Shown: positions 1 through 64,000 of the stretch, piece after piece
Layout: each line of letters begins with the position of its first letter
Numbering within the stretch: the stretch's first letter is position 1
Virus record (IMG/VR): IMGVR_UViG_3300031951_000036
Reading direction: 5' to 3' (one strand)
Source of the DNA: an uncultured virus (IMG/VR IMGVR_UViG_3300031951_000036)
Taxonomy: Duplodnaviria > Heunggongvirae > Uroviricota > Caudoviricetes
Length of the DNA stretch: 64,000 nt
The notes under the pieces: model-generated
What the model was told of the DNA's origin: nothing
What the model saw: the letters and a program-made list of their open reading frames with translations, nothing else
Database searches by the model: none
Translations under genes and position numbers: made by a program

Positions 1-64
1 CATAGGATATAAAATGCAGAGTAATCTCTACAATAAGAATTTACAAAAAAAACAGCTAGAAAAC

Positions 65-102
65 AAAAAAGGAGACCAAGTTTCCATGATCTCCTTTTTT
101 TA
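65..102. terminator. Intrinsic terminator (bidirectional-type hairpin) after the structural gene at 118-1584
   Basis: AAAAAA-GGAGA...TCTCC-TTTTTTT hairpin flanked by A and T tracts. Confidence 0.6.
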
Positions 103-117
103 TCAGTCAGGTGCTAC

Positions 118-1584
118 TTACACAGGAACACCAAATTCATCAACACACGCCACTGGGTTTCCGGCAGCTGCAAAATAGGCATTCAAGAAATCAATGAAAC
201 TGCCTATAGAAAGGTCAGCGCTGTCAGAAGCAGGGAACACAATTTTGATCAAATATTGATCGCTATCCATAGTTCCGCTTGGGTTGCTGCTACGAGGTAC
301 ATTGTGTAAAATGTGCAATGCCCAGTACTTAGCAGTTCTGCTTATGTCAGTAGTAAGAGTAGTGTTACCCAATACCTCACGTAAACGTGGATCTTGGTTC
401 CATGGCTCTTGTCTGTAGCGCTTGTCAAGGATGTACTCACGTACTACAGTTTCACCGAATCCTTTACCTTGCTTGGCTTGTGCCAATACATAAACACCAC
501 CGTTGCTAATCACCGCGTTTGCAGGATTGGTAATTACTCCACCCTTTCCAAAACATGATGTGTCACAAGGAACGTCAGTCTGCTCTACAACAGATGCATA
601 GATTTCAATTGGCTGATATTCAACATGATCCATAGGAGAAAAAGAGCAATCCTGAAAATCAGTAGCGCTATATGCACCGGTCAATGTCAAAAAGCAGTCA
701 TTTGTAGCAGGAGTCGCATCTGGAGTATATGCTGAAAACGCAGTCGTTACTGGAGAATAAAACGTAACAGGCTCATTATTAAATGATGCTGCATCAGGAG
801 TAACACCAGTATCTGGAAAAGAAATGGTTACCTTACCTGCAGTTTTACTAGTTACTACGGCACCTACAGGAAATCTTGCACCTACAACACGTTGTCCTTC
901 AGCCACAGCCGTTGTGCTGGCCATGTCAAAAGTAGCAGAAATAGCAGTTATGTTTGTTCCAGGAGAAGCGCTGGTTGTAGCAGTTGAGGCAACATTAAAC
1001 ACCGCAGCTTGAACAAACTGATTCAAGATGGGAGATGCATTGATTGCTTCCTTCCATTGCAACAACAAGACCATTGGGTCAACGGGGTTGGTACCGCAAC
1101 AACCGCTATGAGCATCAAGTGTTTGATACAGGTTGTGCGTTAAAAAACGCAAGGCAGGAGAACCTTTTACGTCTACACGTAAACGGTAGGTAGTGTCGCA
1201 CTCAAGAGTTACACAGTCTTTGGCAGGTCTAACCATCAACACATGTTGAGCCGCTTCAGCACTTTTGGTTAAGTAAAAAGCACTTACATACTTTGGGTTG
1301 ATACCTTTAGACTTTACAGTCTCTTTATATCCACCGTGCAAAGAAGAGCCTAATTTATCAGATTGATAAAAGCTTCCCTGTGCCAGGTAAATCATTCTCA
1401 GACCGTTTCCGTACAGATCTACAGCGGGTTCTGCAAGGTCAACGAGTTTGTGATTTTTAGGGTCAACAATACCTACCTGCCCAGGAAGTAAGGTAGTAGT
1501 TGCTTCTGTACCAGTTCCAAGCTTGAATGGAGTGGGACTGTTTGCGACCAACATCTTTTGGTACGCGTGTGGAAAATAAGCCAT
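118..1584 (-). CDS. Virion structural protein of the crAss-like capsid module (possible auxiliary capsid protein)
   Basis: 488 aa ORF; MAYFPHAYQK N-terminus, Thr/Ala-rich; position downstream of MCP in the conserved crAss head block. Confidence 0.55.
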   Translation of the reverse strand: MAYFPHAYQKMLVANSPTPFKLGTGTEATTTLLPGQVGIVDPKNHKLVDLAEPAVDLYGNGLRMIYLAQGSFYQSDKLGSSLHGGYKETVKSKGINPKYVSAFYLTKSAEAAQHVLMVRPAKDCVTLECDTTYRLRVDVKGSPALRFLTHNLYQTLDAHSGCCGTNPVDPMVLLLQWKEAINASPILNQFVQAAVFNVASTATTSASPGTNITAISATFDMASTTAVAEGQRVVGARFPVGAVVTSKTAGKVTISFPDTGVTPDAASFNNEPVTFYSPVTTAFSAYTPDATPATNDCFLTLTGAYSATDFQDCSFSPMDHVEYQPIEIYASVVEQTDVPCDTSCFGKGGVITNPANAVISNGGVYVLAQAKQGKGFGETVVREYILDKRYRQEPWNQDPRLREVLGNTTLTTDISRTAKYWALHILHNVPRSSNPSGTMDSDQYLIKIVFPASDSADLSIGSFIDFLNAYFAAAGNPVACVDEFGVPV

Positions 1585-1613
1585 AGTTTATAAGAATTAA
1601 GGGTTAAAAAAAA

Positions 1614-2051
1614 TCATTGTAAAAAGAGAAGCTTGTACTTGATGGAGTTAATCGTGCTCTTGATGGTGTCAAGGTCATTCACGATCTCACTGAAAGGTAT
1701 TTTGCTTTGCAGATTGTTGACCATGTCTGTCAGCTCTCTTAAATAAGATAATGCATCTGTGACGTCGTTCAAAATTCTGGCAGCTTTTTCTTCACCATAA
1801 TTTAAGATCATCTCGCGCGCACCCTGATACTGTTCTGCCAGTGCATCTGCATGACCAGGTAAAGCATCATAAAGTTCATTAAGTGCATTGTGTGATGCAA
1901 ATGAACCAAGGCCTTGTACACGAAGATGCAACTTGTGGAAAGACGTCCGCGCATTCATCAGTTCAGAAACACATGCCGCAACGCTGTCGCACAGCGGTCC
2001 CTGTCCTGTCGATTCACTTCTGCGTTTAAGTTTGTATATTGGTTGTTCCAT
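1614..2051 (-). CDS. Ferritin/Dps-like four-helix-bundle protein
   Basis: FHKLHL...SFASHNALNELYDAL..HADALAEQYQG resembles Dps ferroxidase ligand spacing. Confidence 0.65.
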   Translation of the reverse strand: MEQPIYKLKRRSESTGQGPLCDSVAACVSELMNARTSFHKLHLRVQGLGSFASHNALNELYDALPGHADALAEQYQGAREMILNYGEEKAARILNDVTDALSYLRELTDMVNNLQSKIPFSEIVNDLDTIKSTINSIKYKLLFLQ

Positions 2052-2752
2052 TAGTTATTCTGTGTTGCGTTGGTTTTGTTACGCTGATACTGCAGTACGC
2101 TTTCAATGTCGCCAGCCAGTATAGAAACGGCCTCATCAACAATCAATTCAGCTACATCATCTTTAAGTTCACACTCCACATCTTGTGTACTGGCCACGCC
2201 TGTAGCAAGATTCACACAGCCTGTAAACTCTACATTCACTGGATTGCGATAATAAGTCAGCTTAGGTTCAGCGACTTGGAACTTACCATCATGATAAATC
2301 CTCACCCTGTTGTCTATAAGCGTGCAGAAAGTTTCACCCCACTCTGCGCTTGGACTTCTCAGCTGGTCAAACAGCAGGTTGGTCACGTCAGCTACCGGAG
2401 CCAGGTATACTACCAGCCTGCGGTCAGGACAGCAATCTGTTTTGGCAGATGCTCCCACGCTTTTATAAAACAGGTAATTGTCTGGCAAATCGCCACTCTG
2501 AAAATAAACTTCCCCATGAGTGCCTGTAAGCGATGTTTCCGTCAACAGACATTGCAAATCATCAATCAGTACTTTAGAGCTCTCATCCCCTTCTTTGGTC
2601 TGGTTCACTCCATGTACCTGGCGTCTGACAAACTCAAGTTGTGCTTTATTGAACGCTTCCGCGATCTGCCAGCACTCAATGTTGTCATAATCCATAGAAG
2701 ACAGTTTGTTCAACCGCTGCTTGATTTTGATCTGTAACTGTATGTTATTCAT
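2051..2752 (-). CDS. Putative head-tail ring / tail tubular protein
   Basis: 233 aa; AFNKAQLEF and ELIVDEAVSILAGDIE motifs typical of crAss ring proteins; synteny. Confidence 0.55.
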   Translation of the reverse strand: MNNIQLQIKIKQRLNKLSSMDYDNIECWQIAEAFNKAQLEFVRRQVHGVNQTKEGDESSKVLIDDLQCLLTETSLTGTHGEVYFQSGDLPDNYLFYKSVGASAKTDCCPDRRLVVYLAPVADVTNLLFDQLRSPSAEWGETFCTLIDNRVRIYHDGKFQVAEPKLTYYRNPVNVEFTGCVNLATGVASTQDVECELKDDVAELIVDEAVSILAGDIESVLQYQRNKTNATQNN

Positions 2753-2818
2753 ATTGTCTGGTATCCAGAAGGCAGGGCCCGGTGTTACCCTGAGCCCAAA
2801 CCTTGAGGATGGTGTATG

Positions 2819-3832
2819 TTATGCGTTCCACATTTTTTCTACGTTCTTGGTAATGTCCGCCAAGATGTCCTCATTCAGAGGGTTCTTTAGGTACTCTACC
2901 ACGTCTGATGGGTTTTTACCCACCATGGTCGCGCTCTTCATGTGATAGATAAATCCATCACCACGTGTTGCAATAAACTTGTACAGGTTGGCGTCTTTCA
3001 CCATAGCGCGGATCTTGAGCGTTTCCATGTCCAGTGCAATCACATCCAGGAATCGCTGCGCTGTTTTGCGCTTGTCCTTATCCACTGACTCACCGTTAAT
3101 GTACTTATCCATATTGTCATACAGGATGTCAATAGGTGTAGTCTTACGGTACTGGGTGGAGTTAGGATCCACGATTTTGCACACGTAGAACAATTTGTTC
3201 TGGTTCTTGTCAAAGAGCTTTTGCAATTCAGCCAAGGCCTTGTTGCGTAATTTTTTAACTTCAGTTCTGATGGAAGCTGTTTCTTCAAACTTATCCAGGT
3301 AAAACTTAGCGCCTGGGGTTCTGCGTGCATCTTCCAGCGAGCCCGCAATGAGTGAGAATCCTCCTGCCTCAATAGCCTTCATCTTGATGAGGTCATAAGG
3401 GTCTTTGGCCGGATCCAAGAACACAGGGTCATTTCCCATGCGGATAACTACCTTTTCCCAGAAATCTGCATTATCTGGTCTAAGCAGCTTCACCTTGTTC
3501 CAGAACTCAGGATCCTTGGGGTCAACGATGTTAGACGCCAGTTCTTTTTCCAACTGGGATACGGTGATGCGGATCTGGTTAATCTGCGCTTCACGCTCAT
3601 CGTCTTCCAGGTCTTTGAGCTCAGGAGCGAACTCATTGAGTCCTGTCACATAACGGCTAATGCCGTTGTTGGTCAGACAGACCAAGGGTTCTTCGTGAAA
3701 ACAGTTTTCAAACAACGCCATGTTGTAGCGTTGCAGACCCATGTTGTCTGCTGTCGTGTCCACATAAGGTCGGATGCTCACTTGCGCACCCTTCTTTAAT
3801 GAGTTGTGTTTCTCAATCAAAGTAACTTCCAT
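2819..3832 (-). CDS. Conserved crAss-like protein downstream of MCP
   Basis: ORF-track frame 2819..3901; ATG at 3832 (MEVTLIEKH) preceded by an A/C-rich leader is the more likely start. Confidence 0.6.
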   Translation of the reverse strand: MEVTLIEKHNSLKKGAQVSIRPYVDTTADNMGLQRYNMALFENCFHEEPLVCLTNNGISRYVTGLNEFAPELKDLEDDEREAQINQIRITVSQLEKELASNIVDPKDPEFWNKVKLLRPDNADFWEKVVIRMGNDPVFLDPAKDPYDLIKMKAIEAGGFSLIAGSLEDARRTPGAKFYLDKFEETASIRTEVKKLRNKALAELQKLFDKNQNKLFYVCKIVDPNSTQYRKTTPIDILYDNMDKYINGESVDKDKRKTAQRFLDVIALDMETLKIRAMVKDANLYKFIATRGDGFIYHMKSATMVGKNPSDVVEYLKNPLNEDILADITKNVEKMWNA

Positions 3833-3989
3833 AAGGTTTTTAAGTTGGTTTGTTTTTCTTCTGCAACATTGGTCAGCTTTCGCTTTAAGCTCCTGAACCA
3901 CGTCACGGTTGTTGCTTCTCAGGAGTACCCGGCTTTCGCCAGGCTAGGGGCCGTACATTACTCATGTACGGGTGGGAGGTGGATCACAA

Positions 3990-4037
3990 GAAAACCTGCA
4001 AATACCAGGAGGATTTTAATGCCCTCCTGGTTTGCAG
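3990..4037 (-). terminator. Hairpin terminator after MCP
   Basis: Minus strand CTGCAAA-CCAGGAGG...CCTCCTGG-TATTTGCAG followed by GTTTTCTT. Confidence 0.55.
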
Positions 4038-4054
4038 TATTACCTTCAAGGTTC

Positions 4055-5713
4055 TTAGAATGAACCTCCAGTGATGGGGTTGCGCATCACGATCTTGAGA
4101 ACTTTGGTTGGGTCCTTAACCCAGATAGAAGGCATCATCTGAGTCATGAATACACGGTAACCGTTGAAGTTACCTACAGAGGCAAACCCTTGAGAGCGAC
4201 CCATGTAGTCCATAGTACCGTTTTGATAGAACCACTTCAGTTCGCTGTCCCACTTCAACTTCAACAAGAAGATGTTGTCGTTGGTGTTGTCAGTGATGTC
4301 AAACACGATGAAGTTGTAAGATGACAATGGGTAACCATCGATGATGGGGTTCTCAATGTCATTGGTGTGTACGTTGTCAAATGCAGGATTCAACACAAAC
4401 TTCACATTCGCCAAGAATGGGATTGTGTAGCTGGTGAACGCAAATCCAAAGTTCAAGTCCATAGCGTTGTTACCAGAGATCGCTCCGATACCAGCTTTAG
4501 ACATGTCAGTGAACAATGCGTTAGTCTGAGAAGACGTGGCACCTGCGATGTTAAAGGCCTCTTTCTTGATCGCCTCGTTCACCATGCGCATACCGGCCAT
4601 ACCAGTTTGTACAATGATCTGACGAGAAGGATCTGGTCCTTTAAATTCAACCTTACCATTGTAGAAGTTGAAGATCTCAGAGCGGAACAATTCCAAGTTG
4701 AAACCATTCTTGTTGTAGATACGCTTGAACGAGTTGTCCAATTGATCCCACAAACCTACTGACAAGCGAATGTCATCTGGTCCGTCTTGCTTGATTCTAC
4801 CGCCCTTACCCCACATCAGGTAAGTCTCGATGTCGTTAGCCACTTTGCTTAAGTGAGCAGATTCCATCTTGGTAACGAATGTTCTGGTCAAAGAACCATT
4901 GTCATACGCCTTCTTGATGTAGTCTTTACCCAACTTAGATACCATAGCGTCGATGTTGGTCAACGATGGATCGTTTGCGATGTTTGCGTCAAATGAGCGC
5001 CAGATTTCAGTTACAGGAACTGTACCGTCAGCGTTCATACCGCCTTTCATCATCATCTCTGCGCGGCTGGATACAGAGTAGTGTACGTGAGCTTCAGCAC
5101 CTCCAACAAAGTTGTAGTACTCGCGGAAGCCAGCGTTCAATTCTCCGATGTCAGAGAACTTCTCACCGTACTCACCACGTGCAGAACCTTTGCGGAAGAA
5201 CTTAGTGCCAGGCTTTAAATACTTGGCAGTCTCTAAAGTTGCTGTGTTGTTGTTGTTTACCAACTGTACGGTGTAGATGAAACCGTCTCCTGCAGGAAGG
5301 ATGTCATCAGCAGTGATGTACATCTCCAAGCCTTTGTACTTGTCATAAGTGACGATGTCACCGTGACCGAACGCACGCTTGTTCAACTTAATTTTGAAGG
5401 TAGTACCATCAGCACCTACGTTGCCAGACTCTACGTTCTCGACTACATAAGGAAGGTCCTGTACAACAGGAGTCTGCCACTTGTACTCTCCACGAGCGTT
5501 GTCAACTAAGATGGTGTTTTTACCACCGAACGATGCCATCTGATACAGAGGCATCTCTACCTTTTGGGTCATGGCCCACAAATCAACTGGACCTAAATCC
5601 ATAGGTTCAGAGTTTTTGAGCATGTTCACCAAATGGTAGCTGTCCACGTGAGAACTAACCTTGTAGTTAGTGTCTCTGAGGAACAAACCATTGTTTAAAA
5701 CTGGTGTTGCCAT
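4055..5713 (-). CDS. Major capsid protein (crAss-like)
   Basis: 552 aa; strongly biased codon use; YLMWGKGG and C-terminal IWVKDPTKVLKIVMRNP; order portal - acidic protein - MCP. Confidence 0.85.
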   Translation of the reverse strand: MATPVLNNGLFLRDTNYKVSSHVDSYHLVNMLKNSEPMDLGPVDLWAMTQKVEMPLYQMASFGGKNTILVDNARGEYKWQTPVVQDLPYVVENVESGNVGADGTTFKIKLNKRAFGHGDIVTYDKYKGLEMYITADDILPAGDGFIYTVQLVNNNNTATLETAKYLKPGTKFFRKGSARGEYGEKFSDIGELNAGFREYYNFVGGAEAHVHYSVSSRAEMMMKGGMNADGTVPVTEIWRSFDANIANDPSLTNIDAMVSKLGKDYIKKAYDNGSLTRTFVTKMESAHLSKVANDIETYLMWGKGGRIKQDGPDDIRLSVGLWDQLDNSFKRIYNKNGFNLELFRSEIFNFYNGKVEFKGPDPSRQIIVQTGMAGMRMVNEAIKKEAFNIAGATSSQTNALFTDMSKAGIGAISGNNAMDLNFGFAFTSYTIPFLANVKFVLNPAFDNVHTNDIENPIIDGYPLSSYNFIVFDITDNTNDNIFLLKLKWDSELKWFYQNGTMDYMGRSQGFASVGNFNGYRVFMTQMMPSIWVKDPTKVLKIVMRNPITGGSF

Positions 5714-5754
5714 AGTTAGGGTTAAGGATTAATTGTTAATAAGGGTTAATTGTG

Positions 5755-7011
5755 TTATCGTTTAAAGATGTTGGCAGGTTGGCGGGGGATTCTGCGGGTC
5801 TGTGACTTTGACGGAGCGTCATCATCATCGTCTCTCACAGAAGAGCTCAGCTTGCGGGCTTCCTCCGTTTTCAACTTGCGGGCTGTGTCTTGCACCACCT
5901 CATTCTTTGCCTGGCGACGGATGTTCTCTTTGTAGTCATCTGGATCACTCAGCAACCATAAGGTTTCTGCAATCAGGTCATAGCGGGGTTCTTTGCCAAA
6001 CTGGTAGTCTTCCAACAGTCTTCCCAACAGGTTTGTAGGACGTCCTGTCATGGACTCATACTTTACCGTGGTCAGCTCATCCCATAAGAATTTCTGGCGT
6101 TTGCCGTCAATCTTCACCCCGTTCAGTTCACCTGGTTTCAGGGTATGGTAGATGTTGGACATATAGGCCTCTTTCTGGGCGGCTTGCTGTTGGCGGAAAG
6201 CTTCTTGTTGCTGAAGCTTGGATTGTACGATCTCTTCCTGCTTCTGGTCCAACTTGGGTTTGAACTGCTGAGCTTTTTTACTCAGTGTTCCTGCATCGGC
6301 CCACTCAGCAATCTGATCTTCTAACAGCTCCTGGTCTCCGTTGCCAAAATTGGTAGCCTGCAGGTACTGGCGGACAATCAATTCCTGGTGATCAGGATTG
6401 GTGGCATCCAGTGAACGCACTTCCTCTACCGAAGCCAATGCTCTGAACAAACCTCTCATGTCTGTTCCGCCTTTGGCCACATACTCCGCTGCGTACTGCA
6501 GCTCGTGTGGTAATGATTCAAAGAACTCTTTGGGAGTTTGTTCGCGTATTGCGCGCTCGCGCTCCTCTATGTTGGCCTGGATTAACTCTTTCCAATCTTT
6601 CATGGAGTAGTCTTCCAGGGCTTTGTCCTCTTCAAAGGGCATGATCAAACCTTCTTCAATCAACTTGTTAAAGGTTTCTACCATTCCGCTCTTGTCAATC
6701 TTCTTGCGACCAGGCTTCTTGGTATCGTCATCATCTCCTTCTTCCAGTTCCTCATCCAAGGCAGCCAGTGTTTTCTGAACATCTTCAGGACTGGTCTTCT
6801 TGGTTCCATCACCACTGTCATCATTTCCGTCGTCATCGCTGTCAAGGAAACTCAGGTCTGCGGCTTTGGCTTTGCTTGTGAACATGTTGGGTTTGGAATC
6901 ATCATCCCCATCTGATGTCACAATGCTATCAGCACCGGGCATTGGCAAAAAGTCATCAATGCTGTCGATAGTTACACTATCTGTGCTGGTGTTTTCTCCG
7001 GGTTTGCTCAT
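5755..7011 (-). CDS. Acidic coiled-coil protein between portal and MCP (putative scaffold)
   Basis: 418 aa, D/E-rich N-terminus, Q-rich coiled coil; synteny. Confidence 0.6.
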   Translation of the reverse strand: MSKPGENTSTDSVTIDSIDDFLPMPGADSIVTSDGDDDSKPNMFTSKAKAADLSFLDSDDDGNDDSGDGTKKTSPEDVQKTLAALDEELEEGDDDDTKKPGRKKIDKSGMVETFNKLIEEGLIMPFEEDKALEDYSMKDWKELIQANIEERERAIREQTPKEFFESLPHELQYAAEYVAKGGTDMRGLFRALASVEEVRSLDATNPDHQELIVRQYLQATNFGNGDQELLEDQIAEWADAGTLSKKAQQFKPKLDQKQEEIVQSKLQQQEAFRQQQAAQKEAYMSNIYHTLKPGELNGVKIDGKRQKFLWDELTTVKYESMTGRPTNLLGRLLEDYQFGKEPRYDLIAETLWLLSDPDDYKENIRRQAKNEVVQDTARKLKTEEARKLSSSVRDDDDDAPSKSQTRRIPRQPANIFKR

Positions 7012-7089
7012 AATTGGTTTATGTTGGTTAGCTCTTCATATATAATCTACAAGAATAAACCTGTAGAATTTACATCTACAAGAGGTAAG

Positions 7090-7116
7090 CTCTACAAATA
7101 GCGCACTATATCGCTA
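7090..7116 (-). promoter_or_regulatory. 27-bp conserved regulatory box, copy 1
   Basis: TAGCGATATAGTGCGCTATTTGTAGAG (minus), 24/27 identical to 44558-44584. Confidence 0.65.
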
Positions 7117-7120
7117 CGCC

Positions 7121-9850
7121 TTACTCCTTGTCGTATTTGTTTTTGTTGGTCTGGGCTACCTGAACCTGCTTATCAGCAATGCGCTCGCGGGATGCAAGCT
7201 CCTGGCGTTTGAGATCCAGTTTCTGTTGTTCAGTAGCCTGGCGGTTAATTTCCTTATCGCGGTTAAGCTGTTGGGCAGCTTGCTGGGCGTTCTTTTTATC
7301 GAGGTACTCCAGTGTCTTTACATAGTCAGACTCGCCATCTTTGTCAGCATCCATCATAGCGGTGTAACCCGCAGAACGAATCTCTGCCACACGGATGTCT
7401 TTCTCACGGTCTAAAGCCCTTTCTTCAGCCTGTGCTTTCAGCAATGCTTCCTGGCGCTCAGATTCTGCCTGCTGCTTCATTTGCTCAGTTTGCTGCATTG
7501 CCTCCAGTTCTTGTTGCTTAGCTTTATTGGTCTTGTCCTCAATACCCTTCATGGTATGGGTGATCTCAGCCAGTGAGTCTGCCTTGAGGATATTACCCAG
7601 GTCATAGATAGAGGCACCCGCAGTATTGTTGCTTAGCGCCAGCTGACGGATTTGCTCCATTAACATGCGCTGGTTTACCTTGGTAGAAGCAAACACATTC
7701 AGGTCACGACTTAGTAGTTCTGTACCATTCATCTCAAAGTTCACCTTCTCATCCATAGAGGTTACATACTGCAGGCGCAGGGATGGACGGGTAGAATGAT
7801 AGTATTGTGCCAGGTCTGTACGCATCTGGTGTACGCGTGGCATCAGGTATTCTGAGTGCTGGATAAAGTACATTTCAGTTTGAGAGTACGAGGCGTTCAT
7901 AGCCTGCTGTACTCCGGTAGCGGTTTCCTGGGCAATGACTTGTCCCATGCGCTGTGGGTTGATACCAATGGATTCAAATGCCTGACCTTTAAAGTAGTTG
8001 GCCAATTGGATTCTTGACATTAAACGCTGGGTCTGTTCCAGGTTCAGTACCTGGTAGTGCTGGAAGTTCAGCGCGTTCTCCGTGTTGGTAATTGATGTAT
8101 CCAAGGGTAGCATCTGGAAGTTCTTCATGGCCACGTAAGCTTTACCAAACTGGTCATGTCCCCAATCTTCACCCATAGAGTGTTTGGGAAGCGCGTTCTG
8201 GTCCAGCATGATCACTGTGCCTAGTTCATCCACCAGGATGTCTGCAATCTGGTTATTCACCAGGTTATAGCCAATCTGGTAGGGCTTCATCTTGTCTACC
8301 AAAGATGAGCTCTTGGTGTTGCGGTCTGAGAAGACAGATCCTTCAACAGGAAGTTTACACCCATATAAAGTAAAGTCACCCTTGAATTGGAAACGCAGGG
8401 GCTTTACATTCAGGTATAATGGCTGAAAACCGTTGGCGTCTACGTTACCATAGAAGCTAGGACGGTTTGGTCCAATCTTTACTCCACCCCATACTTCATT
8501 GATCCATATCCAGTCAATATGCTCACCGGCAATCAACGTCTCACGATTTTTGTCCCTCATCACAGAAGTATCGTATATGGGCTTTTCAGTGATGCGGTAG
8601 TTCTCATCTACAATCATGTCAATGAGAATACCATCTGAATTAATCTTGGAGAGATGCCCTACCATGCGCTGGCTTTTCCAGTAGCAGGTAGTTACACGCA
8701 ATAAGTTCATGTTGGACAAATCAGACAAGTCCTCTGACTCGTTCAGAATGCGGAACAGGATGTCATCCCCGGTAGACACAAATGTGTCGCGGGCACTCAG
8801 GAACTGGCGCATGCCCAGAGAAGGACCTTGCGTATTCCACTCATAGGAACGGGTAGCGTCGTAGAAACTACCGTCGTTCTGCACACCAGGCAACAGGTAA
8901 CCGGCTGCTTTGGTAGGATAGATGGCTTCTAAAGTTTGCAGTTGTTCTGCATCCATCATCCAGCCGTATTTGTCTACAATGTCTGACAGCGTCATCAGGT
9001 CTAAACGACCTACCCAGTTAGACTGGGAGATGTAACGCGCCTCAGGGCTTTTGTGATAAAAGGTCAATACAGGGTTCCACAGCTCAATGTCAAAATCATC
9101 CTCATTCATCTTGAAGTGCCAGAACTCACGGTCAGTGATCAACATGTCTTTGAAGGCCATGTTTTCCAGTTCTTTCATGTAGAAACGCTCAGTGTCTACG
9201 TTGTGCTGGTGGGTAGCCCACTCCTCTACCAGGGAGCGGTAATCTTTTTTGAAGAATGCTTCAATCTCTGGTAAGCTTTTCAAGCTCTCCGGGCTCATCA
9301 TTTGCTGAGCTTGCTGTGCCTGCTCCTCGTTATTCAGGTCAAGACCCATGGACTGAATGGTCTCCTGCATTTTCTTTTCTGCATCTGCCAGCAGGGTTTG
9401 CTCCAGCATCAGACGCTTGGCCTCCAACATCTCGTTGAAGCTGTTGTCATCCACCGCGCGATAGGTGATGCGGTCGTTGCGCTTGGCAAACTCGCCCACC
9501 ATCACGTTGATGACATTGGGTATAATGGGAAAGAACTTAAGCTCAAATGCAGAAGCATCTTCTTTGGTGAGCACGTCAATCAAGTCTGCCACCTCATTGT
9601 CTTCCTCTACGATATAGTCCGTCTTGTCTATGATACCGTTGGCCAGCTTGTAGTTTTTCATCAAGCGACGCGCATTGCGACGGATCTGCTTGAGCCCTTG
9701 CATCTCCAACCAGTCCATGTTCCATGCACCCCATGATTCGTCTTTTTCCTTGCGCAGTAAAAACTGCACAGGCTGGGTGATGGTGCCCATGCGGTGGTAA
9801 TCCGCTCTGGCTCCGTTCTTTAGTTGTAAGGCGTTGTAAATTTTAGGCAT
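7121..9850 (-). CDS. Portal protein
   Basis: 909 aa; FFPIIPNVINVMVGEFAKR and WINEVWGGVKIG motifs; follows terminase; C-terminal coiled coil. Confidence 0.85.
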   Translation of the reverse strand: MPKIYNALQLKNGARADYHRMGTITQPVQFLLRKEKDESWGAWNMDWLEMQGLKQIRRNARRLMKNYKLANGIIDKTDYIVEEDNEVADLIDVLTKEDASAFELKFFPIIPNVINVMVGEFAKRNDRITYRAVDDNSFNEMLEAKRLMLEQTLLADAEKKMQETIQSMGLDLNNEEQAQQAQQMMSPESLKSLPEIEAFFKKDYRSLVEEWATHQHNVDTERFYMKELENMAFKDMLITDREFWHFKMNEDDFDIELWNPVLTFYHKSPEARYISQSNWVGRLDLMTLSDIVDKYGWMMDAEQLQTLEAIYPTKAAGYLLPGVQNDGSFYDATRSYEWNTQGPSLGMRQFLSARDTFVSTGDDILFRILNESEDLSDLSNMNLLRVTTCYWKSQRMVGHLSKINSDGILIDMIVDENYRITEKPIYDTSVMRDKNRETLIAGEHIDWIWINEVWGGVKIGPNRPSFYGNVDANGFQPLYLNVKPLRFQFKGDFTLYGCKLPVEGSVFSDRNTKSSSLVDKMKPYQIGYNLVNNQIADILVDELGTVIMLDQNALPKHSMGEDWGHDQFGKAYVAMKNFQMLPLDTSITNTENALNFQHYQVLNLEQTQRLMSRIQLANYFKGQAFESIGINPQRMGQVIAQETATGVQQAMNASYSQTEMYFIQHSEYLMPRVHQMRTDLAQYYHSTRPSLRLQYVTSMDEKVNFEMNGTELLSRDLNVFASTKVNQRMLMEQIRQLALSNNTAGASIYDLGNILKADSLAEITHTMKGIEDKTNKAKQQELEAMQQTEQMKQQAESERQEALLKAQAEERALDREKDIRVAEIRSAGYTAMMDADKDGESDYVKTLEYLDKKNAQQAAQQLNRDKEINRQATEQQKLDLKRQELASRERIADKQVQVAQTNKNKYDKE

Positions 9851-9871
9851 GGTGTTTTCTATAGGTCAGGA

Positions 9872-12070
9872 TCATCGCAGATTCCTGAAGGGATTTCTGG
9901 GTTTTCTCATACTTGAAGAACCGCCACTGGCATTACCCATGTGACGAAAGGGGCTCTTATATAATGTACTGAATTTGGAAGAGTTCTCCAAATTACTCTC
10001 CTCACGTTCAACGCGTTTGCTGTAGCCCCTGTTGGACTCCTGCACTTTGGCAAATGCCACCAGCGCACAGAATGCCACCAGTCTATCCACGTTGAGTCCT
10101 TTGCGGTAAGCCTGCATTTCTTTTAACAACATTGCATCTGGAATGCGCTCTACTCCATGGGTGCGTTTCACAATGGTTCCATGTTCGTCACTCTCATGGT
10201 CAAGTTCTTCTTCCATGAACTGCACGGCATAACTCAGCAAGTTGCCACGGAAGATGTTACCTACGTTACGCCAGCCATATTCCTGGTAGACGTTGGTGTT
10301 GCTCATCAGCTCTTTGAGAAACATGATCTGGTTTTTGGGCACCAGGTATTTCTGCTTGCGACGCGAAATCATGTACTGGATAAACAGCGAGATGTTGTTT
10401 TCCACAATGGTCCACGCATTGTACCACTCAATGATCAGTTCCAGGCGCTCATGCGTTTTGTTGAGGTCATCAAAACGACCGCACCAACTAGCGACAATCT
10501 TGTCACGTTCAATCACCTGCTCAATGCTACCGTCTTTCTTGTGCTTGGTGACTTCCTGGGACGTCTTGTATACGTAGATGGAACACAAAGATTCTGAGGT
10601 TGTTGTCTTACCTTCTGCCACAGGGTCAATGCTGGCGTAGTACGTACCGAAGGCTGCGTCTTTCTGCGGGCGTTCATACACGCAAATGACTCCCTCTTTG
10701 TTCTGTGTCTTAGGCGTAATGGGAAACTCCAGGATGGGCAGCTTTTTGCTGTCCTGTGCCTGAATCTTACCATGCTCATCGCGGTAGAGCTCTACGTACT
10801 CAGAAAAGTATGTCTTGTCTTCAATGCGTCTCAGCTGTTGAGTAACCAGGTGCAGCGGGAACACGGAGTCTTCCCTGCTGGCAAAAGCCTCTGAAATGTA
10901 CATGGGTTTCTGAGACACCCTAAGCTGGTACTCATCCGGGCGTAGTTTCTTTTTCCAATCCTCACGCTCTGCCAGGATCATGGTCATGGCTTCCTCCACT
11001 TTGGAATTACCCCACTGGTCAATGCAGGGAATCATACTCCACTGCTCTGGAATAAAGAGTCCACACTCCCCAATTTGCCCGTTCTCATCCATCAGGTTGG
11101 TCTCTATGGCAAGCACATCCTTGGAATCGGGGTTCATGATCAGGTCTTTCAGTGGCTCACACTGCTCCAAATCTCCTACAGAACCTGCCACTACAAACTG
11201 TCCCGTGTAGACCATACCCGATTTCATGGCAGGTAACAGGTACTCCAGGGTCTTACCCATGTGTGGGGCAATACCTGCCTCCTCATGGAAGAACAACGTA
11301 CAAGGACCACCGACACCATTGGTAGGGTCTTTCTCCAGTACCAGGCCTATGAGAACGCTTTTCAGACCCACGTCGCGCTTGCGGCCACCCTGGTTAATCT
11401 CAATCTTCTGTTCCCAGTTCAATACCTTGTCAGGATTGCTGGGACGGTACCATGCAGTATGCGTGTTCAGGAAGTTTCGGTACTCCTCTAGGAAACGCCA
11501 AGTGCCTTTCTCTGCGATGTAGTCTTTCAGAGAACCGGCCATCTTGTTGATCGCACCCTCTTCAAACCAGTAGAGGTTGATCATCTTGGCCGCATGAAAA
11601 TAGGATGACGCAATCTGACGTTTCTTCAGGATTGCAGCATGTTTGTAGTGTTGCTTGGCCAGTTCCTCGTAGAGGGCCATGTGGTACTGGGCATCCCGTA
11701 CATCCGGGAAGGTGAACTTCCCCACCTCTTTGTTGTAGATAGGTAGGAAGTTCAGCCACATGTAGTAGTCACGGGTAAGATACCAGGTCTTTTTCCCATT
11801 TTTGTAGATCACCCCGTTGCGGCACTTGTCTTTCTCAGTATCCCAGTAGGCTACAAAATCCTTACTCTTGGGTGGAGCAGGGCAATAAAACTTGTCTATG
11901 TTAAACCTACGCGCCTGCTTGTTGAATAGCAGAGAGCACTCGTCAAACTCGTATTGACCAGGCTGTTTGAACATTGACCACAAGAACTCACAAAATGTTT
12001 CACGTGTCACAAATTCTGTGTGGCTCCACTCACCGGTGGCGTAATCATAGGTTGGGATCTTAATGTGCAT
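9872..12070 (-). CDS. terL: Terminase large subunit
   Basis: ILKKRQIASS (Walker A-like), FFHEEAG (Walker B), YYASIDPV nuclease motif, NVDRLVAF; start placed at ATG 12070, which overlaps the upstream TGA. Confidence 0.9.
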   Translation of the reverse strand: MHIKIPTYDYATGEWSHTEFVTRETFCEFLWSMFKQPGQYEFDECSLLFNKQARRFNIDKFYCPAPPKSKDFVAYWDTEKDKCRNGVIYKNGKKTWYLTRDYYMWLNFLPIYNKEVGKFTFPDVRDAQYHMALYEELAKQHYKHAAILKKRQIASSYFHAAKMINLYWFEEGAINKMAGSLKDYIAEKGTWRFLEEYRNFLNTHTAWYRPSNPDKVLNWEQKIEINQGGRKRDVGLKSVLIGLVLEKDPTNGVGGPCTLFFHEEAGIAPHMGKTLEYLLPAMKSGMVYTGQFVVAGSVGDLEQCEPLKDLIMNPDSKDVLAIETNLMDENGQIGECGLFIPEQWSMIPCIDQWGNSKVEEAMTMILAEREDWKKKLRPDEYQLRVSQKPMYISEAFASREDSVFPLHLVTQQLRRIEDKTYFSEYVELYRDEHGKIQAQDSKKLPILEFPITPKTQNKEGVICVYERPQKDAAFGTYYASIDPVAEGKTTTSESLCSIYVYKTSQEVTKHKKDGSIEQVIERDKIVASWCGRFDDLNKTHERLELIIEWYNAWTIVENNISLFIQYMISRRKQKYLVPKNQIMFLKELMSNTNVYQEYGWRNVGNIFRGNLLSYAVQFMEEELDHESDEHGTIVKRTHGVERIPDAMLLKEMQAYRKGLNVDRLVAFCALVAFAKVQESNRGYSKRVEREESNLENSSKFSTLYKSPFRHMGNASGGSSSMRKPRNPFRNLR

Positions 12071-12249
12071 CAGTCTTTCAAATCGTCTACTATCAGGCGC
12101 ACGTGACCCGTACTTACGGGCCATATCACCTGTTTGATTTCATAGGTATTGTTGTCCAACTCAATCCAGTCTCCTTTGCAAGGAACCTGTCTAAAATCAA
12201 AGTATGCCAGTGTACCTTCTGCTTTATGGATGATTGCTGTTGAGGGCAT
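12070..12249 (-). CDS. Small hypothetical protein (59 aa, not in ORF track)
   Basis: MPSTAIIHKAEGTLAYFDFRQVPCKGDWIEL...; TGATG coupling to terL. Confidence 0.55.
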   Translation of the reverse strand: MPSTAIIHKAEGTLAYFDFRQVPCKGDWIELDNNTYEIKQVIWPVSTGHVRLIVDDLKD

Positions 12250-12586
12250 TGCAGGTATTTTTTAATTTTTCCAGTAGGGAGGTCACACAGTTGGCTTCAA
12301 TCAGCGGGTGTTTCATTTCACTCCTGTTCCAGTAAGCAGCGTGGTCTTCACGGTGAAAAGCATACCAAGTATTGGTATAACTGTTATAGTGAAGCAGCCA
12401 CTCATACATCCACTCTTGATTTGTTTTTATACAAGGTGTTGTATCAAGCTGTCTGTGCTTCATGTGCAGGTTCAACCCTTTAATGAAGAGTTTAATGGAA
12501 AGCTTTTCTGCCCACTGGAGATTGTACAAAAACTCTGAAAGTTTCAGCAACAAACATGAGGCAATTTTATATAGTGTCTTTTTCAT
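12224..12586 (-). CDS. Hypothetical protein
   Basis: ATG at 12586 in ORF-track frame 12224..12715; WLLHYNSYTNTWYAFHRE. Confidence 0.5.
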   Translation of the reverse strand: MKKTLYKIASCLLLKLSEFLYNLQWAEKLSIKLFIKGLNLHMKHRQLDTTPCIKTNQEWMYEWLLHYNSYTNTWYAFHREDHAAYWNRSEMKHPLIEANCVTSLLEKLKNTCNALNSNHP

Positions 12587-12785
12587 AAGGATAAAATTTT
12601 GCATGCAAGTAGTATAAACCAAAGAACAGTCCCGACAGGCAGTAAAACACAAAGTCCGTAGTCCAGTAGGAACCTGTCCACTCCATGACCAGGGCGAACA
12701 AGGCATCGAAGCCAAAGGGGTTGAAGAACATCGCCAGCATCAGCAGGATGTTTCTGGTGTGGGTATGTCTGAGTACTCGTATCAT
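12567..12785 (-). CDS. Small membrane protein
   Basis: 72 aa, two hydrophobic segments, FFNPFGFDALF. Confidence 0.5.
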   Translation of the reverse strand: MIRVLRHTHTRNILLMLAMFFNPFGFDALFALVMEWTGSYWTTDFVFYCLSGLFFGLYYLHAKFYPYEKDTI

Positions 12786-12815
12786 CAGGGTCCATAGGAT
12801 CAGTATTCGTTAAAC

Positions 12816-13340
12816 TTACATCTGGTCATAGCCCAGCTGTTGTCCTCCGCGCACCATGCTCTTTTGTTCTTCCATCAGGTCTTTGTACGCTCCTTTGAAA
12901 CTCATGCGGATGGCCTCAAATTTGGCAGCAGCATTGACCAGGGAGTTGATGTTCCCGTCACGCCCGTGTTCAATGGGTGTGGTTTCCATGTACTTGGCCA
13001 GGCGGTCCAGCATGTGCTTCATACCAATGTATGCGCGGTAGGTAGGTGTCTCGTATAGTTTTTTGCACATATCCAGGGCGTACAGGATAGGCTCGTCTTC
13101 TGTAGAAAAGTCTGGCTGAATCTGCGAGAGGATAAGCTCCTCCTTTTCATTTTCTGGCGTGTCAAAAAACGGGTTCATGTCCGGGTTAGGACAAGTCATA
13201 TAGAACAGGTACAGGTACACTTTCATGTAACTGTCCGGATATTCTTCCATGATGTCCTTCAGGAACTTCAGCGCGTAGCAATGTTCTGAGGGAATGATGG
13301 CTCCTTCATGTATATCAAATAGTTTTACCATGTCTTCCAA
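12816..13340 (-). CDS. Conserved crAss-like hypothetical protein upstream of terminase
   Basis: 174 aa ending VRGGQQLGYDQM; tightly packed in operon. Confidence 0.6.
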   Translation of the reverse strand: MEDMVKLFDIHEGAIIPSEHCYALKFLKDIMEEYPDSYMKVYLYLFYMTCPNPDMNPFFDTPENEKEELILSQIQPDFSTEDEPILYALDMCKKLYETPTYRAYIGMKHMLDRLAKYMETTPIEHGRDGNINSLVNAAAKFEAIRMSFKGAYKDLMEEQKSMVRGGQQLGYDQM

Positions 13341-13521
13341 AGGTTAGGTTGTTTCTTACTCTCAGATCCTTGTGCGTGAACTGCCACATCTCTCCTGTCT
13401 CATCAATTATTACCGTGTATACTGTATCCGTTTCATGTCCGTAGTCTGTCACTAGCCATACGACTCCTTTACCTTTAGGTGTGATTACCTCCAGGCGGTT
13501 GTGTGGTTCGTAGATCATCAT
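13315..13521 (-). CDS. Small hypothetical protein
   Basis: 68 aa, overlaps both neighbours. Confidence 0.55.
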   Translation of the reverse strand: MMIYEPHNRLEVITPKGKGVVWLVTDYGHETDTVYTVIIDETGEMWQFTHKDLRVRNNLTFGRHGKTI

Positions 13522-14189
13522 AGCAGCGTGACTTGTATTTGTTCATCCCGCTCTACCAGGTGATAGTACAGCTCTATATCAGCGCTCCACCCAGCTCCTG
13601 TCCAGAACTCAAAACCTTTGAACCCTGCCTTGTAGCGACAGCATTTCTCATAACCTCCCAGCAGATACACGTGCGTGCAGTGCAGCTGAGAAGCCAGATT
13701 GCATTCGTGCATTTGGGCAATGTTACCCAGCGACAGACCAGGATGTTCATAGTTGGATATGAACTGCATGGCCACAAACTGGTCATCATAGGTTTTGTAA
13801 AAACTTACACCGGCCAGCTTGTCATCGTGCCAATACTCAATACACTGGCAACCTTCAAAGTGTTCCCACTGTATATCCCTGGCAAATCCATGGTACGCAC
13901 AGTATTGCTCGTAAATTTTTTTGTATGCGTCCTGGTGCAGAATGAAATCACCAGGGCGGGCAGTCACCTTCTTACTCAGCCTTTTGACTGTTTCAGACGG
14001 ACGGTATAAGGAAAGGTCCAGGCGTACACTGCGCAGGTTATACCATTCAGAACCCCAAGGGATCCACCCTTCTTTGAGTGCATCCGCGCCAGATTCTCCT
14101 GGCTCCAGGATTCCATAGGGCGCGGAGTAGATAAAGTCTAAGTCAGAGACCTTACCAAAACCTTCTATGTGGTCAAAGTGCACTTTCAC
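13518..14189 (-). CDS. ATE1/Bpt-like aminoacyl-tRNA--protein transferase (GNAT-like fold)
   Basis: RSVRLDLSLYRPS, IEYWHDDKLAGVS, LSLG...HVYLLGGYEKCCRYKAGF match the ATE C-terminal pattern; GTGA/ATGA overlaps with neighbours. Confidence 0.65.
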   Translation of the reverse strand: MKVHFDHIEGFGKVSDLDFIYSAPYGILEPGESGADALKEGWIPWGSEWYNLRSVRLDLSLYRPSETVKRLSKKVTARPGDFILHQDAYKKIYEQYCAYHGFARDIQWEHFEGCQCIEYWHDDKLAGVSFYKTYDDQFVAMQFISNYEHPGLSLGNIAQMHECNLASQLHCTHVYLLGGYEKCCRYKAGFKGFEFWTGAGWSADIELYYHLVERDEQIQVTLL

Positions 14190-15034
14190 TTTTTCTTTTT
14201 CTTTTGCAGCATAGCTGCGTTGTCCTTGTACCAGCTCATGATAGAGAGGACCTCATCTTTAAGATACGGCAACTCATAGGGAATCACCTCTTTTACGATG
14301 GGTTCTCCGTTACTATCCAGTTTGCTAATGGGATAACCAAACTCATCTTTCTCCTCTTCCTCTTCAAACACGATGTGGTGGATGGTAAGCTTTCCCGCCT
14401 TGAGGTTGGGATTATGCTTCAGGATCATGTACATGTAAATGCTCAGCTGGAGGTTGTAGTGGTTCAGGTTACAGTCGTCCAGGTGTGATACCGGAAAGCC
14501 CATCTTCTGTGAGATGCCCTCCCAGTTCTTGAACGACTCTGCTTTGATCTCCTTGTTGGTTTTGTAGTCGGTGATGTGCACCTGTCCATCCGCAACCTCC
14601 ACCAGGTCTGACTGTCCGCAGATCCCTGCTGAGCGTAAATACACCATGTGCTCTGGATAGATACCTTCAATCAGTTTCTGAGAAGGCGCCATCTTTTTTC
14701 CGTTCTCATCAAACATGGGACGGATCACCGGCAGCTCCTTGTTGTGACGATTCAAGGTTGTGCAGCCGGTGATGTCCTGCTCCCGCTGGTCATGGTACCA
14801 GTTTCCCAGGCTACAAGCCCTGTCAGATTCTTTCTTCCAGGCAGCTTGTATCTGTTCCACCGTCATACCATACCATTTACCCTTTTTGTTAGCCGCGCTT
14901 TTTTTCGCTACCGCGTTGCTGTCAAAAGGTTGTTTGAGGTGTCCGATCAGTGTAGTGACACTGGTCCAGAGTGTCGCATCAGAAGCGTCAATGCTTTTGT
15001 ACGAGTGGGTTGAAGGTTCAAATACTAAGGACAT
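14186..15034 (-). CDS. PD-(D/E)XK nuclease
   Basis: SVTTLI, ICGQSDLV, ITDYKTN, YNLQLSIY motifs. Confidence 0.8.
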   Translation of the reverse strand: MSLVFEPSTHSYKSIDASDATLWTSVTTLIGHLKQPFDSNAVAKKSAANKKGKWYGMTVEQIQAAWKKESDRACSLGNWYHDQREQDITGCTTLNRHNKELPVIRPMFDENGKKMAPSQKLIEGIYPEHMVYLRSAGICGQSDLVEVADGQVHITDYKTNKEIKAESFKNWEGISQKMGFPVSHLDDCNLNHYNLQLSIYMYMILKHNPNLKAGKLTIHHIVFEEEEEKDEFGYPISKLDSNGEPIVKEVIPYELPYLKDEVLSIMSWYKDNAAMLQKKKKK

Positions 15035-15345
15035 TACGATTCAATTTGAGATTTGATCATGTCCTCCTCTTCCTGTGTCACCACAGCTTCCCACTTCTGT
15101 TTGTCACAGGCGCTCGACAGTGAGCGCAGCTTCAGGGCAAGAGAGCATCCGCAGGCTCCGCAACAAGGTTGGGTGCCGGGAACTACGCAGCTCTTGCCGG
15201 TTTTGTCAAGGAACTCGCAATCGTTGCAAATAGCCTGGCGTTCAGCGGCTACTTCCTCCACGTGTTCATTCTTGAAGACACTATTGGTGATTCCCTCAAG
15301 AATCTTCCCCTTGTTCTTCCAGATTTGTATCAGGGTATGTTTCAT
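15034..15345 (-). CDS. Cys-rich Zn-binding protein
   Basis: CxxC ... CCGACGC ... C pattern. Confidence 0.6.
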   Translation of the reverse strand: MKHTLIQIWKNKGKILEGITNSVFKNEHVEEVAAERQAICNDCEFLDKTGKSCVVPGTQPCCGACGCSLALKLRSLSSACDKQKWEAVVTQEEEDMIKSQIES

Positions 15346-15715
15346 AGGTGTTAGATTTTCTTAATTCCATAATACCAGCCTTGCGATCCTTCTCAGCCTG
15401 CATCATTTCCTGTAGCTTGTGGAACTTTTTCAGGTCTTCAATGTGTGTGAGGCGTACCTCGTAGGCGCGCATGGTGTTGATCTTTTCCAGGAACGGTATC
15501 TTATTTACCGTATGGTCAATCTTTTTCTGCAGGCTCTTGGGTTTTATCACAAACCTGCCCAGGTTAGGTACCTGCAGCGAGTGGTAGTCTCCACTGCTCA
15601 GGCGTTTGTGCAGCGTAGAGTAGAAGAAACTCACAATGTCTTCCACCAGCTCAGCTGGCAACTCCATCTGCTGCGCTGTTTTAGCAATCAGCTCTTTACG
15701 CTTTACCGGTCTCAA
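15296..15715 (-). CDS. IHF/HU-like DNA-binding protein
   Basis: KELIAKTAQQMEL...VEDIVSFF...LQVPNLGRFVIK; crAss head modules carry IHF homologs. Confidence 0.7.
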   Translation of the reverse strand: MRPVKRKELIAKTAQQMELPAELVEDIVSFFYSTLHKRLSSGDYHSLQVPNLGRFVIKPKSLQKKIDHTVNKIPFLEKINTMRAYEVRLTHIEDLKKFHKLQEMMQAEKDRKAGIMELRKSNTYETYPDTNLEEQGEDS

Positions 15716-16091
15716 CAGCTAAAAAGTTATAGTCCAACAACACATTTCCTTTGGCAGCCACCGGGATGCGCTTGGTAATCTCAATCATCTTTTTACCGCG
15801 CTTGTTTTTCTCAACCAGCGCCCGTTTTTCCAATTTGACAATGCGGTTGCGCACGTTCTGTGCCCGCACCGCAATCTCCTCTGGCTTGATGCCAGGGTTC
15901 AGTTTTTTGGCAGCCTGGGTACAAAATGCACCCAGCTCCATGGGACCCCACAAGGCAAGCAGGGTCAGCAGCTCTATGTCAGAAGGGATCAGGTGTTCTT
16001 TAGCAAAGAACATTACCTCTGTCATGATCTGATATTTCACCAGGTCATGTGAAGTGACCCTGATTTTTTTTTGGATTCTGTTGACTTCCAT
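15696..16091 (-). CDS. Winged-helix-like hypothetical protein
   Basis: AQNVRNRIVKLEKRALVEKN pattern. Confidence 0.5.
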   Translation of the reverse strand: MEVNRIQKKIRVTSHDLVKYQIMTEVMFFAKEHLIPSDIELLTLLALWGPMELGAFCTQAAKKLNPGIKPEEIAVRAQNVRNRIVKLEKRALVEKNKRGKKMIEITKRIPVAAKGNVLLDYNFLAVETGKA

Positions 16092-16107
16092 AGGTCTTTA
16101 GTATTGT

Positions 16108-16197
16108 ATCGCTGCACCCAGGACTTGCACCTGGATAACACCCGTTGTCACAAATGTTGCCAGTATTTGTGACGAGCTGCCCCACCCGACAGCAGAT
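16108..16197 (-). ncRNA. tRNA-like structured RNA (T-arm plus long central hairpin)
   Basis: Closing stem GCTGT/GCAGC, hairpin GTCACAAAT/ATTTGTGAC, T-arm-like CCAGG-TGCAAGT-CCTGG. Confidence 0.45.
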
Positions 16198-16251
16198 GTG
16201 GTTAACTTTAAGCTTCGCCCAGTGCGCGATACCATGTGGTTTTTCATGTCG

Positions 16252-16332
16252 TTGTGCAGGAGGGACTCGAACCCCCAAGCCTCACGGACCAGATTTACAG
16301 TCTGGCGAGCCAACCAGTTGCTCAACTGCACA
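16252..16332 (-). tRNA. tRNA-Tyr(GTA)
   Basis: Acceptor TGTGCAG/CTGCACA, anticodon arm CCAGA-CTGTAAA-TCTGG, variable arm, T loop TTCGAGT. Confidence 0.9.
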
Positions 16333-16342
16333 AAGTGGATTC

Positions 16343-16633
16343 TTAATCTAAAATCATCCAGTCTTCAGACAGCATGTCCGTCTGAGAGGCAAGCCATCCC
16401 ATCAGGATCTTGTTGTCTGCGGTTTTGAACAAGATATATGGCAATACTTCAGCAGTACCACCGTTTTGTTCTGCAAATGCACGGGTGTGAGGATTCCAGA
16501 ACTTCTCTGCTTCTAGTGCAGGGTTTCCTTCACCCAAAGCAACCCACATCCCTTTACCATTCCAGCCGGCACGGCAAGCGCGCTTACCAGCTTTTAGCGC
16601 TTCAAGCGCTTGACCATAACTTAGATTGCTCAT
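16343..16633 (-). CDS. Tad2-like (DUF2829-type) nucleotide-sponge anti-defence protein
   Basis: YGQALEALKAGKRACRAGWNGKGMW ... WLASQTDMLSEDW family signature. Confidence 0.8.
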   Translation of the reverse strand: MSNLSYGQALEALKAGKRACRAGWNGKGMWVALGEGNPALEAEKFWNPHTRAFAEQNGGTAEVLPYILFKTADNKILMGWLASQTDMLSEDWMILD

Positions 16634-16878
16634 TTCTTCAGCCCCTTGGCAATGCCCTTTACCGCATACATCTGCGCTGTTTCTAACTCTGTCATGGCAA
16701 TGCTAAAGCAACGCTTGGCCTCACCATCTTCTGTACCAAGCAATTCATTGTTACAATAATCAATGGCATCTGCCATCATACGTTTGAATGTTCCAATCTT
16801 GTCATCTGAAGATGGATTGAAATTGATATGACATCTAGACTCCCCTAGTGTCAATGTTCTCATGTCTGTGTTTTCCAT
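16630..16878 (-). CDS. Acb2/Tad1-like helical-hairpin protein (putative signal sponge)
   Basis: TLGESRCHINFNPS ... KRCFSIAMTELETAQMYAVKGIA resembles the Acb2/Tad1 C-terminal hairpin; start at 16878 avoids overlap with the tRNA. Confidence 0.6.
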   Translation of the reverse strand: MENTDMRTLTLGESRCHINFNPSSDDKIGTFKRMMADAIDYCNNELLGTEDGEAKRCFSIAMTELETAQMYAVKGIAKGLKK

Positions 16879-16895
16879 ACTTGGTTTTAAAGTAG

Positions 16896-16970
16896 TTGCG
16901 GGGGCAGGGCTCGAACCTGCGTACTTCGGCTTATGAGACCGAGCTGGGACCAACTCCAGTCTACCCCGCC
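16896..16970 (-). tRNA. tRNA-Met(CAT), initiator-like
   Basis: GGCGGGG/CCCCGCA acceptor with 1:72 mismatch; TCGGT-CTCATAA-GCCGA; T arm GCAGG-TTCGAGC-CCTGC. Confidence 0.85.
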
Positions 16971-16979
16971 ATCCAGAGG

Positions 16980-17267
16980 TTACCACACAATGGCCACCTC
17001 ATATTCGTTCAACATCAGGTAATGCTTGTCTTCCAACGGTAACACTTCGCATGACTGCAACGCGCTGCCAGAGATGTACACTTCGTCCCCTGCTTTTACA
17101 CCTTCTACTTCTTCACCAACCGCAGACACTTTAAGACGTGTCCACTTGCTGATGAACTCACGGTCCAGTGCAGCTTGCTGTTCTGGGGTCAACTCAATGG
17201 CTGACTTCGGACGCTCTGGTTTCTCAATAAGAATCCTTCGTCCCTTAAGGGCTTTAAACTCTAGCAT
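16980..17267 (-). CDS. GroES/Cpn10-like co-chaperonin
   Basis: LKGRRILIEK ... VSAVGEEVEGVKAGDEVYI ... YLMLNEYEVAIV. Confidence 0.7.
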   Translation of the reverse strand: MLEFKALKGRRILIEKPERPKSAIELTPEQQAALDREFISKWTRLKVSAVGEEVEGVKAGDEVYISGSALQSCEVLPLEDKHYLMLNEYEVAIVW

Positions 17268-17515
17268 TATTTCTCTTTCTTTAATGACCTTACTTTAGGA
17301 CTTTCTTCCTCCTCGTCAGCAGGAGCTTCGTTTTGCTTTTGTTGAACCTGGGCCAGGAACAAAGTGGCCTGCAGGCGTTCAGCGTCAGATTTGGCAGCAC
17401 GGGCTTGCTGTTCAGCAAGGTCTGCACGGAGAGTTGCCAGTTCAATCTGGTCTTTGTACCACGCTACTACTTCTTCGCGAGATACTTCCTTTTCAGGAGT
17501 TTCAGTGTTTGACAT
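17267..17515 (-). CDS. Coiled-coil hypothetical protein
   Basis: ATG 17515; upstream TATATTTG promoter element on minus strand near 17560-17567. Confidence 0.6.
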   Translation of the reverse strand: MSNTETPEKEVSREEVVAWYKDQIELATLRADLAEQQARAAKSDAERLQATLFLAQVQQKQNEAPADEEEESPKVRSLKKEK

Positions 17516-17625
17516 AGGGTTAGTTGGTTTATTCAGCAAACTGCTGAGATTTAACACTACAAATATACTTAAAAAGTTTAACCTCTACAAATTTATGTAT
17601 ATTTTTGTACCTCTACAATATCACT

Positions 17626-17988
17626 ATGAAAAAATACCAACTGAAGCGTGAGCACGATGGGCTCACCAAAGAGGCAGACAAGATTGCCTGGGTTGAATGG
17701 AACGACAAGGGTTATCTGAAAAAGATGCATGATGAGCCTGCACCAGGCAGGTCTTTGATGCTGGATCCTCAGTACTCTTACTCCTATACCTGGCTTACAA
17801 CAGAAGTGGCCGAGATCCAGCAACAGACCTCAGCCACCGTACAGTTTAGAACTAAAAATTCTACGTACACCTTAACCAATAATGAGGCTGCTACCGAACC
17901 CTCCATATCCGCGCAAACTTATTCTCCGGTTGAATCACCTGACCCTTTATCACCAGATGCTCAAAGTCAGATTTTATCAGACGTTTGA
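17626..17988 (+). CDS. Hypothetical protein
   Basis: ATG 17626 after TATTTTTG; WLTTEV...FRTKNSTYTL; 3' end overlaps the opposite-strand ORF. Confidence 0.55.
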   Translation: MKKYQLKREHDGLTKEADKIAWVEWNDKGYLKKMHDEPAPGRSLMLDPQYSYSYTWLTTEVAEIQQQTSATVQFRTKNSTYTLTNNEAATEPSISAQTYSPVESPDPLSPDAQSQILSDV

Positions 17989-18196
17989 CAGAATGCAGTT
18001 TGGATTTGGGTACCACAAACGATTGCCTGGGTTTGATCTTCTTTAGGATGTCACCGGCCTGTTGTAAGAACAGCGGGTCTCTGACGCCACGTTCAGGTAA
18101 CGGTACATTGTCTTCAAGCGTTAACAAAGACATCTCCTGTTTTAAGACCCTAGGTCTGCCAGCTGATTTCACTGGCTGCTTTTTTGAATTTGCCAT
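17891..18196 (-). CDS. Hypothetical DNA-binding-like protein
   Basis: LEDNVPLP ... QSFVVP ... ARIWRV. Confidence 0.5.
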   Translation of the reverse strand: MANSKKQPVKSAGRPRVLKQEMSLLTLEDNVPLPERGVRDPLFLQQAGDILKKIKPRQSFVVPKSKLHSVKRLIKSDFEHLVIKGQVIQPENKFARIWRVR

Positions 18197-18279
18197 TTGA
18201 AAAGAAGGTTTTGACTTTGGAGAGGTAAGCTAATAAAAACCAACCAAGCAGCAAAATTTTTCTGTAGAGCTAACAAATT

Positions 18280-18564
18280 ATGAAACAACAATTTAACATC
18301 AAGTCAAAGTTCAGTCTGTTTGCCACCGGTGCTGTGCAAGTTTATTTTGTGGCAATTAATACGTATTTTCTTAGTAGAGAGTTTTACCTGGGCGTCACCT
18401 TTGCCGCCTTTATGATCTCCATGATATGGTCCCACAACATCAAGAAGATAGCATTTGGCACCACAATGGACAGGGTGCTGTACTCCCTGGGGGCGACCCT
18501 AGGGTCTCTGGCCGGACTGGCGACCTCCAAAGCATTGACCAACCTAATATCCCAGGCACTATGA
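18280..18564 (+). CDS. Membrane protein
   Basis: 94 aa, three hydrophobic segments. Confidence 0.55.
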   Translation: MKQQFNIKSKFSLFATGAVQVYFVAINTYFLSREFYLGVTFAAFMISMIWSHNIKKIAFGTTMDRVLYSLGATLGSLAGLATSKALTNLISQAL

Positions 18565-18761
18565 CCATCAACAACAGATTCAAGCTGGGCGAGCTTGTAT
18601 ACCTACGCACAGACCCGGACCAATTTCCCCGCATCATTGTAGCCCTACAGATCACAGTAGATGGCGGCATGCTTTACAAACTTGCCATCGGCATGAACGA
18701 GCAGTGGCACTATGAGATAGAACTCGCCAGAGAGAAAACACCAGACTTCCTACAGAACTAA
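18561..18761 (+). CDS. Small SH3-like hypothetical protein
   Basis: ATGA overlap; FKLGELVYLRTDPDQ. Confidence 0.55.
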   Translation: MTINNRFKLGELVYLRTDPDQFPRIIVALQITVDGGMLYKLAIGMNEQWHYEIELAREKTPDFLQN

Positions 18762-18807
18762 CCCTCGACCGCTACCTTGGGACCTGTTACGTGACAAGCA
18801 GGACAAA

Positions 18808-18836
18808 GACCCCGGCCTCATCGCTGGGGTTTTTTG
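18808..18836 (+). terminator. Intrinsic terminator
   Basis: GACCCCGGC...GCTGGGGTT followed by T tract. Confidence 0.7.
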
Positions 18837-19463
18837 TTGTCACATTTTTACCTAAGGATTTGTTACAAGACCACCGTACAAGTAACCGACTAAGTCACCG
18901 ACCAACTTGTCGCAAATGTTTGCAAAATCTGCATGAATTTTTCCAAATTCTTCATGCACAAATGTCCAGTTTTTTACACTAAAAACTTGACATAGGTAGC
19001 GCTACTTAGATGATCCCCCTAGGGTACGCTGGTTTTCACCTACCCCCGGTTAACTGCAGGGGTGAACATACCCCCCCCATGTTCCCACCAAGTTACCCAC
19101 CATGCTCAGGGACACAGAAACGTGTGAGGGGGAGGATTTGGTCTGAGGGGGAGAGAGTGGGGAGTCCCCACCAACACCACCCCCACCAAACCACACAACA
19201 CCGCCCACCCCCCATGAGATTCAGCAGTAAACCCAAATGATCATGAAGATTTTCATCATCGCGGGGCATACCATCATTGCTAAGTCACTCTCTGAGGCGT
19301 ACGCGTATTTCAGAGAGTTCTGCTTAGAGCAATGATTTGTCAGGGTCACGGGAGTGGCCCACCGCACAGCGACAGGGTGCATGCGATCTACAATGGAGAG
19401 ATAGATCGTATGCGCCCTTTAAATCAATTCACCTCTCTCCGCAACCTTTAAATTTTAGCTCAA

Positions 19464-20021
19464 ATGTCAGCTCAAATTTCTGTTCTCGCGTCTGAATCAG
19501 GCGCCAAAATCCGTGTTAGCAAGTCTAACCCTTCTCAAGGTTCAATCGCCCTTGTATCTGAGAAGGCCATCACTAATGGGCGTTGGGCGGAATCTCAAAC
19601 GAGAATCACCCGCATCATGGGAGACATCAAGGCCCTCAAAGCTTGGATGGACGCCTATGGGGACAATGTGCCTGGTCAGCTTGTCACCCTTGAGTATTTA
19701 GAGACCGAGCGTGAGGCGTATGCCAAGATGCTTAATCCCAAGAAAGAGGGAGAAGAGCAGCTGAAGTATGCCCTCAAGCGCCCAGGGAAAGACGGCCCTG
19801 TCTGTACTGCGGGTGGTGTGCGTATCCTGCGCTTCACCGAGTATGATCCTCAAGGGGTCATGCAGGACAAGCTCGTAGCGCATGACAATCAGGCTGAGAT
19901 CAAGGCGTGGCGTGAGGCCAAGAAGGCTGCCAAGTCTGAGTCAGCTCCTGAGGCTGCCGACACTCCTGCGGATCTTCCTGCTGAGCGTCCCAAGCGCACC
20001 CGCAAAAAGGCTGAGGCCTAA
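19464..20021 (+). CDS. Hypothetical protein, paralog A
   Basis: 185 aa; alignable by eye with 20271..20819. Confidence 0.75.
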   Translation: MSAQISVLASESGAKIRVSKSNPSQGSIALVSEKAITNGRWAESQTRITRIMGDIKALKAWMDAYGDNVPGQLVTLEYLETEREAYAKMLNPKKEGEEQLKYALKRPGKDGPVCTAGGVRILRFTEYDPQGVMQDKLVAHDNQAEIKAWREAKKAAKSESAPEAADTPADLPAERPKRTRKKAEA

Positions 20022-20270
20022 TTGCTGTGCTTCCTTACTACGCAGCGGTGGCTCTCTTCGGGGAGCTGCTGCCGCGTAGCCTACCGTTCCTCTACACGCA
20101 ACACTGTCTCACACCAGTGGAGCACCAGGAGGAACAATATGACACCATCGGTGTAGCGCGGTGATCAAAACGAGACCCTGCACTGCGCACCACTTGGGCC
20201 ACATTACACCCAAAACCACCCACCCACCAACAGGGTCAGTATAAATAATTAACCTAAAACAGTTTAACCA

Positions 20271-20819
20271 ATGAGCAAAGTAAAGCTTCAACCAACAGAG
20301 AGCGGTGCATTATTCACTGCAAGTAAGAACAACCCAGAGTACGGTTTCATCCAGGTGAGACAGTCTACCCTAAAGATGGGTGGCGGTCGCTGGGCAGAGA
20401 CTGAGGAAAGATCGGCCCTTGTATTGGGTACCATCCCCGTACTCAAGCAGATCATCCAGTCGGCCAAAGGCGGTGAGCTTCCAGGTCGCATTGTGGTCAT
20501 GGAGTGGCCACAGTCTGAGGTGCCTGCCCATATCCACAAGGAGATCATGGGTAAGAACACCGACGAGGAGAAGGCGTATAAGCGCTACTTCAAGCGTGCA
20601 GGTAAGGACGGCATGTTCTGTACCGTAGGAGGCGAGCGCATCGTTGCCTACAAGTACTGGGATCAGACCGGTGAGGTGCAAGACATCCGTTGCGCGCATG
20701 ACAATGGTGACGCCATTCGTCAGGCGTATGCTGCTGCGAAGGAGAAAGCTGCGGATGCGGCTGACCTTCCTGCAGAGCGCCCTGCTCGCTCCCGCAAAGG
20801 AGCGGAACTTCCTGCATAA
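20271..20819 (+). CDS. Hypothetical protein, paralog B
   Basis: 182 aa; shares GRWAE, PG.., KR.GKDG..CT.GG.RI, AHDN, ADLPAERP. Confidence 0.75.
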   Translation: MSKVKLQPTESGALFTASKNNPEYGFIQVRQSTLKMGGGRWAETEERSALVLGTIPVLKQIIQSAKGGELPGRIVVMEWPQSEVPAHIHKEIMGKNTDEEKAYKRYFKRAGKDGMFCTVGGERIVAYKYWDQTGEVQDIRCAHDNGDAIRQAYAAAKEKAADAADLPAERPARSRKGAELPA

Positions 20820-21246
20820 GGAAGTGGTGCCTCTCACATATATAGAGGGGGAGAGACTAACCTGGTCTCTCTTCCCTATATATAGAGAGAAGACACCCGC
20901 AGTTCTTTCAGAGCAACGCTCACACCTCCTCCATCACGACCCAAGCAGGGCCAAGCGCACTGATCAGAACGGTAAAAATCAGAGGTAACTCACTGAGTAT
21001 GAGGGAGTAAGGGTGAGGAACCACCACCCCTCACACCCTTTGTTGACTCCGTGACACACCCCACAAGTGCACAACTGTACCTCGCTGTAGATAGCTATAC
21101 CTAAGTAAGCGTGTAAGTACATGCGTATATCCGTACTTATGTCTGTCTATATATGCTTACCTATATATGTTGTTGTTTCTCTCTATAGGGAATCAGCATA
21201 CCAGCCACCCGTTTTTTCCATCAACCCTCAAATCCCCCGCACAACC

Positions 21247-21381
21247 ATGAAGTACTTTCACATACAAATGACAGCTGACAGTCCATGGATTGTTGAGCTT
21301 GGTGAATCCCTTACCCACGTTATGGCATACCTGGCTACGTTTGATACTATGCCTTATGCCTACTTCACTACACCGTACTAA
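21247..21381 (+). CDS. Small hypothetical protein
   Basis: ATG 21247 after A/C-rich leader. Confidence 0.4.
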   Translation: MKYFHIQMTADSPWIVELGESLTHVMAYLATFDTMPYAYFTTPY

Positions 21382-21399
21382 CTATTAATCTGAAACACC

Positions 21400-21645
21400 A
21401 TGAAACAGTTTCTCTTTCTCTGTGTGATATGCCTTATGGCATGCACCGCAGACACCTGGGTCTCTACATACCCTACTTCTGACAGCTCTCCCGTGGAAGA
21501 CGCTGTTCACCACATTGACTCTCTCCATCTCTCCTATGAAGATGTGACTGATGAGAACATCACCGATGCCATTCTTGAGACGGCTGATATGATGTCTCTC
21601 TCAGATGATGAGCTCCAGGCAGTAGTAGATCACTACGCTGATTGA
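21400..21645 (+). CDS. Putative small acidic lipoprotein
   Basis: MKQFLFLCVICLMAC signal peptide with lipobox-like Cys. Confidence 0.5.
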   Translation: MKQFLFLCVICLMACTADTWVSTYPTSDSSPVEDAVHHIDSLHLSYEDVTDENITDAILETADMMSLSDDELQAVVDHYAD

Positions 21646-21659
21646 TTTGATGCACATAG

Positions 21660-21925
21660 ACTGCACACTTGCTGTGTAGTTTGAAGATGATAACAGGCCC
21701 CACTATGGGCTGAAAAGCGTATGGGTTCAGAGCTGATAACTCTGTGTACCTGAAACAAACCAGGGGAACAAGACTGAACAGGAGCAATCCTGTTGAATGA
21801 ACAGCCTGGAGCATTAGTAGTATCGTTACTTCTAACGGCCTGAGATTTACATGGAAAACCGACTGGTGAAGTGATTGGTGGAACATGTATAAGCTGTACT
21901 CTGGCATCAACCAGACAATGCAGGT
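21660..21925 (+). ncRNA. Putative multi-hairpin structured RNA
   Basis: Contiguous hairpins incl. AACAGGA-GCAA-TCCTGTT, CCAGG/CCTGG, TACATG/CATGTA; followed by terminator. Confidence 0.45.
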
Positions 21926-21931
21926 TCTAAC

Positions 21932-21963
21932 AGAGAGGTAGGATAAACCTCTCTATTTTTTTC
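21932..21963 (+). terminator. Intrinsic terminator
   Basis: AGAGAGGT-AGGATAA-ACCTCTCT plus T tract. Confidence 0.7.
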
Positions 21964-21986
21964 TCAACCCTTAAAACTCAACTCCT

Positions 21987-22319
21987 ATGCAGATTGCAAA
22001 TCGTATGTACTCAAGTACTTGGGGCTTGTACAAAGGCTGTGTAGCCTACGAACACTGGGGTCATAAGACCTTGTATGTGTTCAAAGACGTTTCCCCCAAA
22101 CGTCTGAAGGAGCGTAATGTTATCTCCAAGTGGGGTCATTACAAGGTGAAGTATGTATCCAATGCACAACTGTTAGAGATGGACTACTTTCATGATATCA
22201 AGGCGGTTGTCTTTGATGGTAAGCTTGGGACAGGATACACCACCCCTTCTTCCTCAGGTTCATACCTTTTTTGCAAGCGCAAAGATGGGCCTGAACCCAC
22301 ACCCCGTGCACGTCGGTAA
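21987..22319 (+). CDS. Hypothetical protein
   Basis: 110 aa after AACCCTTAAA leader. Confidence 0.55.
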   Translation: MQIANRMYSSTWGLYKGCVAYEHWGHKTLYVFKDVSPKRLKERNVISKWGHYKVKYVSNAQLLEMDYFHDIKAVVFDGKLGTGYTTPSSSGSYLFCKRKDGPEPTPRARR

Positions 22320-22364
22320 GTGCATGGGGTTTTTTGCTAATACTACATCGCATTTAAGATACGT

Positions 22365-22558
22365 TCCGCAACATACAGCGGATAGTGTGTCCTACATGAT
22401 GAGAAACGGGGTGATGCCCGTATGGATTTGCTGACATGACAAGGTTATGTTAGGGTGACAACCTGCCGTTTAGTCTATTCCTAACCCTGACAATCTCTAA
22501 CAGACTGCTGAGACAGGGGACAGCCAGGACGCTTGCAAGTTGGATAGCATAGAGCGTT
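22365..22558 (+). ncRNA. Ornate structured RNA, copy 1
   Basis: Colinear with 40284-40495, with compensatory stem changes and invariant blocks. Confidence 0.75.
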
Positions 22559-22705
22559 ATAATATTAGGCCGTTTGACCCGCATGTGGGGAGGTCAAGAC
22601 TCATAACTGGATATGCTCGGTTATGTCGCGCTGAAGACAGAGCGCAAGGGGGACAGATAAAGTTCCCCCTAAATCTGTCGAAGTTTAACTCTTAATACCA
22701 CAACC

Positions 22706-22936
22706 ATGAGTAAGTTCATCGTGTTCAACACCCAGAAACAGGCAGAGCATTGGGTCAAGTTTCAAAATACCATTGTGAATAAGCAATTGGAGCTTTGGCA
22801 AGACTCTGAAGCATTTGCCTATTTCAAGTTGAGTTCCAAGAACCGTGTTGTCTACGTCAGTGGATGGCAGTGTGGCTGTGGATGCGATCAGGGGAACACC
22901 TCTGTGAGCGTAGTCGGGCGCTATAAACGCGCCTGA
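22706..22936 (+). CDS. Hypothetical protein
   Basis: 76 aa, CGCGC motif. Confidence 0.5.
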   Translation: MSKFIVFNTQKQAEHWVKFQNTIVNKQLELWQDSEAFAYFKLSSKNRVVYVSGWQCGCGCDQGNTSVSVVGRYKRA

Positions 22937-22968
22937 CTTTTACTTTGTAAACCCTTAAACCCTACGAT

Positions 22969-23190
22969 ATGCATGCGTCACGTTTTCACCCGTCCATGAT
23001 GGACAAGCCTTCTGAGAAGACATTTGAGGTAGTGATTTGCAAACAGCTCTCTCCTGAAGGTGCTTTCAACATCGCCTTTGATGGTGGTTTCCTTACAGAC
23101 CTTGGGTCTGATTTTTACAAATGCAAGCGAATACTTGCTGAAAACCTGAATCTAGAGATCATCAGCAACTATCCGATGGTCAATTACTAA
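22969..23190 (+). CDS. Hypothetical protein
   Basis: 73 aa after AACCCTTAAA leader. Confidence 0.45.
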   Translation: MHASRFHPSMMDKPSEKTFEVVICKQLSPEGAFNIAFDGGFLTDLGSDFYKCKRILAENLNLEIISNYPMVNY

Positions 23191-23357
23191 CCGCAGTTAA
23201 ATCAAAAACCCTTAAACAAATGAAAAAAGAGTTTAATCACGCTGACATGGAAAATGAGTTTAAACAAGGCATACTTGCCGGTGTACTCTTGACCGTCTGC
23301 ATTTGTGTTGTAGTAGTAACAATTTTTGTAAATGAACTTTCTTAAAACCACTGAACT

Positions 23358-23564
23358 ATGAGAACATTTATTGCCGTTATGGCTTTCTTAGGAACATATT
23401 GCTGTCTTTACGCGTGTGTGGCAGCATTCTTTGCCATGGTTACCACCGGTACCTTTCAGGAAATCGCTGGTCATCCTGCCTACATGGTTTTTCCAAGTGT
23501 TGTTTACCTGTTTGTAGCAGGAGCTGTGGCAGATGACGTACACGAGACCTATGGCCAAGCTTAA
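23358..23564 (+). CDS. Small membrane protein
   Basis: Two hydrophobic segments. Confidence 0.5.
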   Translation: MRTFIAVMAFLGTYCCLYACVAAFFAMVTTGTFQEIAGHPAYMVFPSVVYLFVAGAVADDVHETYGQA

Positions 23565-23682
23565 AGTCGTTGAAGTTTCTATGCAGGAGATCTGGGCGCA
23601 CACGCGTCCAGTCCTGCACAAGAACAAGAAGAAGTACACACGAAAAACTAAACATAAACCAAAATCCAAAGACGATGAGTAA
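23551..23682 (+). CDS. Small basic protein (43 aa, not in ORF track)
   Basis: MAKLKVVEVSMQEIWAHTRPVLHKNKKKYTRKTKHK; overlaps both neighbours. Confidence 0.45.
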   Translation: MAKLKVVEVSMQEIWAHTRPVLHKNKKKYTRKTKHKPKSKDDE

Positions 23683-23908
23683 CATTCACTACATGTTTGA
23701 CTACGTAAGCACCCTTGAGGATAAGCCCAAGGTGATACGCAAGTACATTGACACAGATACCATGACCTATAAGCTTGACAAGTTTGAGCTGACCAAGAAA
23801 GGTCTGAAGGGTATGGATGTGTTTCATGGACAACGCGTTCATGGCTACGTACGCTCAGGCAAGTACGTGGTGTTAGGATTGTTTGTGGACCCAAATACCT
23901 ATCATTGA
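23675..23908 (+). CDS. Hypothetical protein
   Basis: ATG 23675 in ORF-track frame. Confidence 0.5.
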   Translation: MSNIHYMFDYVSTLEDKPKVIRKYIDTDTMTYKLDKFELTKKGLKGMDVFHGQRVHGYVRSGKYVVLGLFVDPNTYH

Positions 23909-23909
23909 T

Positions 23910-24080
23910 ATGGAAAGTACACCAAAAGAAAAAGTATGGACAGTTGTCCTACATTTTGACCGTGACCAGACTCAGATCATCACCGGTCTTACCAGAGAGC
24001 AGGCTGAAAGACACCTTCATGTAGGTGTATTTGTTAACCAGGATTGTGTAAACGCACAAGTATTCAGGACAAGCAAATGA
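23910..24080 (+). CDS. Hypothetical protein
   Basis: Tightly packed small ORF. Confidence 0.45.
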   Translation: MESTPKEKVWTVVLHFDRDQTQIITGLTREQAERHLHVGVFVNQDCVNAQVFRTSK

Positions 24081-24469
24081 GACTGCTGTTAATCCTTATG
24101 AGCTGGGTGGTTGGTTTTTCCACCCAAGCTCAGATCTTTTACAAGATCACTTCTGTTGCAGGTGGCACTTGCTGTACCAAACCTGTATCTGTTTCTGATT
24201 ATCAGTTTACTAAAGCTGACTCTTGCAATCTTGATATGGTTTTTGGGGAAGACATGGTAATAACCATTGACTCAAAAGGTATAAATCATAAATATGTATT
24301 GCTTGGGCAGGAAGAGTTTTCATCAGCACTTCAAAGTTTCAAAGCCCTAAACCTGCTTAACAACACCTTTGTCAAAATCACATTTGACCATAGAAACTTG
24401 GATAATGCGCTTATGATTATTGAGTTTCCTGAAAACTATGCATTGTCTTACCAAATTGTAGTTCTGTAG
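24077..24469 (+). CDS. Putative secreted protein
   Basis: MRLLLILMSWVVGFSTQAQ signal peptide (A-Q cleavage site typical of Bacteroidota). Confidence 0.5.
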   Translation: MRLLLILMSWVVGFSTQAQIFYKITSVAGGTCCTKPVSVSDYQFTKADSCNLDMVFGEDMVITIDSKGINHKYVLLGQEEFSSALQSFKALNLLNNTFVKITFDHRNLDNALMIIEFPENYALSYQIVVL

Positions 24470-24631
24470 TTAAAGCTGAAGTGTGCACGCCCGTCGTTCC
24501 ATGTTTTGTTTTTGATTGTTTTGTTTTGTGGCTGCCTGGCGGGCAGGGTTTACTGCTATTGACCGCACTTAAAGTCTGCTGGCAACAGACGCTTCAGTTT
24601 TTTTTGTTTAACCTAAAATCCAATACCTGTT

Positions 24632-25165
24632 ATGAAAAAAGCATACAGTTTTATAACCGCAACTTTGTTATTCAGCGTACTGATGCAGTTTGCCATCAGT
24701 GGCTACACCGCCTATTACGGCATTGAACAGCCTTATGACGACATGCCATTTCTGTTTTGGCTGAACCTGTTTGTAAACATTGCCTTTGTCAGCAGTCTTT
24801 GTGGCTTCTTTGTTTATGTAGGTATCATCATCAGTGACTATGTAAACAACTACGAAAGTCCCAAAGACCGCGTGAAGATGTACCACTCAGAAGCTGAAAT
24901 TTCCTGGACAGAGATAGAGCGTGATGATGAGGGAGAAGAGATTTCCAGAGAAAGATTTGGATTGAGGTTTGTGCACAACATGTCACGCTATGATAATGAC
25001 CAGGCCTTATCTAATGTGGTTCAAGTATGGCATAATTGGCGCAGTGCTAACGATTGCAGAGAAAAGCGCTCAGTTCAAGACTTCTGTGAGTTTGTGAACG
25101 TACACACTATGTATAAAGCTGCTCCTACCAAAGAAGAGTTTATTAACCTGTTAAAACATCACTAA
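24632..25165 (+). CDS. Membrane-anchored hypothetical protein
   Basis: Two N-terminal hydrophobic helices. Confidence 0.55.
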   Translation: MKKAYSFITATLLFSVLMQFAISGYTAYYGIEQPYDDMPFLFWLNLFVNIAFVSSLCGFFVYVGIIISDYVNNYESPKDRVKMYHSEAEISWTEIERDDEGEEISRERFGLRFVHNMSRYDNDQALSNVVQVWHNWRSANDCREKRSVQDFCEFVNVHTMYKAAPTKEEFINLLKHH

Positions 25166-25166
25166 T

Positions 25167-25736
25167 ATGGGACTATACCGCTTTAACAAAAACACTTTGA
25201 AACATGAGCCTGTAAACACCGCAGAAATGTGGGCTCTTGGTGTTTTGCTTGCACTTGTAATGATTGCCATTGTGATGGTAAGCTGTGCGTTCTCCTGGGA
25301 AAATGGTAAAATCCATGGCAAGTCGTGCGTCAACGATTCAGAGCTTCGCCTGATCATTGAGAAGCATGATGAGTTCAGTCCAGAGAAATTGCAACGCTAT
25401 TTGATAGACCTGAACATTAAGTTCCCTCACATTGTGTATGCACAGGCATGCCTGGAGACGGGTAACTTTAGCTCTGAGGTGTTCAAGAATAACCGCAATC
25501 TGTTTGGTATGAAAGAGGCCAAGAAAAGAGCCACTACCAACTGCGGTACAGACCTTGGACACGCTGTGTACTTTACCTGGCGTGAGTCCGTCCTGGATTA
25601 TGCTTTGTACCAGACTGCATTTCTTTCACAAATCAGCACTGAAGAAGAATACTACAACTACTTAAGCCAATTCTATGCAGAAGATCCTTCGTATGTTAGT
25701 AAGGTTAAGACAATTGCACAAAAGGCTGACGCGTGA
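25167..25736 (+). CDS. Membrane-anchored GH73-like glucosaminidase (peptidoglycan hydrolase)
   Basis: IVYAQACLETG ... NLFGMK ... YAEDPSY signature; N-terminal TM helix. Confidence 0.8.
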   Translation: MGLYRFNKNTLKHEPVNTAEMWALGVLLALVMIAIVMVSCAFSWENGKIHGKSCVNDSELRLIIEKHDEFSPEKLQRYLIDLNIKFPHIVYAQACLETGNFSSEVFKNNRNLFGMKEAKKRATTNCGTDLGHAVYFTWRESVLDYALYQTAFLSQISTEEEYYNYLSQFYAEDPSYVSKVKTIAQKADA

Positions 25737-25953
25737 AGAAGCGTTCTATGCCATCCGTGAGTGTCGTCCTTACTCCCTGATCATTATTGATCACACCCAC
25801 AACAGCCTGAAACAGCTGGAATTTACTGAGTTGAAAGATGCCATGTCCCATATCTATGGGGCATGTGACACGCACTTCAATAAAGAGTTCCTGGTATATG
25901 CCAACACCAGCAAAGGCACAAGGTTTTTGAAGTTTAACCCTGTAATCTCTTAG
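25675..25953 (+). CDS. Hypothetical protein (start uncertain)
   Basis: Fills operon gap. Confidence 0.4.
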   Translation: MQKILRMLVRLRQLHKRLTREEAFYAIRECRPYSLIIIDHTHNSLKQLEFTELKDAMSHIYGACDTHFNKEFLVYANTSKGTRFLKFNPVIS

Positions 25954-25956
25954 TCC

Positions 25957-26217
25957 ATGCCCAAGTATGATGAAAGATTCGCTCAGGAAGCTCAAGAAGA
26001 AGAGTACCTGAAGATGAAACACTTTGATGATGAATATTGGTATGGAATCTTCTCAGAAGACCTGCGCATAAAAGAACCGCCATTTATTGCTATAGGCTAT
26101 AACCAACAGATAGAGCCAGTCCTGGTGCGTGCCCGTACCAGAGAGGAACTTGAGCTGTTGTGTAAAAAGCATGAGCTGACTGCGGTGTCCGTATATGAAC
26201 CTAAACACTTCATTTGA
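25957..26217 (+). CDS. Hypothetical protein
   Basis: 86 aa. Confidence 0.5.
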   Translation: MPKYDERFAQEAQEEEYLKMKHFDDEYWYGIFSEDLRIKEPPFIAIGYNQQIEPVLVRARTREELELLCKKHELTAVSVYEPKHFI

Positions 26218-26411
26218 TGATGTATTTGATCCTGTTGCTCTATGTCTTTGGAGCATTCATTATTCACCTGAACTTTCAACGCGAAGGTAAGCTGGTTGTG
26301 GGGGACATTTTAATGTTCCTCACCAGCCCCTTCAGCATGATTACCGTTATGGTTATGAAGCTGGTATCCCACTTCATTGACACAGAGACGGTGATTTATC
26401 AGAAGCGCTGA
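26214..26411 (+). CDS. Small membrane protein
   Basis: Two hydrophobic segments. Confidence 0.45.
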   Translation: MMMYLILLLYVFGAFIIHLNFQREGKLVVGDILMFLTSPFSMITVMVMKLVSHFIDTETVIYQKR

Positions 26412-26560
26412 ATATCCTGTGGATAAACCTCACTGGCGTGTGAATCACGCTCTGTTTTTTGTTGACAAATAATGCTGTTCAGTAACCCTCAAATTTTAGA
26501 GAGTTACATCTACAGAATGTAAATTTACACCTCTACAAAATACCATAATTAGTTGTAACT

Positions 26561-27091
26561 ATGAAGAAAATTGCAATTGTATGTGCAAATGCACAGGGTA
26601 TCATATCCATTGATGACAATGGACGCGCTAAAATGGAGCGCTATGACAAAATATACCAGTCTGCGGGGCGTAATAACCGCGTGCGCAAGACTGCACAACG
26701 TGTTGAGACTGAGTCTCTTCACTTGAATATCATCCAACGCCAGATGTTCCGTCGTCTGATGTATGGTCTTAAAGAGTATTCCCCTGAACAGGTAGCTGCC
26801 ATGAGTCCTTCTGCTTTGGGTCGCATTGTGGATGACTACAAGAAAGCCAAGCGTGCTTTGCATGTGTTAAAGGCCAAGAAGCACTTCCGCATTGAGACCA
26901 AGCTGATCAATGAAATCTTCCGTCACTGCCCTATAGGGGAGAAAGACTTTGACTGGTTTGATCCGCTTCCTAAGAATGTAACCTTGCGTTCATTGGGTAT
27001 TTCTACCAAAGAAGTGGTAGATGAGTTTATCCGTCGCAGGCTGCTGCCCAAGAATTTTTACAGTTTAACAGAACAATCACCTGTACTATGA
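26561..27091 (+). CDS. Basic hypothetical protein (crAss-like conserved)
   Basis: 176 aa, RRLMYGL...LLPKNFY; CTCTACA boxes upstream. Confidence 0.6.
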   Translation: MKKIAIVCANAQGIISIDDNGRAKMERYDKIYQSAGRNNRVRKTAQRVETESLHLNIIQRQMFRRLMYGLKEYSPEQVAAMSPSALGRIVDDYKKAKRALHVLKAKKHFRIETKLINEIFRHCPIGEKDFDWFDPLPKNVTLRSLGISTKEVVDEFIRRRLLPKNFYSLTEQSPVL

Positions 27092-27414
27092 CAGAACAGA
27101 CAACCCAACCCGCTGAGGACCTAAAATACGGGGGACTCAACAACAAAGAGCTCCTGCTTGTGTATTACAAGATGAAGGACTTTGTCAATAACCTGGAAGA
27201 AAACCTGGAGAAACGCAAAATCCAAAAGGTCATAGACACCCCGATGGGCAGAGGCGTAGCGTACATGGACATTTCAGAAGAGCATGTGGACAAATTCAAA
27301 TCCACTGAGTACTACAAAACCATGCACAATGTGCTTGAAAAGCTGCAAGTGGTAGTGGAAGTGATTGAAGATTGTGATGCAGGCTGTAAAGCATTTGCGG
27401 ATGAACTACGGTAG
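27088..27414 (+). CDS. Hypothetical protein
   Basis: ATGA overlap. Confidence 0.55.
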   Translation: MTEQTTQPAEDLKYGGLNNKELLLVYYKMKDFVNNLEENLEKRKIQKVIDTPMGRGVAYMDISEEHVDKFKSTEYYKTMHNVLEKLQVVVEVIEDCDAGCKAFADELR

Positions 27415-27667
27415 GGTGAATAACAGAGCAGTGTTCTTTCCAGAACTGTCGTTGGAGGCGAAGGGTCTCTATGCGATCGTGTGCAGCTTATGTGGAAGTA
27501 AGAACTACTGCTACCCTTCTGTACAGACTTTGGCGCAGTTGAGTGGGAAATCCCGCTCGACTGTCCACCGTCTGATTAAAGAGCTATGTGACAAGGGTGT
27601 GCTACAGCGCAGCTTTGACCCCAAAATGAACCTAACAATAACCGTCCATCTGATGGACAAAAAATAA
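27401..27667 (+). CDS. Winged-HTH protein resembling the N-terminal domain of phage replication initiators
   Basis: ELSLEAKGLYAIV ... CYPSVQTLAQLSGKSRSTVHRLIKELCDKGVLQR. Confidence 0.7.
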   Translation: MNYGRVNNRAVFFPELSLEAKGLYAIVCSLCGSKNYCYPSVQTLAQLSGKSRSTVHRLIKELCDKGVLQRSFDPKMNLTITVHLMDKK

Positions 27668-27674
27668 TAAAGCA

Positions 27675-28166
27675 ATGAGAATATCACTCATGGAAAAAAT
27701 CAACGACATGCACCTTAGCATTGAGCGTTCAGGTCAAAAGATGAACGATGGCATCACCTTCAGCATTGAAGTAGATGAGAACAACATGCCTACGGGTATC
27801 CTGGTCAAGCAGTCAGGTAACCCCTTAGTGTTACTGGGTCTGTATGAATTGCTTTTGGAGGCTGTGCAGGAACACGTAGATAAAATCCTTGACAAGTTCA
27901 ACACTGAGCAAAAGCTTGGTAACCTGATTGGTCAGTTACCTGGTGACTTAGGAGCTAAGATCAAAGCATTGGAAATTCGCATGCGTAAAGCAGTGGCTGA
28001 ACATGATGATGCTGAAATTGCCAAAATTCAGTTGGAGTTAGACCAATTGCTGAACAGCAGCAGAAACGACCTTGAAGATATGTTGCGCAAGAGACGCAAC
28101 TCAGAGGATGGTAAAGGACCTGATGAAGGTGGCTTTTCCATCAAAGATTTTTTGGGTGGGTTGTAA
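27675..28166 (+). CDS. Hypothetical coiled-coil protein
   Basis: 163 aa. Confidence 0.55.
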   Translation: MRISLMEKINDMHLSIERSGQKMNDGITFSIEVDENNMPTGILVKQSGNPLVLLGLYELLLEAVQEHVDKILDKFNTEQKLGNLIGQLPGDLGAKIKALEIRMRKAVAEHDDAEIAKIQLELDQLLNSSRNDLEDMLRKRRNSEDGKGPDEGGFSIKDFLGGL

Positions 28167-28186
28167 GTGGAAAGTCCGCATGGGGG

Positions 28187-28312
28187 TGTCTCACCAGTGA
28201 GATACCCTACATGTTGGGCGCTAATACTCTACTATTCTCTATTTACTTATATGTCACCCATGACACAGGGGTTGTCTCACCCATGACACACCCTTGTCTC
28301 ACCAGTGACACA
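28187..28312. repeat. Four 18-bp imperfect palindromic repeats (iteron/operator-like)
   Basis: Consensus TGTCTCA-CCNN-TGACACA at 28187, 28250, 28273, 28295. Confidence 0.8.
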
Positions 28313-28429
28313 CCCTCTTGACAATTTTTTTTGGTGAAACCCCCATGAAAACTGGACTTGACAAACACCACTCAGTAGAGTTCTGCTGAGGAAAAAACAT
28401 TAAAAATCACTTACAATAGTTTAACCCAC

Positions 28430-29710
28430 ATGATTTTACTACAATCATTCATTGAAGGTACCAGCTATCAGGTACGCCCATTGCCTAACCAACCTGCGTT
28501 TGAAAGCAAGATTTCCCGCAAGGTAGAAGACATCAAAATCACCTGCACCGTTGCAGATTTTGCACGCTTCCCCTTGGGAACCATCTTCATTTGCCAGGTT
28601 CCTGAGTTCCCTGAGACAGATCACTTGCACATCCCTAAGGATACTGCGCCTGCGTTGATCTTTGGTGAATCTGTGTTTCCGCTGGTAGATTTTGGAGATG
28701 ACCTGAAGCCTATTGTAGACTACACTGTAGACTACATGTTGCAGTCTTCAGAGTTTGGTATTGAGAAAGCCCAATCGTTTACCAAAGCTGTTGCAGCATA
28801 CGGGTACACCTTTGACTGGGAAGCCAAGCTTGCTGTTCCCACCAGCACTTCTTCTGCCCCATCCGGTGCAGTGCGTGCATCTATCGCGGCCAAGTTCCCT
28901 GTGCCTAAGGTAGAGGACATCGGTTTCCAGGTGGATCCTGACAAATGGTTCCTCATGGTGCGTAATGTGCTCCGTGGAGAGAACACGCTTCTCATAGGCC
29001 CTACCGGTTCTGGTAAGACAGAAATCATGACCCACTTGTCTGCGGCCATGGAGCGTGAGTTGCACATCCAGGATATGGGTACCGTGCAGGATGCGTCTTC
29101 TGCGTTGCAGGGTGTTCACCGTTTGAACAAAGAAGGTCATTCCGCTTTTGAGTTTGCACCGTTTGTGGACCATATCAAGAGTGGCGGCATCGTCTTGCTT
29201 GACGAGTTGAACCGCTCTCCTTTGGCTGCTAACAACATCTTATTCCCATGCTTGGACAAGCGTCGCTATTTGCCTATCGACATTGCATGCGAAGGTTGTG
29301 ACCGCAAGATCATGGTGCATGAGAACACTGTGTTCTTTGCCACCGCAAACTTGGGTGCTGAGTATTCAGGTACTCAGGCAATCGACCGCGCGTTGCTTGA
29401 CCGTTTCTTCCCTGTTGAGTTGGATTACCCACAGGAGAAAGATGAGATCCGCGTGTTGATGTTGCGCACCGGCATTGATGAGAAAGCTGCCACCGGTATT
29501 GTGAGAGTCTCTAATGAGATCCGCAAGCAGTACAAGGAGCAGGAGTTGTCCAATGCTGTATCTGTGCGTCACACTTTGCAGGCTGCGGGCTTGATTGCTG
29601 ACGGATTTGAGGCTGACAAGGCCTTGAGACATACGATCCTTCCTCTGTTTGAGGATGGTATCGGGGTGACTGAGCGCTCCAAGGTGCTCAGCATCATGGC
29701 TGCATTCTAA
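28430..29710 (+). CDS. MoxR/CbbQ-type AAA+ ATPase
   Basis: GPTGSGKT, VLLDELNR, FFATAN, ALLDRF. Confidence 0.85.
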   Translation: MILLQSFIEGTSYQVRPLPNQPAFESKISRKVEDIKITCTVADFARFPLGTIFICQVPEFPETDHLHIPKDTAPALIFGESVFPLVDFGDDLKPIVDYTVDYMLQSSEFGIEKAQSFTKAVAAYGYTFDWEAKLAVPTSTSSAPSGAVRASIAAKFPVPKVEDIGFQVDPDKWFLMVRNVLRGENTLLIGPTGSGKTEIMTHLSAAMERELHIQDMGTVQDASSALQGVHRLNKEGHSAFEFAPFVDHIKSGGIVLLDELNRSPLAANNILFPCLDKRRYLPIDIACEGCDRKIMVHENTVFFATANLGAEYSGTQAIDRALLDRFFPVELDYPQEKDEIRVLMLRTGIDEKAATGIVRVSNEIRKQYKEQELSNAVSVRHTLQAAGLIADGFEADKALRHTILPLFEDGIGVTERSKVLSIMAAF

Positions 29711-29781
29711 AGCTGTACAGGGAACAGCTACAGTTGAGTGGGGAGATTCGTTCTCCCCCTCTTCATTCCCCAAGTTGAACT

Positions 29782-31695
29782 ATGGACAGTACACCTTACA
29801 TGGGTAAATACGTAAAAGACTGGTTTAATAGACGCGCGGAAGACGCGTTCACCCACGTTGATGAATCTAAGAGATTATTCAGCTGGGACCATGGAAGAGA
29901 CTCTTACTCTTCTTTCTTCCACTCTGGCAAGAACCCTGCAAAAGATGCGGGTAAAATGATTGGCTCCATGTTCAAAGTGATTGGACTGCCCAAGCACATC
30001 AAGTACACACCGGTAGCCAACCAGGTGAAGGATAGTCTCAGAGAGTCCCATCCCAAAGTGCACATCCCTATTGGTATGTTGCGCGATGAGGATAAGAACT
30101 GGAAGGATGATCCTGAAACCCTGGACGCATTCTATGGTGCATGTATCCAAAACGCAGCTCTTGCAGCGATGCAATCTGACATGGACTACAAGCGTACCAT
30201 TCAACCACGCTATGGTGAGGACAAGAAGAACGTGCAGCAATTGCTCACTTCTATCCTGAACACCGAGCGCATTGACAAGAAGTTGTCTGACCGTTTGCCT
30301 GGCTATCTGAAGTTTGTACAGAAGTTCAAGAACCACATGTACGAACAAAACCACGAGGCTCTTCCTGAAGACGCGCCCGCAAGAGCACGTCTGCTTGACC
30401 TGGTGACCCGCATGTTGCGCTATCCTGCACACATCACCGAGGAAGAGATGGAAGAGTTCAAGAAACCAATTGATTCCATTGAGCGCATGCTCAAACGCAG
30501 AGGTGGGATTCCTGACACGTACGCTGAGTGTGAATCTTTTGGCCGCTCCATTGCCAAGCTGGTGTATGAGTATGAGGAAGAAGAGCCACCACCCCCAGGC
30601 GGAGGAGGCGGAGAAGATGAAGGAGAAGGTGAAGGTGGTGAAGGTACACCTCCTCCAAGTGGAGCCGGTGGTTCTGAAAGCGAAGGTGACGGTGAAGCGG
30701 AAAAATCACCCATGAGCAAAAGCGAACTGGATGCCATGGCAGATAAAATGATGCGTGATCTCATGAGTGGTGACGAAGGTGATGCAGGAGATAAACGTCT
30801 GATGAGTGACTTCCGCGACTTTGAGGATTCATCCAAAGAAGAGAATGAAGACATCTTCAGTCGCATGGAAGAAGGTGTTGTGCAGAAAGGTAAAGTCACC
30901 TTTGACATTGCCAGCGGTAACAAGGAAAGATACCTGCGTGAGAAAGGAAAGATTGATCTTACCAAAGCTCAGGTATTGGCGCGTCTGTTTGCCCGCAAGA
31001 GCAAGGATTACCAGTTCTCCATGAAGAGCATGCGTTCCGGTCGTTTGGATGTGGGTAAGCTGGCAGAAGCCAAGCAACATGTCCCTACTATTTATGAGCG
31101 CATGGGTCAGGTAAAGACTGACAAGGTCTGTGTGGGTGTACTTATTGATGAGTCTGGTTCTATGAGTGGCAGTCGCATTGAACGTGCCCGCCAAGGTGCA
31201 ATATTCTTAAATGAAGTGTTCAAGAAGATGCCAAGCGTAGAGCTGTTCATCTACGGTCACACCGCTGATACCAAAGGCAATGGGTCTACTGACATGATGA
31301 TCTACTGTGAGCCCGGTAAAGCTGTTGATCCCTTTGCATTGGGTTCTGTCACAGCACGGGTAGAGAACAGAGATGGCGAGGCTATCCTGGCAACCGCTGC
31401 ACGCATCCGCTCCAAGACCAAGAACAACGGTTTGTTGTTTGTTTTGTCTGACGGTGGACCTTGTGCATACAATTACCATGGTAAATCTGCTATTGCTGAT
31501 GTTCGCAAGAAGGTTCTGCAGGCAGAAGCCATGGGATTCCAGGTGATCCAGATTGCCATATCTGAGTGTGTTCCTTCCGCTGAGATGTTTTCCCACTACA
31601 TTAACATGACAGACATCGCCAACCTTCCCAAGGATATGGTAAACTACATGAGTAAGAAAGTGGGTAAGCTTATCAAAGAGCGAGTATTTGTTTAA
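29782..31695 (+). CDS. vWA (MIDAS) domain protein, CobT-like partner of the AAA ATPase
   Basis: Acidic Gly-rich linker, RSGRLD, VLIDESGSMSG, VLSDG. Confidence 0.85.
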   Translation: MDSTPYMGKYVKDWFNRRAEDAFTHVDESKRLFSWDHGRDSYSSFFHSGKNPAKDAGKMIGSMFKVIGLPKHIKYTPVANQVKDSLRESHPKVHIPIGMLRDEDKNWKDDPETLDAFYGACIQNAALAAMQSDMDYKRTIQPRYGEDKKNVQQLLTSILNTERIDKKLSDRLPGYLKFVQKFKNHMYEQNHEALPEDAPARARLLDLVTRMLRYPAHITEEEMEEFKKPIDSIERMLKRRGGIPDTYAECESFGRSIAKLVYEYEEEEPPPPGGGGGEDEGEGEGGEGTPPPSGAGGSESEGDGEAEKSPMSKSELDAMADKMMRDLMSGDEGDAGDKRLMSDFRDFEDSSKEENEDIFSRMEEGVVQKGKVTFDIASGNKERYLREKGKIDLTKAQVLARLFARKSKDYQFSMKSMRSGRLDVGKLAEAKQHVPTIYERMGQVKTDKVCVGVLIDESGSMSGSRIERARQGAIFLNEVFKKMPSVELFIYGHTADTKGNGSTDMMIYCEPGKAVDPFALGSVTARVENRDGEAILATAARIRSKTKNNGLLFVLSDGGPCAYNYHGKSAIADVRKKVLQAEAMGFQVIQIAISECVPSAEMFSHYINMTDIANLPKDMVNYMSKKVGKLIKERVFV

Positions 31696-31702
31696 CCCTA
31701 TA

Positions 31703-31738
31703 CCCCAGGTGTGTGAGCCTGGGGTTTACTTTTTTTTC
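31703..31738 (+). terminator. Intrinsic terminator
   Basis: CCCCAGG...CCTGGGG plus T tract. Confidence 0.7.
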
Positions 31739-31739
31739 T

Positions 31740-32606
31740 ATGAGCATTGTACAGACATTAACCCGCAAAAGCATGGTCATTAGACCAAGCGGTAGAAGCA
31801 CTGACTATATCAGCCCGTCGTTTGGTTTTGGCTGCTTATATAATTGTTCTTACTGCTATCTTAAGCGACATAAGCCAGAAGGCTTGGACATTGCTACTAA
31901 CACGGTAGATATCCTGACCGCTATTGACCATCACTCGTGGTTTGCAGATGCAGAGAAACCCAACCAGACGCATGAGCAGTACATTACGTATGATATCTCC
32001 TGCAATGAGGACTTTGCATTACATGCCAAACAACACGAGTGGCAGAAGATCTTTGGCTTTTTCAGAGATCACTCACGTGCAATGGCATCCTTTGCTACCA
32101 AGTATGTAAATCCTGCACTGCTGACGTTTGATCCAAAACAAAAAGTCAGGGTGCGTTTCAGTCTGATGCCTATAGAATATTCTCTCATGCTTGAGCCCAA
32201 CACCAGCAACATATGGCATAGAATCTATGCTATCAATGATTTCATTGAGGCAGGGTATGATGTGCACATCAACTTCTCACCTGTGATTGTAGGTAAAGAT
32301 TGGTTAGATAAGTACAGGCTTCTTTTTGCTATGGTGGATACAGTGGTGAAGCCAGAGTATAAGGACCGTGTGAAAGCAGAGGTGATCTTCATGACGCACA
32401 ATGAGCAGAAGCACAAGTACAATCTGAAGCACAACTTGCCTGGTGAAGACCTGTTATGGGTTCCTCAAGTGCAAGAATCTAAGGTCTCCCAATACGGAGG
32501 CACCAACATCCGCTACAAGCACGACGTCAAAGCAGAGTACATCAGACAATGGACTGCTGTGCATGATGAAGTGATACCGTGGAACACAATCAGATACATT
32601 TTTTAA
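31740..32606 (+). CDS. Spore photoproduct lyase-like radical SAM protein
   Basis: GCLYNCSYCY (CxxxCxxC), FATKYVN, RVRFSLMP, NFSPVI. Confidence 0.8.
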   Translation: MSIVQTLTRKSMVIRPSGRSTDYISPSFGFGCLYNCSYCYLKRHKPEGLDIATNTVDILTAIDHHSWFADAEKPNQTHEQYITYDISCNEDFALHAKQHEWQKIFGFFRDHSRAMASFATKYVNPALLTFDPKQKVRVRFSLMPIEYSLMLEPNTSNIWHRIYAINDFIEAGYDVHINFSPVIVGKDWLDKYRLLFAMVDTVVKPEYKDRVKAEVIFMTHNEQKHKYNLKHNLPGEDLLWVPQVQESKVSQYGGTNIRYKHDVKAEYIRQWTAVHDEVIPWNTIRYIF

Positions 32607-32609
32607 TCT

Positions 32610-32843
32610 ATGAAAAATTTGATCCTACTAGCACTCCTCATCGGTATGATGGGGTGTCAAGAACCGACTGTTGATATGAACTCAACCAAACATGTTCTGT
32701 CGTATGGTCACAATCCCCTCCAAGAAATTACCATAGAGGATTGTCAATATTTGTATGGTGAATGGGGTAATGCAACAGTGTTAACCCATAAAGGCAACTG
32801 CAAGAATCCCATTCACATATACAACGGAGGTAGCCATGAGTAA
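32610..32843 (+). CDS. Small lipoprotein
   Basis: Lipobox-like MMGC; HKGNCKNPIH. Confidence 0.55.
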   Translation: MKNLILLALLIGMMGCQEPTVDMNSTKHVLSYGHNPLQEITIEDCQYLYGEWGNATVLTHKGNCKNPIHIYNGGSHE

Positions 32844-33228
32844 ACAACCCAATATGACAGATGAGCAGAAGCTCCGGGTACTGAACGCCATCATGTGGAT
32901 TCAGACCTGTGTTTACGCCTGTGATAGCGTGGAAGACATCGAGTGGTTCATGGCCAGACGTGTAAAGTACCTGGCTAAGAACTTGGTGGAGACGTCTCTC
33001 AGAGACCACAACCAGATTATTAAAGCGCTGTGGGAAGATGACGGTGCTCAAATGAACATGGTCACCGATGCGATGGATACTTTCTGCAAACGCGTGGCTG
33101 GCATTGACTACTACAAAATCCCTGAACTTATCCACTTGCTGGATCTGTACACAGAAGGTAAGCTGGACCATTTATTTACTAAACCCAAAGACGATGGAGA
33201 AAAAAGACAAACTGAAGGTGGAGTATAG
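32836..33228 (+). CDS. Hypothetical protein
   Basis: 130 aa. Confidence 0.55.
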   Translation: MSKQPNMTDEQKLRVLNAIMWIQTCVYACDSVEDIEWFMARRVKYLAKNLVETSLRDHNQIIKALWEDDGAQMNMVTDAMDTFCKRVAGIDYYKIPELIHLLDLYTEGKLDHLFTKPKDDGEKRQTEGGV

Positions 33229-33715
33229 CACCCTGTCTATGTTACAGGACTTTTTCCCCAAGACTTCCATTCACAAGGCTGCGGTGTACATTGACAAGCG
33301 CATGGCTGAAATCATCCAGGAGCTGGAGAAAGGTGACACCGGAGAGGTTGTACCCATGCATGTCTTTCACCCTTACCCTGATGTGTTGCATACAGAAGAA
33401 GGTTATCCGACAGATGCCGCATTGAACTACCTGCAGAACTGGTGGTTTGGTTACAAAAATGGTGAATTGTATAAAGGAGAGTTTGCAGAGGTGACCAAAG
33501 AAAATACCAATGCGTTGATTAACTACCTGCGTAAGCTTTGGCACTTTGTAGATTGGGGATTTGTTCACAATCAGAGTGACAAAAAGCTAGAGCTACATAC
33601 TGGCGGTTGGTCTGGCAATGAAGAAATCATCCCTTATCTAGAGATGACCTGGTTTCACAAATGCTACTGGTCCATGAGCAGAAAAGGTGGACACTACTAC
33701 TATGAGTGGAAATAG
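33194..33715 (+). CDS. Phage hypothetical protein
   Basis: ATG 33194; LHTGGWSGNEEII...GGHYYY. Confidence 0.6.
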   Translation: MEKKDKLKVEYSTLSMLQDFFPKTSIHKAAVYIDKRMAEIIQELEKGDTGEVVPMHVFHPYPDVLHTEEGYPTDAALNYLQNWWFGYKNGELYKGEFAEVTKENTNALINYLRKLWHFVDWGFVHNQSDKKLELHTGGWSGNEEIIPYLEMTWFHKCYWSMSRKGGHYYYEWK

Positions 33716-33956
33716 TACAACTATTAGAGCTAAACTTGGTCAAGATGTTGGACAAAGTGTCCAAGTAGTTGAAACAATACTGCGCAATGCGCTGAATAGC
33801 CCGCACACCCATGGGGTGCTGATGGTCAATGACAAAGCGGTCATGTACCGGGTAGATGGTGACAAGATCACCACCTTCCTGGAATATGTACCTGATATTC
33901 AGAGCGCAGTGTCGCCTGAGTTTTACGATAAACACATACGAATCTTATTACCCTAA
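33702..33956 (+). CDS. Hypothetical protein
   Basis: Tightly packed ORF. Confidence 0.45.
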   Translation: MSGNSTTIRAKLGQDVGQSVQVVETILRNALNSPHTHGVLMVNDKAVMYRVDGDKITTFLEYVPDIQSAVSPEFYDKHIRILLP

Positions 33957-33960
33957 CCCT

Positions 33961-35061
33961 ATGAAGAACGCATGGTTCCAATCAGGTAGCAACTTCTCCA
34001 TTGATGAAGTCACTTCACAACTTGACAAATTACCAGTTGCAGTATACAAGCTGCAGTTTAATGAAATCATGAACAAGTTTTTTCTGACCCGTATCTCAGA
34101 GAAGTTTGAGTTTCCTTACAAACTCTACAACACAGAGAACCAGTTTGTTGACCGCGTCAAAAAGACCTGGGACAATACCAGTGGCAACATGGGTATCTTG
34201 CTTAACGGTATCAAAGGTACAGGTAAGACTGTGACTGCAGAACTGATATGTAACAACATGAATCAGCCTGTGATCATTATTCCTGCTCCTTATAAGACGT
34301 TGACCAACTTCTTGAACGAGTTGCAACAAGACTGTACCATCTTCATCGATGAGTATGACAAGCTCTTTGACAAGTTCAGCAACTCGTTGCTTACCGTCAT
34401 GGATGGTGTGCTCAAGACCAACTCCCGTTTGTTGTTCTTGCTGACATCCAACAACCAATGGTTGGAGCAGAACATGATGCAACGCCCCAGCCGTATCCGC
34501 TACATCAAGCAGTATGGTGATTTACCGCTGGCTACCATCATTGAAATCGTGGATGATATGCTGATTCACAAACACCACCGCAAACAGACCATTGCGATGA
34601 TTGCCAGTTTGCCGATCATTACCATGGACTTGGTGAAGAGTGTGATTCAAGAGGTAAACATTCATGATGAAGATCCTGAAACTTTCAGAAGTTACTTCAA
34701 TGTCAATGGAGATGAAGACCGCAAAGAGTATAACATCTACTACATCAATGAAGAAGGTCAGAAGGTGTTGCACACTCCTAAAGCTGTCATTAACATCAAA
34801 GGTATCAAGCCAGGTATTGAAGGATATGACTTCAGAATTGAAAGTGGTAGGCCTACTGATGGTCACCATAATGGTTACCAGGGTGAAGTTAAACAGGTAG
34901 TTGGTGAGAACCAGGTTTTGTTAGAGACATATGTAGAAGAGCGTGTCAAAACAACCGACCCAAACATGCCTGAAGAAGTTAAAGAATACTACATCGACCG
35001 CATGTACATTCTTGAGCCTATCTCTAAGTACCATAACGCATTTAACGCCTATGCCTTCTAA
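33961..35061 (+). CDS. AAA+ ATPase
   Basis: GIKGTGKT, IFIDEYDK, LLTSN, RPSRIRY. Confidence 0.85.
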   Translation: MKNAWFQSGSNFSIDEVTSQLDKLPVAVYKLQFNEIMNKFFLTRISEKFEFPYKLYNTENQFVDRVKKTWDNTSGNMGILLNGIKGTGKTVTAELICNNMNQPVIIIPAPYKTLTNFLNELQQDCTIFIDEYDKLFDKFSNSLLTVMDGVLKTNSRLLFLLTSNNQWLEQNMMQRPSRIRYIKQYGDLPLATIIEIVDDMLIHKHHRKQTIAMIASLPIITMDLVKSVIQEVNIHDEDPETFRSYFNVNGDEDRKEYNIYYINEEGQKVLHTPKAVINIKGIKPGIEGYDFRIESGRPTDGHHNGYQGEVKQVVGENQVLLETYVEERVKTTDPNMPEEVKEYYIDRMYILEPISKYHNAFNAYAF

Positions 35062-35467
35062 GAAAGAAAGACAAATCGTGCACAACTCCGTACTCTGTCT
35101 AGGGTGCGGAGCGGTGCTCGTGTCGCACCACCGCCATGACTACAAAACCTGTGACTGTGAGAACAAGACCATGGTTGACGGAGGCACTGCCTACCTGAGA
35201 CATGGTGGTGTTGACATGAACAAAGTAGTCAGCACACCAGTATATCTGGATGAACCTTTTGAGAAGGTACGTCACTTTGCCAAACGCGGAGCACGCGGTA
35301 AAAACGGGGACCAACCCCTGACCTGGATACCTATATCCGAACTGTCCAATAACCACCTTGCTGCTATACTTGAGTATGGAGGTGCAGACTGGCATCTGAA
35401 ATTGATTGCCCAAGAAATATCCTATCGCAAGCTTCATGGCATTGAGATAGCAGACAAAGAAGTTTAA
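35051..35467 (+). CDS. Zn-binding phage protein
   Basis: CLGC...HRHDYKTCDC...VDGG. Confidence 0.6.
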   Translation: MPSKKERQIVHNSVLCLGCGAVLVSHHRHDYKTCDCENKTMVDGGTAYLRHGGVDMNKVVSTPVYLDEPFEKVRHFAKRGARGKNGDQPLTWIPISELSNNHLAAILEYGGADWHLKLIAQEISYRKLHGIEIADKEV

Positions 35468-35485
35468 CCCAATATCATTTAAACC

Positions 35486-35902
35486 ATGAGAGTTTCAATT
35501 TTAGAATCAGTAGAGAACTATGCCAACTTTGTAAAAGAGGTATATCACCTGACACACAAAAGGCCTATCAAGCTTTCTATGAACCAGCTAATGAAAAAGC
35601 ACAGGGTCTCCAGCATGATTGCAGTACAGTTGCAAAAAGAAGGCGTGTTGCGCAGAGGTCATTACAATGTTTATCGTTGGATAGGACCTGAGCCAAGTCC
35701 ATCTTTCATTGCAAATCTGCGCAATGAAGTGATGGTTTACCATCGTAACACCAAACTCAAAAGAGAAGAGGCCAATAACAAAGGTCAGGTTAAACTTAAT
35801 TTGGCTCCAGAAACAGCTGTTCATCCAGTCGTTTCTAAATCTAAGGTGCGCAAGAAGAAAAGCGTGTCAATCTTTTGGGGACTAATTAAGTTCAACTACT
35901 AA
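35486..35902 (+). CDS. Hypothetical basic protein
   Basis: 138 aa. Confidence 0.55.
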   Translation: MRVSILESVENYANFVKEVYHLTHKRPIKLSMNQLMKKHRVSSMIAVQLQKEGVLRRGHYNVYRWIGPEPSPSFIANLRNEVMVYHRNTKLKREEANNKGQVKLNLAPETAVHPVVSKSKVRKKKSVSIFWGLIKFNY

Positions 35903-35903
35903 T

Positions 35904-36110
35904 ATGGAAGGTATGAATCAATGGTGGGGTTACCGCCACACCTCTGGTTCACTGCAAGCAAAGCGCTATATGGGACCTCTTGATGTAAAAGAAGCTCAAG
36001 AGAGTCCCTTCTGCGCTGCTGTGGTGGGCCCTTTCTGGGCGTCTGACAGAGAAGATGCCCTCAAGATAGTTGAACGAATGACCAATACCTATGGAAAGAG
36101 TACCCTTTGA
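35904..36110 (+). CDS. Small phage protein
   Basis: WWGYRHTSGSLQAKRY. Confidence 0.55.
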   Translation: MEGMNQWWGYRHTSGSLQAKRYMGPLDVKEAQESPFCAAVVGPFWASDREDALKIVERMTNTYGKSTL

Positions 36111-36621
36111 CTATGACAAATATGCTGCTGACCCTGCCAGCTGGATGGTGTTTACAAAAGATAATGCTGAAGTGGTATACTTACTGGAAAGCATAGATGA
36201 AGATGATAACTACCCTCTCAAAGGTGTTTATAAACTGCCAGATGGTTATGCACAGGAAGCTACTTGGGATAAACAAGGACTTTTTGTAACGGACAATCCT
36301 GATAGTGATAGAAATATATCACACATGATTGCTGTTCACAAAGTAAAGCCTGCGGAAACTAAGGTAGTTAGCTCTCTGACACCAAGGTTGCGCAATGTTT
36401 ATTACAACTATGTATCTAAAGCTGTGGAGATTGGTACTAAAACACATGAAACTTGGACAGATGCAATGCTGTCAGCCAATCGTACCATGGCTAACTCAAC
36501 AGCTCTGGAACACTTGTGTGTTGCTACCCTGGAAGACCACCCTCAGATTAAAGAAATCCTGATTGCTAAAGGGTTAGCAGAGGTTGTTGTAAACCCAGAA
36601 CTTAAAGAAATAGATTTATGA
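36091..36621 (+). CDS. Hypothetical protein
   Basis: 176 aa. Confidence 0.55.
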   Translation: MERVPFDYDKYAADPASWMVFTKDNAEVVYLLESIDEDDNYPLKGVYKLPDGYAQEATWDKQGLFVTDNPDSDRNISHMIAVHKVKPAETKVVSSLTPRLRNVYYNYVSKAVEIGTKTHETWTDAMLSANRTMANSTALEHLCVATLEDHPQIKEILIAKGLAEVVVNPELKEIDL

Positions 36622-37013
36622 GCCACCCCTTACACCATGCCCTTTCCAGCCAAAAGAGGTTCGGAGGAAAGTTCACTGACTATTTGAAACTGCACGAGTG
36701 GTTTGACGAGACAAAAGCTCACTACCCTGACATGCGCCACCGTGCGCTACGACACCACTCAGAAGGCATCTTCTGGGCGGAAAAAGAGTTTGGTGTATAC
36801 ATCACCAACTCAGATGGCAAAATGGTTCCCACCCGCGCGGTAGGTGAACAACATGTCCTGGAGGACATTGGGTTTATACCCACAATCAAAGACTACCTAG
36901 ACTGCATGGAGCAGAAAGGGTGGATGTACAAGCCCGGTGAAGGGCGAAAAGTCCTGAAGGAAATTGTCCAGGACAAATCAGACTATGTTCAACCAACAGC
37001 AAAATTACCATGA
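36618..37013 (+). CDS. His-rich conserved protein (DUF6915-like)
   Basis: HPLHHALSS...HEWFD...RHRALRHH..G...EQHVLED. Confidence 0.65.
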   Translation: MSHPLHHALSSQKRFGGKFTDYLKLHEWFDETKAHYPDMRHRALRHHSEGIFWAEKEFGVYITNSDGKMVPTRAVGEQHVLEDIGFIPTIKDYLDCMEQKGWMYKPGEGRKVLKEIVQDKSDYVQPTAKLP

Positions 37014-37711
37014 GTGAAAAAACTTTTACAATCCAGCAGATCATTGACTGGTGTGACAAGATGGCCGCAGAAGGCAAAAATCCTATCCTTAAATGGGAAG
37101 GTGGTGGAGACTCTGGCTGGGTCTATATGGAAGATGAAGATGGAGAGCGTTTTGACGAAGAAAACGAAGCAGAGTGGTTAATCAATGAGATGTATGACCA
37201 GTTGGACTATGGTTCATGGGCAGGTGAGTTCAGTGCTAATGGTGAGGCTATGTACAATTCACACACCAAATGTTTTGAAGGTACTGACTATTACAGCGAG
37301 GAAGAAAGAATATCATGCTCTGCCCAGATTCGCATTGAAATCCCTGCATTTATACCATTTGACCGCCTGGAGATTGAAACAGAAGATGAAACCTTACATG
37401 TCAAATGCGATATAGCGTTGGATAATGGTTATGTGCACCCCGCTTCTCATGATGCTATGACTTCTTTGGAAAAGCAGCTGAAAGACGAGATTGGTGCAGC
37501 TGTAGACAAACACTACGAAGAGAACAAATACGAGAGTGAGTTCAGAGACTTTTACAATCACTATGTGATCGACCGTAATGAGTTCAAGCGTGAGGGTGAC
37601 ATGATGGTACACATCTTAAAAGAAGTTGAATTTAACGTCACCAACACCACAGAGAAAGATATATCCATTGACCTTAAACAATTATTAGAAGATGAAGAGT
37701 ATGACGCTTGA
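37010..37711 (+). CDS. Acidic protein (DUF6878-like N-terminus)
   Basis: WEGGGDSG motif. Confidence 0.55.
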   Translation: MSEKTFTIQQIIDWCDKMAAEGKNPILKWEGGGDSGWVYMEDEDGERFDEENEAEWLINEMYDQLDYGSWAGEFSANGEAMYNSHTKCFEGTDYYSEEERISCSAQIRIEIPAFIPFDRLEIETEDETLHVKCDIALDNGYVHPASHDAMTSLEKQLKDEIGAAVDKHYEENKYESEFRDFYNHYVIDRNEFKREGDMMVHILKEVEFNVTNTTEKDISIDLKQLLEDEEYDA

Positions 37712-38432
37712 TTACACCAAACTGGAGTTTAACATCAATCGCACAGGGGGATTTACTTTTCCCCTGGCGATGAGTATTTGGAAAACACAGTATAAAACCT
37801 TTGACAACTTTGAGCGCACTTTGCGTGGGAACTACGACGGCACAGAGTTCAACGACTACTTTGATGTGGTGCGTGCAGCATGGGATGATGCGGCTGTTTT
37901 GACAGTAGAGCAGGCATTCACTACAAAGAACATTGAACACCGTCGTGTGATCTTTAATGCTATAGGTGTGGAAAATCTAATGGCGAGTCTGAAACCTACA
38001 TTGGTGGACAGACAAACCATCACCCGTGACAACCTTGTGTTTGACAAGGATGGCAAATCACGCACAGAAACCCTGGTGGATACCTATGAGCTTTACCAGA
38101 TTGACGGTGAGCGTTTGTTTGAAGGTACAGAAGCAGCAGAACGCTGGCGATTCCAACGCGATCGCAACATCTATGCAGTAAAATGTAAGGATGCATCTAC
38201 TGACCGCGAGTACTGGATCTATGTGACTGATGAAGCTGCTAGGGGTAAAGATGCTCTTGAAGCCATTGCCTGGACATACATGCTGAAGTCAGGTACAAAA
38301 ACCAATGAAGTCTACCGCCAGGGTGAAGTGATTATTGCCAAGCACGGCAACACTGAAGAACCTAATCACTGGGGCAGAGTGTATCACATGAACAAAGAAG
38401 AGTATCTAACCAAGATCAAAGCGCAGAGCTAA
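37701..38432 (+). CDS. Conserved protein (DUF6745-like)
   Basis: NIEHRRVIFNAIG...AVKC...STDREYWIYV...AIAW...RQGE. Confidence 0.6.
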   Translation: MTLDYTKLEFNINRTGGFTFPLAMSIWKTQYKTFDNFERTLRGNYDGTEFNDYFDVVRAAWDDAAVLTVEQAFTTKNIEHRRVIFNAIGVENLMASLKPTLVDRQTITRDNLVFDKDGKSRTETLVDTYELYQIDGERLFEGTEAAERWRFQRDRNIYAVKCKDASTDREYWIYVTDEAARGKDALEAIAWTYMLKSGTKTNEVYRQGEVIIAKHGNTEEPNHWGRVYHMNKEEYLTKIKAQS

Positions 38433-38710
38433 TGAAAAAGCTATACGAAAACCAAGACAACAAGCTGGCTCTAGCCTTGGGCAGGACCGGCAACGGACAT
38501 GTGCTAAGAAGCATTAGTGGTAAGAAGACCATTGAGTGGACAGAAACCCCTGACCGTCAGATGAATACAGTAGAGTTCAGGCTGACTGAACCTGCTATCC
38601 TGGAACACCCTGAGCACTCTCCCATTGTGCTGGAACCAGGAGTGTACACCCGCACCCTGCAGGTGGAGTTCAATCCTTTTGACAGAAGTGTTAGTTACAT
38701 TTTTGATTAA
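38432..38710 (+). CDS. Small His-containing beta protein
   Basis: TGNGH...LEHPEH.PIVLEPGVY. Confidence 0.6.
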   Translation: MKKLYENQDNKLALALGRTGNGHVLRSISGKKTIEWTETPDRQMNTVEFRLTEPAILEHPEHSPIVLEPGVYTRTLQVEFNPFDRSVSYIFD

Positions 38711-38766
38711 AAATGTTACAACTTTTTGTAGATGTGAAGAGTTCTGTTGTAATATTGTAGACCTCT

Positions 38767-39234
38767 ATGAACACCACACTGAAGCGCGCCCTCTATCTAG
38801 ATGATGTGCGCACCCCAACTGTTACCCTGGAAGGCTTTGCGCCATTTGCAGTGGTAAGAAACTATGACCAATTTGTCGGGCACATCCAGTCTCATGGAGT
38901 GCCTGACCTCATATCCTTTGACCATGACCTGGCTGATGAGCACATGATGGATTACTTTACCCATCAGGCTAATGGCATTGCCGTGGTTGAGTATGATAAG
39001 TTTACTGAGAAGACAGGCCTTGATTGCATCAAGTGGCTGTGTAACTACATCCTTGATGAGCATGAAAAAGGCAATACTATTCCTATGCCTGCTGTGCGCG
39101 TGCATAGCCATAATCCTGTGGGTGGTGCGAACATACATAACTATGCAAATAATTTTTGCGCATCCATGGGTTGGCCTGCTGCTGCTAGTTTTCTGAGAGT
39201 TCCCTTTGAGATAGCAACACAGGTAGACGAATAG
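38767..39234 (+). CDS. Cyclic-phosphate-processing receiver-like domain protein
   Basis: LYLDDVRTP, ISFDHDL, TGLDCIKWL, VHSHNPVG. Confidence 0.7.
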   Translation: MNTTLKRALYLDDVRTPTVTLEGFAPFAVVRNYDQFVGHIQSHGVPDLISFDHDLADEHMMDYFTHQANGIAVVEYDKFTEKTGLDCIKWLCNYILDEHEKGNTIPMPAVRVHSHNPVGGANIHNYANNFCASMGWPAAASFLRVPFEIATQVDE

Positions 39235-39250
39235 GTGTAGCGCTACGCCC

Positions 39251-39324
39251 GCGTCCATAGCTCAATTGGCTAGAGCAGTGGTCTCCAAAACCACAGGTTC
39301 CAGGTTCGAATCCTGGTGGGCGTG
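39251..39324 (+). tRNA. tRNA-Trp(CCA)
   Basis: GTGGT-CTCCAAA-ACCAC anticodon arm; CCAGG-TTCGAAT-CCTGG; G73. Confidence 0.9.
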
Positions 39325-39348
39325 CAACAATGTTCTTTGACAATATAT

Positions 39349-39922
39349 TCTTTCAAGTGTATGATCTAACGTGATCACGCGTGTGCTGGCACATAGACCA
39401 GATGTGGGGAGCGGTTCTCACAGTTCAACGTACTCTTTATCTAGTATGCGCTATATCCGCAGAACCATCATTGAGTGCTTTCCCAGCCGCAGGGTAGAAC
39501 AATCAGCGGTCAGACTTGACAAAACATTTGAAAGATGAAATTAAGGAGTGAGCATAAAAGACCACATGCAGAATGTAACGGCCAGTTTCTAGAGAGCGCC
39601 TATTCACTAGTATGTTTCTGTGCGATTGCATGCAATATCTCCTCAGGTTTATACATGGCTAACAACAATGGTAGAGCTATACCAAAGCTGGTGTGATTAG
39701 CCAGTCGGCTCCACGTGAACGCTAAATTACAGAGATCACAGCCAGAGAAATAACGCGCCCATTGGGAGAACTAAAAGGCGTCTATCTCACGTTGTTACCC
39801 ATGTACAGGCTTACCCGCAATACAGAGTGTCTGTCAGAGTTGCTACTGACAACCCCAGTTGAGGAATACTCTCCGTAAGGACGTCTACTCGGAGTGACGT
39901 ATAGCACTGGGTTCTGTATTGC
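39349..39922 (+). ncRNA. Array of stem-closed structured RNA modules (or one large ncRNA)
   Basis: ORF-free; closing helices of 12 bp, 14/15 bp and 10 bp. Confidence 0.6.
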
Positions 39923-39929
39923 ACACATT

Positions 39930-40051
39930 AGTCAGGTGGCGGAATGGTAGACGCTTCCTTTATCACAAGGAATAATTGGATAGTGATATATCCTAACATA
40001 AAAGATGTTGATGAAAGTCCTTCTTTACAGGTTCGAATCCTGTCCTGACTA
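39930..40051 (+). ncRNA. tRNA-like RNA with anticodon arm replaced by three hairpins
   Basis: AGTCAGG/CCTGACT acceptor, Leu-type D arm, ACAGG-TTCGAAT-CCTGT; loops TATCAC and GTGATA are complementary. Confidence 0.75.
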
Positions 40052-40182
40052 CGAATGTGGTTCGACTCCACTCGTTTACTGAGGTTGTGGTAAGTAGGTG
40101 TGCCAAAGTTCGAGCCTTTGGGTCTAGAAATAGATGATGGTAGACACGAACAGTATGACAGCTTGGAAAGACAAGCAAGCAT

Positions 40183-40278
40183 AGCACAGTGGTGAAATTG
40201 GTTCACACAAGTCAGTGGAGTAATTCCCAACGGTAAAAAAAGATACTTGTGATACAGGTTCAAATCCTGTCTGTGCTA
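40183..40278 (+). ncRNA. tRNA-like RNA with oversized anticodon loop
   Basis: AGCACAG/CTGTGCT acceptor, D arm, ACAAGT/ACTTGT stem enclosing >30 nt, T arm ACAGG-TTCAAAT-CCTGT. Confidence 0.7.
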
Positions 40279-40283
40279 CGGGC

Positions 40284-40495
40284 TCTGCTTCACTTGCAGA
40301 TAATGTGTCCAACATGAACAAACAGGGTAGTGCCTGTATGGAATTGCTGATAGACCAAAGGTCTATTTAGATTGACTATCTACTGAAAGGGGACTAAACA
40401 GTAACCCATCAAGTCTATTCCTAACCTCTGCGTCTAACAGACTGCGGACAAAGAGGGACAACCGCGATATCTGTAGCTGGATAATGCAGGGTATC
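40284..40495 (+). ncRNA. Ornate structured RNA, copy 2
   Basis: Colinear with 22365-22558. Confidence 0.75.
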
Positions 40496-40499
40496 ATTT

Positions 40500-40581
40500 G
40501 GCCATGTGGTGGAATTGGTAGACACACACGTCTCAGAAGCGTGTATCTCACGATGTGCAGGTTCGACTCCTGTCATGGTCA
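40500..40581 (+). tRNA. tRNA-Leu(CAG)
   Basis: GGCCATG/CATGGTC, CACGT-CTCAGAA-GCGTG, variable arm, T arm. Confidence 0.9.
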
Positions 40582-40583
40582 CA

Positions 40584-40817
40584 ATGAAAAAGTGTTTTTA
40601 CTGTGAGCGCAAGCTTCCGCTGTTCATGTACGCATTGAACAGACGGCAGTACCAGCGCCCTGAAGATAAGGGCCGGTGCAAATCATGTCACATCTGCAAC
40701 TACAAGTACTGGTCTGACCAGGGCTTTGCGTGGTTGCTCAATATCAACACGGGAAAGTTTGAACGTGTTGAGTTTAAATCTAAGTTGGACATTATCAGAA
40801 AAATCTTATGGATGTAA
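40584..40817 (+). CDS. Zn-finger protein
   Basis: CFYC ... CHIC; ATG 40584 just after tRNA. Confidence 0.55.
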   Translation: MKKCFYCERKLPLFMYALNRRQYQRPEDKGRCKSCHICNYKYWSDQGFAWLLNINTGKFERVEFKSKLDIIRKILWM

Positions 40818-41371
40818 AAGAGTTTGAGGCTTACCTCACTATAGATGAGCTGGCAAATTTCAAAGCCAATTTGAAAAATGGATGGTTATCAGCAGGTCGT
40901 GATGAACCAATTGACTACAAGCAGTATATCAAAATGACCAATGCATATACAGTTATGACAAGCTCTTTTGTTTGGAACCTTACGCCAGAAGGGTCACGAT
41001 ACTGGTCAGAGATTCATGATCGTTTTACATCACGCAAACCGCTGACCAATAACTTTCTGGCAGGACATGACTACATGATGTTCTTTACCGCTGAACAGTG
41101 GGGTAAGCTTTGCAAGATAGCCATGGAGCATCTTGGCCCTGAAGCATACAGCCGATGGATGTCTAGCAGTCATGCAAGCATTACCAGTTTTATCACAACC
41201 GGCATACCAGCTTCTGAACAATCTAAGTTTACAGGAAATATCCGCACAGCTGACAGTTCTGGTTATCGAATAAACAGAGGGCTTATTGTAAAGCGCGGTG
41301 AGTTTCTGACCAAAGAAAACACACAAGCTTCAAGTTATACATCAACAACACGCATACACGCAGGCCTATGA
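40808..41371 (+). CDS. Hypothetical protein
   Basis: FVWNLTPEGSRYW motif. Confidence 0.55.
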   Translation: MDVKEFEAYLTIDELANFKANLKNGWLSAGRDEPIDYKQYIKMTNAYTVMTSSFVWNLTPEGSRYWSEIHDRFTSRKPLTNNFLAGHDYMMFFTAEQWGKLCKIAMEHLGPEAYSRWMSSSHASITSFITTGIPASEQSKFTGNIRTADSSGYRINRGLIVKRGEFLTKENTQASSYTSTTRIHAGL

Positions 41372-41718
41372 GATTTGTAAAAGGCAAATTAACCAAAACA
41401 TCTGACAATCAATGGGTGTTCATCGCCCGTTTATCTAGTAAGGAAAAATCAAGAGAGCTCAGCAGGGTGCAACACTACCCTATCACACCACTTGATGAAG
41501 AAATAGTCCGTTACCACGCTACTGAATTGAAAGAGCTGGGTATGGAGTATCAAGGAGAGCATTTGAAAGCTGAGCTTAAAGACTATTGGAGCTCACCAGA
41601 AGGTAAGTATTCTGAGCTGCATCCTTCAGAAAGCTTTAGAAAGCTTGCTAACAAGAAAACATTTGCAAAGCTAATTTACCAAGAAGATGAAAGTGAACAT
41701 CAAGAAACTGCATCCTGA
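41368..41718 (+). CDS. Hypothetical protein
   Basis: ATGA overlap. Confidence 0.5.
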   Translation: MRFVKGKLTKTSDNQWVFIARLSSKEKSRELSRVQHYPITPLDEEIVRYHATELKELGMEYQGEHLKAELKDYWSSPEGKYSELHPSESFRKLANKKTFAKLIYQEDESEHQETAS

Positions 41719-42205
41719 TGCAGTTATCCCTGTGTACGCCAAGCCCGGTGACGCAGGATTAGACCTGACCGCTATCTCAAAGCGCGTGGAAACAGGTATT
41801 GACGAGAACGGTGAGTACATCGAGTATGGCACTGGCCTGGCCATTGAGATCCCAGAAGGGTACGTTGGCCTGGTATTTCCCCGCTCATCAGTAAGCAAGA
41901 AGGACCTGTTCCTGGCAAATGCGGTGGGTGTGATTGACTCTGGTTACAGAGGAGAGATCAAGCTTCGCTACAAACTGAAGCAACAGTTTGATGAGCTGAT
42001 AAACTATGAACATCCTACCCGCATGATGTCTGACATCATAGAATATGCGCTGGATGACAGGCAGTACTACGCCAACATTTACGCTGTGGGAGACAAAGTA
42101 GGTCAACTGATCATCATGCCTTATCCCCAGGTAGAACTGGTAGAAGTAAGCGAGCTGGCTTCTTCAGGCCGTGGTGAAGGTGGGTTTGGTTCAACTGGAA
42201 AGTAA
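41687..42205 (+). CDS. dut: dUTPase (trimeric)
   Basis: AGLDL, PRSS, GVIDSGYRGE, RGEGGFGSTG. Confidence 0.95.
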   Translation: MKVNIKKLHPDAVIPVYAKPGDAGLDLTAISKRVETGIDENGEYIEYGTGLAIEIPEGYVGLVFPRSSVSKKDLFLANAVGVIDSGYRGEIKLRYKLKQQFDELINYEHPTRMMSDIIEYALDDRQYYANIYAVGDKVGQLIIMPYPQVELVEVSELASSGRGEGGFGSTGK

Positions 42206-42344
42206 TGAAAGCAACATTAGACTTTAACACTACGCGCTTTGGGGTTTGTCTCTATACCAAGAGACAGCCTCTGAGGGAGCGCTATCGCTACAAGATACTG
42301 CTGCATCTGTTCATCCTAGAAGCGGTCATAAAATTTAACGTACC

Positions 42345-42713
42345 ATGGAAATCAACAAAAGCTCTGGTCAGGTAGAGATCATAGGCCCTCATGGTCGCAT
42401 CTACCTGTACACACATGACCATAAAGAGAGGCTGGTGGCAGATGTCCATGCAGCCATGTACCCCCGCAAGCGCTGGGATGACCCAGATTACCTGGCTAAA
42501 ATTGTGTTCTGTCACATGGTTCCCATAGAGTGCTGGCAGGAAGAGAAAGGTTATGGCATTGGTACACAGCTTTACGCTGACATTGACCTGCTGATTACCC
42601 TAGATACCACCAGGCAACTGGTCACTATTACCTCAGTCCTAGACAAGCACTACCGTTACCAAGGTACATTTGATGAGTTTGTCAACGGTTATACCAAGAG
42701 TGCACAACTTTAA
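42345..42713 (+). CDS. Hypothetical protein
   Basis: IYLYTH...RWDDPDYLAKIVF. Confidence 0.55.
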   Translation: MEINKSSGQVEIIGPHGRIYLYTHDHKERLVADVHAAMYPRKRWDDPDYLAKIVFCHMVPIECWQEEKGYGIGTQLYADIDLLITLDTTRQLVTITSVLDKHYRYQGTFDEFVNGYTKSAQL

Positions 42714-42742
42714 ACTTTGGAAGTTTAAACTCTTTCTGTAGC

Positions 42743-42836
42743 TTTGTGGAGAAGCGTGAGCGATTTGGGGCAGGCCTGTGAAATGCAGTCTGGGCGTGAG
42801 TTCTGACGAGGGTTCGAATCCCTCCAGCTCCACAAA
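42743..42836 (+). other. tRNA/tmRNA-3'-end-like sequence; candidate att site
   Basis: GACGAGGGTTCGAATCCCTCCAGCTCCA (42805-42832) about 150 bp upstream of the integrase; TTTGTGGAG/CTCCACAAA stem. Confidence 0.65.
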
Positions 42837-42986
42837 GTCTGTGTAACACATTGATTATCAATGCCTGTTCCTTGCGTAACATGCGTAAAACAGGCATTTT
42901 TAGTGTGGTAAATCGTGAGTGATTTACACCTACACAAAACTGTTCAAAAAACGCATCCACGCTATCATAGGTATAAAATCCTTTAT

Positions 42987-44162
42987 ATGATAGTATCTTT
43001 CTTCACAAGACCCGGCAGGCGGGGTGTGCGCTTCCTGTATTGCCGGTTAACCACCCAGCAAAAATGCGCAGAAATCAAGCTCAACTACATTGTTACAGGC
43101 AGTGACAGGAAAGTGGATGCTTACAAGAAGCAGGTAGAAGACCAGATTGCTGAGCTCTACAACCACCAACTGATCAAAGAAAAGCCAGCGGATCCCCAGA
43201 CCATTAAGACCCTGTTCCAAACCAAAACCAAGGCGTACTTCCTGCTGGATACGTTCAAGGACTTTATTGACAGGCGGATTAAACCCAGGGTAGATAAGAA
43301 AGACCTGGGCAAAGGTAGCCTTCAGAAGTATACCTGCGTCTATGAACACCTCAAGGATTTCACAAATGCCCGTGGGCGTACAGACGTACCCTGGCAAATG
43401 GTGGATGATACCTTTGTAGAAGAGTTTGATGAGTACCTCAGACAGTTCAACTCCCACAACACGGTAATGAAGAGCCTGTACAAGTTCAAGACCGTGGTCA
43501 CCTATGCCCTGAAGGTCAAAAAGTACATTACAGAAGACCCTTTTGCTACCAAGTCATTGACACTGAAGAAGGTGTTTCCCATTGCCCTGACCCAGACTGA
43601 GCTCCAGATGCTGATCAAAAAGCGCATGGACGTTGAACGGCTGGAACAGGTAAAGGACTTGTTTCTTTTCCAGTGTTTTAGCGGTTTGTCTTATGCAGAC
43701 ATGCGCAAACTGAAACAGGCGTATATCAGTGACCAAATCATCAACACCAACCGTCAGAAGAACGGTGAGCCTGCTATAGCGTATATGTACCAACTCGCTG
43801 AAATGATACTAAAAAAGCATGAAAACAGGCTTCCCATAGTGTCAAATCAAAAAATGAACGCATATCTTAAAGAAATTGCTGACATTTGCAACATTAGTAA
43901 ACGGTTAACTACACACGTGGCAAGACACACGTATGCTACAACAGTTAATTTAAAGAACGGTGTATCTTTACAAACCGTTCAAAAGTTGCTTGGTCACGCA
44001 ACGATTAAACAAACAGAACATTACGCGCGTTTGGACGACAGTGATGTAAAAAATGTGTGCAAACGAGCAAGCAGGAAAGTAAACAAACTATATAACTTAC
44101 CTGAACAGTTAAGTTTTTTTGACAAACAAAAGCAAGAAAATGGCGAAGAAAAAGCTCACTGA
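42987..44162 (+). CDS. int: Tyrosine integrase, Bacteroidota IntDOT-like
   Basis: FQCFSGLSYAD (Ser at first Arg position), RQK, SNQKMNAYLKEI, HVARHT, LLGH, TEHY. Confidence 0.92.
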   Translation: MIVSFFTRPGRRGVRFLYCRLTTQQKCAEIKLNYIVTGSDRKVDAYKKQVEDQIAELYNHQLIKEKPADPQTIKTLFQTKTKAYFLLDTFKDFIDRRIKPRVDKKDLGKGSLQKYTCVYEHLKDFTNARGRTDVPWQMVDDTFVEEFDEYLRQFNSHNTVMKSLYKFKTVVTYALKVKKYITEDPFATKSLTLKKVFPIALTQTELQMLIKKRMDVERLEQVKDLFLFQCFSGLSYADMRKLKQAYISDQIINTNRQKNGEPAIAYMYQLAEMILKKHENRLPIVSNQKMNAYLKEIADICNISKRLTTHVARHTYATTVNLKNGVSLQTVQKLLGHATIKQTEHYARLDDSDVKNVCKRASRKVNKLYNLPEQLSFFDKQKQENGEEKAH

Positions 44163-44496
44163 TCAACACATGAAGGAGATGACTCAAATGGTGAGTCAGG
44201 GTAAAACCCCAGAAGAAATCAGCAAGCATTTCAACATTGCTGTGAGCAGCGTTCACAACTACAAGCGTGAACTAAGGAAAAAAGGTGTAGATGTACCGGA
44301 CATCAAAGGCAAACGCCCTGGGGATCCATACCATAAAAAGCCTACTAAAGTAATCACCAGCAACATTCCTGTCAGAAAAGACACCACCCTGAAAGTGGCG
44401 TTTTTGACAGTCACAGTGAATGATGTAGTGTTTAAGGTAGACAATCGCGCTAAAGAAGTCATCATCGGTCAACATGAACTTTGTGTAACCTTCTGA
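44140..44496 (+). CDS. HTH DNA-binding protein
   Basis: GKTPEEISKHFNIAVSSVHNYKREL; overlaps integrase 3' end. Confidence 0.65.
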   Translation: MAKKKLTDQHMKEMTQMVSQGKTPEEISKHFNIAVSSVHNYKRELRKKGVDVPDIKGKRPGDPYHKKPTKVITSNIPVRKDTTLKVAFLTVTVNDVVFKVDNRAKEVIIGQHELCVTF

Positions 44497-44520
44497 GAAG
44501 ACAGTTCTCATGTACAGAGC

Positions 44521-44547
44521 GCCATCCTCAAAAGGGGTGGCTTTTTT
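44521..44547 (+). terminator. Intrinsic terminator closing the int-HTH unit
   Basis: GCCATCCT-CAAA-AGGGGTGGC plus T tract. Confidence 0.75.
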
Positions 44548-44557
44548 GTTGGAAGTA

Positions 44558-44600
44558 TAGCGTTATAGTGCGCAAGTTGTAGAGGTATTTCATATCTTTG
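44558..44600 (+). promoter_or_regulatory. 27-bp box copy 2 plus Bacteroidota-type -7 element heading the replication operon
   Basis: TAGCGTTATAGTGCGCAAGTTGTAGAG then TATCTTTG. Confidence 0.65.
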
Positions 44601-44659
44601 TGTAGCACCTCTACATTTTTGATATACATTAGTCGGCATGTATTTGAGCTTGCCGCCCT

Positions 44660-44944
44660 ATGTTATACCAACTGCCTAACGGAAAGTGTATTGAGTTGAC
44701 CATGGAGCAATTCCTAAAGATGACGGAAGAGGAGCTCAAGGGTATGATAGCGTTCAACGCTGGAGAAGAGGTCAACGACCCTTTTGCGCTGAGTGTCCTG
44801 CGCTACGGTCCACACCGGTCTATTGAAGATGTGGATGATGTAGATGATTTTGCAGAAATACCCCTTGAGGATCTTACTGACGTTCCTGATGTGGAAAAGA
44901 TCTATGACAAGGACTACATCGACTTTGACAACCTAGAAACCTGA
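44660..44944 (+). CDS. Acidic hypothetical protein
   Basis: MLYQLPNGKCIEL. Confidence 0.6.
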   Translation: MLYQLPNGKCIELTMEQFLKMTEEELKGMIAFNAGEEVNDPFALSVLRYGPHRSIEDVDDVDDFAEIPLEDLTDVPDVEKIYDKDYIDFDNLET

Positions 44945-45001
44945 CGCCCCACTCCTGTTGGGTTACCTGAACAGCATGCTGTCTGGAAATATCATGCGCC
45001 T

Positions 45002-45415
45002 ATGCAAGCAAAACCAAAACCATGTGCCGGATGCGGAGAAACCAAACCCATCTGGAAGAATCACCAAGGCAAAAAGTACTGCAAAGATTGCTGGTACCGC
45101 ACGGAGGTCCCCAAGACCCCATCACAACGCAGGCCAATGAAGCCTGTCTCTGAAAAGAAAGATGTACTGGATGTACTGTACTCAAAGATGCGCAAGGAGT
45201 TCCTGGAGAAACCAGAGAACGCCACCTGTCGCGCCAAGCTGCCCGTATGCCAGGGTGGATTTAAACAAGAACTGACCATACACCACACGATGGGTCGCGG
45301 CAGGTATTACCTGGACACCGCCACCTGGATACCGTTGTGCATGGCGTGCCACCGCTGGGTCGAGGAGCATCATGCGGAGGCTAAAGATATGTTCCTCTCA
45401 CAACACAGAAAATAA
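45002..45415 (+). CDS. Zn-binding HNH-like nuclease
   Basis: CAGC..CKDC; IHHTMGR...LCMACHRWVE. Confidence 0.6.
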   Translation: MQAKPKPCAGCGETKPIWKNHQGKKYCKDCWYRTEVPKTPSQRRPMKPVSEKKDVLDVLYSKMRKEFLEKPENATCRAKLPVCQGGFKQELTIHHTMGRGRYYLDTATWIPLCMACHRWVEEHHAEAKDMFLSQHRK

Positions 45416-45417
45416 CT

Positions 45418-45660
45418 ATGAAGAAATTTATTGGCTACTACATCATTGGAGCACAAAGCGCTCAAGATGCGCAGAATGAAAAAGGCTTGTTACTATGGAG
45501 TCCTATCAGACCCAGCTGGTTCAAGCGCACCATGAACCGCATACTGCTCAATATCTATTGGGTAGACAAAGAACGCTACAGCACCAATGAAAAAAACAAC
45601 CCTGATGTACAGCTGCACAAAGTACGCTGGACCAAACAACCTCAGGGACAAATCAAATAA
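45418..45660 (+). CDS. Hypothetical protein
   Basis: 80 aa. Confidence 0.5.
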   Translation: MKKFIGYYIIGAQSAQDAQNEKGLLLWSPIRPSWFKRTMNRILLNIYWVDKERYSTNEKNNPDVQLHKVRWTKQPQGQIK

Positions 45661-45662
45661 CC

Positions 45663-46793
45663 ATGACAGAAACTGGATTATCCAAACGTGAGATAATCCA
45701 GCAGGAAGCGCTCAAAGCTACAGTAGGTAAATACCGCTGCGGCCTCGCTGTCTCTATGGGTGTGGGTAAAACATACATCGGTTTGCAACACATGCACCGT
45801 GAGTATAACTATGCCCAGCAGATGGGCACCACGCCCAAGTTTTTGGTGGTCGCTCCCAAAGTCGCGATCTTCCAAAGCTGGAAAGACGATGCTGAAAAAT
45901 TTGACCTGGCATACCTGCTGGATTATGTGGAGTTTACCACATACTTATCGCTGTCCAAACAGCCCAATGACTATTCCTGTATCTACCTGGACGAATGTCA
46001 CAGTTTACTATACAGCCATGAGTTTTTCCTGGGGACTTACCCAGGACAAATCTTGGGACTGACGGGTACACCGCCCCGCTACAAGAACTCTGAGAAGGGT
46101 GAAATGGTTCGCCAGTTCTGCCCAATTGTGTATTCCTACATCACAGACGATGCAGTAGAAGACAAGATTCTCAATGACTACAAGATTGTGGTGCACCAGC
46201 TGGAGCTGAGCACGCAGAAAAATTACATGGTAAAGCTGAAGAACGGAGGCCAATTTGCAACCTCTGAACGCGAGCACTACATGTACTGGACCAGCCGCAT
46301 CAATAACACCACCAACTTTGCGCAGCAGAAGATCTTCCGCATCATGCGTATGAAAGCCATGATGGAGTACAAGACCAAAGAGCACTACGCCAAGAACATG
46401 CTGGACATGATCCATGAGAAGTGCATCGTGTTTTGTAATACCACAGAGCAAGCTGACCGCATCTGCCGGGACAGCTACCACAGCAAGAACCCGGACAGTG
46501 AGGAGAACCTGTTGGCATTCAAGAACGGTGACATTGACCAGCTGAGTTGTGTATTGCAGTTGAATGAAGGTGTGAACATCCCTAACCTAAAGGCAGGTAT
46601 CATCCTGCACGCATACAGCAATGAACGCAAAAGCGCTCAGCGGATTGGTCGTTTGCTGCGACTTAATCCAGATGACAAAGCTGTGATTCACATTCTGATG
46701 TATCGTGATACGCAAGATGAACAGTGGGTACAGGAAGCACTGAAGGACCTTGATCCAGAAAAGATCAGTTACACGTACTCTATGATCGATTGA
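45663..46793 (+). CDS. Superfamily 2 helicase
   Basis: MGVGKT, DECH, LGLTGTP, NEGVNIP, QRIGRLLR. Confidence 0.9.
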   Translation: MTETGLSKREIIQQEALKATVGKYRCGLAVSMGVGKTYIGLQHMHREYNYAQQMGTTPKFLVVAPKVAIFQSWKDDAEKFDLAYLLDYVEFTTYLSLSKQPNDYSCIYLDECHSLLYSHEFFLGTYPGQILGLTGTPPRYKNSEKGEMVRQFCPIVYSYITDDAVEDKILNDYKIVVHQLELSTQKNYMVKLKNGGQFATSEREHYMYWTSRINNTTNFAQQKIFRIMRMKAMMEYKTKEHYAKNMLDMIHEKCIVFCNTTEQADRICRDSYHSKNPDSEENLLAFKNGDIDQLSCVLQLNEGVNIPNLKAGIILHAYSNERKSAQRIGRLLRLNPDDKAVIHILMYRDTQDEQWVQEALKDLDPEKISYTYSMID

Positions 46794-46794
46794 T

Positions 46795-47187
46795 ATGCAC
46801 AACACGACCGTACACTACATCAAAAAAGGTGATCAGCTGGTGCCTGCTTCTGAGAAAGATGCAGGTGCTTTAAAGCTATTCAACATGGCCATTAAAGATG
46901 GCGACACCATAGAGGTGTATCTGACAAAAACAGACGGTAAGCACAAGACCATGGGTCAGCTGGCCAAAGTGCACAGCATGATCCGTGAGATTGCCAGCTT
47001 CACCGGCAACGATTTTGATGACATCAAAGATGAGATTAAGCGCAGAGCAGGGTTGTATGTTGTGACAGGAACAGAAGAGCACCAGACAGAACTGAAAAGT
47101 TTTGCCCAGTGCTCTAAAGAAGAATTGTCAACAGCAATAGAAATGTGCGTGCAGTTGGGACACCTGGTAGGTTACTACCTGGATTAA
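46795..47187 (+). CDS. NinB-like hypothetical protein
   Basis: QLAKVHSMIREIA...KSFAQCSKEELS. Confidence 0.5.
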   Translation: MHNTTVHYIKKGDQLVPASEKDAGALKLFNMAIKDGDTIEVYLTKTDGKHKTMGQLAKVHSMIREIASFTGNDFDDIKDEIKRRAGLYVVTGTEEHQTELKSFAQCSKEELSTAIEMCVQLGHLVGYYLD

Positions 47188-47492
47188 ATGTCACCCATTA
47201 TCTCTGCATATTCTTCAGGCGTAACCTGCTTGGTGAAACCGTCTTCCTTGCAGCGCTTTTCAAATTCTGCGCACAGGATTAAAACTGTTTCATAGTGCTC
47301 TACCCAGTCTTCTGTGAAAGCCTGGTTTTTGATCTGGTCGTTGGCGCTCTTGAGTTGCTCAGGAGTTTTGCCATCCACCAGATGCCCTACAAGTTTCTGG
47401 ATACGGCTGTAATAACCAGAGCTCATCTTCACATCTACCAGTGCGGTAGGTAAAATGATCTCTAGCTTTGGTGTTGGATTTTCTTTTTCCAT
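47184..47492 (-). CDS. Hypothetical protein, lone opposite-strand gene
   Basis: 102 aa; TACATTTG promoter element on minus strand at 47521-47528. Confidence 0.6.
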   Translation of the reverse strand: MEKENPTPKLEIILPTALVDVKMSSGYYSRIQKLVGHLVDGKTPEQLKSANDQIKNQAFTEDWVEHYETVLILCAEFEKRCKEDGFTKQVTPEEYAEIMGDI

Positions 47493-47565
47493 ACGTTTTA
47501 GCTCTATAGAATTGGTTTTACAAATGTAATATGAAACACAGTTGAATCTAATTTTTTTTTACAAC

Positions 47566-48291
47566 ATGACTCTAAAATCTCAAACACCTCAAGTTAACCA
47601 CGATGAAGTGGTCTACAAAATGTCAGAAATGCTCAAGGACTCTGGCTGGCACAGTGTACTCAAAGGATTCCTGGTATCAGAGGACTTCAAGCGTATACTG
47701 GAAACCTTGTCTACAACGGTGGGAGAAGGCAAACGCTTTACCCCGCCACTCAAACAGGTGTTCAGAGCATTCCAAGAATGTCCGCTGGACAAGCTGCGTG
47801 TCATCATAGTGGGCCAAGACCCTTACCCGCAATTGGGTGTAGCTGATGGCATTGCCTTTTCATGTGGCAATACCGGTAAACCGGAAGCATCATTGCGCTA
47901 TATCTTAGGCGCTGTCAATGATACGGTGTATGAGGGAAAACTGGACATTAAAACAGTGGATCCTAACTTACAACGCTGGTCTAATCAGGGTATACTCATG
48001 TTAAACACTGCATTAACAACAGAGATTGGTAAGATAGGTAAACACTTTGACATCTGGCAACCTTTTATTGCGTATTTAATTGACATGCTCAGCAAAAATG
48101 AACGCCCGCTTGTCTGGGTGTTTATGGGTAAACAGGCTCAGAATCTTATAGAGCTGGTGGATGACCACCACCATATTTTGAGCTGCTCCCACCCTGCTTC
48201 AGCCGCTTATCAGAAACAACACAAATGGGACTGCAACAACGTCTTCAATGAGGTTAACAACATTCTGGGTAAAGAGTTCATTACCTGGTAA
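47566..48291 (+). CDS. ung: Uracil-DNA glycosylase family 1
   Basis: IVGQDPYP, GIAFS, LNTALT, SHPAS. Confidence 0.92.
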   Translation: MTLKSQTPQVNHDEVVYKMSEMLKDSGWHSVLKGFLVSEDFKRILETLSTTVGEGKRFTPPLKQVFRAFQECPLDKLRVIIVGQDPYPQLGVADGIAFSCGNTGKPEASLRYILGAVNDTVYEGKLDIKTVDPNLQRWSNQGILMLNTALTTEIGKIGKHFDIWQPFIAYLIDMLSKNERPLVWVFMGKQAQNLIELVDDHHHILSCSHPASAAYQKQHKWDCNNVFNEVNNILGKEFITW

Positions 48292-48382
48292 AAGTTATGA
48301 ACAATGACGTTTTTTCTGTAGAGCTTACTTGCCTTTGCTCTACAAATTATCTATTTTAGCAAACTCTTTCCGTCCCACATTT

Positions 48383-49393
48383 ATGTTTGAAGCACCAGCC
48401 AGCACGCCTGGCTCTACCAAACCTGTCGCCTCTAAATCACCCTGGAAGAGGTACACTGACATCATGCAACAGGGTATTGACTACATTACTTCCCGTGCCA
48501 AGGGTGAGGTTAAATCACTCAGGACACAATGGGAAGGTTTCAACAGCATAGGACTTAACGGGATTGAGTGGCAATCGCTGTATGTACTGGCAGCCAGACC
48601 GGGTGTAGGTAAGACGCTCATTGCAGCATCTCTCACCCGTGAACTCCAGCGCATTAACAAAGACCAGGACTTTGCCGTCCTGCACTTTCAGTTTGAAATG
48701 CTGGGTCGCAACCTGGCTCTCAGAGAATTGTCCAGTGCCAACCGCATGAACATCCGTTACCTGCAAAGCGCAGGGGATGACGGTATGCCTCCACTGTCTG
48801 CTGAAGACATGAAGAAGCTGAATGCGTATGTGGCCAGCCAAGGTCATCGTCAGGATTATGTGATTGACACACCCCTTACGGTGAGTGAAATGCGCAAAGC
48901 GTTGATTGACTTTTACAAGGAAGTCAAAAAACCTTTTGTTGTCACCCTTGACCACACCCTGCTGGTTAAACAAAGCGGCACAGAGACCAACCGCCAGATG
49001 ACATTGCAAAACCTGGCCACCATGATGACAGAGATGAAAAACGCTCTGCCGATTACCTTCTTAGTGCTTACCCAGCTGAACCGTGAGATTGATGACCCTG
49101 ACCGTCAGAAGCCTGGTTCTTTAAGCAACTACCCCACTGAAGCAGACGTGTACGGCTCTGACTATCTGCTGCAATGCGCAGACGTGATGGTCGCCTGGAA
49201 CCGTCCTGCCAAGTACAACCTGAGTATTTACGGTCCGCTCAAGTACATGATCAACCCAGAAGACAAGTATCTGCTGGCGATGCATGTACTCAAGAACCGT
49301 TTTGGAGACACTGGCATCCAATGGTACAAAGCCGAGTATGCGCTAATGACCATCATAGAAGCCAAGACTCCTATGCAACAACCAAGAAAGTAA
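48383..49393 (+). CDS. dnaB: DnaB-like replicative helicase
   Basis: AARPGVGKT, FEM, LTQLNR, KNRFG. Confidence 0.88.
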   Translation: MFEAPASTPGSTKPVASKSPWKRYTDIMQQGIDYITSRAKGEVKSLRTQWEGFNSIGLNGIEWQSLYVLAARPGVGKTLIAASLTRELQRINKDQDFAVLHFQFEMLGRNLALRELSSANRMNIRYLQSAGDDGMPPLSAEDMKKLNAYVASQGHRQDYVIDTPLTVSEMRKALIDFYKEVKKPFVVTLDHTLLVKQSGTETNRQMTLQNLATMMTEMKNALPITFLVLTQLNREIDDPDRQKPGSLSNYPTEADVYGSDYLLQCADVMVAWNRPAKYNLSIYGPLKYMINPEDKYLLAMHVLKNRFGDTGIQWYKAEYALMTIIEAKTPMQQPRK

Positions 49394-49403
49394 ATTAACA
49401 AGT

Positions 49404-50063
49404 ATGAGTAGTTTTCAAGCTGATTCTGCAAAGAAACACATCACAGAAATCACAGCGGATTACCGTCCGTTCTGGCAACCTGTGTTTGACAACCTGCCCA
49501 ACGCTAACCCGTTCTTCTCTGCGAAGCTGTGTTATATGGGCAAAGAGTTCAGCGGAGGATCTACACGCGAGGAATGCGTGCGGTTCTTTCCTAATGAACT
49601 GAACAATGAAGATGGCATCTACTGCGAGCTGTTTAACTGGGAACAGGGTCACTACCATGAGGGATTTCGCGTGCTGTATCATCTGCCGCATGACCCCAAC
49701 TGGAAGACCAGCCCTGATTTCAGGGAGGTGACCACCACCAGCTCCGGTGCTAAACTAAGCACACCTACCTATGTGGTAAAGGTGAGCAAACTAAAAATGC
49801 TGAACAAGACCTCTGTGAAGGCCCTTGTACCAGAGATGACGACAATGACAGCAGAAGCCCCTGCAGTAGACCTATTCTCTACCACAGTGGATGACTTGCT
49901 GAATGAGGACAAGTATACAGAAATGTACAGTGAGCAAGAGGATGACCATTACACCAAGATGACCATCCGCGACCTATACTGCATGCTGCAGAACGTACCT
50001 ATGAGTAACAAAAAGTGGCTTAATCAATTGATTGAAAAAGGTAAAACATGGCAAAAGAAGTAA
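49404..50063 (+). CDS. Conserved crAss-like replication-module protein
   Basis: MTIRDLYCML...PMSNKKWLN; between DnaB and ATPase. Confidence 0.6.
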   Translation: MSSFQADSAKKHITEITADYRPFWQPVFDNLPNANPFFSAKLCYMGKEFSGGSTREECVRFFPNELNNEDGIYCELFNWEQGHYHEGFRVLYHLPHDPNWKTSPDFREVTTTSSGAKLSTPTYVVKVSKLKMLNKTSVKALVPEMTTMTAEAPAVDLFSTTVDDLLNEDKYTEMYSEQEDDHYTKMTIRDLYCMLQNVPMSNKKWLNQLIEKGKTWQKK

Positions 50064-50845
50064 AAGAACCAGTGGCTACCACTCCCGTTGTACCTCAACC
50101 AGAGTTTGTATTGCCAACTAATAAGATCAAATCAGTGACACAGAACCCTAAGAACATGATCATCTTCAGTAAGCCTAAGGTAGGTAAGACCACCTTGCTG
50201 GCACACTTGGATGATTGCCTGATCTTGGACTTAGAGAACGGATCTGACTACGTGGATGCAATAAAGCTGAAGGCCAACAGCATCACGGACATTGTAAAAA
50301 TTGGTACGTTGATCCTGGCTCAGGGTAAACCTTACAAGTACATCGCAGTGGATACCATCACCGCGTTGGAAGAAATGTGCATTCCCTATGCGGAAGAGCT
50401 TTACTCCAAGACACCAATGGGTAAGAACTGGTTTACGGAAGGTAAGGTCAAGTACGGTATGATCACCAACATGCCCAACGGTGCGGGCTATCCATACCTG
50501 CGCCAGGCGTTTGAGAAGATTATTGCCTACATCAAGACCCTGGCTCCACATGTGATCCTGCTTGGACACGTGAAGGACACACTCCTAGAGAAGAACGGTA
50601 CAGAGTTCAACGCGCTTGACCTGCAGCTGACAGGGCGTATCAAAAGCATCACTGCTGCGTATTCAGATGCCATTGGTTATCTGTATCGCAAAGGTGATAA
50701 AACCATCTTGAGTTTCAAGACCACTGACGAGGTAAACTGCGGTGCACGTCCTGAGCACCTGCGCAACAAGGAAATAGAAATATCAACCATTGACAAAGAC
50801 GGCAACATCACAGTTGACTGGGACAAAGTTTTCATTAAAGAATAA
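50048..50845 (+). CDS. Sak4-like ATPase (recombination)
   Basis: SKPKVGKTT, LDLENGS, IAVDTIT, ILLGH. Confidence 0.75.
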   Translation: MAKEVKEPVATTPVVPQPEFVLPTNKIKSVTQNPKNMIIFSKPKVGKTTLLAHLDDCLILDLENGSDYVDAIKLKANSITDIVKIGTLILAQGKPYKYIAVDTITALEEMCIPYAEELYSKTPMGKNWFTEGKVKYGMITNMPNGAGYPYLRQAFEKIIAYIKTLAPHVILLGHVKDTLLEKNGTEFNALDLQLTGRIKSITAAYSDAIGYLYRKGDKTILSFKTTDEVNCGARPEHLRNKEIEISTIDKDGNITVDWDKVFIKE

Positions 50846-50856
50846 TCAGTAACACT

Positions 50857-51594
50857 ATGTTTAAATCATCATCCTTCAACCCCAACGCGGGTTCATCTGT
50901 ACCTAAAATCTTAACACCAGGTACTCACTATTGTCGCATCATGGAGATCAAATTGGATACTCCACCCTATGATGCAGAAGCTTACAGTATCAACCTGCTA
51001 TTGGAAGGCACCGATCGCGGTGACGAGTTCCAGGGCGTGGCCATTGACAAGAATCGCCCAGAGCTGGGTACATACCGTGGGCAGATTGCCAACGTGCGTT
51101 CAGGTCGCTACCCGTTCTCTACCTATGAGTTCCAGGGTAAGACTATCCAGCGCGATGACCAGATCTTCCGTTGGGTAAACAACCTGGCTAAGCAAATGGG
51201 TGTGCTTGACCGTATGAATGCAGACGGTTTGCAGGCAGATACCATTGAAGAGTATGTGTCAGCCGTTGCTAAATACCTCACCGACCCAGAACTGTGGGGC
51301 TACTTCACCATTGGTGGACAGGAGTACTTTCAGGAAGGGTATGACAAACCCAACTACCGCATGTTCTTCCCAAAGCAAGAGGGCAAGAACTTCCCGTTCT
51401 CTGCATTGGAGAACGATGACCGCCAGCCGTTGAACCTTTTACCGTTTGACCGCGACAAGCATATCATTGCAGACAAGAGTCGCAGTGATGCAGCCCCTGC
51501 GGAAAGCGTCAGTGGCTTTGGTGGCCAGGCTGACCCACTAGGTGGATTGGGTTCTGCGCCTACCGCAGGCTTAGGTGACTTACAGCTACCTTAA
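50857..51594 (+). CDS. Putative ssDNA-binding protein
   Basis: Follows Sak4-like gene; PGTHYCRI beta start, flexible C-terminal tail. Confidence 0.5.
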   Translation: MFKSSSFNPNAGSSVPKILTPGTHYCRIMEIKLDTPPYDAEAYSINLLLEGTDRGDEFQGVAIDKNRPELGTYRGQIANVRSGRYPFSTYEFQGKTIQRDDQIFRWVNNLAKQMGVLDRMNADGLQADTIEEYVSAVAKYLTDPELWGYFTIGGQEYFQEGYDKPNYRMFFPKQEGKNFPFSALENDDRQPLNLLPFDRDKHIIADKSRSDAAPAESVSGFGGQADPLGGLGSAPTAGLGDLQLP

Positions 51595-51613
51595 CCAAAA
51601 CCAGAATAACCTT

Positions 51614-51642
51614 AAGGGGAGGGTGAAAGCTCTCCCCTTTTT
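51614..51642 (+). terminator. Intrinsic terminator
   Basis: AAGGGGAGGGT-GAAA-GCTCTCCCCTT plus T tract. Confidence 0.75.
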
Positions 51643-51653
51643 ATTCTTTGCTT

Positions 51654-52673
51654 ATGTTTTCAAGTAAAAGCTTTATAGATGACGTGCATGCCGTACCTGC
51701 CCACTGGATTTTTGAAACCTACCTAGGTATTGAAACGCTGAATGGTCAGCGCATTCGCATACGAAGCATGTTCAACCCTGCTGACAAAACCCCGTCGATG
51801 TTTATCTATTACAACAGAGACGCAGAAGCCTACCGGTATAAATGTTTTTCCACAGGAAAAGGCGGTAGTGCTATTGACCTCATGATGCACATGTGGAGTA
51901 TGAGTTTTGCCCAGGCCGCAGAACGCATCATGACAGACTACAGCAACTACCTGAAGACAGGCCGTCGTTGTGACACTAAAATCATTCAACACACGAATTG
52001 GAAAGTAGCAGACTTTACTGTGAGAGGCTGGACAAAAGCTGATGCATTGTTCTGGAGTCCATACAACATCTCTAGTACTCTGCTAGAGCGCTATAATGTA
52101 CGTCCATTGGAACGCTACGTGATGAGCAAGACCATGGAAGATGGTATCCAGGTGCAGGAATTTGTGGTGACTAGCCCTAATATCTATGGGTATTTCACCA
52201 AAGATGGTATCCTGTACAAGATTTACCAACCCAAGAACCGCGAGCGTAAGTTCATCAAGCTGTGTGATTACCTCCAAGGCGAAGACCAGCTTCAGAATAA
52301 CCGCTTCCTGGTGATCGCTTCAGGTCTTAAAGACTGCATGGCTTTGCAAAGTTTACCATTGCTTAAGCTGGATGTAGTGGCTCCTGATTCTGAGAACACG
52401 ATGATACCTGAAGACAAAATCCTGCAGTTCAAAGAAGATTATGACGCAGTAGTCACTATGATGGATTCAGACCAGGCCGGTATTGCCAGTATGCACAAGT
52501 ACAAGGAGCTTTATGGGTTGCCTTATGTTTACCTGCCTAAGGAAAAAGACATAAGCGACATCATCAAGACCCATGGTGTACAAGCGGCTCTGCAATACGT
52601 GATACCTATTCTTGATCGCGCCATCAACAGCTATGAGAGTTTGCAAAATAATTTTGTAGAACATCGAGCATAA
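51654..52673 (+). CDS. DNA primase (DnaG-like, TOPRIM)
   Basis: DKTPSM...YKCFSTGKGG; MDSDQAG; KDISD. Confidence 0.8.
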   Translation: MFSSKSFIDDVHAVPAHWIFETYLGIETLNGQRIRIRSMFNPADKTPSMFIYYNRDAEAYRYKCFSTGKGGSAIDLMMHMWSMSFAQAAERIMTDYSNYLKTGRRCDTKIIQHTNWKVADFTVRGWTKADALFWSPYNISSTLLERYNVRPLERYVMSKTMEDGIQVQEFVVTSPNIYGYFTKDGILYKIYQPKNRERKFIKLCDYLQGEDQLQNNRFLVIASGLKDCMALQSLPLLKLDVVAPDSENTMIPEDKILQFKEDYDAVVTMMDSDQAGIASMHKYKELYGLPYVYLPKEKDISDIIKTHGVQAALQYVIPILDRAINSYESLQNNFVEHRA

Positions 52674-52707
52674 TGTAGAGCTTGATTATATTTGTACACG
52701 CAACCCT

Positions 52708-53163
52708 ATGAACAACTGGATCTATGTACCTACCGGTGAAGAAGTCACCAAGGTGCAACACCTTCCCAACCATGAAGCCATTGTCGGCTTTGTCTACAAA
52801 ATAACCAATCTCAAGACTGGTAAATTTTACATCGGGCAGAAAAGCCTGTATCACGCACGCAAGAAAAAAGTCTCAGTTACTGAGAAGCGTCTCACAGGAA
52901 CCCGCAAGAAGTTCCGCATAGAGATGAAAGAGTCTGACTGGGCATTGTACCACGGTTCTTCCAAGGACCTGACATCAGACATCAGTAAGCTGGGTAACAA
53001 GTATTTTAAGCGTGAAATCCTGGAGCTGTGTTGCTCCAAAAAATACCTGTCATATTGCGAGCTGTCATGGCAGGTCAAGCTAGACGTCTTGAAATGCAAC
53101 AGCTACAACGGTAACATCCTTGGCCGTTACTTCCACAGGGATATGGAAAACTGTAAAAATTAG
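52708..53163 (+). CDS. GIY-YIG endonuclease-like protein
   Basis: GFVYKITNLKTGKFYIGQK ... FKREIL ... YNGNI. Confidence 0.75.
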   Translation: MNNWIYVPTGEEVTKVQHLPNHEAIVGFVYKITNLKTGKFYIGQKSLYHARKKKVSVTEKRLTGTRKKFRIEMKESDWALYHGSSKDLTSDISKLGNKYFKREILELCCSKKYLSYCELSWQVKLDVLKCNSYNGNILGRYFHRDMENCKN

Positions 53164-53167
53164 TGCT

Positions 53168-53320
53168 ATGGTTTTGAATAAACAACAGCAAAAAAGATTT
53201 GAGCAATTTGATAGGTGGCTGGAAGGCCTGCACCTTCAGACACTTACTGATGATCTTAAAAGTGACATTCGTGAAGAGGTAGAAGCTCTTATAGAAGAAC
53301 TTGAAGAACTTAAAGACTAA
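53168..53320 (+). CDS. Small hypothetical protein
   Basis: ATG 53168. Confidence 0.45.
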   Translation: MVLNKQQQKRFEQFDRWLEGLHLQTLTDDLKSDIREEVEALIEELEELKD

Positions 53321-53496
53321 TGGCAAAAATCAAAGACTACCTAAACTCCCCACTTATTAACGCAGTGGTAGACCAAATCAAAAAAGACATTGAGAACAGG
53401 GATGAGACCGCAATATGCGAACTGCTCAGCTTTATTCCTAAGAAGAACCTGATTAACTTCCTGCCAGAAGAGCAGTGGTCACAATTTAAGAAATAA
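53320..53496 (+). CDS. Small hypothetical protein (58 aa, not in ORF track)
   Basis: TAATG coupling; MAKIKDYLNSPLINAVVDQIKKD. Confidence 0.5.
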   Translation: MAKIKDYLNSPLINAVVDQIKKDIENRDETAICELLSFIPKKNLINFLPEEQWSQFKK

Positions 53497-53500
53497 CATT

Positions 53501-54556
53501 ATGGCATCATCACTAACCAAATCCTTTGTAGCGCCTCCCTCTATCAGCGAGCGCATACAAAAAGAAGAAGAGTTTTTTGATAAACCCTTTCTCATGTCTT
53601 ACTCAGGGCTTAACCGGTTGTTATACAGCCCTGCCCTGTTCTATCAGCATTATGTGCTGAATCAGCGTGATGACACGATGGACTTGAACATGATTGAGGG
53701 AAGCCTCATTCACTGTTTACTTTTGCATCCTGACAATTTTGACAGCCAGTTTGTGCTGTCTGTGGAGAACCCTCCCAGTGACAACCCCAAGAAGGTCCTG
53801 GATACTTTGCTGGCTCACTATAAAGACCTGAAGGCTCTTGGTGATGCACGTACTAATCTCTCTGAGTTTGGTGATGCAATCCTGGATTTGCTTCGTGAGA
53901 TGAACCTGTACCAGTCTCTGAAGACTGATGCCCAGCGTCTGGAGAAGATGCTCACACCCCGTCATGAGGAATACTGGAGATACCTGACTACCATGGAAGG
54001 TAAGATCGTAGTAGGCCAGGATACTTACAATTTCTGTAAGGCGGTGGTAGACAAGATCACCTCCAACCCAGTGGTCATGGACCGCATGGGTTACTTTGGT
54101 GACAGCTTCAACGGCATTACTAAGGAGAACGAGAAGATGATCGTCAGCTTCCCTGAAGACCTACCCTTTGGTCTCAGAGGTTTTATCGATAACCTGGTGT
54201 TTGACCCCAACAACAAAGTCATCCGCGTTAACGACGTGAAGAAAACCAGCAAAGACCTCAACAGTTTTTCTGACAGCATTGACTACTTCCGCTACTGGAT
54301 CCAGGCAGCGATGTATGTAATGATGGTGGAAGAACAGTACTTATCCAAGCCTGAGTATACAGGATGGACTATTGAGTTCAGGTTTATTGTCATTGACCCC
54401 TACATGCAGATCGCCCCTGTTAAAATCGGCAAAGAGAAGTTGAATCAATGGATCAGTGACACCAAGGAAAAACTGCAACAGGCACGCTATCACTTTGAAA
54501 AGCGCGACTTTAGTTTACCCTATCAGTACCTGCTCCATGAAGAGTTAACACTATGA
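53501..54556 (+). CDS. PD-(D/E)XK exonuclease (RecE-like)
   Basis: SYSGL, GSLIHCLLL, LRGFIDNL, VNDVKK, YWIQAAMY. Confidence 0.75.
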   Translation: MASSLTKSFVAPPSISERIQKEEEFFDKPFLMSYSGLNRLLYSPALFYQHYVLNQRDDTMDLNMIEGSLIHCLLLHPDNFDSQFVLSVENPPSDNPKKVLDTLLAHYKDLKALGDARTNLSEFGDAILDLLREMNLYQSLKTDAQRLEKMLTPRHEEYWRYLTTMEGKIVVGQDTYNFCKAVVDKITSNPVVMDRMGYFGDSFNGITKENEKMIVSFPEDLPFGLRGFIDNLVFDPNNKVIRVNDVKKTSKDLNSFSDSIDYFRYWIQAAMYVMMVEEQYLSKPEYTGWTIEFRFIVIDPYMQIAPVKIGKEKLNQWISDTKEKLQQARYHFEKRDFSLPYQYLLHEELTL

Positions 54557-55098
54557 TTTCAGAAATCTATAGAAAGTACTTTCAAAAGTCTTATACATTC
54601 CTATACCCTTTGTTAGGCTTCCACAAATCCAAGCACCCTAAGCCATACCAGACTTACCTGGTGTGGCCGGGGCAGTTTGGAGCAGAAGAGCGCAAACTGG
54701 TATGTGTGTATGAGAGAAACGACACAGAAGAATGGCGCGACTTTGAGCGCGAGATTCTGATCACACATAAGTCACTGGACCACTGTGCACCCATTGATGA
54801 TGAACTCATCGCTTATGTGTTTGACTTCAACCCCATGAAGGACGACTTTGATGCGTTCCTGGCGGGCAAATACTCCCGCATGACTGCGGATGCCAAAAAG
54901 AAACTCACTGACTACTATGGTGTACACACACCTGAGTGGGTGTATATCGAGAGCTTCCTGTTTCCTGAGAAATACTTTTCACAGTACGCTAAGATACTTG
55001 ACGTAGATGAAGACCTCATCCGCCAGGTGGGCGAGCTCTGTGAAGGCTATGACAGAGAACGCGAAGTTTTTCAAGAATCAATAACCAATAATTCCTAA
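54553..55098 (+). CDS. Hypothetical protein
   Basis: FLYPLLG...FLAGKYS. Confidence 0.6.
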   Translation: MISEIYRKYFQKSYTFLYPLLGFHKSKHPKPYQTYLVWPGQFGAEERKLVCVYERNDTEEWRDFEREILITHKSLDHCAPIDDELIAYVFDFNPMKDDFDAFLAGKYSRMTADAKKKLTDYYGVHTPEWVYIESFLFPEKYFSQYAKILDVDEDLIRQVGELCEGYDREREVFQESITNNS

Positions 55099-55103
55099 CC
55101 GCT

Positions 55104-55496
55104 ATGCAGAACATGCTTGCTTACAACACCGACTGGTACGGACACAAAACATTCCGTCTGATGCCAATCAACAACGATTGCCCTTTTGTTGAGGCGATCT
55201 ATGACCCAACCACCAAAGTGCTTGCCATCATTGGTAAGACCTTGGCAGAGAAGCCCATCATGCTACCTAAGTTGAACGACAAAGGTCAGCCTATCTCTCT
55301 CAAGACGCCTGACAACAGAACTGCTGAAGAGCGTCGCATCATCAGCACCTTTACAGAGTATTACCTGGATAACTTTCAGGACATCCGTGCATTCATTGAC
55401 CGCTTTGCAGTCAACCCAGACCACATCGCTATTACTGCCATGTTGTATTCTGAAGCAACAGAGATTCAAGAGCCACAGGCAGAACAGGAGGGCTAA
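55104..55496 (+). CDS. Hypothetical protein
   Basis: 130 aa. Confidence 0.6.
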   Translation: MQNMLAYNTDWYGHKTFRLMPINNDCPFVEAIYDPTTKVLAIIGKTLAEKPIMLPKLNDKGQPISLKTPDNRTAEERRIISTFTEYYLDNFQDIRAFIDRFAVNPDHIAITAMLYSEATEIQEPQAEQEG

Positions 55497-55499
55497 ATC

Positions 55500-57482
55500 A
55501 TGAGACAGCGCAAGTTCTGGATAATGGACTATGAAACCATTGTCAACTGCTTTATTGCTGTCTATGAGGACATGAACAGTGAAGAGCGCCATGTATTCGT
55601 GGTAAGTCCTTACCGCAATGACATGCGTGCCTTCACCGAGTTCCTCTTAGAGTCTAAGGCAATGGGTGACTGGCACTTAGGTTTCAACAACTTAGCGTTT
55701 GACGCGCAAATTACAGAGTACATCCTGGCCAACCAGGAAATGTTCTGTAGGGCAGATATTGATGCGGATGTATATACATCCCTCATTTATCAGTATGCCC
55801 AATCAGTGATTGAGAAATCACGCAACAACGAGTTCCTTGACTATCCAGAATTTAAACTGTCCATACCCTGTGTGGATATTTTCAAGCTCAACCACTGGGA
55901 CAACCGTGCCAAAAGCACCAGTCTCAAGTGGGTCCAGTTCTCTATGGACTGGAAGAACGTAGAGGAGATGCCTCATGCTCACTATGACCTGGTGCGTGAC
56001 CGCGTAACCCAGGATATGGTGATCAGCTACTGTATCAATGACGTGCAAAGTACCAAAGCCGTGTTCAACCTGACCAATCCTAAGGGAGAAAAGGTCATGG
56101 TCTCGCAAATTAACCTGCGGGCAGAACTCAGCAAGAAGTACAACGTGCGTCTGTACAGCGCGTCTGAGCCTAAAATATCCAAAGAAATCTTCCTGCACTT
56201 CCTAAGTGAGAAGCTTGGGATGGACAAGAAGGTTATCCGCAACATGCGCACCCCGCGTGATCAGGTGGTAGTCCGCGACATCCTGCTACCTTACATTGAG
56301 TTCCAAACTCCAGAGTTTATTTCTGTCCACAACTGGTTTAAAAGCCTGGTGGTGGACACGACCATTGACCTGGAGGAACTGGAGCGCAAGAAGAAAGGAC
56401 CCAGCTACAGGATGAACTATCGCAAGGTACCCACTGATTACGCGCTGGGTGGTCTGCATGGCTGCATCGCTTCTGGTGTGTATGAAGCCGGTAATGGGAA
56501 GAAGATCATATCTGCGGATGTGACCAGCTTCTACCCCAACCTAGCCATTCGCAACAAGTGGTCACCTGCGCATTTACCCAAAGAGGAATTTTGTGAGTTG
56601 TATGAGTGGATGTTTGAGGAACGTAAGAAGTATGACAAGAAAAACCCATTGAACTACCTGTTCAAGATTATCCTGAACGCTACCTATGGTCTGAGCAAGG
56701 AGAGACATTCTTTCCTGTATGACCCGGAGCTGACATTCAGGATCACCATCAACGGACAGCTGCTGCTGAGTATGCTCTATGAGATGCTGGCTACCAGGAT
56801 TCCTGGAGCACAACCGCTGATGCAGAACACCGATGGTCTGGAGTTCATGATCGATGAAGAACATGAAGAGCTGTTCTACCAAGTCTGCAAGGAGTGGGAA
56901 ACCATGACTTCCCTGCAACTGGAAACTGTTGAGTACAGCAAGATGATCATTGGCGATGTGAACAACTACATCGCAGTATATACCGATAGCAAGACCAAGT
57001 GCAAGGGTCGTTTTGAATTTAACGAGCTGCCCTTACACAAAAACAAAAGTATGCTTATCATACCCAAAGCATGGTATGCTTACTTTATCCATGGCACAGA
57101 CCCCAAGACTTTCCTGTCACAGAACAGGGACATCCATGACTACTGCGCAGGTGCAAAATTGAAGGGCGACTGGTTCTTCATTAAACAACATGTAGAAGGC
57201 GGTGCGTACAAAGAAGAAACGCTTAAGAAACTGGTCCGCTACTACAATTCCAAGCGTGGCTGCAAGCTGCTCAAAGCCAACCCGGACGGGCGCAAGATGC
57301 AGCTGGAAAGCGGCAGCGTCCACCAGTCCATATTCAACAAGTACCAGGAGAAATCCTGGGAGGAATATGAAGTGGATGAGCGCTACTACCTAGACAAAAT
57401 CTATGATGAAATAGCCAAGATTGAAAAGAAAGCACCTGTATTACCAGCACATTTAGTAAACCAACAATTAAGTCTGTTTTAA
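55500..57482 (+). CDS. polB: DNA polymerase family B
   Basis: Exo DYE / FNNLAFD / YCINDV; pol SADVTSFYPN, KIILNATYG, NTDG. Confidence 0.92.
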   Translation: MRQRKFWIMDYETIVNCFIAVYEDMNSEERHVFVVSPYRNDMRAFTEFLLESKAMGDWHLGFNNLAFDAQITEYILANQEMFCRADIDADVYTSLIYQYAQSVIEKSRNNEFLDYPEFKLSIPCVDIFKLNHWDNRAKSTSLKWVQFSMDWKNVEEMPHAHYDLVRDRVTQDMVISYCINDVQSTKAVFNLTNPKGEKVMVSQINLRAELSKKYNVRLYSASEPKISKEIFLHFLSEKLGMDKKVIRNMRTPRDQVVVRDILLPYIEFQTPEFISVHNWFKSLVVDTTIDLEELERKKKGPSYRMNYRKVPTDYALGGLHGCIASGVYEAGNGKKIISADVTSFYPNLAIRNKWSPAHLPKEEFCELYEWMFEERKKYDKKNPLNYLFKIILNATYGLSKERHSFLYDPELTFRITINGQLLLSMLYEMLATRIPGAQPLMQNTDGLEFMIDEEHEELFYQVCKEWETMTSLQLETVEYSKMIIGDVNNYIAVYTDSKTKCKGRFEFNELPLHKNKSMLIIPKAWYAYFIHGTDPKTFLSQNRDIHDYCAGAKLKGDWFFIKQHVEGGAYKEETLKKLVRYYNSKRGCKLLKANPDGRKMQLESGSVHQSIFNKYQEKSWEEYEVDERYYLDKIYDEIAKIEKKAPVLPAHLVNQQLSLF

Positions 57483-57487
57483 AAACT

Positions 57488-58297
57488 ATGAAAAGGACTA
57501 TCAAAGGCATGCCTGCGTATGCCACCATTATAGGAGCGACGCTTCCTGAACGCACTAAATCCTACACCCCTATTGCTCACACTTCTGTAATCAACCGTGT
57601 GAGAAGCGAAATCACTAACGCGGGGTATGTCATCACCGGTGAAGACTATCGTTGCTCCAACAACGGTGAAATCGCCACAGGTTCATTCCGCCTTAACTAC
57701 AAGGCGGACATGGACATTGAACTGTCTGCCAACTTCATGAACTCCTACAACAAGCAGTACGCCTTCAGGTTTAACCTGGGCGGCATGGTAAAGGTCTGCA
57801 TGAACGGCATGATGATCAACAACAATAAGTTTGGTAGCTACCGTCGTGTTCACACCGGAGCTGCTGACCTGTTGGCTGAAGGTCACATCTCAGAATACAT
57901 CAAGCAGTCTGAGGAGTATTGGAACACCCTGGTCCGTCACAAAGACAACATGAAGGACCACACCCTGACCCGCACAGAACGCCACAACATCCTGGGAGAG
58001 TTGTTCTTTAACCAGAATGTGCTCAACGGCATGCAGATGGGTATTGTCAAAAGCGAGCTCAGCAAGCCCAGCTTTGACTACAAAGTGGACCCAGACTGTG
58101 CATGGGCACTATACAACCACATTACCTTGGCTCTGAAAGAAGGCCACCCGGCTGACTGGATGAACGACCAAGGCAAAGTTCACCAGGTCTTTGATGACCT
58201 GTTACACCTGGAGCCTAAGACGGCTTCTTTGCCTGACGCAACACCCCTAACCTGTATACCTAAAGCTGAAGAGCTGGCTGCAGAAGCGGGATTCTAA
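57488..58297 (+). CDS. DUF932-like protein
   Basis: YTPIAH, NSY, VCMNG, WALYNHIT. Confidence 0.6.
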   Translation: MKRTIKGMPAYATIIGATLPERTKSYTPIAHTSVINRVRSEITNAGYVITGEDYRCSNNGEIATGSFRLNYKADMDIELSANFMNSYNKQYAFRFNLGGMVKVCMNGMMINNNKFGSYRRVHTGAADLLAEGHISEYIKQSEEYWNTLVRHKDNMKDHTLTRTERHNILGELFFNQNVLNGMQMGIVKSELSKPSFDYKVDPDCAWALYNHITLALKEGHPADWMNDQGKVHQVFDDLLHLEPKTASLPDATPLTCIPKAEELAAEAGF

Positions 58298-58348
58298 ACC
58301 TGAAAGTACCGGTCACATTTGGTGGCCGGTCTTTCTTATCTACTACCT

Positions 58349-58507
58349 ATGAAGAAAGACATGATATATGAGGAGTTCTGCAAGGTAGCAGAGCGACCCT
58401 CCCGCACCAACAAAGTGTTTCTCTTGATGCGTTACCTCAGGCTGAAGTACCGGATCAACATTGACAAGACAAGCTTAGTTAAACGCATTAAGACCTGGAC
58501 CAAATGA
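58349..58507 (+). CDS. Small basic protein
   Basis: RYLRLKYRINI; ATGA overlap. Confidence 0.5.
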   Translation: MKKDMIYEEFCKVAERPSRTNKVFLLMRYLRLKYRINIDKTSLVKRIKTWTK

Positions 58508-59193
58508 ACACCAACCTCATCGGAATCAGCGGAAAGATCGGTTGCGGCAAAGACACTGTGGCTACTATCATCCAGTACCTGACACTGGAAAAAGAAGTAT
58601 TCAGCTTGACCAATAAAAATATACTTGCTGACATGTCATATAATGGATATGTAGCCAGCAAGTCCCGCTACAAAGTCAAGAAGTTTGCAGGTAAACTCAA
58701 AGACATAGCCTCTATCCTTACAGGCGTTCCTGTAGAAAAGTTTGAAGACCAGGAGTTTAAGAAAGAAGACCTAGGTGTAGAATGGGCTTACGCTTATCCT
58801 GGAGCGTATTATGACGACGGTGAGCCTGTAATGGTACGTATGTCTGTTAGACAACTACTACAAAAACTGGGCACAGAAGCCATGCGCAACGGACTGCACA
58901 ACAACGTGTGGGTCAACGCATTGTTTGCTGACTACAAACCTATAAAGCTTTCCCAAGACGACCCCAGCTACTGGCTGGTGACTGACACGCGCTTCCCCAA
59001 TGAGGCTGACGCCATTACTGAGCGCGGTGGAATCCTGCTGCGCATTGAGCGTCCCGGTACATCCACCGGTGACCACCCGTCTGAGACGGCACTTGACGAC
59101 TACCCGTTTGAACATGTGATCATGAACGACGGTGACTTAAACGACCTGATCAACAAGGTCAGGGATTTCTTAACTCAACAAAACATTATCTGA
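58504..59193 (+). CDS. Deoxynucleoside monophosphate kinase
   Basis: GISGKIGCGKDT, FAGKLK, RQLLQKLGTE, DTRFPNE, HPSE. Confidence 0.88.
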   Translation: MNTNLIGISGKIGCGKDTVATIIQYLTLEKEVFSLTNKNILADMSYNGYVASKSRYKVKKFAGKLKDIASILTGVPVEKFEDQEFKKEDLGVEWAYAYPGAYYDDGEPVMVRMSVRQLLQKLGTEAMRNGLHNNVWVNALFADYKPIKLSQDDPSYWLVTDTRFPNEADAITERGGILLRIERPGTSTGDHPSETALDDYPFEHVIMNDGDLNDLINKVRDFLTQQNII

Positions 59194-59194
59194 T

Positions 59195-59740
59195 ATGGGA
59201 CTAGATATGTACCTCACCAAGAAAACATACATTGGTGCTGAATACGAACACCGCGACGTGAAAGCAGAAGTCAACATTACCATCATGGGCGAGCCTGTGA
59301 AGATTGACCCTAAGAAAATTACCTACATCCAAGAGTCTGCCGCCTACTGGCGCAACGCCAATCTCATCCATGATTGGTTTGTGCAGAATGTACAGGATGG
59401 TGAAGACGACTGCAAAGAGTATTATGTATCCAAAGAAAACTTGCAGGAGCTGCTGGATACTTGCAAAACAGTGGCTAAATCTCTGAAAGATTCGCCAGTG
59501 ACCAAAAAGAAAGAAAAGGTTGGATTCAAAGATGGCGAAGACCTGTATGAAGAGTTTGATGTGTTTACCAACACAGAAGTGGCTGAAGAGCTGTTGCCTA
59601 CGTCACCAGGATTTTTCTTTGGTAGCACAGAATACGGTCGCTACTACTTGGAAGAGCTTGAAGGCACCATCAAAGTTCTGGAAGACCTGCTAGACAGCAC
59701 TGACACGCGCTCTGAATTTTACTACCAAGCTTCATGGTAA
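59195..59740 (+). CDS. Conserved phage protein
   Basis: MGLDMYL...YWRNAN.IH.WF...LLPT..GFFFG...YYQASW. Confidence 0.65.
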   Translation: MGLDMYLTKKTYIGAEYEHRDVKAEVNITIMGEPVKIDPKKITYIQESAAYWRNANLIHDWFVQNVQDGEDDCKEYYVSKENLQELLDTCKTVAKSLKDSPVTKKKEKVGFKDGEDLYEEFDVFTNTEVAEELLPTSPGFFFGSTEYGRYYLEELEGTIKVLEDLLDSTDTRSEFYYQASW

Positions 59741-59757
59741 AAAATAACACCAACACT

Positions 59758-60084
59758 ATGAGACACTATATCATGGATACTGCAGATGACAGTATCAAGT
59801 ATTACCTTGACCAATTTGTAGATGACCAGACCGGTCATGACGTGTGCAGGCTCAGCTACAGCAACAGTGAATGCTGGCATGAACCTGTCAGAGGACAGAC
59901 TATCTTGACCGTGACCAATGACGGCAATGGGTTTAAGATCAAGTGGGAAGAGAAACCTGAGAAGAACCGCCTGGATTATTCCCAGATGCGTGAGCTTCAG
60001 TTGGTGTTGAACATTATCCAAAAGTACAACCCTGTTGACAATCCTGCTATGGTGCTGCACCACAATGAAATGATGCGCATGTAA
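59758..60084 (+). CDS. Hypothetical protein
   Basis: ATG 59758. Confidence 0.5.
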   Translation: MRHYIMDTADDSIKYYLDQFVDDQTGHDVCRLSYSNSECWHEPVRGQTILTVTNDGNGFKIKWEEKPEKNRLDYSQMRELQLVLNIIQKYNPVDNPAMVLHHNEMMRM

Positions 60085-60154
60085 GCACAAAACCCCCACC
60101 GTTGTGAGGGCTTTGCGGAAGAAACCAACTATAAACAAACTACTGAAGTAGTCT

Positions 60155-60814
60155 TTAGCTTAAGCTTTTGAGCATCTCCACTATCTTTGGATGTGGGTAG
60201 ATGTCCACTTTGTCCTTGCGGACTGAGTTATGGGTGAACACTCCTGCCTCTCCTCTGAGAGCGCGGGGTGTTACATCCCAGATGTCTTCTTGGTAAGTCA
60301 GCGGGATACCGTATCTTTCTTTCCACAACAGCAGCAATTGCTTCACTGACTCAATCTGTTTGTCGGTATAGCTGTGGTAGAACTTAAATCCTTTGTAGGG
60401 AGTAGCCAGTTCACACACCTGGTCTGCGGGCACTTCTTTTCCTACATAGTTATAAAACTTACCATTGGTCTGTGTAAGCTGTCCCCAGTTACAAATCTCT
60501 ATACCAATGCTGGTTTTGTCCAGTGCTTTGTAAGGAACTCTATGTGCAGTAAACACATCCTGTTTAACTCCCAGGTGATATGCCCAGAACTTAGAGGAGA
60601 ATCCTTGCACAATCTGGCCGTCCAGTTCAGGTTTGCCAGCAATCTTTCCAGAGATTGTAACGCATGTGGCTATACGATCAGGATTGGCTGCCCAACCTTT
60701 GAATGTGGCTTCACCATCAGCATTACCTGCAGTATGATGAATGTATATCTGTGTCTTTGGATGTTCCTCCTGCATGTATTGTGCAGCAGGAAACTCTATT
60801 TGTCTGATGTTCAT
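60155..60814 (-). CDS. Endolysin, N-acetylmuramoyl-L-alanine amidase
   Basis: IYIHHTAG, WAYH, SIGIEICN, FTH...DKVD. Confidence 0.85.
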   Translation of the reverse strand: MNIRQIEFPAAQYMQEEHPKTQIYIHHTAGNADGEATFKGWAANPDRIATCVTISGKIAGKPELDGQIVQGFSSKFWAYHLGVKQDVFTAHRVPYKALDKTSIGIEICNWGQLTQTNGKFYNYVGKEVPADQVCELATPYKGFKFYHSYTDKQIESVKQLLLLWKERYGIPLTYQEDIWDVTPRALRGEAGVFTHNSVRKDKVDIYPHPKIVEMLKSLS

Positions 60815-60818
60815 AAGG

Positions 60819-61442
60819 TTAGCGTTTAAAAGAAATTTTCCAGTAGGATGATAGTGAGTAGGTCATGACACCCCGTGTGTCTAGTCCTACACCTAATCCA
60901 AAGATTTGGTCCTTTTTGTTTTTGAACAGCATGCCTGCCTGTACACTTGAAACAGAAACAGGATAGGTGGCACCAACAGCACCACCTATGTACACCTGTC
61001 TCTTCGGGGGTAGAGGAATAGTTTTAGTGACTGTGATAATAGGGATCTTGTAATTATGGGAGTATGTGCGTAGCGCAAGCATGTTCTTACGCACCGTGTC
61101 TGTGAGAACAACGATGCCTAAACTGTCCAGTATAATGGTATCACGGTATATGTTCTTTGATGCGTACAGATGTACCAGGTCTTCATATTGTTTCTTGAGC
61201 TTATCATAATTGGTATCAGGGATCATCCAAGGTTCTTTGACATACTCAGTGTCAATCTTTACTCTGGTGACTACCTTGGTTTCTGTACGGGTAATGTACT
61301 TGTAGGCTGTGTCTACTTCCACACCTGGCTTTACAGGAGGAGTAGGTTCAGGACAACCTGGTGTGCAGGCGCGTTGCAGTAAAATAATAAAAACCAGGAC
61401 CAGAATGATCCCGGTAAAGAAGCTGGTTTTGCGGTCTATCAT
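60819..61442 (-). CDS. Membrane-anchored lysis-cassette protein (spanin-like candidate)
   Basis: N-terminal TM, beta-rich C-terminus ending in aromatic strand; between holin and endolysin. Confidence 0.45.
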   Translation of the reverse strand: MIDRKTSFFTGIILVLVFIILLQRACTPGCPEPTPPVKPGVEVDTAYKYITRTETKVVTRVKIDTEYVKEPWMIPDTNYDKLKKQYEDLVHLYASKNIYRDTIILDSLGIVVLTDTVRKNMLALRTYSHNYKIPIITVTKTIPLPPKRQVYIGGAVGATYPVSVSSVQAGMLFKNKKDQIFGLGVGLDTRGVMTYSLSSYWKISFKR

Positions 61443-61447
61443 AGGGG

Positions 61448-61912
61448 TTAGATATCAGGAGTAGGCTCTTTCTTCTTGCTCTTGGACTTAGGCTCTGCGT
61501 CTCCACCAATAGCATCTCTTAGGTCATCGCTTTTGCGTCCAATGAGAACTTTAATGCGACTCCAGATGTCCTGCTTGGTAACAGCCTCAATGCTTTCTAT
61601 AATGCTCTTGAACTCAATAATGGCAATCACAGTACCTATCAGCTTGGCTATAGGTAGTATCTCTGTAAGTACATACTTCTCAATCAAAAATCCTGAGATG
61701 ATGGCCAATTGATAAAGCAACAACTTGGTGACGGTGTCACTCATCCTGCGAGAGCGGATGCGTTGTTTGAGTTTAAGGGCCTTCCAGATGCCAACCACCA
61801 GGTCAGCTGCTACCAGAAATCCTACGGTGAGCATAAGCTCTTTGATCGGTAACAAGATGGACAAGCCTGCTAGTAACCAGATCTTGGTTTTCATAAGAAA
61901 TGCAAAGTTCAT
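61448..61912 (-). CDS. Holin
   Basis: ADLVVGIWKA...IRSRRM...IEFKSIIE; three TM segments. Confidence 0.7.
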   Translation of the reverse strand: MNFAFLMKTKIWLLAGLSILLPIKELMLTVGFLVAADLVVGIWKALKLKQRIRSRRMSDTVTKLLLYQLAIISGFLIEKYVLTEILPIAKLIGTVIAIIEFKSIIESIEAVTKQDIWSRIKVLIGRKSDDLRDAIGGDAEPKSKSKKKEPTPDI

Positions 61913-62116
61913 AGTGTAAGGATAAAAAGATAACCTCCACCACCCTCTACAAGAATATACGGAATAATCAGAGACAAAAGTCACTTTCAAAAACTTAATT
62001 GGTTATGCACACTATGTATACAATTTATTTTGTAGACTATATATGCAGGTCTACAGATTGCGATTTATATTTGCAGCCCTCTATACGAAAACACACTAAC
62101 TCTTAATCCCAACCTT

Positions 62117-64000
62117 ATGGCAGAAACACCCATCAGCCCTGGGGACTTGTCGTCTCCAATACCCTGGGGCCCAGTAGGTTACGTTACCTACAAGCGCACC
62201 TATTCGCGCCCAACAAAGAATGGAAAAACAGAAGAATGGCAGGACACCATTGAGCGTGTCATTACCGCCTGCAGAGATCAACTAAATGTAGGTTTTACTT
62301 CTGCTGAAGAAGACAGGGTTCGTCACATGATGATGAACCTCAAAGGAACTGTGGCAGGACGTTTCCTGTGGCAGTTAGGTACAAAAACGGTAGACACCCT
62401 TGGTCTGCCTTCATTACAGAACTGTGCGTTTGTTGTCGTGGACGCGCCTATCAGACCCTTTACCTGGACGTTTGAGATGCTGATGCTGGGCTCAGGTGTT
62501 GGATTCAACATCCAGCGCGAGCACGTATACCAGATTCCCAAGGTTGTTGGTAAGGTGACCATTGAGCGCAAGGATGTGAACGACGCTGACTTCATCGTCC
62601 CAGATTCCCGTGAGGGTTGGGTAGAGCTACTGCGTCGCGTGCTAGAAGCATCGTTTGTAACCGGTAAAGGATTCAGCTTTGCCACCCACCTCATTCGCTC
62701 CAAAGGTTCACCCATCAAAGGTTTTGGCGGGGTAGCTTCTGGACCGGAAGACCTGGTCCATGGCATGCAGCAGATTAACAAACTGTTGAACGCCCGTGCC
62801 GGTCAGCGTGTACGTCCCATTGACTGCCTAGACATCATGAACATCATTGGCAGCATCGTTGTGGCCGGTAATGTTAGACGCTCTGCGCAGATTGCCCTGG
62901 GGGATTATGATGACTTTGAGTTCCTGCGCGCCAAGCGTTGGGATCTGGGTGGCATTCCCAACTGGAGAGCGATGAGCAATAACTCCGTGATCTGTGACGA
63001 TGTGACCAAGTTGCCAGAAGAGTTCTGGGAAGGGTACAAGGGTAACGGTGAGCCCTATGGACTCATCAACCTGGAAGCTGCCCGTCGTATGGGTAGAACC
63101 GGGGAGACCCACTATCCAGACCCAGATGTCATGGGATTCAATCCCTGTGCAGAACAATCCCTGGCCAACTTTGAGACCTGCTGTCTGGCAGAGATTTACC
63201 TGCCTAATATCACCAGCCTGAGTGAATTGATCGATGTAGCTACATTGCTGTATCGCATCAACAAGCACTCTCTGGCCATCAAGTGTGTAGTCCAAGAGAC
63301 AGAAGACATCGTCCACCAGAACATGCGCATGGGTATTGGAGTGACCGGGTATCTGCAAGCTACTGAAGAACAGAAGTCTTGGTTATCCAGCTGCTACCAT
63401 TACCTAAGGGGTTATGACAAGGAGTACAGTCTTTACCACGAGTTTAACCCGTCTATCAAACTGACTACTGTCAAGCCTTCAGGTACCTTGAGTTTGCTGG
63501 CCGGAGTCACGTCTGGTGCTCACCCAGGATACTCCCAGTACTACATCCGTCGCATCCGCATGGCTTCTGACAGCCCGATTGTGGACACTTGTCGCAGCCA
63601 CGGTTATCACGTGGAGTACCAGCGCAAGTTTGACGGTACAGAAGATCATGGAACAGTGGTGGTGTCATTCCCTTGTAAGTTTCCTGAAGGAACCATGCTG
63701 GCAAATGACATGACCGCCATTGACCAACTTGAAGTCATCAAGCGTTTGCAGGCCGAGTGGTCTGACAACGCAGTATCTGTGACCATCTACTACCGCAAGC
63801 ATGAGCTGGATGATATCCGCAAATGGCTTGCTGACAACTATGTGAATGTAAAGAGTGTATCCTTCCTGTTGCACAACGAGCATGGGTTTGACCAGGCTCC
63901 GCTGGAGGAGATCACAAAAGAAAAGTACAACGAGCTTTCTGCAGGTGTAAAAACCATCTCCAGCTTTGATGAGACCATCAACCTGAATGATTTAGACATC
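62117..64000 (+). CDS. nrdJ: Class II (B12-dependent) ribonucleotide reductase, truncated by window end
   Basis: Not in ORF track; read manually: YKRTYSR, AGRFLWQLG, LQNC, AGNVRRSA, GFNPCAEQ, TTVKPSGT. Confidence 0.9.
   Translation, partial: MAETPISPGDLSSPIPWGPVGYVTYKRTYSRPTKNGKTEEWQDTIERVITACRDQLNVGFTSAEEDRVRHMMMNLKGTVAGRFLWQLGTKTVDTLGLPSLQNCAFVVVDAPIRPFTWTFEMLMLGSGVGFNIQREHVYQIPKVVGKVTIERKDVNDADFIVPDSREGWVELLRRVLEASFVTGKGFSFATHLIRSKGSPIKGFGGVASGPEDLVHGMQQINKLLNARAGQRVRPIDCLDIMNIIGSIVVAGNVRRSAQIALGDYDDFEFLRAKRWDLGGIPNWRAMSNNSVICDDVTKLPEEFWEGYKGNGEPYGLINLEAARRMGRTGETHYPDPDVMGFNPCAEQSLANFETCCLAEIYLPNITSLSELIDVATLLYRINKHSLAIKCVVQETEDIVHQNMRMGIGVTGYLQATEEQKSWLSSCYHYLRGYDKEYSLYHEFNPSIKLTTVKPSGTLSLLAGVTSGAHPGYSQYYIRRIRMASDSPIVDTCRSHGYHVEYQRKFDGTEDHGTVVVSFPCKFPEGTMLANDMTAIDQLEVIKRLQAEWSDNAVSVTIYYRKHELDDIRKWLADNYVNVKSVSFLLHNEHGFDQAPLEEITKEKYNELSAGVKTISSFDETINLNDLDI

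Follow-up and report, generated by a model that had tools for sequence, protein, structure and literature searches.

Aminoacyl-tRNA-protein transferases are known cellular parts of the N-degron pathway, and related chemistry is carried out by other aminoacyl-tRNA transferases, FemX/FemABX and the C-terminal domain of MprF, which act on a peptidoglycan precursor or a lipid. The described proteins closest to the gene analyzed here are the bacterial transferase Bpt (235-270 aa) and ATE1, for which structures from K. lactis (7WFX/7WG1), S. cerevisiae (7TIF/8E3S) and human (8TZV) were compared. Bpt contains the ATE_N domain, a GFRRSG motif and, in the sampled proteins, four conserved Cys residues (C17, C61, C64 and C67 in A5). 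ATE1 proteins are larger (500+ aa) and contain large insertions; they also have a Zn/Cys site, formed in the K. lactis protein (klAte1) by Cys23/26/95/96. According to PMC9351520, Lys304 is the catalytic Lys of klAte1, with Lys305 as its counterpart in FemX, Arg80 is indispensable for the arginylation of peptides that start with Asp or Glu, and the R80E substitution abolishes activity. A phage enzyme of the GNAT superfamily that draws on charged tRNA has been described in phage Mu: PMC13219725 presents Mom as catalyzing a Gly-tRNA-dependent adenine modification of DNA, with R111 and S124 as essential residues. A full-text literature search returned no account of a phage-encoded aminoacyl-tRNA-protein transferase, nor of the family reported below.

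Family, fold and relatives of the transferase gene

Two overlapping genes were studied in the 64-kb window, that is, the whole stretch of DNA from an uncultured crAss-like phage that was analyzed (64,000 nt):

13518..14189, minus strand: putative gene for an ATE/Bpt-like aminoacyl-tRNA transferase lacking the Cys cluster; 223 aa, GTG start
13315..13521, minus strand: gene for a 68-aa companion protein, predicted to be a small SH3/Tudor/KOW-like beta-barrel; its ATG overlaps the transferase stop

The transferase TGA and the companion ATG overlap by 4 nt, and the transferase GTG shares 4 nt with the TGA of the gene at 14186-15034; the first-pass annotation of a 223-aa ORF with 4-nt overlaps to both neighbours was thus borne out when strand and codons were checked. 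Searches at E <= 0.001 yielded 145 relatives of 199-248 aa, a relative is encoded in 502 viral-contig stretches, and 56 columns are invariant in an alignment of 25 relatives, which together argue that the reading frame is not a chance ORF. The family comprises 373 clusters at 50% identity. It is nearly absent from the prokaryote genomes scanned (3 loci in ~185,000 species genomes), has no relative among 50,697 reference phage records searched by tblastn and corresponds to no PHROGs family at E <= 0.001.

Sequence and structure comparisons converge on ATE1. The Pfam domain ATE_C (PF04377) matches residues 98-194 with 31.8 bits (cut-off 25, E 2.5e-7) and is also matched by 54 of 90 relatives. 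Both motifs previously described as ATE-C-like, LSLG (residues 152-155) and VYLLGGYEKCCRYKAGF (residues 174-190), fall within this match. A profile built from 25 relatives recovered ATE1 as the sole match among solved chains at E <= 1e-3, and a profile of 90 relatives matched ATE1 (7wfx) with an E-value of 5e-9. For the AF2 model of the transferase (pLDDT 89.6), Foldseek placed human ATE1 first (E 3e-9), with all of ranks 1-13 occupied by ATE1. VIA aligned 212 of the 223 residues to human ATE1 (Z 14.9) and 214 to K. lactis ATE1 (Z 13.0); no other VIA match covers the whole chain, and the fold of the ATE-type N-lobe is thereby kept.

The FemX and MprF C-terminal domains superpose on the GNAT core with Z-scores of 15.5 and 14.3 over 147-170 residues, so that FemX slightly exceeds ATE1, but over 147 residues of one domain. 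Only the C-terminal two-thirds of the transferase is aligned in these matches, and its 223-aa model has neither a second GNAT domain nor a transmembrane part. No Pfam match to FemAB, nor to the FemX or MprF families, was obtained at E <= 1. Acetyl-CoA-dependent GNAT enzymes align over ~120-150 residues only (Z 10.6-13.8), and the Acetyltransf_6 model scores 17.7 bits, below its cut-off of 22. The L/F-transferase Aat is a weak fold match (Foldseek E 2.3e-5) from another family (PF03588) and without a sequence match. Mom is absent among the fold and sequence matches listed for the transferase; Mom carries an HTH-like insertion and has dsDNA as its substrate, whereas no insertion is seen in the secondary structure of the transferase model, which includes the ATE-type N-lobe.

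Judged by its sequence and predicted fold, the protein is a member of the ATE1/Bpt superfamily, and the original family call therefore holds, with ATE_C above its cut-off and ATE1 as the best match by both sequence and Foldseek. A GNAT or FemAB enzyme as the best structural match, the outcome that had been set against this call, was half avoided: ATE1 is the best match over the full length, but FemX ties with it on Z. The remark that the N-terminal Cys/metal-binding part is not evident was also correct, since ATE_N (PF04376) is matched neither by the transferase nor by any of the 90 relatives.

The transferase is near Bpt in size and shares with it the ATE_C GNAT domain, the catalytic Lys, a basic helix and a donor pocket of the A/A/E/V type. 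It differs in that the four Cys residues of the sampled Bpt proteins and the ATE_N match are missing, GWIPWG stands in place of GFRRSG, and the gene is phage-borne and tied to the 68-aa companion. The NCBIfam Bpt models (PRK01305) give it 14-31 bits against cut-offs of 170-358, and a quick tree sets the phage family apart as a clade separate from cellular Bpt.

Catalytic, donor and acceptor sites

Comparison with the solved ATE1 chains and with Bpt allowed the following elements to be placed on the gene:

13629..13631, minus strand: codon of Lys187, aligned to the catalytic Lys304 of K. lactis Ate1 (HMMER alignment to 7wfx)
13668..13772, minus strand: donor-pocket stretch with Ala140, Ala158, Glu162 and Val174, aligned with Ser255, Ser273, Glu277 and Tyr289 of klAte1
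13968..13985, minus strand: candidate tRNA-binding basic helix (Lys69, Arg70, Lys73, Lys74), following the strand of the conserved Arg56
14055..14069, minus strand: codons of Gly41-Trp42-Ile43-Pro44-Trp45, which replace the GFRRS acceptor motif of Bpt/ATE1 (chained profile alignments)

Lys187 aligns with K308 of the 7wfx chain, which corresponds to Lys304, and 89 of the 90 relatives have a Lys at this position. Within the phage subfamily, the donor-pocket residues are invariant. In eight of nine sampled proteobacterial Bpt proteins the four pocket positions read A/A/(Q or E)/(L or V), which the A/A/E/V of the transferase fits; these aligned residues place the donor pocket with the Bpt (Leu) type and not with the Ser/Ser/Glu/Tyr type of ATE1. 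Leu from tRNA-Leu is accordingly a fair guess suggested by the Bpt-like pocket, and Leu, or else some other hydrophobic residue, is the most likely amino acid to be donated. Given Glu162, Arg or Lys could also be the donated residue. The same Glu is common to ATE1 and three of the nine sampled canonical Bpt proteins, and its use as a mark of an Arg donor was dropped on that ground.

The candidate basic helix spans residues 66-72 of the model, lies in a region that is rich in Lys and Arg in the profile of relatives and is aligned to SQRR...KN in Bpt; by analogy with ATE1 as treated in PMC9351520, it may bind tRNA. The preceding Arg56 has its counterpart in the conserved Arg of the VRV/IRI strand of Bpt.

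The acceptor site departs from that of Bpt and ATE1. Direct alignment of the phage protein (A1) to canonical Bpt spans residues 54-203 only, and the position of Arg80 was mapped by two chained profile alignments, from the relatives to Bacteroidota chromosomal homologues (hhalign probability 99.1) and from these to the GFRRSG motif of klAte1, where R84 of the chain is Arg80. Both Arg residues of this motif are invariant in nine of nine sampled Bpt proteins. Their counterparts in the chained alignment are Ile43, at Arg80, and Pro44, at the neighbouring Arg, so that GFRRSG becomes GWIPWG; W49 and Y50 occupy the position of Cys95/96 of klAte1. The N-lobe aromatic residues W42, W45, W49, F5, F11 and Y62 are invariant among 25 relatives. 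These replacements make the canonical Asp/Glu acceptor assumed in the first-pass annotation doubtful, and the acceptor is probably other than an N-terminal Asp or Glu.

Companion gene and genome context

The companion gene lies immediately downstream of the transferase gene, with start/stop overlap, in 79 of 80 related loci, and at the single exception the sequence ends 170 nt past the transferase. This fixed companion had been overlooked in the first-pass annotation. The two genes stay together next to varied neighbours, which belong to 21 families on the upstream side and 13 on the downstream side. The dependence goes one way: the companion occurs without the transferase at 28 of the 80 loci collected for the companion itself, no transferase is encoded in five complete phage genomes that carry the companion (the positive control was positive in 5/5), and in record L129 the flanks are the same and the transferase is missing. 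Where the transferase is absent, the companion overlaps other upstream genes. Since the transferase is tied to the companion, and the companion is also found without it, the latter is most likely the substrate or a targeting subunit of the transferase, as far as gene neighbourhoods can tell; their adjacency could also be inherited gene order.

The companion model (pLDDT 72) has four strands. It matches no Pfam or PHROG family, Foldseek gave nothing at E <= 0.001, and VIA found only generic SH3/Tudor/KOW barrels (best Z 5.2). The nearest named cluster in Atlas, DUF3104 (score 0.78), was treated as a chance match.

The large terminase gene (9872-12124) is co-oriented with the transferase gene, which sits ~1.4 kb upstream; several small ORFs separate the two. 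The term packaging operon, used earlier for this region, is loosely right. A scan for promoters and terminators gave nothing usable: the sigma-70 model predicted 7 promoter-like sites where 8.5 were expected, and this promoter type may not fit the host. The tRNA-Leu that had been noted in this phage does exist, and a tRNA-like RNA is encoded as well:

40183-40278: tRNA-like RNA whose anticodon loop is interrupted
40500-40582: tRNA-Leu(CAG)

Counted from the transferase side, phage ClpS-like genes are present in 10/19 transferase-bearing records versus 0/10. Counted from the ClpS side, the transferase is present in none of nine further ClpS-bearing phage records, three of which are 96-100% complete and also lack the companion. 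Because of this result, the co-occurrence was not counted as linkage. No ClpS gene was found within the 64-kb window or in the nearest complete relative (G068).

Proposed function and alternative explanations

The part of the protein that in ATE1 reads acidic ends is lost, and the gene keeps a constant place before a tiny conserved gene; together these suggest that the enzyme probably tags a new target. The explanation that we favour, with a probability of roughly 0.4, is that this is a working gene for a compact aminoacyl-tRNA transferase of the ATE1/Bpt superfamily with a new acceptor, with the companion as its substrate or targeting subunit and with a plausible role in an N-degron system. 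The enzyme would use a charged tRNA as the source of an amino acid and join this to a free amino group. The acceptor would probably not be an N-terminal Asp or Glu, the reading Arg having given way to Ile-Pro-Trp and the Cys metal site to aromatic residues, and the companion would serve either as the substrate or in targeting. As a best guess, a chosen protein would gain a new N-terminal residue readable by ClpS, that is, an N-degron; ClpS would be supplied by the host in this phage and by a phage gene in some sister phages; ClpS was found in all five Bacteroidota genomes tested. N-degron tagging by the transferase is plausible.

A more far-reaching version of this explanation, tentative and held with less conviction, is that crAss-like lake phages have their own N-degron branch. 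It would consist of a Cys-free Bpt-type transferase rebuilt for non-acidic N-termini, an obligatory SH3-like companion acting as substrate, timer or targeting subunit and, in some sister phages, a ClpS without the long N-terminal extension. If this is true, the phage would decide during infection whether a given host or phage protein is destroyed or spared. A large viral family is without the residue that sets the known acceptor specificity, and the donor and acceptor, once found, would reveal a new viral use of charged tRNA beside the DNA glycylation by Mom. Proteins of 223 and 68 aa are small and should be easily expressed, which makes the question directly testable by mass spectrometry.

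Among the alternatives, a non-protein acceptor survives best, though we consider it unlikely. DNA could be the acceptor, as for Mom with Gly-tRNA; other candidates are a polyamine, a nucleotide signal and, as for MprF and FemX, a lipid or a cell-wall precursor. Mom sets the precedent of a phage GNAT enzyme using charged tRNA on DNA, with a substrate that, according to PMC13219725, was unpredictable from structure. Over the GNAT core, FemX and MprF rank among the top fold matches, the Arg that reads acidic ends is lost, the aromatic-rich N-lobe could hold a base or an amine, and a PD-(D/E)XK nuclease gene and an HU-like gene lie just upstream of the transferase. However, the flanking genes vary widely, so this nuclease context is not conserved. 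The ATE-type N-lobe, which helps to form the peptide pocket of ATE1, is kept over its whole length, ATE1 comes first by sequence and by Foldseek, and the protein is without the membrane part or second GNAT domain noted above.

It is also rather unlikely that the two genes form a closed enzyme-substrate module, where the transferase would modify the companion only, as a switch or a maturation step and not as a mark for degradation. The one-sided dependence of the transferase on the companion fits this explanation, as do the higher identity among companions (65-90%, versus 52-81% for the transferase) and the invariance of E5, P6, N8 and R9 near the companion N-terminus. Against it, this N-terminus is equally conserved, with an unchanged motif, in phages with and without the transferase, its residues 1-3 are poorly modelled (pLDDT < 50), and a search for longer, fused forms of the transferase found none, which is weak evidence.

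The canonical role of Bpt, in which Leu (or Arg) would be added to phage assembly or host defence proteins that begin with Asp or Glu and the host ClpS-Clp protease would then degrade them, appears improbable. The Bpt-type donor pocket and the complete ATE1-like two-lobe fold agree with this role, ClpS is present in five of five and L/F-transferase in four of five Bacteroidota genomes tested, and Tad2-like and Acb2/Tad1-hairpin genes of the anti-defence type are located on the same strand 2-3 kb upstream of the transferase. The conserved N-lobe residues Arg53 (88/90 relatives) and Arg56 (90/90) could in principle stand in for Arg80. The position of Arg80 itself, at which the R80E change inactivates klAte1 (PMC9351520), is nevertheless taken by Ile43 with Pro44 beside it, and the scores with the Bpt models and the separate clade in the quick tree likewise speak against this role.

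Finally, binding of charged tRNA or tRNA ends without transfer in vivo, for example to protect tRNAs against host anticodon nucleases or to make host translation slower, would suit a phage that encodes tRNAs (ARAGORN predicts four, and Rfam adds a fifth, tRNA-like one) and a remodelled acceptor site, but is very improbable, because the near-universal catalytic Lys and the invariant donor pocket form the pattern expected of an active enzyme.

The transferase gene and its family

The transferase is encoded on the minus strand in a run of overlapping reading frames:

13315-13521, minus strand: companion, 68 aa, ATG start, 4-nt overlap with the transferase stop
13518-14189, minus strand: transferase, 223 aa, GTG start
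14186-15034, minus strand: PD-(D/E)XK nuclease, 282 aa, its stop overlapping the transferase start by 4 nt

ORF calls and a check of both junctions bear out the first-pass annotation, which had described a 223-aa ORF with 4-nt overlaps to both neighbours, and the two motifs quoted there were located at residues 152-155 and 174-190. The transferase ORF is a genuine, conserved gene. The window is phage DNA. It encodes a major capsid protein of the crAss type (Pfam Crass_capsid) as well as a portal protein and a large terminase, recognised by PHROGs. Compared with its counterparts in crAss-like, Bacteroides and Flavobacterium phages, the terminase reaches at most 26% identity, and all 132 records matching it fall below 60% identity.

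The transferase is a member of the ATE/Bpt superfamily. Pfam ATE_C (PF04377) covers residues 98-194 with 31.8 bits against a cut-off of 25; the next Pfam family, Acetyltransf_6, scored below its own cut-off, and the NCBIfam arginyltransferase equivalog models gave just 14-31 bits against cut-offs of 170-358. No PHROGs family was matched at E <= 0.001 and no relative was found among 50,697 reference phage records. In a collection of 5.8 billion proteins, 145 relatives were detected at E <= 0.001, the best 120 of which range from 199 to 248 aa in length, with a precomputed PF04377 assignment for 118 of them; many relatives are already named arginyltransferase by JGI's pipeline. A relative is encoded in 502 of 525 candidate stretches of viral contigs and at just three loci in prokaryote genomes (about 185,000 species), one of them on a phage-like contig of 117.8 kb that had been binned into a Chitinophagaceae MAG. 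Among 1.84 billion proteins, a profile built from 25 relatives matched 373 clusters (50% identity), and ATE1 proteins of yeasts were the only solved structures that it matched at E <= 1e-3. The tree placement rests on a quick tree, where the window's subfamily forms one clade (support 93) within a group of 107 metagenomic proteins, apart from cellular Bpt and the Bacteroidota proteins, themselves joined with a support of 97. A full-text literature search retrieved no publication on a phage ATE/Bpt-type transferase.

The AlphaFold model of the transferase (pLDDT 89.6) agrees with the proposed ATE1/Bpt relationship: human ATE1 was the first Foldseek match (E 3e-9), with yeast ATE1 at ranks 2-13 followed by FemX, MprF and L/F-transferase, but FemX tied with ATE1 in a Foldseek-independent search (Z 15.5 over 147 residues, versus 14.9 over 212 residues, model 1-217, for human ATE1 and 13.0 over 214 residues for K. 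lactis Ate1). Since ATE1 aligned over nearly the full length, whereas acetyl-CoA GNATs aligned only with the C-terminal 120-150 residues, the entire chain, including the N-lobe, is ATE-like.

Donor, catalytic and acceptor sites

According to PMC9351520, K. lactis Ate1 (klAte1) has a Zn site formed by Cys23, Cys26, Cys95 and Cys96, an acceptor pocket of Arg80, Tyr25 and Tyr87 (R80E is dead), an Arg pocket of Ser255, Ser273, Glu277 and Tyr289, with Bpt counterparts Ala168, Ala185, Gln189 and Leu201, and the catalytic residue Lys304. The C-terminal residues were mapped by aligning 90 relatives with chain 7wfx_A in HMMER; for this chain, the chain number equals the paper number plus 4.

Donor-pocket and catalytic residues of klAte1 and their equivalents in the transferase
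Ser255: A140
Ser273: A158
Glu277: E162 (Glu in 72 of 90 relatives)
Tyr289: V174
Lys304: K187 (Lys in 89 of 90 relatives)

Nine canonical Bpt proteins, sampled from one proteobacterial class, have the pockets A/A/Q/L (four), A/A/E/L (three), A/A/Q/V (one) and A/S/T/V (one), and hhalign matched the transferase subfamily to them with a probability of 96.8 over residues 54-203 and in the same pocket columns. The donor pocket is therefore of the Bpt type, and the catalytic Lys is kept. E162 by itself is no sign of an Arg donor, as Glu also occurs in the A/A/E/L pockets of three of the nine Bpt.

Because direct comparison stops short of the N-lobe, this part was mapped through seven Bacteroidota chromosomal ATE_C proteins, which show sub-threshold ATE_N matches in four of the six scanned with Pfam, align to the GFRRSG...YK...CC...TIR stretch of klAte1, and match the phage transferase family with a probability of 99.1. 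The chained alignment places G41-W42-I43-P44 on G-F-R80-R81, W49-Y50 near Cys95-Cys96, and R56 on Arg102. Thus, as far as two chained alignments can indicate, the Arg that reads the acidic end and the metal site appear to give way to hydrophobic and aromatic residues, in agreement with the earlier remark that the N-terminal metal-binding part is not evident. The Bacteroidota proteins themselves (218-264 aa; L085 1216-1977, L088 1240-1908 and five more, alignment A4) likewise have no Cys motif but keep Arg at the first Arg of GFRRSG; together with an ATE1-like S/T/E/Y donor pocket in five of seven, this suggests that they may be arginyl rather than leucyl transferases.

We infer that the transferase moves an amino acid, most likely Leu-like, from a charged tRNA to an amino group other than an acidic N-terminus. 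As a rival reading, it would act as a canonical Bpt; the donor pocket is consistent with this, and the predicted acceptor site and the tree position point away from it. Alternatively, the acceptor would not be a protein, for which there is a precedent in Mom, a phage GNAT that glycylates DNA using Gly-tRNA (PMC13219725); the ATE-like N-lobe of the model speaks against this reading.

The companion gene

A homologue of the companion lies directly downstream of the transferase in 79 of 80 related viral loci, at start/stop distances of -4 to -38 nt (longest-ORF calls); in the lone exception, L074, the sequence ends 170 nt past the transferase. The companion is better conserved than the enzyme (65-90% versus 52-81% identity among relatives), and the pair is kept while its surroundings vary: neighbours belong to 21 families upstream and 13 downstream, some being tiny ORFs of doubtful status, and the contexts in the Pfam annotation of four loci are unrelated. 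When the companion was used as the query, a transferase was found within 2 kb in just 52 of 80 loci. A genome-wide search found no transferase in five companion-bearing genomes (91-100% complete) and recovered it in all five transferase-bearing genomes used as a positive control; for the genome records G114-G118, its absence refers to the 2 kb around the companion. The viral loci L129 and L014 share the same 148-aa upstream gene (77% identity), and in L129 the transferase is replaced by a 250-nt gap containing no remnant of it. Dependence is one-sided: the transferase has the companion beside it, and the companion often occurs without the transferase.

The companion matched no Pfam or PHROG family, appears to be virus-only, has a pI of 6.4, and is modelled as a four-stranded SH3/Tudor/KOW-like barrel (pLDDT 72, best Z 5.2). 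It would be either a substrate or a targeting subunit of the transferase. The two might instead form a closed maturation module, which would suit the one-sided dependence and sits less well with a companion N-terminal motif that is unchanged in phages lacking the enzyme; a tRNA-binding role without catalysis, compatible with the remodelled acceptor site, is disfavoured by the near-invariant Lys and the conserved donor pocket.

The spacer of L129 (1750-2000) contains a long inverted repeat, along with a hairpin that has a T run and looks like a terminator. In phages without the transferase (L103, L106, L109, L132, L165 and others, around position 2000), the companion lies amid long runs of tiny Lys-rich ORFs of 45-120 aa, many starting with MAK.

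ClpS-like genes and other features of the window

An N-degron role is the best single guess for the purpose of the transfer. Judging by the title of one study (bioRxiv 10.1101/2021.07.26.453911), L/F-transferase reportedly generates a Leu/N-degron ligand through a novel modification. ClpS was present in all five Bacteroidota genomes tested and L/F-transferase in four, and among 61 genomes sampled from this phylum, 7 have a chromosomal ATE_C protein scoring above the cut-off. Both a transferase and a ClpS-like gene occur on the phage-like contig of the Chitinophagaceae MAG.

Co-occurrence of the transferase and ClpS-like genes
Transferase-bearing records: ClpS-like gene in 10 of 19
Companion-only records: ClpS-like gene in 0 of 10
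Further ClpS-bearing records: transferase in 0 of 9

Three of the nine further records are 96-100% complete and also lack the companion. No ClpS was found in the window or in G068, the nearest complete relative (transferase 81% identical). As each gene is present without the other, they are two distinct accessory genes in this group of phages; that they often occur together is consistent with an N-degron role but does not amount to linkage. The full-text search returned no publication on phage ClpS in an N-degron context.

ClpS-like genes in sister phages (PF02617)
L185: 1489-1749
L186: 1489-1746
L184: 1489-1743
G002:C153: 4446-4634

The encoded proteins (84-86 aa, PF02617 over the cut-off) have about six residues ahead of the core, i.e. 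almost no N-terminal extension, and align with a solved ClpS through the NDD...H stretch, where N and the first D alone are invariant among three phage proteins. Relatives are encoded in 108 viral-contig stretches and in only 3 of 50,697 reference phages, all uncultured and of about 640 kb.

Other features of the window include:

16343-16633, minus strand: Tad2-like gene (Pfam PF11195, 85.2 bits)
16630-16986, minus strand: Acb2/Tad1-hairpin gene (Pfam PF24729, 38.5 bits)
28430-32606, plus strand: MoxR-type AAA ATPase (AAA_5 and CbbQ_C), CobT_C (VWA-domain family) match and spore-photoproduct-lyase-like protein, consecutive
38767-39234, plus strand: cyclic-phosphate-processing receiver domain protein (cREC_REC, 66.5 bits), beside tRNA-Trp
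40183-40278, plus strand: fifth tRNA (Rfam, 48.9 bits; uncalled by ARAGORN)
42915-44162, plus strand: tyrosine integrase (Phage_int_SAM_5 and Phage_integrase)
52708-53163, plus strand: SegE-type GIY-YIG homing endonuclease, amid replication genes

Both anti-defence-type genes are located 2-3 kb upstream of the transferase on the same strand; the true start of the Acb2/Tad1-hairpin ORF is probably internal, because the ORF as called overlaps tRNA-Met (16895-16970). The cREC_REC protein may likewise serve in counter-defence or in RNA repair, and the integrase, found here in a crAss-like genome, is a hint that the phage may be temperate or integrative. The fifth tRNA, 220 nt upstream of tRNA-Leu(CAG), carries 31 nt in place of the 6 nt that form the centre of the anticodon loop in the model; it may be intron-bearing or disabled, and is probably the RNA earlier described as anticodon-less.

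Follow-up and report, generated by a model that had tools for sequence, protein, structure and literature searches.

What is encoded between the tRNA genes of a large tailed phage, in a stretch that can be folded into a row of units, each closed by its own helix? The stretch lies in 64,000 nucleotides of DNA from an uncultured virus (IMG/VR record IMGVR_UViG_3300031951_000036), hereafter called the window, for which a preliminary description had offered two answers side by side, a set of distinct non-coding RNAs or a single large RNA. The answer favoured here, with moderate confidence, is that window 39344-39928 is a head-to-tail array of four independently folding, stem-closed RNAs, which would be made with the tRNAs as small stable RNAs and of which the last, unit 3, would form a homodimer through a kissing loop. 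The genes that frame the array and its four units are as follows.

38767-39234, directly upstream of the array: cREC_REC gene (PF20274; Pfam 66.5 bits, E 3.5e-18)
39251-39325, plus strand: tRNA-Trp(CCA), found by ARAGORN (Rfam tRNA 68 bits), the upstream boundary of the array
39326-39929, plus strand: the stretch under study, between tRNA genes
39349-39535, plus strand: unit 1, about 187 nt, multi-branched, closed by 39349-39360/39524-39535
39544-39643, plus strand: unit W, about 100 nt, closed by an invariant AGGAG/CUCCU helix (helices 2-4 of RNAalifold)
39645-39811, plus strand: unit 2, about 167 nt, multi-branched, with an interrupted closing helix of 20 pairs that includes 39652-39666/39791-39805
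39817-39922, plus strand: unit 3, a 106-nt three-way-junction RNA
40500-40582, plus strand: tRNA-Leu(CAG), downstream of the array

The window is part of the genome of a large tailed phage, with PHROG family matches for the major head protein, the large terminase and the portal, of which the last is closest to that of a Leptolyngbya phage (31.7% identity), with crAss-like phages next. The DNA runs that contain the region mostly carry freshwater metagenome labels, and the phage is regarded here as a crAss-like one from fresh water. The nearest record, G001, is the same phage (99.99% identity) and spans window positions 1-23956 only, so that it supplies no second copy of the array, and a collection of phage GenBank records gave a tRNA as the sole match to the region. 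Elsewhere, at 42915-44162 and 52708-53163, the window carries a tyrosine integrase (Phage_integrase and SAM-like domains) and a SegE-like GIY-YIG homing endonuclease. Between 39235 and 40800 there is no conserved ORF; this interval consists of tRNA-Trp, the array stretch, aberrant tRNA-like genes, a structured stretch and tRNA-Leu. The tRNA-Trp upstream and the tRNA-like genes and tRNA-Leu downstream are all on the plus strand, and the array is thus encoded among co-oriented phage tRNA genes, the setting of stable RNAs of the T4 RNA C/D type. Among relatives (designated L with a number), tRNA-Trp precedes the array in L004, L011, L016 and L019, as in the window, and is missing in L007. The cREC_REC domain is predicted by those who described it to process RNA ends with a 2′,3′-cyclic phosphate, and is linked there with RNA ligases (PMC7824862). 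Its gene adjoins the array in L004, L007 and L016 and is missing in L011, so that its link to the array is loose; no homologue of RNA ligase, Ro or RtcB was found among the 47 window ORFs scanned against Pfam.

The stretch had been called ORF-free, which holds for ORFs of at least 60 amino acids and not for shorter ones: ORFs of 38-55 amino acids exist in the window, though in relatives they are interrupted by stop codons or by frame-shifting changes of length. A small-protein reading of the region is rejected on this ground and, judged from its sequence, the region is non-coding. All three long closing helices placed here by the preliminary description were recovered as inverted repeats.

39342-39360/39524-39542, plus strand: inverted repeat I1, closing unit 1, 19 nt, 79% complementary
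39652-39666/39791-39805, plus strand: inverted repeat I2, closing unit 2, 14/15 complementary
39817-39826/39913-39922, plus strand: inverted repeat I7, closing unit 3, 10/10 complementary

The core of I1 (39349-39362/39522-39535) has 13 pairs and one mismatch when G-U is counted. A weaker unit suspected at about 39543-39643 is present as well, closed by AGGAG at 39544-39548 and CTCCT at 39639-39643, and is unit W of the list above. In the window sequence alone, such helices are modestly beyond chance. At least three helices of at least 13 pairs were found in 70 of 500 dinucleotide shuffles and at least four in 26 of 500, and if the cut is relaxed to 10 pairs, the region can no longer be told from its shuffles. 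The minimum free energy (MFE) of the whole region corresponds to z = -2.25 on the plus strand and -1.21 on the minus strand (20 shuffles each). Taken singly, unit 2 (z -3.98, 0/200 shuffles as stable) and unit 3 (z -2.91, 1/200) are more stable than nearly all of their shuffles, unit 1 is marginal (z -1.50, 11/200), and unit W is not above shuffled stability (z +1.02, 169/200).

With statistics of this modest kind, the helices might be taken for decayed remnants (pseudo-tRNAs, or debris of introns or mobile elements), DNA-level signals or chance hairpins, and the neighbourhood is indeed full of aberrant tRNA-like genes. No match to a tRNA or a group I intron was found inside the units, however. 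As to tRNA (RF00005), the genes found by ARAGORN and Rfam all lie outside 39326-39929, the closing helices are 10-20 bp long, and no GTTCRANYC T-loop occurs within. As to group I introns (RF00028), there is no Rfam match, the units lie between genes, and tRNA-Trp is intact. Further arguments against remnants or chance are the compensatory changes and the strand-specific G-U pairs seen in 7-16 sequences, namely the seven arrays and 16 distinct copies of unit 3 described below, and we consider this explanation highly improbable.

Relatives were reached through the protein encoded upstream and by scans of viral and metagenome contigs for conserved motifs; the route through the downstream protein found no relatives. 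After duplicates and chance matches had been left out, seven distinct arrays were available (the window, L004, L007, L011, L016, L019 and L022), with an array identity of 73-89% among relatives. The chance matches of the pattern scans were L010 and six of the eleven metagenome loci (L014, L015, L017, L021, L023 and L024). A scan of bacterial and archaeal genomes with one pattern yielded 56 loci, all dropped as chance, and thus no prophage copy or clue to the host, and a scan for unit 2 returned known carriers only.

RNAalifold folded the seven array sequences into 80 pairs, 12 of which carry compensatory changes with both sides altered. In this alignment 97.3% of the pair cells are paired, compared with 33-40% in controls with the 3′ partners slid by 1-3 columns, with the reservation that such counts are flattered by structures derived from the same sequences that are counted. 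Several G-U pairs are invariant in all seven arrays (for example columns 333-517, 335-515, 336-514 and 366-395), and since an invariant G-U pair would be an A-C mismatch on the other strand, the RNA is placed on the plus strand, as are the tRNAs. Covariation among homologues, a check proposed in the preliminary description, therefore gives conserved folds with compensatory changes in alignments of 5-16 sequences, which are shallow and represent about two to four clades. On these comparative data the closing helices are considered established as real.

Each of the first three units contributes to this picture in its own manner. The interior of unit 1 holds four hairpins, including CUGR..YCAG and a loop in CCCAGCCGCAGGG; its alignment (A4, n=5) has 48 pairs, of which 8 are altered on both sides, and a paired fraction of 95.8% of cells (41-51% in the slid controls). 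The closing helix of unit W shows no variation among the seven arrays, and 85-88% of the cells of its inner helices pair; of the 10 pairs in these, 5 are altered on both sides (n=7). Helices 5-9, which belong to unit 2, are 96-100% paired in the seven sequences and have compensatory changes at two pairs; a variable inner hairpin of this unit keeps its pairing while its sequence shifts.

Unit 3 is the best sampled of the four, and its parts are the following.

39817-39826/39913-39922, plus strand: helix P1, 10 bp
39832-39837/39846-39851, plus strand: helix P2
39854-39858/39907-39911, plus strand: helix P3, 5 bp
39871-39875/39890-39894, plus strand: helix P4, 5 bp
39880-39885, plus strand: six-base palindrome GACGTC in the middle of the P4 loop (14 nt), a candidate kissing-loop dimerisation site

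P3 leads to P4 through a large conserved internal loop, and the P2 hairpin loop is GUAGCU in 15 of 16 sequences, the window having GUUGCU. These 16 distinct sequences are what remained of motif scans after a motif check and a covariance model, R1, had been applied: in the first scan 25 of 33 loci were dropped for lack of a 5′ arm, by the motif check alone, and in the second 16 of 31 were dropped as unmatched by R1. Their alignment (A6) has 99.1% of cells paired, a figure that falls to 32-48% in the slid controls, and of the 29 pairs tested 15 are altered on both sides; the scan patterns consisted of the 3′ strand of P1/P3 and the P2-loop/P3 motifs, and the conservation of those parts is therefore partly built in. 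R1 finds exactly one copy in each of the five phage records searched whole, including a complete genome of 125.8 kb, and one in the window, where a second, weak match at 46432-46560 (16.2 bits, E 0.14) was disregarded.

The composition of the array differs among its carriers. Unit 1, including both arms of its helix, is missing in two of the seven arrays (L011 and L016), in which the trailer of tRNA-Trp runs directly into W. In one of the seven (L007), some 150 nt unrecognised by R1 stand in place of unit 3, and this replacement module recurs beside unit 3 in L131 at 95% identity. W and unit 2 occur together in all seven. Units that are gained, lost and swapped among relatives favour distinct modules over one indivisible RNA, so that the first of the two answers originally offered is the one supported. 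Stem-closed modules other than the four units were also seen in this phage group: the replacement module occupies L007 1887-1990 and L131 366-468, and a module of about 110 nt with a 10-bp closing helix lies downstream of unit 3 at L046 1211-1322.

It could still be asked whether a single transcript, comparable to ROOL and GOLLD but smaller, has W, unit 2 and unit 3 as its domains, with a length of about 385 nt, which unit 1 would raise to about 580 nt. These three units are contiguous in six of the seven arrays with linkers of 0-10 nt, the pair of W and unit 2 is never broken, and the total size is near that of ROOL (about 580 nt). Further, no convincing promoter or terminator lies between units, and an RNA-library contig (X9) spans 39543-39881 without a break, which takes in W, unit 2 and part of unit 3. 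Contigs are not to be equated with transcripts, however, and the search for covarying stacks between units gave a single stack of four pairs, of the kind expected as an artefact of two-clade sampling. Besides, unit 1 is dispensable, an unrelated module takes the place of unit 3 in L007, and 10 distinct lineages have unit 3 by itself, in some cases with a protein gene immediately on either side. A single large RNA thus seems to us unlikely, and an array of distinct RNAs is preferred.

Contigs of four metatranscriptome runs match parts of the region and, compared with 36500-43500, cover the array; these are Logan assembled contigs, in which ends, strand and level are unreadable and DNA carry-over is possible. 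In run X16 the exact-match contigs listed are confined to 39359-40388 and none covers the coding bins on either side, although contig non-coverage proves nothing. Among the contigs listed, short ones (241-304 nt) containing the 3′ half of a unit 3 of the L046 type reach word depths of 150-513 in three runs, whereas the others are at 2-22; because contig depths cannot rank genes, this is a hint at most. A consensus scan marked one candidate promoter.

39337-39365, plus strand: promoter-like TTGACA-17-TATGAT (11/12), overlapping the 5′ arm of the closing helix of unit 1

The number of promoter-like sites in the region equals the shuffle expectation, and at this site TTGACA is kept in six of the seven arrays, while the second hexamer and the spacing are not. 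If used, this promoter would give transcripts that lack the 5′ arm of the unit 1 closing helix.

Outside the arrays, 10 distinct copies of unit 3 stand alone, with no W, unit 2 or tRNAs nearby, and nine of these start 3-5 nt past the stop codon of a common conserved ORF of 92 amino acids. This ORF belongs to no recognised family, its GroES-like matches being all sub-threshold. In L141 the next protein gene follows unit 3 directly, so that unit 3 lies between two protein genes. The window has a homologue of the 92-amino-acid ORF at 16983-17258 on the minus strand, and there the slot past the stop codon is occupied by a tRNA-Met, the ORF and the tRNA gene together lying in window 16895-17258. 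One and the same slot can thus be filled by unit 3 or by a tRNA gene, an alternation that bears on how phages recruit the tRNA-processing machinery of the host for other RNAs.

The same position past a stop codon, and that of the array of L007 directly after a protein gene, would suit cis-acting elements devoid of a function in trans, which protect 3′ ends or serve as processing punctuation for neighbouring mRNAs and tRNAs. Their terminal helices, which are long, G-C-poor and followed by a U-run in L022 only, would also be in accord with such a role. Mere stabilisers, however, need no conserved junctions and loops, such as the P2 loop kept in 15 of 16 sequences, the conserved bases of the internal loop or a palindrome with three alleles, and known 3′ protective hairpins are much simpler than multi-branched folds of 100-190 nt. 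A purely cis-acting role therefore appears decidedly unlikely, and the units are regarded in what follows as RNAs in their own right.

The P4 loop of unit 3 carries the palindrome listed above. It occupies fixed columns in all 16 sequences, as GACGTC in five, TGCGCA in five and TGTACA in six. When it is treated as three symmetric pairs, all three are altered on both sides and all 48 cells pair. L137 and L143 differ at all six bases of the palindrome and at only 2 of the 105 positions outside it; the same whole-palindrome swap separates L046 from L029, L026 and L146, with 7-8 other positions differing, which makes at least two such swaps between near-identical backbones. A self-complementary stretch of at least six nucleotides is thus held in a hairpin loop and kept through sequence change, as in RNAs that form kissing-loop homodimers. 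The four bases on each side are not mutually complementary; hence the palindrome is no simple extension of P4, and the DNA is not one long palindrome. All three alleles are typical restriction-site-like hexamers, which would fit a DNA-level signal or remnant, whereas the non-complementary flanks do not.

Pairing within one molecule was considered as well. In eight of the 16 sequences, five bases of the palindrome recur just 3′ of P4, and the MFE fold of the window unit 3 adopts the pairing with this repeat instead of P4. The other eight, including all six carriers of TGTACA, have no such repeat, and a pseudoknot of the P4 loop with the adjoining 3′ sequence of the same molecule is rejected as a conserved feature; intramolecular pairing of this loop could act as a switch in some lineages. 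If two copies make an intermolecular kissing contact, their loop is expected to remain self-complementary even when its sequence is replaced as a whole, as it does here, and we infer that unit 3 would dimerise in this way through its P4 palindrome.

Several other unusual RNAs are encoded downstream of the array and in its relatives. A tRNA-like family, found at window 39930-40055, L004 7391-7993 (and 7140-7290) and L007 1985-2105, shares a D arm of Leu type and, without any difference among its members, the T arm and acceptor 3′ end (CCTGTCCTGAC), whereas the middle parts are quite unlike one another; there are four copies and a variant in L004 and one copy each in the window and L007. The window copy, with an "anticodon" loop of 6 or 8 nt containing UCA and about 56 extra nucleotides, is missed by the Rfam tRNA model. 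Window 40183-40278 and L011 1880-1969 do score as tRNAs (48.9 and 44.3 bits), and in both about 31 nt replace the 7-nt anticodon loop, an insert too short for a group I intron and with no evident U33-anticodon pattern. Between these lies a conserved stretch of 127 nt (window 40056-40182 and L004 7994-8120, 85% identity), in which two hairpins resemble T arms (GTGGTTCGACTCCAC and CCAAAGTTCGAGCCTTTGG) and a further piece resembles a D arm; it has no cloverleaf and may be a rearranged or composite tRNA-like RNA. Finally, a stem-closed structured RNA of about 200 nt is found directly upstream of tRNA-Leu at window 40290-40499 and also at L011 1981-2172; it has a paralogue with about 80% identity 18 kb away, at window 22368-22565. 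RNAalifold gives this family (n=3) 45 pairs, 11 of them with compensatory changes, and it has no Rfam match at gathering score.

How the array might work can be outlined as follows. First, it would be transcribed together with the tRNAs. Second, the terminal helices of 10-20 bp and the spacers of 0-10 nt would let nucleases of the tRNA-processing type release each unit and protect it, by analogy with T4. Third, unit 3 would pair with a second copy of itself through the P4 palindrome and so become a small self-assembling RNA, as the much larger ROOL and GOLLD RNAs and manA are. What such an assembly does in infection can be guessed at: it may be a scaffold, or a decoy that binds a host or phage factor. 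A bolder proposal, which we put forward as speculation and hold to be fairly unlikely, is that unit 3 is a minimal self-assembling RNA of 106 nt whose partner is set by a swappable six-base "address", the alleles preventing cross-pairing between the RNAs of co-infecting strains; with its cassette-exchanged neighbours it would form an RNA-only or RNA-scaffolded complex needed in infection, and the tRNA island would be a launch pad for shuffled structural RNAs.

Comparison with catalogued RNAs bears out the initial impression that the array was not recognisable, since the proposed cmscan search against Rfam gave no match inside the units: none at gathering score in the window, none at E<=10 in 39000-41000, and none at E<=1 for the units of L004 and nine other relatives. 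The covariance models of ROOL (RF03087), GOLLD (RF01998) and manA (RF01745) match neither the window nor these ten relatives, and the array is therefore rejected as a member of the GOLLD or ROOL family. The literature searched on structured RNAs of crAss-like phages and on the "species 1 RNA" of T4 yielded no paper on this RNA family. The units of the array are uncatalogued families of phage structured RNA, and the nearest known RNAs (ROOL/GOLLD, manA and the RNAs of the T4 tRNA cluster) would be functional analogues only.

The tRNA cluster of T4 encodes RNA C and RNA D ("species 1 and 2"), stable RNAs of about 120-140 nt that are matured from tRNA precursors. The units resemble them in being encoded among phage tRNA genes, a likeness of setting. 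The pRNA of phi29 (RF00044) is another phage RNA of about 120 nt, with paired 5′ and 3′ ends, a three-way junction and loop-loop contacts between copies; its loops pair with a different loop and so form rings, whereas the palindrome of unit 3 would pair with itself. The pRNA model has no match in the Rfam searches of the window, and crAss-like phages are not known to require a pRNA. The dimerisation initiation site of HIV-1 is a hairpin loop with a six-base self-complementary sequence, unpaired flanking purines and palindromes that vary among strains. Its likeness to unit 3 is in the palindrome alleles of the loop and implies no homology, as it belongs to a viral RNA genome and unit 3 to a non-coding RNA of a DNA phage.

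The manA RNAs are cyanophage RNAs of less than 200 nt that assemble through intermolecular kissing loops, and kissing-loop assembly of a short phage RNA, known for manA and proposed for unit 3, is what they share (bioRxiv 10.64898/2026.07.01.735769). The manA contacts described there join different loops (L5-L7′ and L8-L9′) and give pentamers and cages, whereas one palindromic loop of unit 3 would pair with itself (bioRxiv 10.64898/2026.07.01.735769). ROOL and GOLLD are, like the array, non-coding, highly branched and found in phages or prophages, often near tRNA islands; GOLLD often exceeds 800 nt, and kissing loops help to hold together their homo-oligomers (PMC12286853). Both have recently been shown to build RNA-only cages. 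The array differs from them in having no match in sequence or structure, in its evolutionarily separable units of 100-190 nt and in the single self-complementary loop seen, from which a dimer and not a cage is predicted. Compared with ROOL and GOLLD, the array is a smaller and more tractable system, made of short cassettes of which one, of 106 nt, carries a naturally varied putative dimerisation code.

What the first reader, a model, noticed from the sequence alone, without database searches (positions are those of the whole stretch)
39930..40051. tRNA scaffold whose anticodon arm is replaced by kissing hairpins
Seen: perfect 7-bp acceptor, A73, Leu-type D loop and canonical T arm. Between them lie TTCCTT-TATCAC-AAGGAA, GGATA-GTGATA-TATCC and AACAT-AAAAG-ATGTT. 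The first two 6-nt loops are exact reverse complements, allowing intramolecular kissing or intermolecular multimers. Known: bacterial LeuRS generally does not read the anticodon. Inference: a chargeable but non-decoding tRNA mimic (nuclease decoy, amino-acid donor for the ATE-like enzyme, or self-assembling RNA).
Basis: partly seen in the sequence, partly recalled or inferred. Interest (0 to 1): 0.82.

Follow-up and report, generated by a model that had tools for sequence, protein, structure and literature searches.

The report
Phage tRNA-shaped RNA with pairing loops
A lake phage carries a gene for an RNA that keeps the upper half of a leucine tRNA but cannot read codons, and two of its hairpin loops are built to base-pair with each other, which may let the RNA lock its shape or join with copies of itself.

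Summary
Window 39930-40051 (+) has a perfect 7-bp acceptor stem, a Leu-type D arm and a canonical T arm. Its middle is not a usable anticodon arm, and the two 6-nt loops (39961-39966, 39983-39988) are exact reverse complements.

It is one member of a very large, unannotated family of freshwater-phage RNAs. All are built on one near-invariant tRNA(Leu)-like upper half with a hypervariable lower half. At least 129 plus at least 125 IMG/VR stretches carry the 3' half, and I counted 124 payload types among 138 elements. This scan has flagged the same scaffold family before on other DNA.

New here: the same payload occurs in four other, otherwise unrelated genomic contexts, and its two loops change together. 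U-A becomes G-C once and two pairs become G.U, so 30 of 30 cells stay paired. The statistics are thin (5 sequences).

The charging and ATE-donor ideas are not supported. The discriminator varies (A, G or U) within the family, and ATE_C is absent from 40 of 40 other scaffold-bearing phage records.

Best reading: a processed, non-decoding tRNA-scaffolded RNA whose loops kiss, probably between copies. Its function is unknown.

The parts
39930..39936 (+). 5' strand of the 7-bp acceptor stem (AGTCAGG)
   Evidence: Sequence; pairs with 40044-40050. It is invariant in 5 of 5 payload homologues. 125 of 138 family elements start AGTCAGGTG.
39939..39954 (+). Leu-type D arm (stem GCG/CGC; loop with GG and A in tRNA-like places)
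   Evidence: It resembles the D arm of the window's own tRNA-Leu at 40500. The D stem covaries across the family: GCG/CGC, GTG/CAC, GCT/AGC, GCA/TGC are seen in the listing.
39955..39972 (+). Hairpin 1, in the anticodon-stem position: 5-6 bp stem with 6-nt loop 1 (TATCAC, 39961-39966)
   Evidence: Folds. The stem is invariant, although the search pattern forced this. Loop columns 35, 37 and 38 vary.
39973..39977 (+). 5-nt linker TAATT
   Evidence: invariant.
39978..39993 (+). Hairpin 2: 5-bp stem GGATA/TATCC with 6-nt loop 2 (GTGATA, 39983-39988), complementary to loop 1
   Evidence: In the loop-loop helix 30 of 30 cells are paired: U-A becomes G-C in 2 sequences, and two pairs become G.U in one sequence each.
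40001..40026 (+). Third domain: outer stem 40001-40005/40022-40026 and inner GAU-GAAA-GUC hairpin (40010-40019).
Evidence: RNAalifold consensus; 5 of 5 sequences are consistent and U83C makes a C-G pair.
40027..40043 (+). Canonical T arm ACAGG-TTCGAAT-CCTGT
   Evidence: It is part of the 24/25-mer found in at least 129 plus at least 125 IMG/VR stretches.
40044..40051 (+). 3' strand of the acceptor stem (CCTGACT) plus discriminator A at 40051; no encoded CCA (the next bases are CGA)
   Evidence: The discriminator is G in 2 of 5 payload homologues. In 105 distinct non-A family elements it is G 84, T 20, C 1.
39337..39365 (+). Sigma-70-like promoter TTGACA-17-TATGAT at the head of the gene-free RNA island (context only)
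   Evidence: 11 of 12 positions match. This is a consensus match only; 4 sites were found against 4.1 expected in shuffles.
39326..40499 (+). RNA island between tRNA-Trp (39251-39325) and tRNA-Leu (40500-40582) that holds the element; no + strand ORF of 60 aa or more
   Evidence: It is conserved with relative L002. Contigs of an RNA library (X3) cover 39321-40536 without a difference.

Best explanation
Window 39930-40051 is a gene for a non-decoding, tRNA-shaped small RNA of an uncultured freshwater phage.

The upper half is one copy of a scaffold shared almost letter for letter by hundreds of phage loci: a 7-bp acceptor stem, a Leu-type D arm and a canonical T arm. Inferred step: this half makes the host's tRNA-end-processing enzymes (RNase P at the 5' end, RNase Z or exonucleases and the CCA enzyme at the 3' end) cut the RNA out of the RNA-island transcript and keep it stable, as engineered 'tRNA scaffolds' do.

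The lower half is the specific payload. In this payload type, a stem in the anticodon position and a second hairpin in the variable region carry 6-nt loops that base-pair with each other over all six positions. Complementarity and covariation are shown; the pairing itself is inferred.

The two short stems are joined by only 5 nt. A fully paired 6-bp loop-loop helix normally stacks end to end with both stems. I therefore think the pairing is more likely reciprocal between two copies (a closed kissing dimer, or a small ring) than within one molecule. This rests on geometry alone and is the weakest step.

What the assembled RNA then does is unknown. It is not tied to the phage's ATE-like enzyme, and it is probably not a conserved LeuRS substrate.
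For: It belongs to a family.
- 139 distinct complete elements were collected (viral contigs, 14 MAG contigs and the window). 125 of 138 start AGTCAGGTG, and their middles fall into 124 clusters among 138.

It does not decode.
- There is no ARAGORN or Rfam tRNA call on the window element.
- ARAGORN calls only 30 of 139 and 19 of 93 family elements, with scattered and odd anticodons.

The scaffold is under unusual constraint.
- Between the window and its relative L002, the scaffold ends are 24 of 25 and 25 of 25 identical.
- The real tRNA-Trp and tRNA-Leu of the same two phages are 78.9% and 89.3% identical.

The payload is a unit in its own right.
- Five metagenome loci (four distinct contexts) carry the same 122-123-nt element at 93-98% identity.
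- The similarity starts at base 1 and ends at or a few bases past the discriminator (shared spans 124-136 nt). Nothing else is shared with the window.

The loops pair.
- The loop versions are TATCAC/GTGATA, TAGCAT/GTGCTA and TAGCGC/GTGCTA. All 30 of 30 cells pair, with one U-A to G-C double change and two changes to G.U that are wobble-compatible only on the + strand.
- 4 of the 11 variable columns lie in the 12 loop columns (P = 0.012).
- Only 1 of 63 family payloads has such loops.

Presence in RNA libraries.
- Contigs of metatranscriptome run X3 cover 39321-40536 without a difference. Runs X17 and X19, from two further studies, hold the element.

Precedents.
- Phi29 pRNA multimerises through complementary loops of identical molecules (PMC4201828, passages).
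- ROOL and GOLLD, phage RNAs near tRNA islands, form cages held partly by kissing loops that covary (PMC12286853, passages).
- Phage T5 RNA1 and RNA2 are annotated 'tRNA-like stable RNA with unknown functions' and fold with the same plan.
Against: - The covariation rests on 5 closely related sequences and about three substitution events. In the count of structure pairs, 43-49 of 500 column shuffles reach the observed score.
- The stems of hairpins 1 and 2 never vary, so they have no comparative support. Stem 1 was also fixed by the search pattern.
- No tool here can tell pairing within one molecule from pairing between molecules. My geometric argument uses rough helix and linker lengths from general knowledge.
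- Loop-loop complementarity and self-complementary loops are not general features of the family (1 of 63; mean 2.51 against 2.35 in the null). Self-assembly therefore cannot be the family's common function.
- All RNA-library evidence is from assembled contigs, which may include DNA carry-over and show no ends. Processing by RNase P or RNase Z is inferred, not observed.
- Orthologous-position elements in L002 (6911-6993) and L132 (1879-2013) carry unrelated payloads.
Confidence: 0.55

Rival explanations
1. The loops pair within one molecule. This would be an intramolecular kissing contact that locks the lower half into one compact shape, leaving a monomeric structured RNA whose surface is the functional part.
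For: The complementarity and covariation fit this reading equally well. Intramolecular loop-loop helices between neighbouring hairpins are known in other RNAs, for example riboswitches and enterovirus 3' UTRs (recalled, not checked here). The rest of the family shows no sign of self-association.
Against: All six nucleotides of both loops are used. The stems are only 5-6 bp and the linker is 5 nt. A coaxial stem-kiss-stem stack of about 17 bp is longer than five nucleotides can comfortably span (my estimate, from general knowledge). Substitutions concentrated in the loops (4 of 11 variable columns, P = 0.012) would be more expected for a specificity code between molecules.
Confidence: 0.3
2. 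The scaffold is the working part. These RNAs would be sponges or decoys for a host factor that recognises the tRNA upper half, such as a tRNA-targeting defence toxin or nuclease, and the lower half would matter little.
For: The acceptor stem and T arm are conserved more tightly than real tRNAs. Many phages carry several copies (arrays in L002, L011-13, L025/26, L058/59). The window encodes anti-defence proteins (Tad2-like, Acb2/Tad1-like). A cREC_REC (cyclic-phosphate RNA-processing) protein lies directly upstream of the island, and cREC_REC is present in 10 of 41 scaffold-bearing records.
Against: This payload is conserved at 93-98% in five unrelated contexts, with pairing-preserving changes. 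Other payload types recur across contigs (11 multi-member clusters). Payloads are therefore selected, not filler. No target is known, and the anticodon loop, the usual nuclease target, is absent.
Confidence: 0.2
3. It is a chargeable, non-decoding Leu acceptor that supplies leucine to the phage's ATE/Bpt-like aminoacyl-tRNA protein transferase.
For: The window copy has A73, G18G19-like D-loop residues and an intact D/T elbow. E. coli tRNA-Leu variants lacking the anticodon and variable arms are still charged (PMC9976931, passages). An ATE_C-like gene is present at 13518-14189 (31.8 bits against a cut-off of 25) and in the relative G002 (41.7 bits).
Against: 0 of 40 other scaffold-bearing phage records encode ATE_C, and 0 of 9 among those at least 90% complete. 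The discriminator is G in 2 of 5 copies of this very payload. It is A, G or U family-wide, even within single payload types. G73 is an antideterminant for LeuRS (PMC9976931). The gene lies 26 kb away on the other strand.
Confidence: 0.07
4. It is an ordinary tRNA gene interrupted by an intron or insertion and is spliced to a decoding tRNA.
For: With introns allowed, ARAGORN forces a call on the window element (tRNA-Pyl CTA, intron of 27 nt at position 36) and on 107 of 139 family elements.
Against: Those forced calls scatter over about 20 identities, with intron positions from 28 to 41. No consistent exon model exists. The short family members have simple 3-4-nt-loop hairpins with no room for an anticodon loop. 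No joint inside the element is specific to RNA runs: the joints seen also occur in the DNA run and carry other payloads (tables 5 and 5c).
Confidence: 0.03
5. The two 6-mers are half-sites of a DNA inverted repeat bound by a dimeric protein, not RNA loops.
For: TATCAC and GTGATA, 16 bp apart, form a DNA palindrome. The T-to-G and A-to-C double change keeps the palindrome.
Against: The two one-sided changes (C to T in L137, A to G in L138) break DNA symmetry but give G.U pairs on the + strand RNA. The repeat sits inside a tRNA-shaped gene whose D stem covaries as RNA. The element occurs as a unit in unrelated contexts.
Confidence: 0.05

Closest known systems
Phage T5 RNA1 (NC_005859 30501-30644, 144 nt) and RNA2 (32959-33083, 125 nt), annotated 'tRNA-like stable RNA with unknown functions'
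   Same: Both lie in the phage tRNA gene cluster. Both have an acceptor-like terminal stem, a tRNA-type T arm (RNA2: GCAGG-TTCGAAT-CCTGT) and, in RNA1, a Leu-type D arm (GGAATTGGTAGAC). Both have an enlarged, non-anticodon lower half (annotation, folds). Their function is unknown.
   Different: There is no detectable sequence similarity: blastn of the element against 50,697 phage records found nothing. T5 RNAs are single genes of one phage group. Here, one scaffold carries over a hundred different payloads in hundreds of uncultured freshwater phages. Mutually complementary loops were not examined in T5.
   Same: A phage RNA of about 120 nt in which two loops of the same molecule are complementary to each other. 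The pairing is used between identical molecules to build multimers (PMC4201828, passages read).
   Different: pRNA is not tRNA-shaped, uses 4-nt loop contacts around a three-way junction, and works on the phi29-type packaging motor. Multimerisation of the present RNA is untested, and the phage has an ordinary large terminase and portal.
ROOL and GOLLD RNAs
   Same: Phage and prophage non-coding RNAs that lie near tRNA islands. They self-assemble into homo-oligomers held partly by covarying intermolecular kissing loops, and their function is unknown (PMC12286853, passages read).
   Different: They are 500-800 nt or longer, are not tRNA-shaped, and are Rfam families. No Rfam family other than tRNA matches the island at gathering score or at E <= 10.
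Engineered tRNA scaffolds and tRNA-based kissing-loop nano-objects ('A polyhedron made of tRNAs')
   Same: A tRNA upper half is used as a carrier while the anticodon or variable arms hold foreign hairpins or kissing loops.
   Different: These are man-made. I saw that paper only as a cited title (23 papers cite it). Its design details are recalled, not read.
Bacterial tRNA-Leu (class II)
   Same: 7-bp acceptor stem, Leu-type D arm, canonical T loop, a long variable region, and A73 in the window copy.
   Different: It has a 6-nt loop with no anticodon, two hairpins in a 54-nt variable region, a variable discriminator in homologues, and no score against the Rfam tRNA model.

Membership tests
Canonical tRNA (Rfam RF00005 / ARAGORN) | Cloverleaf that scores above the family threshold | tested here: not met
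   No match at gathering score or at E <= 10 in a 3-kb search. ARAGORN makes no call.
Canonical tRNA (Rfam RF00005 / ARAGORN) | 5-bp anticodon stem closed by a 7-nt loop with U33 and an anticodon | tested here: not met
   A 5-6 bp stem is in the right place, but its loop is 6 nt (TATCAC).
Canonical tRNA (Rfam RF00005 / ARAGORN) | 7-bp acceptor stem, D arm with GG, T arm with TTCGAAT-type loop | tested here: met
   100% paired in 5 of 5 homologues.
Freshwater-phage tRNA(Leu)-like scaffold RNAs (unnamed; flagged earlier in this scan) | 5' AGTCAGG plus Leu-type D arm and 3' ACAGGTTCGAATCCTGTCCTGACT, with an unrelated middle | tested here: met
   The window element carries both ends exactly. At least 129 plus at least 125 IMG/VR stretches share the 3' end. 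There are 124 payload clusters among 138 elements.
Phage tRNA-cluster stable RNAs (T5 RNA1/RNA2 type) | Encoded inside the phage tRNA gene cluster | tested here: met
   It lies between tRNA-Trp 39251 and tRNA-Leu 40500. T5 annotation.
Phage tRNA-cluster stable RNAs (T5 RNA1/RNA2 type) | tRNA-like terminal stem and T arm with a non-tRNA interior | tested here: met
   Folds.
Phage tRNA-cluster stable RNAs (T5 RNA1/RNA2 type) | Sequence homology to T5 RNA1/RNA2 | tested here: not met
   blastn found no match in 50,697 phage records.
Phage tRNA-cluster stable RNAs (T5 RNA1/RNA2 type) | Accumulates as a discrete stable RNA | not testable with these tools
   Only assembled contigs of RNA libraries were available; they show presence, not ends or level.
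pRNA-type self-associating RNA | Two loops of one molecule complementary to each other and kept so in relatives | tested here: met
   6 of 6 positions; 30 of 30 cells paired over three loop versions. The support is thin (5 sequences).
pRNA-type self-associating RNA | Pairing is intermolecular and gives multimers | not testable with these tools
   Needs native gels, AUC or cryo-EM.
LeuRS substrate (bacterial tRNA-Leu identity as reviewed in PMC9976931) | Discriminator A73 | tested here: inconclusive
   A in the window, L134 and L138; G in L135 and L137. Family-wide it is A, G or U.
LeuRS substrate (bacterial tRNA-Leu identity as reviewed in PMC9976931) | D/T-loop elbow (G18G19 with U55C56; U54:A58) | tested here: met
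   GG in the D loop and TTCGAAT in the T loop. This is read at sequence level only.
LeuRS substrate (bacterial tRNA-Leu identity as reviewed in PMC9976931) | Aminoacylation actually occurs | not testable with these tools
   Needs a biochemical assay.
ROOL / GOLLD | Match to Rfam covariance model | tested here: not met
   No such match in the window or in 38500-41500 at E <= 10.

The most novel reading that the evidence does not exclude
Freshwater phages make a natural self-assembling tRNA. The loop in the anticodon position and a variable-arm loop form a programmable, covarying kissing pair. Two (or a few) copies then clasp each other into a closed dimer or ring that presents tRNA upper halves outward. 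The loop 'code' diversifies (three versions seen) so that RNAs of co-infecting phages do not cross-assemble. This would be a small, tRNA-based counterpart of phi29 pRNA and of the ROOL/GOLLD RNA-only assemblies.
Probability: 0.3. Interest if true: 0.85.

Novelty: new variant of a known kind. Interest (0 to 1): 0.62.

Why it matters
Natural RNAs that assemble with copies of themselves were long thought to be nearly unique to phi29 pRNA. ROOL and GOLLD showed recently that phage RNAs next to tRNA islands can form large RNA-only assemblies.

A 122-nt tRNA-shaped RNA with a covarying loop pair would be a far smaller and more tractable case. It can be tested with a native gel and two mutants.

More broadly, the element belongs to a very large, unannotated class of phage RNAs: one tRNA upper half with over a hundred different lower halves. 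These are invisible to tRNA finders and to Rfam. Lake phages are therefore spending genome space on a 'tRNA-scaffold display' system whose purpose is unknown.

Showing that at least one payload has a conserved, specific tertiary or quaternary contact argues that the payloads are functional, not decayed tRNAs.

Tried and rejected
- Own genome: not held. The nearest record, G001, shares only a 52-nt match with the island.
- Exact 24-mer of D arm plus hairpin 1 in IMG/VR: 0 hits.
- Payload patterns in IMG/VR: 0 hits. A loops-fixed, stems-free pattern gave 6 hits. None has a scaffold or hairpin stems, so they are chance matches. All homologues of this payload therefore come from one metagenome scan, and the stems of hairpins 1 and 2 remain without covariation data.
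- blastn of the payload against about 130 fetched family loci: nothing below E = 0.02.
- GenBank phages: no match to the element.
- Is loop-loop complementarity a family trait? No. Mean longest run is 2.13 against 2.11 in the null, and only the window's payload reaches 5 or more.
- Are self-complementary loops enriched? No: 2.51 against 2.35.
- Host tRNA or attP idea: the 25-mer occurs in 14 contigs of 185,579 species genomes. All are MAG contigs and all carry long payloads; no ordinary cellular tRNA has it. The scaffold is thus neither a copy of a known host tRNA nor an integration-site remnant.
- Intron reading: rejected (see rivals).
- ATE link: rejected at family level.
- RNA libraries: in run X3 no contig was laid on 39200-39301 or 40577-40700 (the coding flanks). 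This is only absence of cover in contigs of one study, and the DNA run X1 is itself patchy there, so I draw nothing from it.
- Joints that skip 39955-40026 occur in the DNA run as well and carry other payloads. They come from other family members, not from splicing.
- Two full-text searches for a description of anticodon-less tRNA-like phage RNAs found none that fits. Most subscription papers are not in that library, and I opened no supplements.
Full report
**1. What the window is**

The window is part of an uncultured tailed phage.
- It encodes a portal (7121-9850), large terminase (9872-12124), major head protein (4055-5713), DNA polymerase (55500-57482) and an integrase (42915-44162) (Pfam).
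- Its closest available relative is a complete 125,760-bp IMG/VR genome with terminal repeats (L002 = G002).
- All public runs that hold the flagged element are freshwater or lake metagenomes: 20 rows from 13 studies, 2017-2025.

**2. The observation**

- A perfect 7-bp acceptor stem (39930-39936 with 40044-40050) and A at the discriminator position (40051).
- A D arm very like that of the window's own tRNA-Leu(CAG) and a canonical T arm (40027-40043).
- Between them, TTCCTT-TATCAC-AAGGAA and GGATA-GTGATA-TATCC, whose 6-nt loops are exact reverse complements.

The minimum-free-energy fold gives these hairpins: -33.3 kcal/mol, z = -2.35, with 5 of 200 shuffles folding as well.

ARAGORN finds four tRNAs in the window, but not this element. 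The Rfam tRNA model does not match it at gathering score or at E <= 10 in a 3-kb search.

Hairpin 1 starts right after the D stem. It has the length of an anticodon stem but a 6-nt loop, so the RNA cannot present a normal anticodon.

**3. It is one member of a very large family**

- The relative L002 has, between the same tRNA-Trp and tRNA-Leu genes, five elements with the same acceptor stem and T arm but different middles.
- From the first set, plus 14 MAG contigs and the window, I extracted 139 distinct complete elements. Total lengths run 54-279 nt, median 103.
- 125 of 138 begin AGTCAGGTG, mostly followed by a Leu-type D arm whose stem covaries.
- The middles fall into 124 clusters among 138 elements, at 4-146 nt.
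- Short members have plain hairpins with 3-4-nt loops.
- ARAGORN of 139 and 19 of 93, with scattered, often impossible anticodons. With introns allowed it forces 107 of 139 into about twenty identities with no consistent intron site.
- No record among 50,697 GenBank phages matches the element.
- In 185,579 species genomes the 25-mer occurs only in 14 MAG contigs, always with a long payload. No ordinary cellular tRNA has this scaffold.
- Between the window and L002 the scaffold ends are 24 of 25 and 25 of 25 identical. The real tRNA-Trp and tRNA-Leu of the same two phages are 78.9% and 89.3% identical.
- Earlier notes of this scan describe the same scaffold family on other DNA. I re-derived it independently here.

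**4. The payload of this element and its loops**

The elements at the orthologous position in L002 (6911-6993) and in a third phage (L132, 1879-2013) carry unrelated payloads. IMG/VR holds no other copy of this payload.

A metagenome scan for the D-arm end plus stem 1 with any loop found five loci. L134 and L136 are the same phage. L135, L137 and L138 are three further contexts.

Each of these loci shares only 124-136 nt with the window. The similarity starts at the first base of the acceptor stem and ends at or a few bases past the discriminator. tblastx finds no other similarity to the 64-kb window. The RNA gene, scaffold plus payload, is therefore a unit kept at 93-98% identity in otherwise unrelated phages.

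Eleven of the 123 alignment columns vary. Four of them lie in the twelve loop columns (hypergeometric P = 0.012). The loop versions are:

| Source | Loop 1 | Loop 2 |
|---|---|---|
| window, L134, L135 | TATCAC | GTGATA |
| L137 | TAGCAT | GTGCTA |
| L138 | TAGCGC | GTGCTA |

- All 30 of 30 cells of the six-pair loop-loop helix remain standard pairs.
- One pair changes on both sides (U-A to G-C, in 2 sequences). Two pairs change on one side to G.U or U.G.
- Both one-sided changes keep pairing only if the + strand is read as RNA. They break the symmetry of the DNA palindrome.
- Predicted duplex energies are -4.5, -5.2 and -6.1 kcal/mol.

The sample is small. In the column-shuffle control, 43-49 of 500 shuffles reach the observed covariation score. 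The stems of hairpins 1 and 2 never vary, and stem 1 was fixed by my pattern.

Within the family this feature is special. Of 63 payloads with two or more hairpin loops, only this one has a loop-loop run of 5 or more. Self-complementary loops are not enriched either.

**5. The rest of the payload**

The RNAalifold consensus instead gives a single longer hairpin: outer stem 40001-40005/40022-40026 and inner GAU-GAAA-GUC. The TG-to-CA difference in three homologues turns U.G into C-G there, so 5 of 5 sequences fit.

**6.

*Non-decoding: supported* (section 2).

*Chargeable by LeuRS: possible for the window copy, but not a conserved property.*
- According to the identity review PMC9976931 (passages read), E. 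coli tRNA-Leu needs A73 and the D/T elbow, not the anticodon or variable arm.
- The same review says variants lacking both arms are still charged.
- However, G73 is an antideterminant, and 2 of 5 copies of this payload have G73.
- Among 105 distinct non-A family elements the discriminator is G 84, T 20, C 1. The same payload types occur with different discriminators.

*Donor for the ATE-like enzyme: not supported.*
- The gene is real: 13518-14189, ATE_C 31.8 bits against a cut-off of 25. It is also in G002.
- But 0 of 40 other scaffold-bearing records have it, and 0 of 9 among those at least 90% complete.

*Spliced to a normal tRNA: not supported* (tables 5 and 5c).

**7. Expression**

- Contigs of metatranscriptome run X3 cover 39321-40536 in four overlapping pieces without a single difference.
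- Runs X17 and X19, from two other studies, contain the element in the TG-to-CA version, inside other flanks.
- These are assembled contigs from RNA libraries. They show presence, not transcription, ends or level.
- A strong sigma-70-like site (TTGACA-17-TATGAT, 39337-39365) stands at the head of the island and is conserved in L002. The scan found as many such sites as shuffles give.

**8. How it most likely works**

*Shown.* The RNA is tRNA-shaped and non-decoding. It sits on a scaffold under stronger constraint than real tRNAs. Its payload is conserved as a unit in unrelated phages, and the payload's two loops stay complementary through three substitution events.

*Inferred.*
- The upper half recruits the host's tRNA-end-processing enzymes and stabilises the RNA.
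- The loops pair.
- Both loops are fully used, the stems are 5-6 bp and the linker is 5 nt. A coaxial stem-kiss-stem stack (about 17 bp) is hard to close within one molecule. A reciprocal dimer needs each linker to bridge only two neighbouring helices. The helix and linker lengths are my estimate from general knowledge, so this is the weakest step.
- Substitutions concentrated in the loops would suit a specificity code between molecules.

*My odds.*

| Claim | Probability |
|---|---|
| The loops truly pair | about 0.75 |
| The pairing is between molecules | about 0.3-0.4 overall |
| The pairing is within one molecule | about 0.3 |

The downstream function is unknown. A decoy or sponge role for the scaffold remains possible and does not exclude the above.

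**9. Comparison with what is known**

- The closest described objects are T5 RNA1 and RNA2. They are annotated 'tRNA-like stable RNA with unknown functions' and fold to the same plan, but show no sequence similarity.
- For context, ROOL and GOLLD are phage RNAs near tRNA islands that self-assemble partly through covarying kissing loops (PMC12286853).
- T4 rnaC/rnaD, TAR-TAR*-type fully paired 6-nt kissing loops and the engineered tRNA polyhedron are recalled, not checked. I saw the last only as a cited title.
- I found no description of this family in Rfam or in two full-text searches. I consulted no supplements.

**10. Verdict**

The element is real and more than chance. The scaffold family is already known to this scan. 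The covarying kissing-loop pair in this payload is a new and directly testable feature. I class it as a new variant of a known kind (non-decoding tRNA-like RNAs of phage tRNA clusters), with interest 0.62.

Noticed in passing
window 40183-40278 (+): A second odd tRNA-like gene with a different acceptor stem (AGCACAG). The Rfam tRNA model scores it 48.9 bits but with a 31-nt 'anticodon loop', and ARAGORN does not call it. It is absent from relative L002. A comparable second tRNA-like follows the same spacer in L132.
   Followed up: partly
window 40052-40182 (+); L002 6994-7120; L132 2014-2140: The spacer directly after the element holds two T-arm-like hairpins (GTGG-TTCGACT-CCAC and CCAAAG-TTCGAGC-CTTTGG) without acceptor stems. 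It ends in a leader, GACAGCTTGGAAAGACAAGCA, that recurs before tRNA-like genes in many loci. It is 89% identical to L002 over 121 nt.
   Followed up: partly
window 40279-40499 (+): A gene-free stretch between the second tRNA-like and tRNA-Leu has homologues in three other phage loci: L094 at 79% over 130 nt, plus L001 and L095. It is probably another conserved structured RNA of phage tRNA islands.
   Followed up: no
window 39326-39929 (+); L002 5521-6132: About 600 nt of conserved non-coding sequence (72% identity over 623 aligned columns to L002) lies between tRNA-Trp and the element, headed by a sigma-70-like site. In RNA run X3, a 213-nt contig of depth 513 from another source matches only 39858-39923, so that sub-motif is shared more widely.
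   Followed up: no
window 13518-14189 (-): A 223-aa phage protein matches ATE_C (arginine-tRNA-protein transferase C-terminus; 31.8 bits, cut-off 25) next to a PD-(D/E)XK nuclease. It is conserved in G002 at 41.7 bits but absent from 40 of 40 other scaffold-bearing phage records.
   Followed up: partly
window 38767-39234 (+): The gene directly upstream of the RNA island encodes a cREC_REC (cyclic-phosphate processing receiver) domain protein (66.5 bits). The family is present in 10 of 41 scaffold-bearing phage records and in 0 of 14 control genomes. In G002 and G029 it lies within about 1 kb of a scaffold element.
   Followed up: partly
window 16343-16986 (-): Tad2-like (85.2 bits) and Acb2/Tad1-hairpin (38.5 bits) anti-defence proteins sit side by side next to tRNA-Tyr (16251-16332) and tRNA-Met (16895-16970). 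The second ORF overlaps the tRNA-Met call.
   Followed up: no
L002 6141-6993 versus window 39930-40051: Between identical flanks the relative has five scaffold elements where the window has one. The first of the five has a divergent T arm (GTAGGG-TTGCG-CCCTAC). The arrays therefore expand, contract or swap payloads at the constant ends.
   Followed up: partly
L134 3-51, 611-669, 1613-1669, 1857-1916: A repeat of about 56 nt occurs at least four times in the 3-kb locus that carries the same element. One copy starts right after the element's 3' end. It may be a repeated intergenic promoter or terminator module.
   Followed up: no
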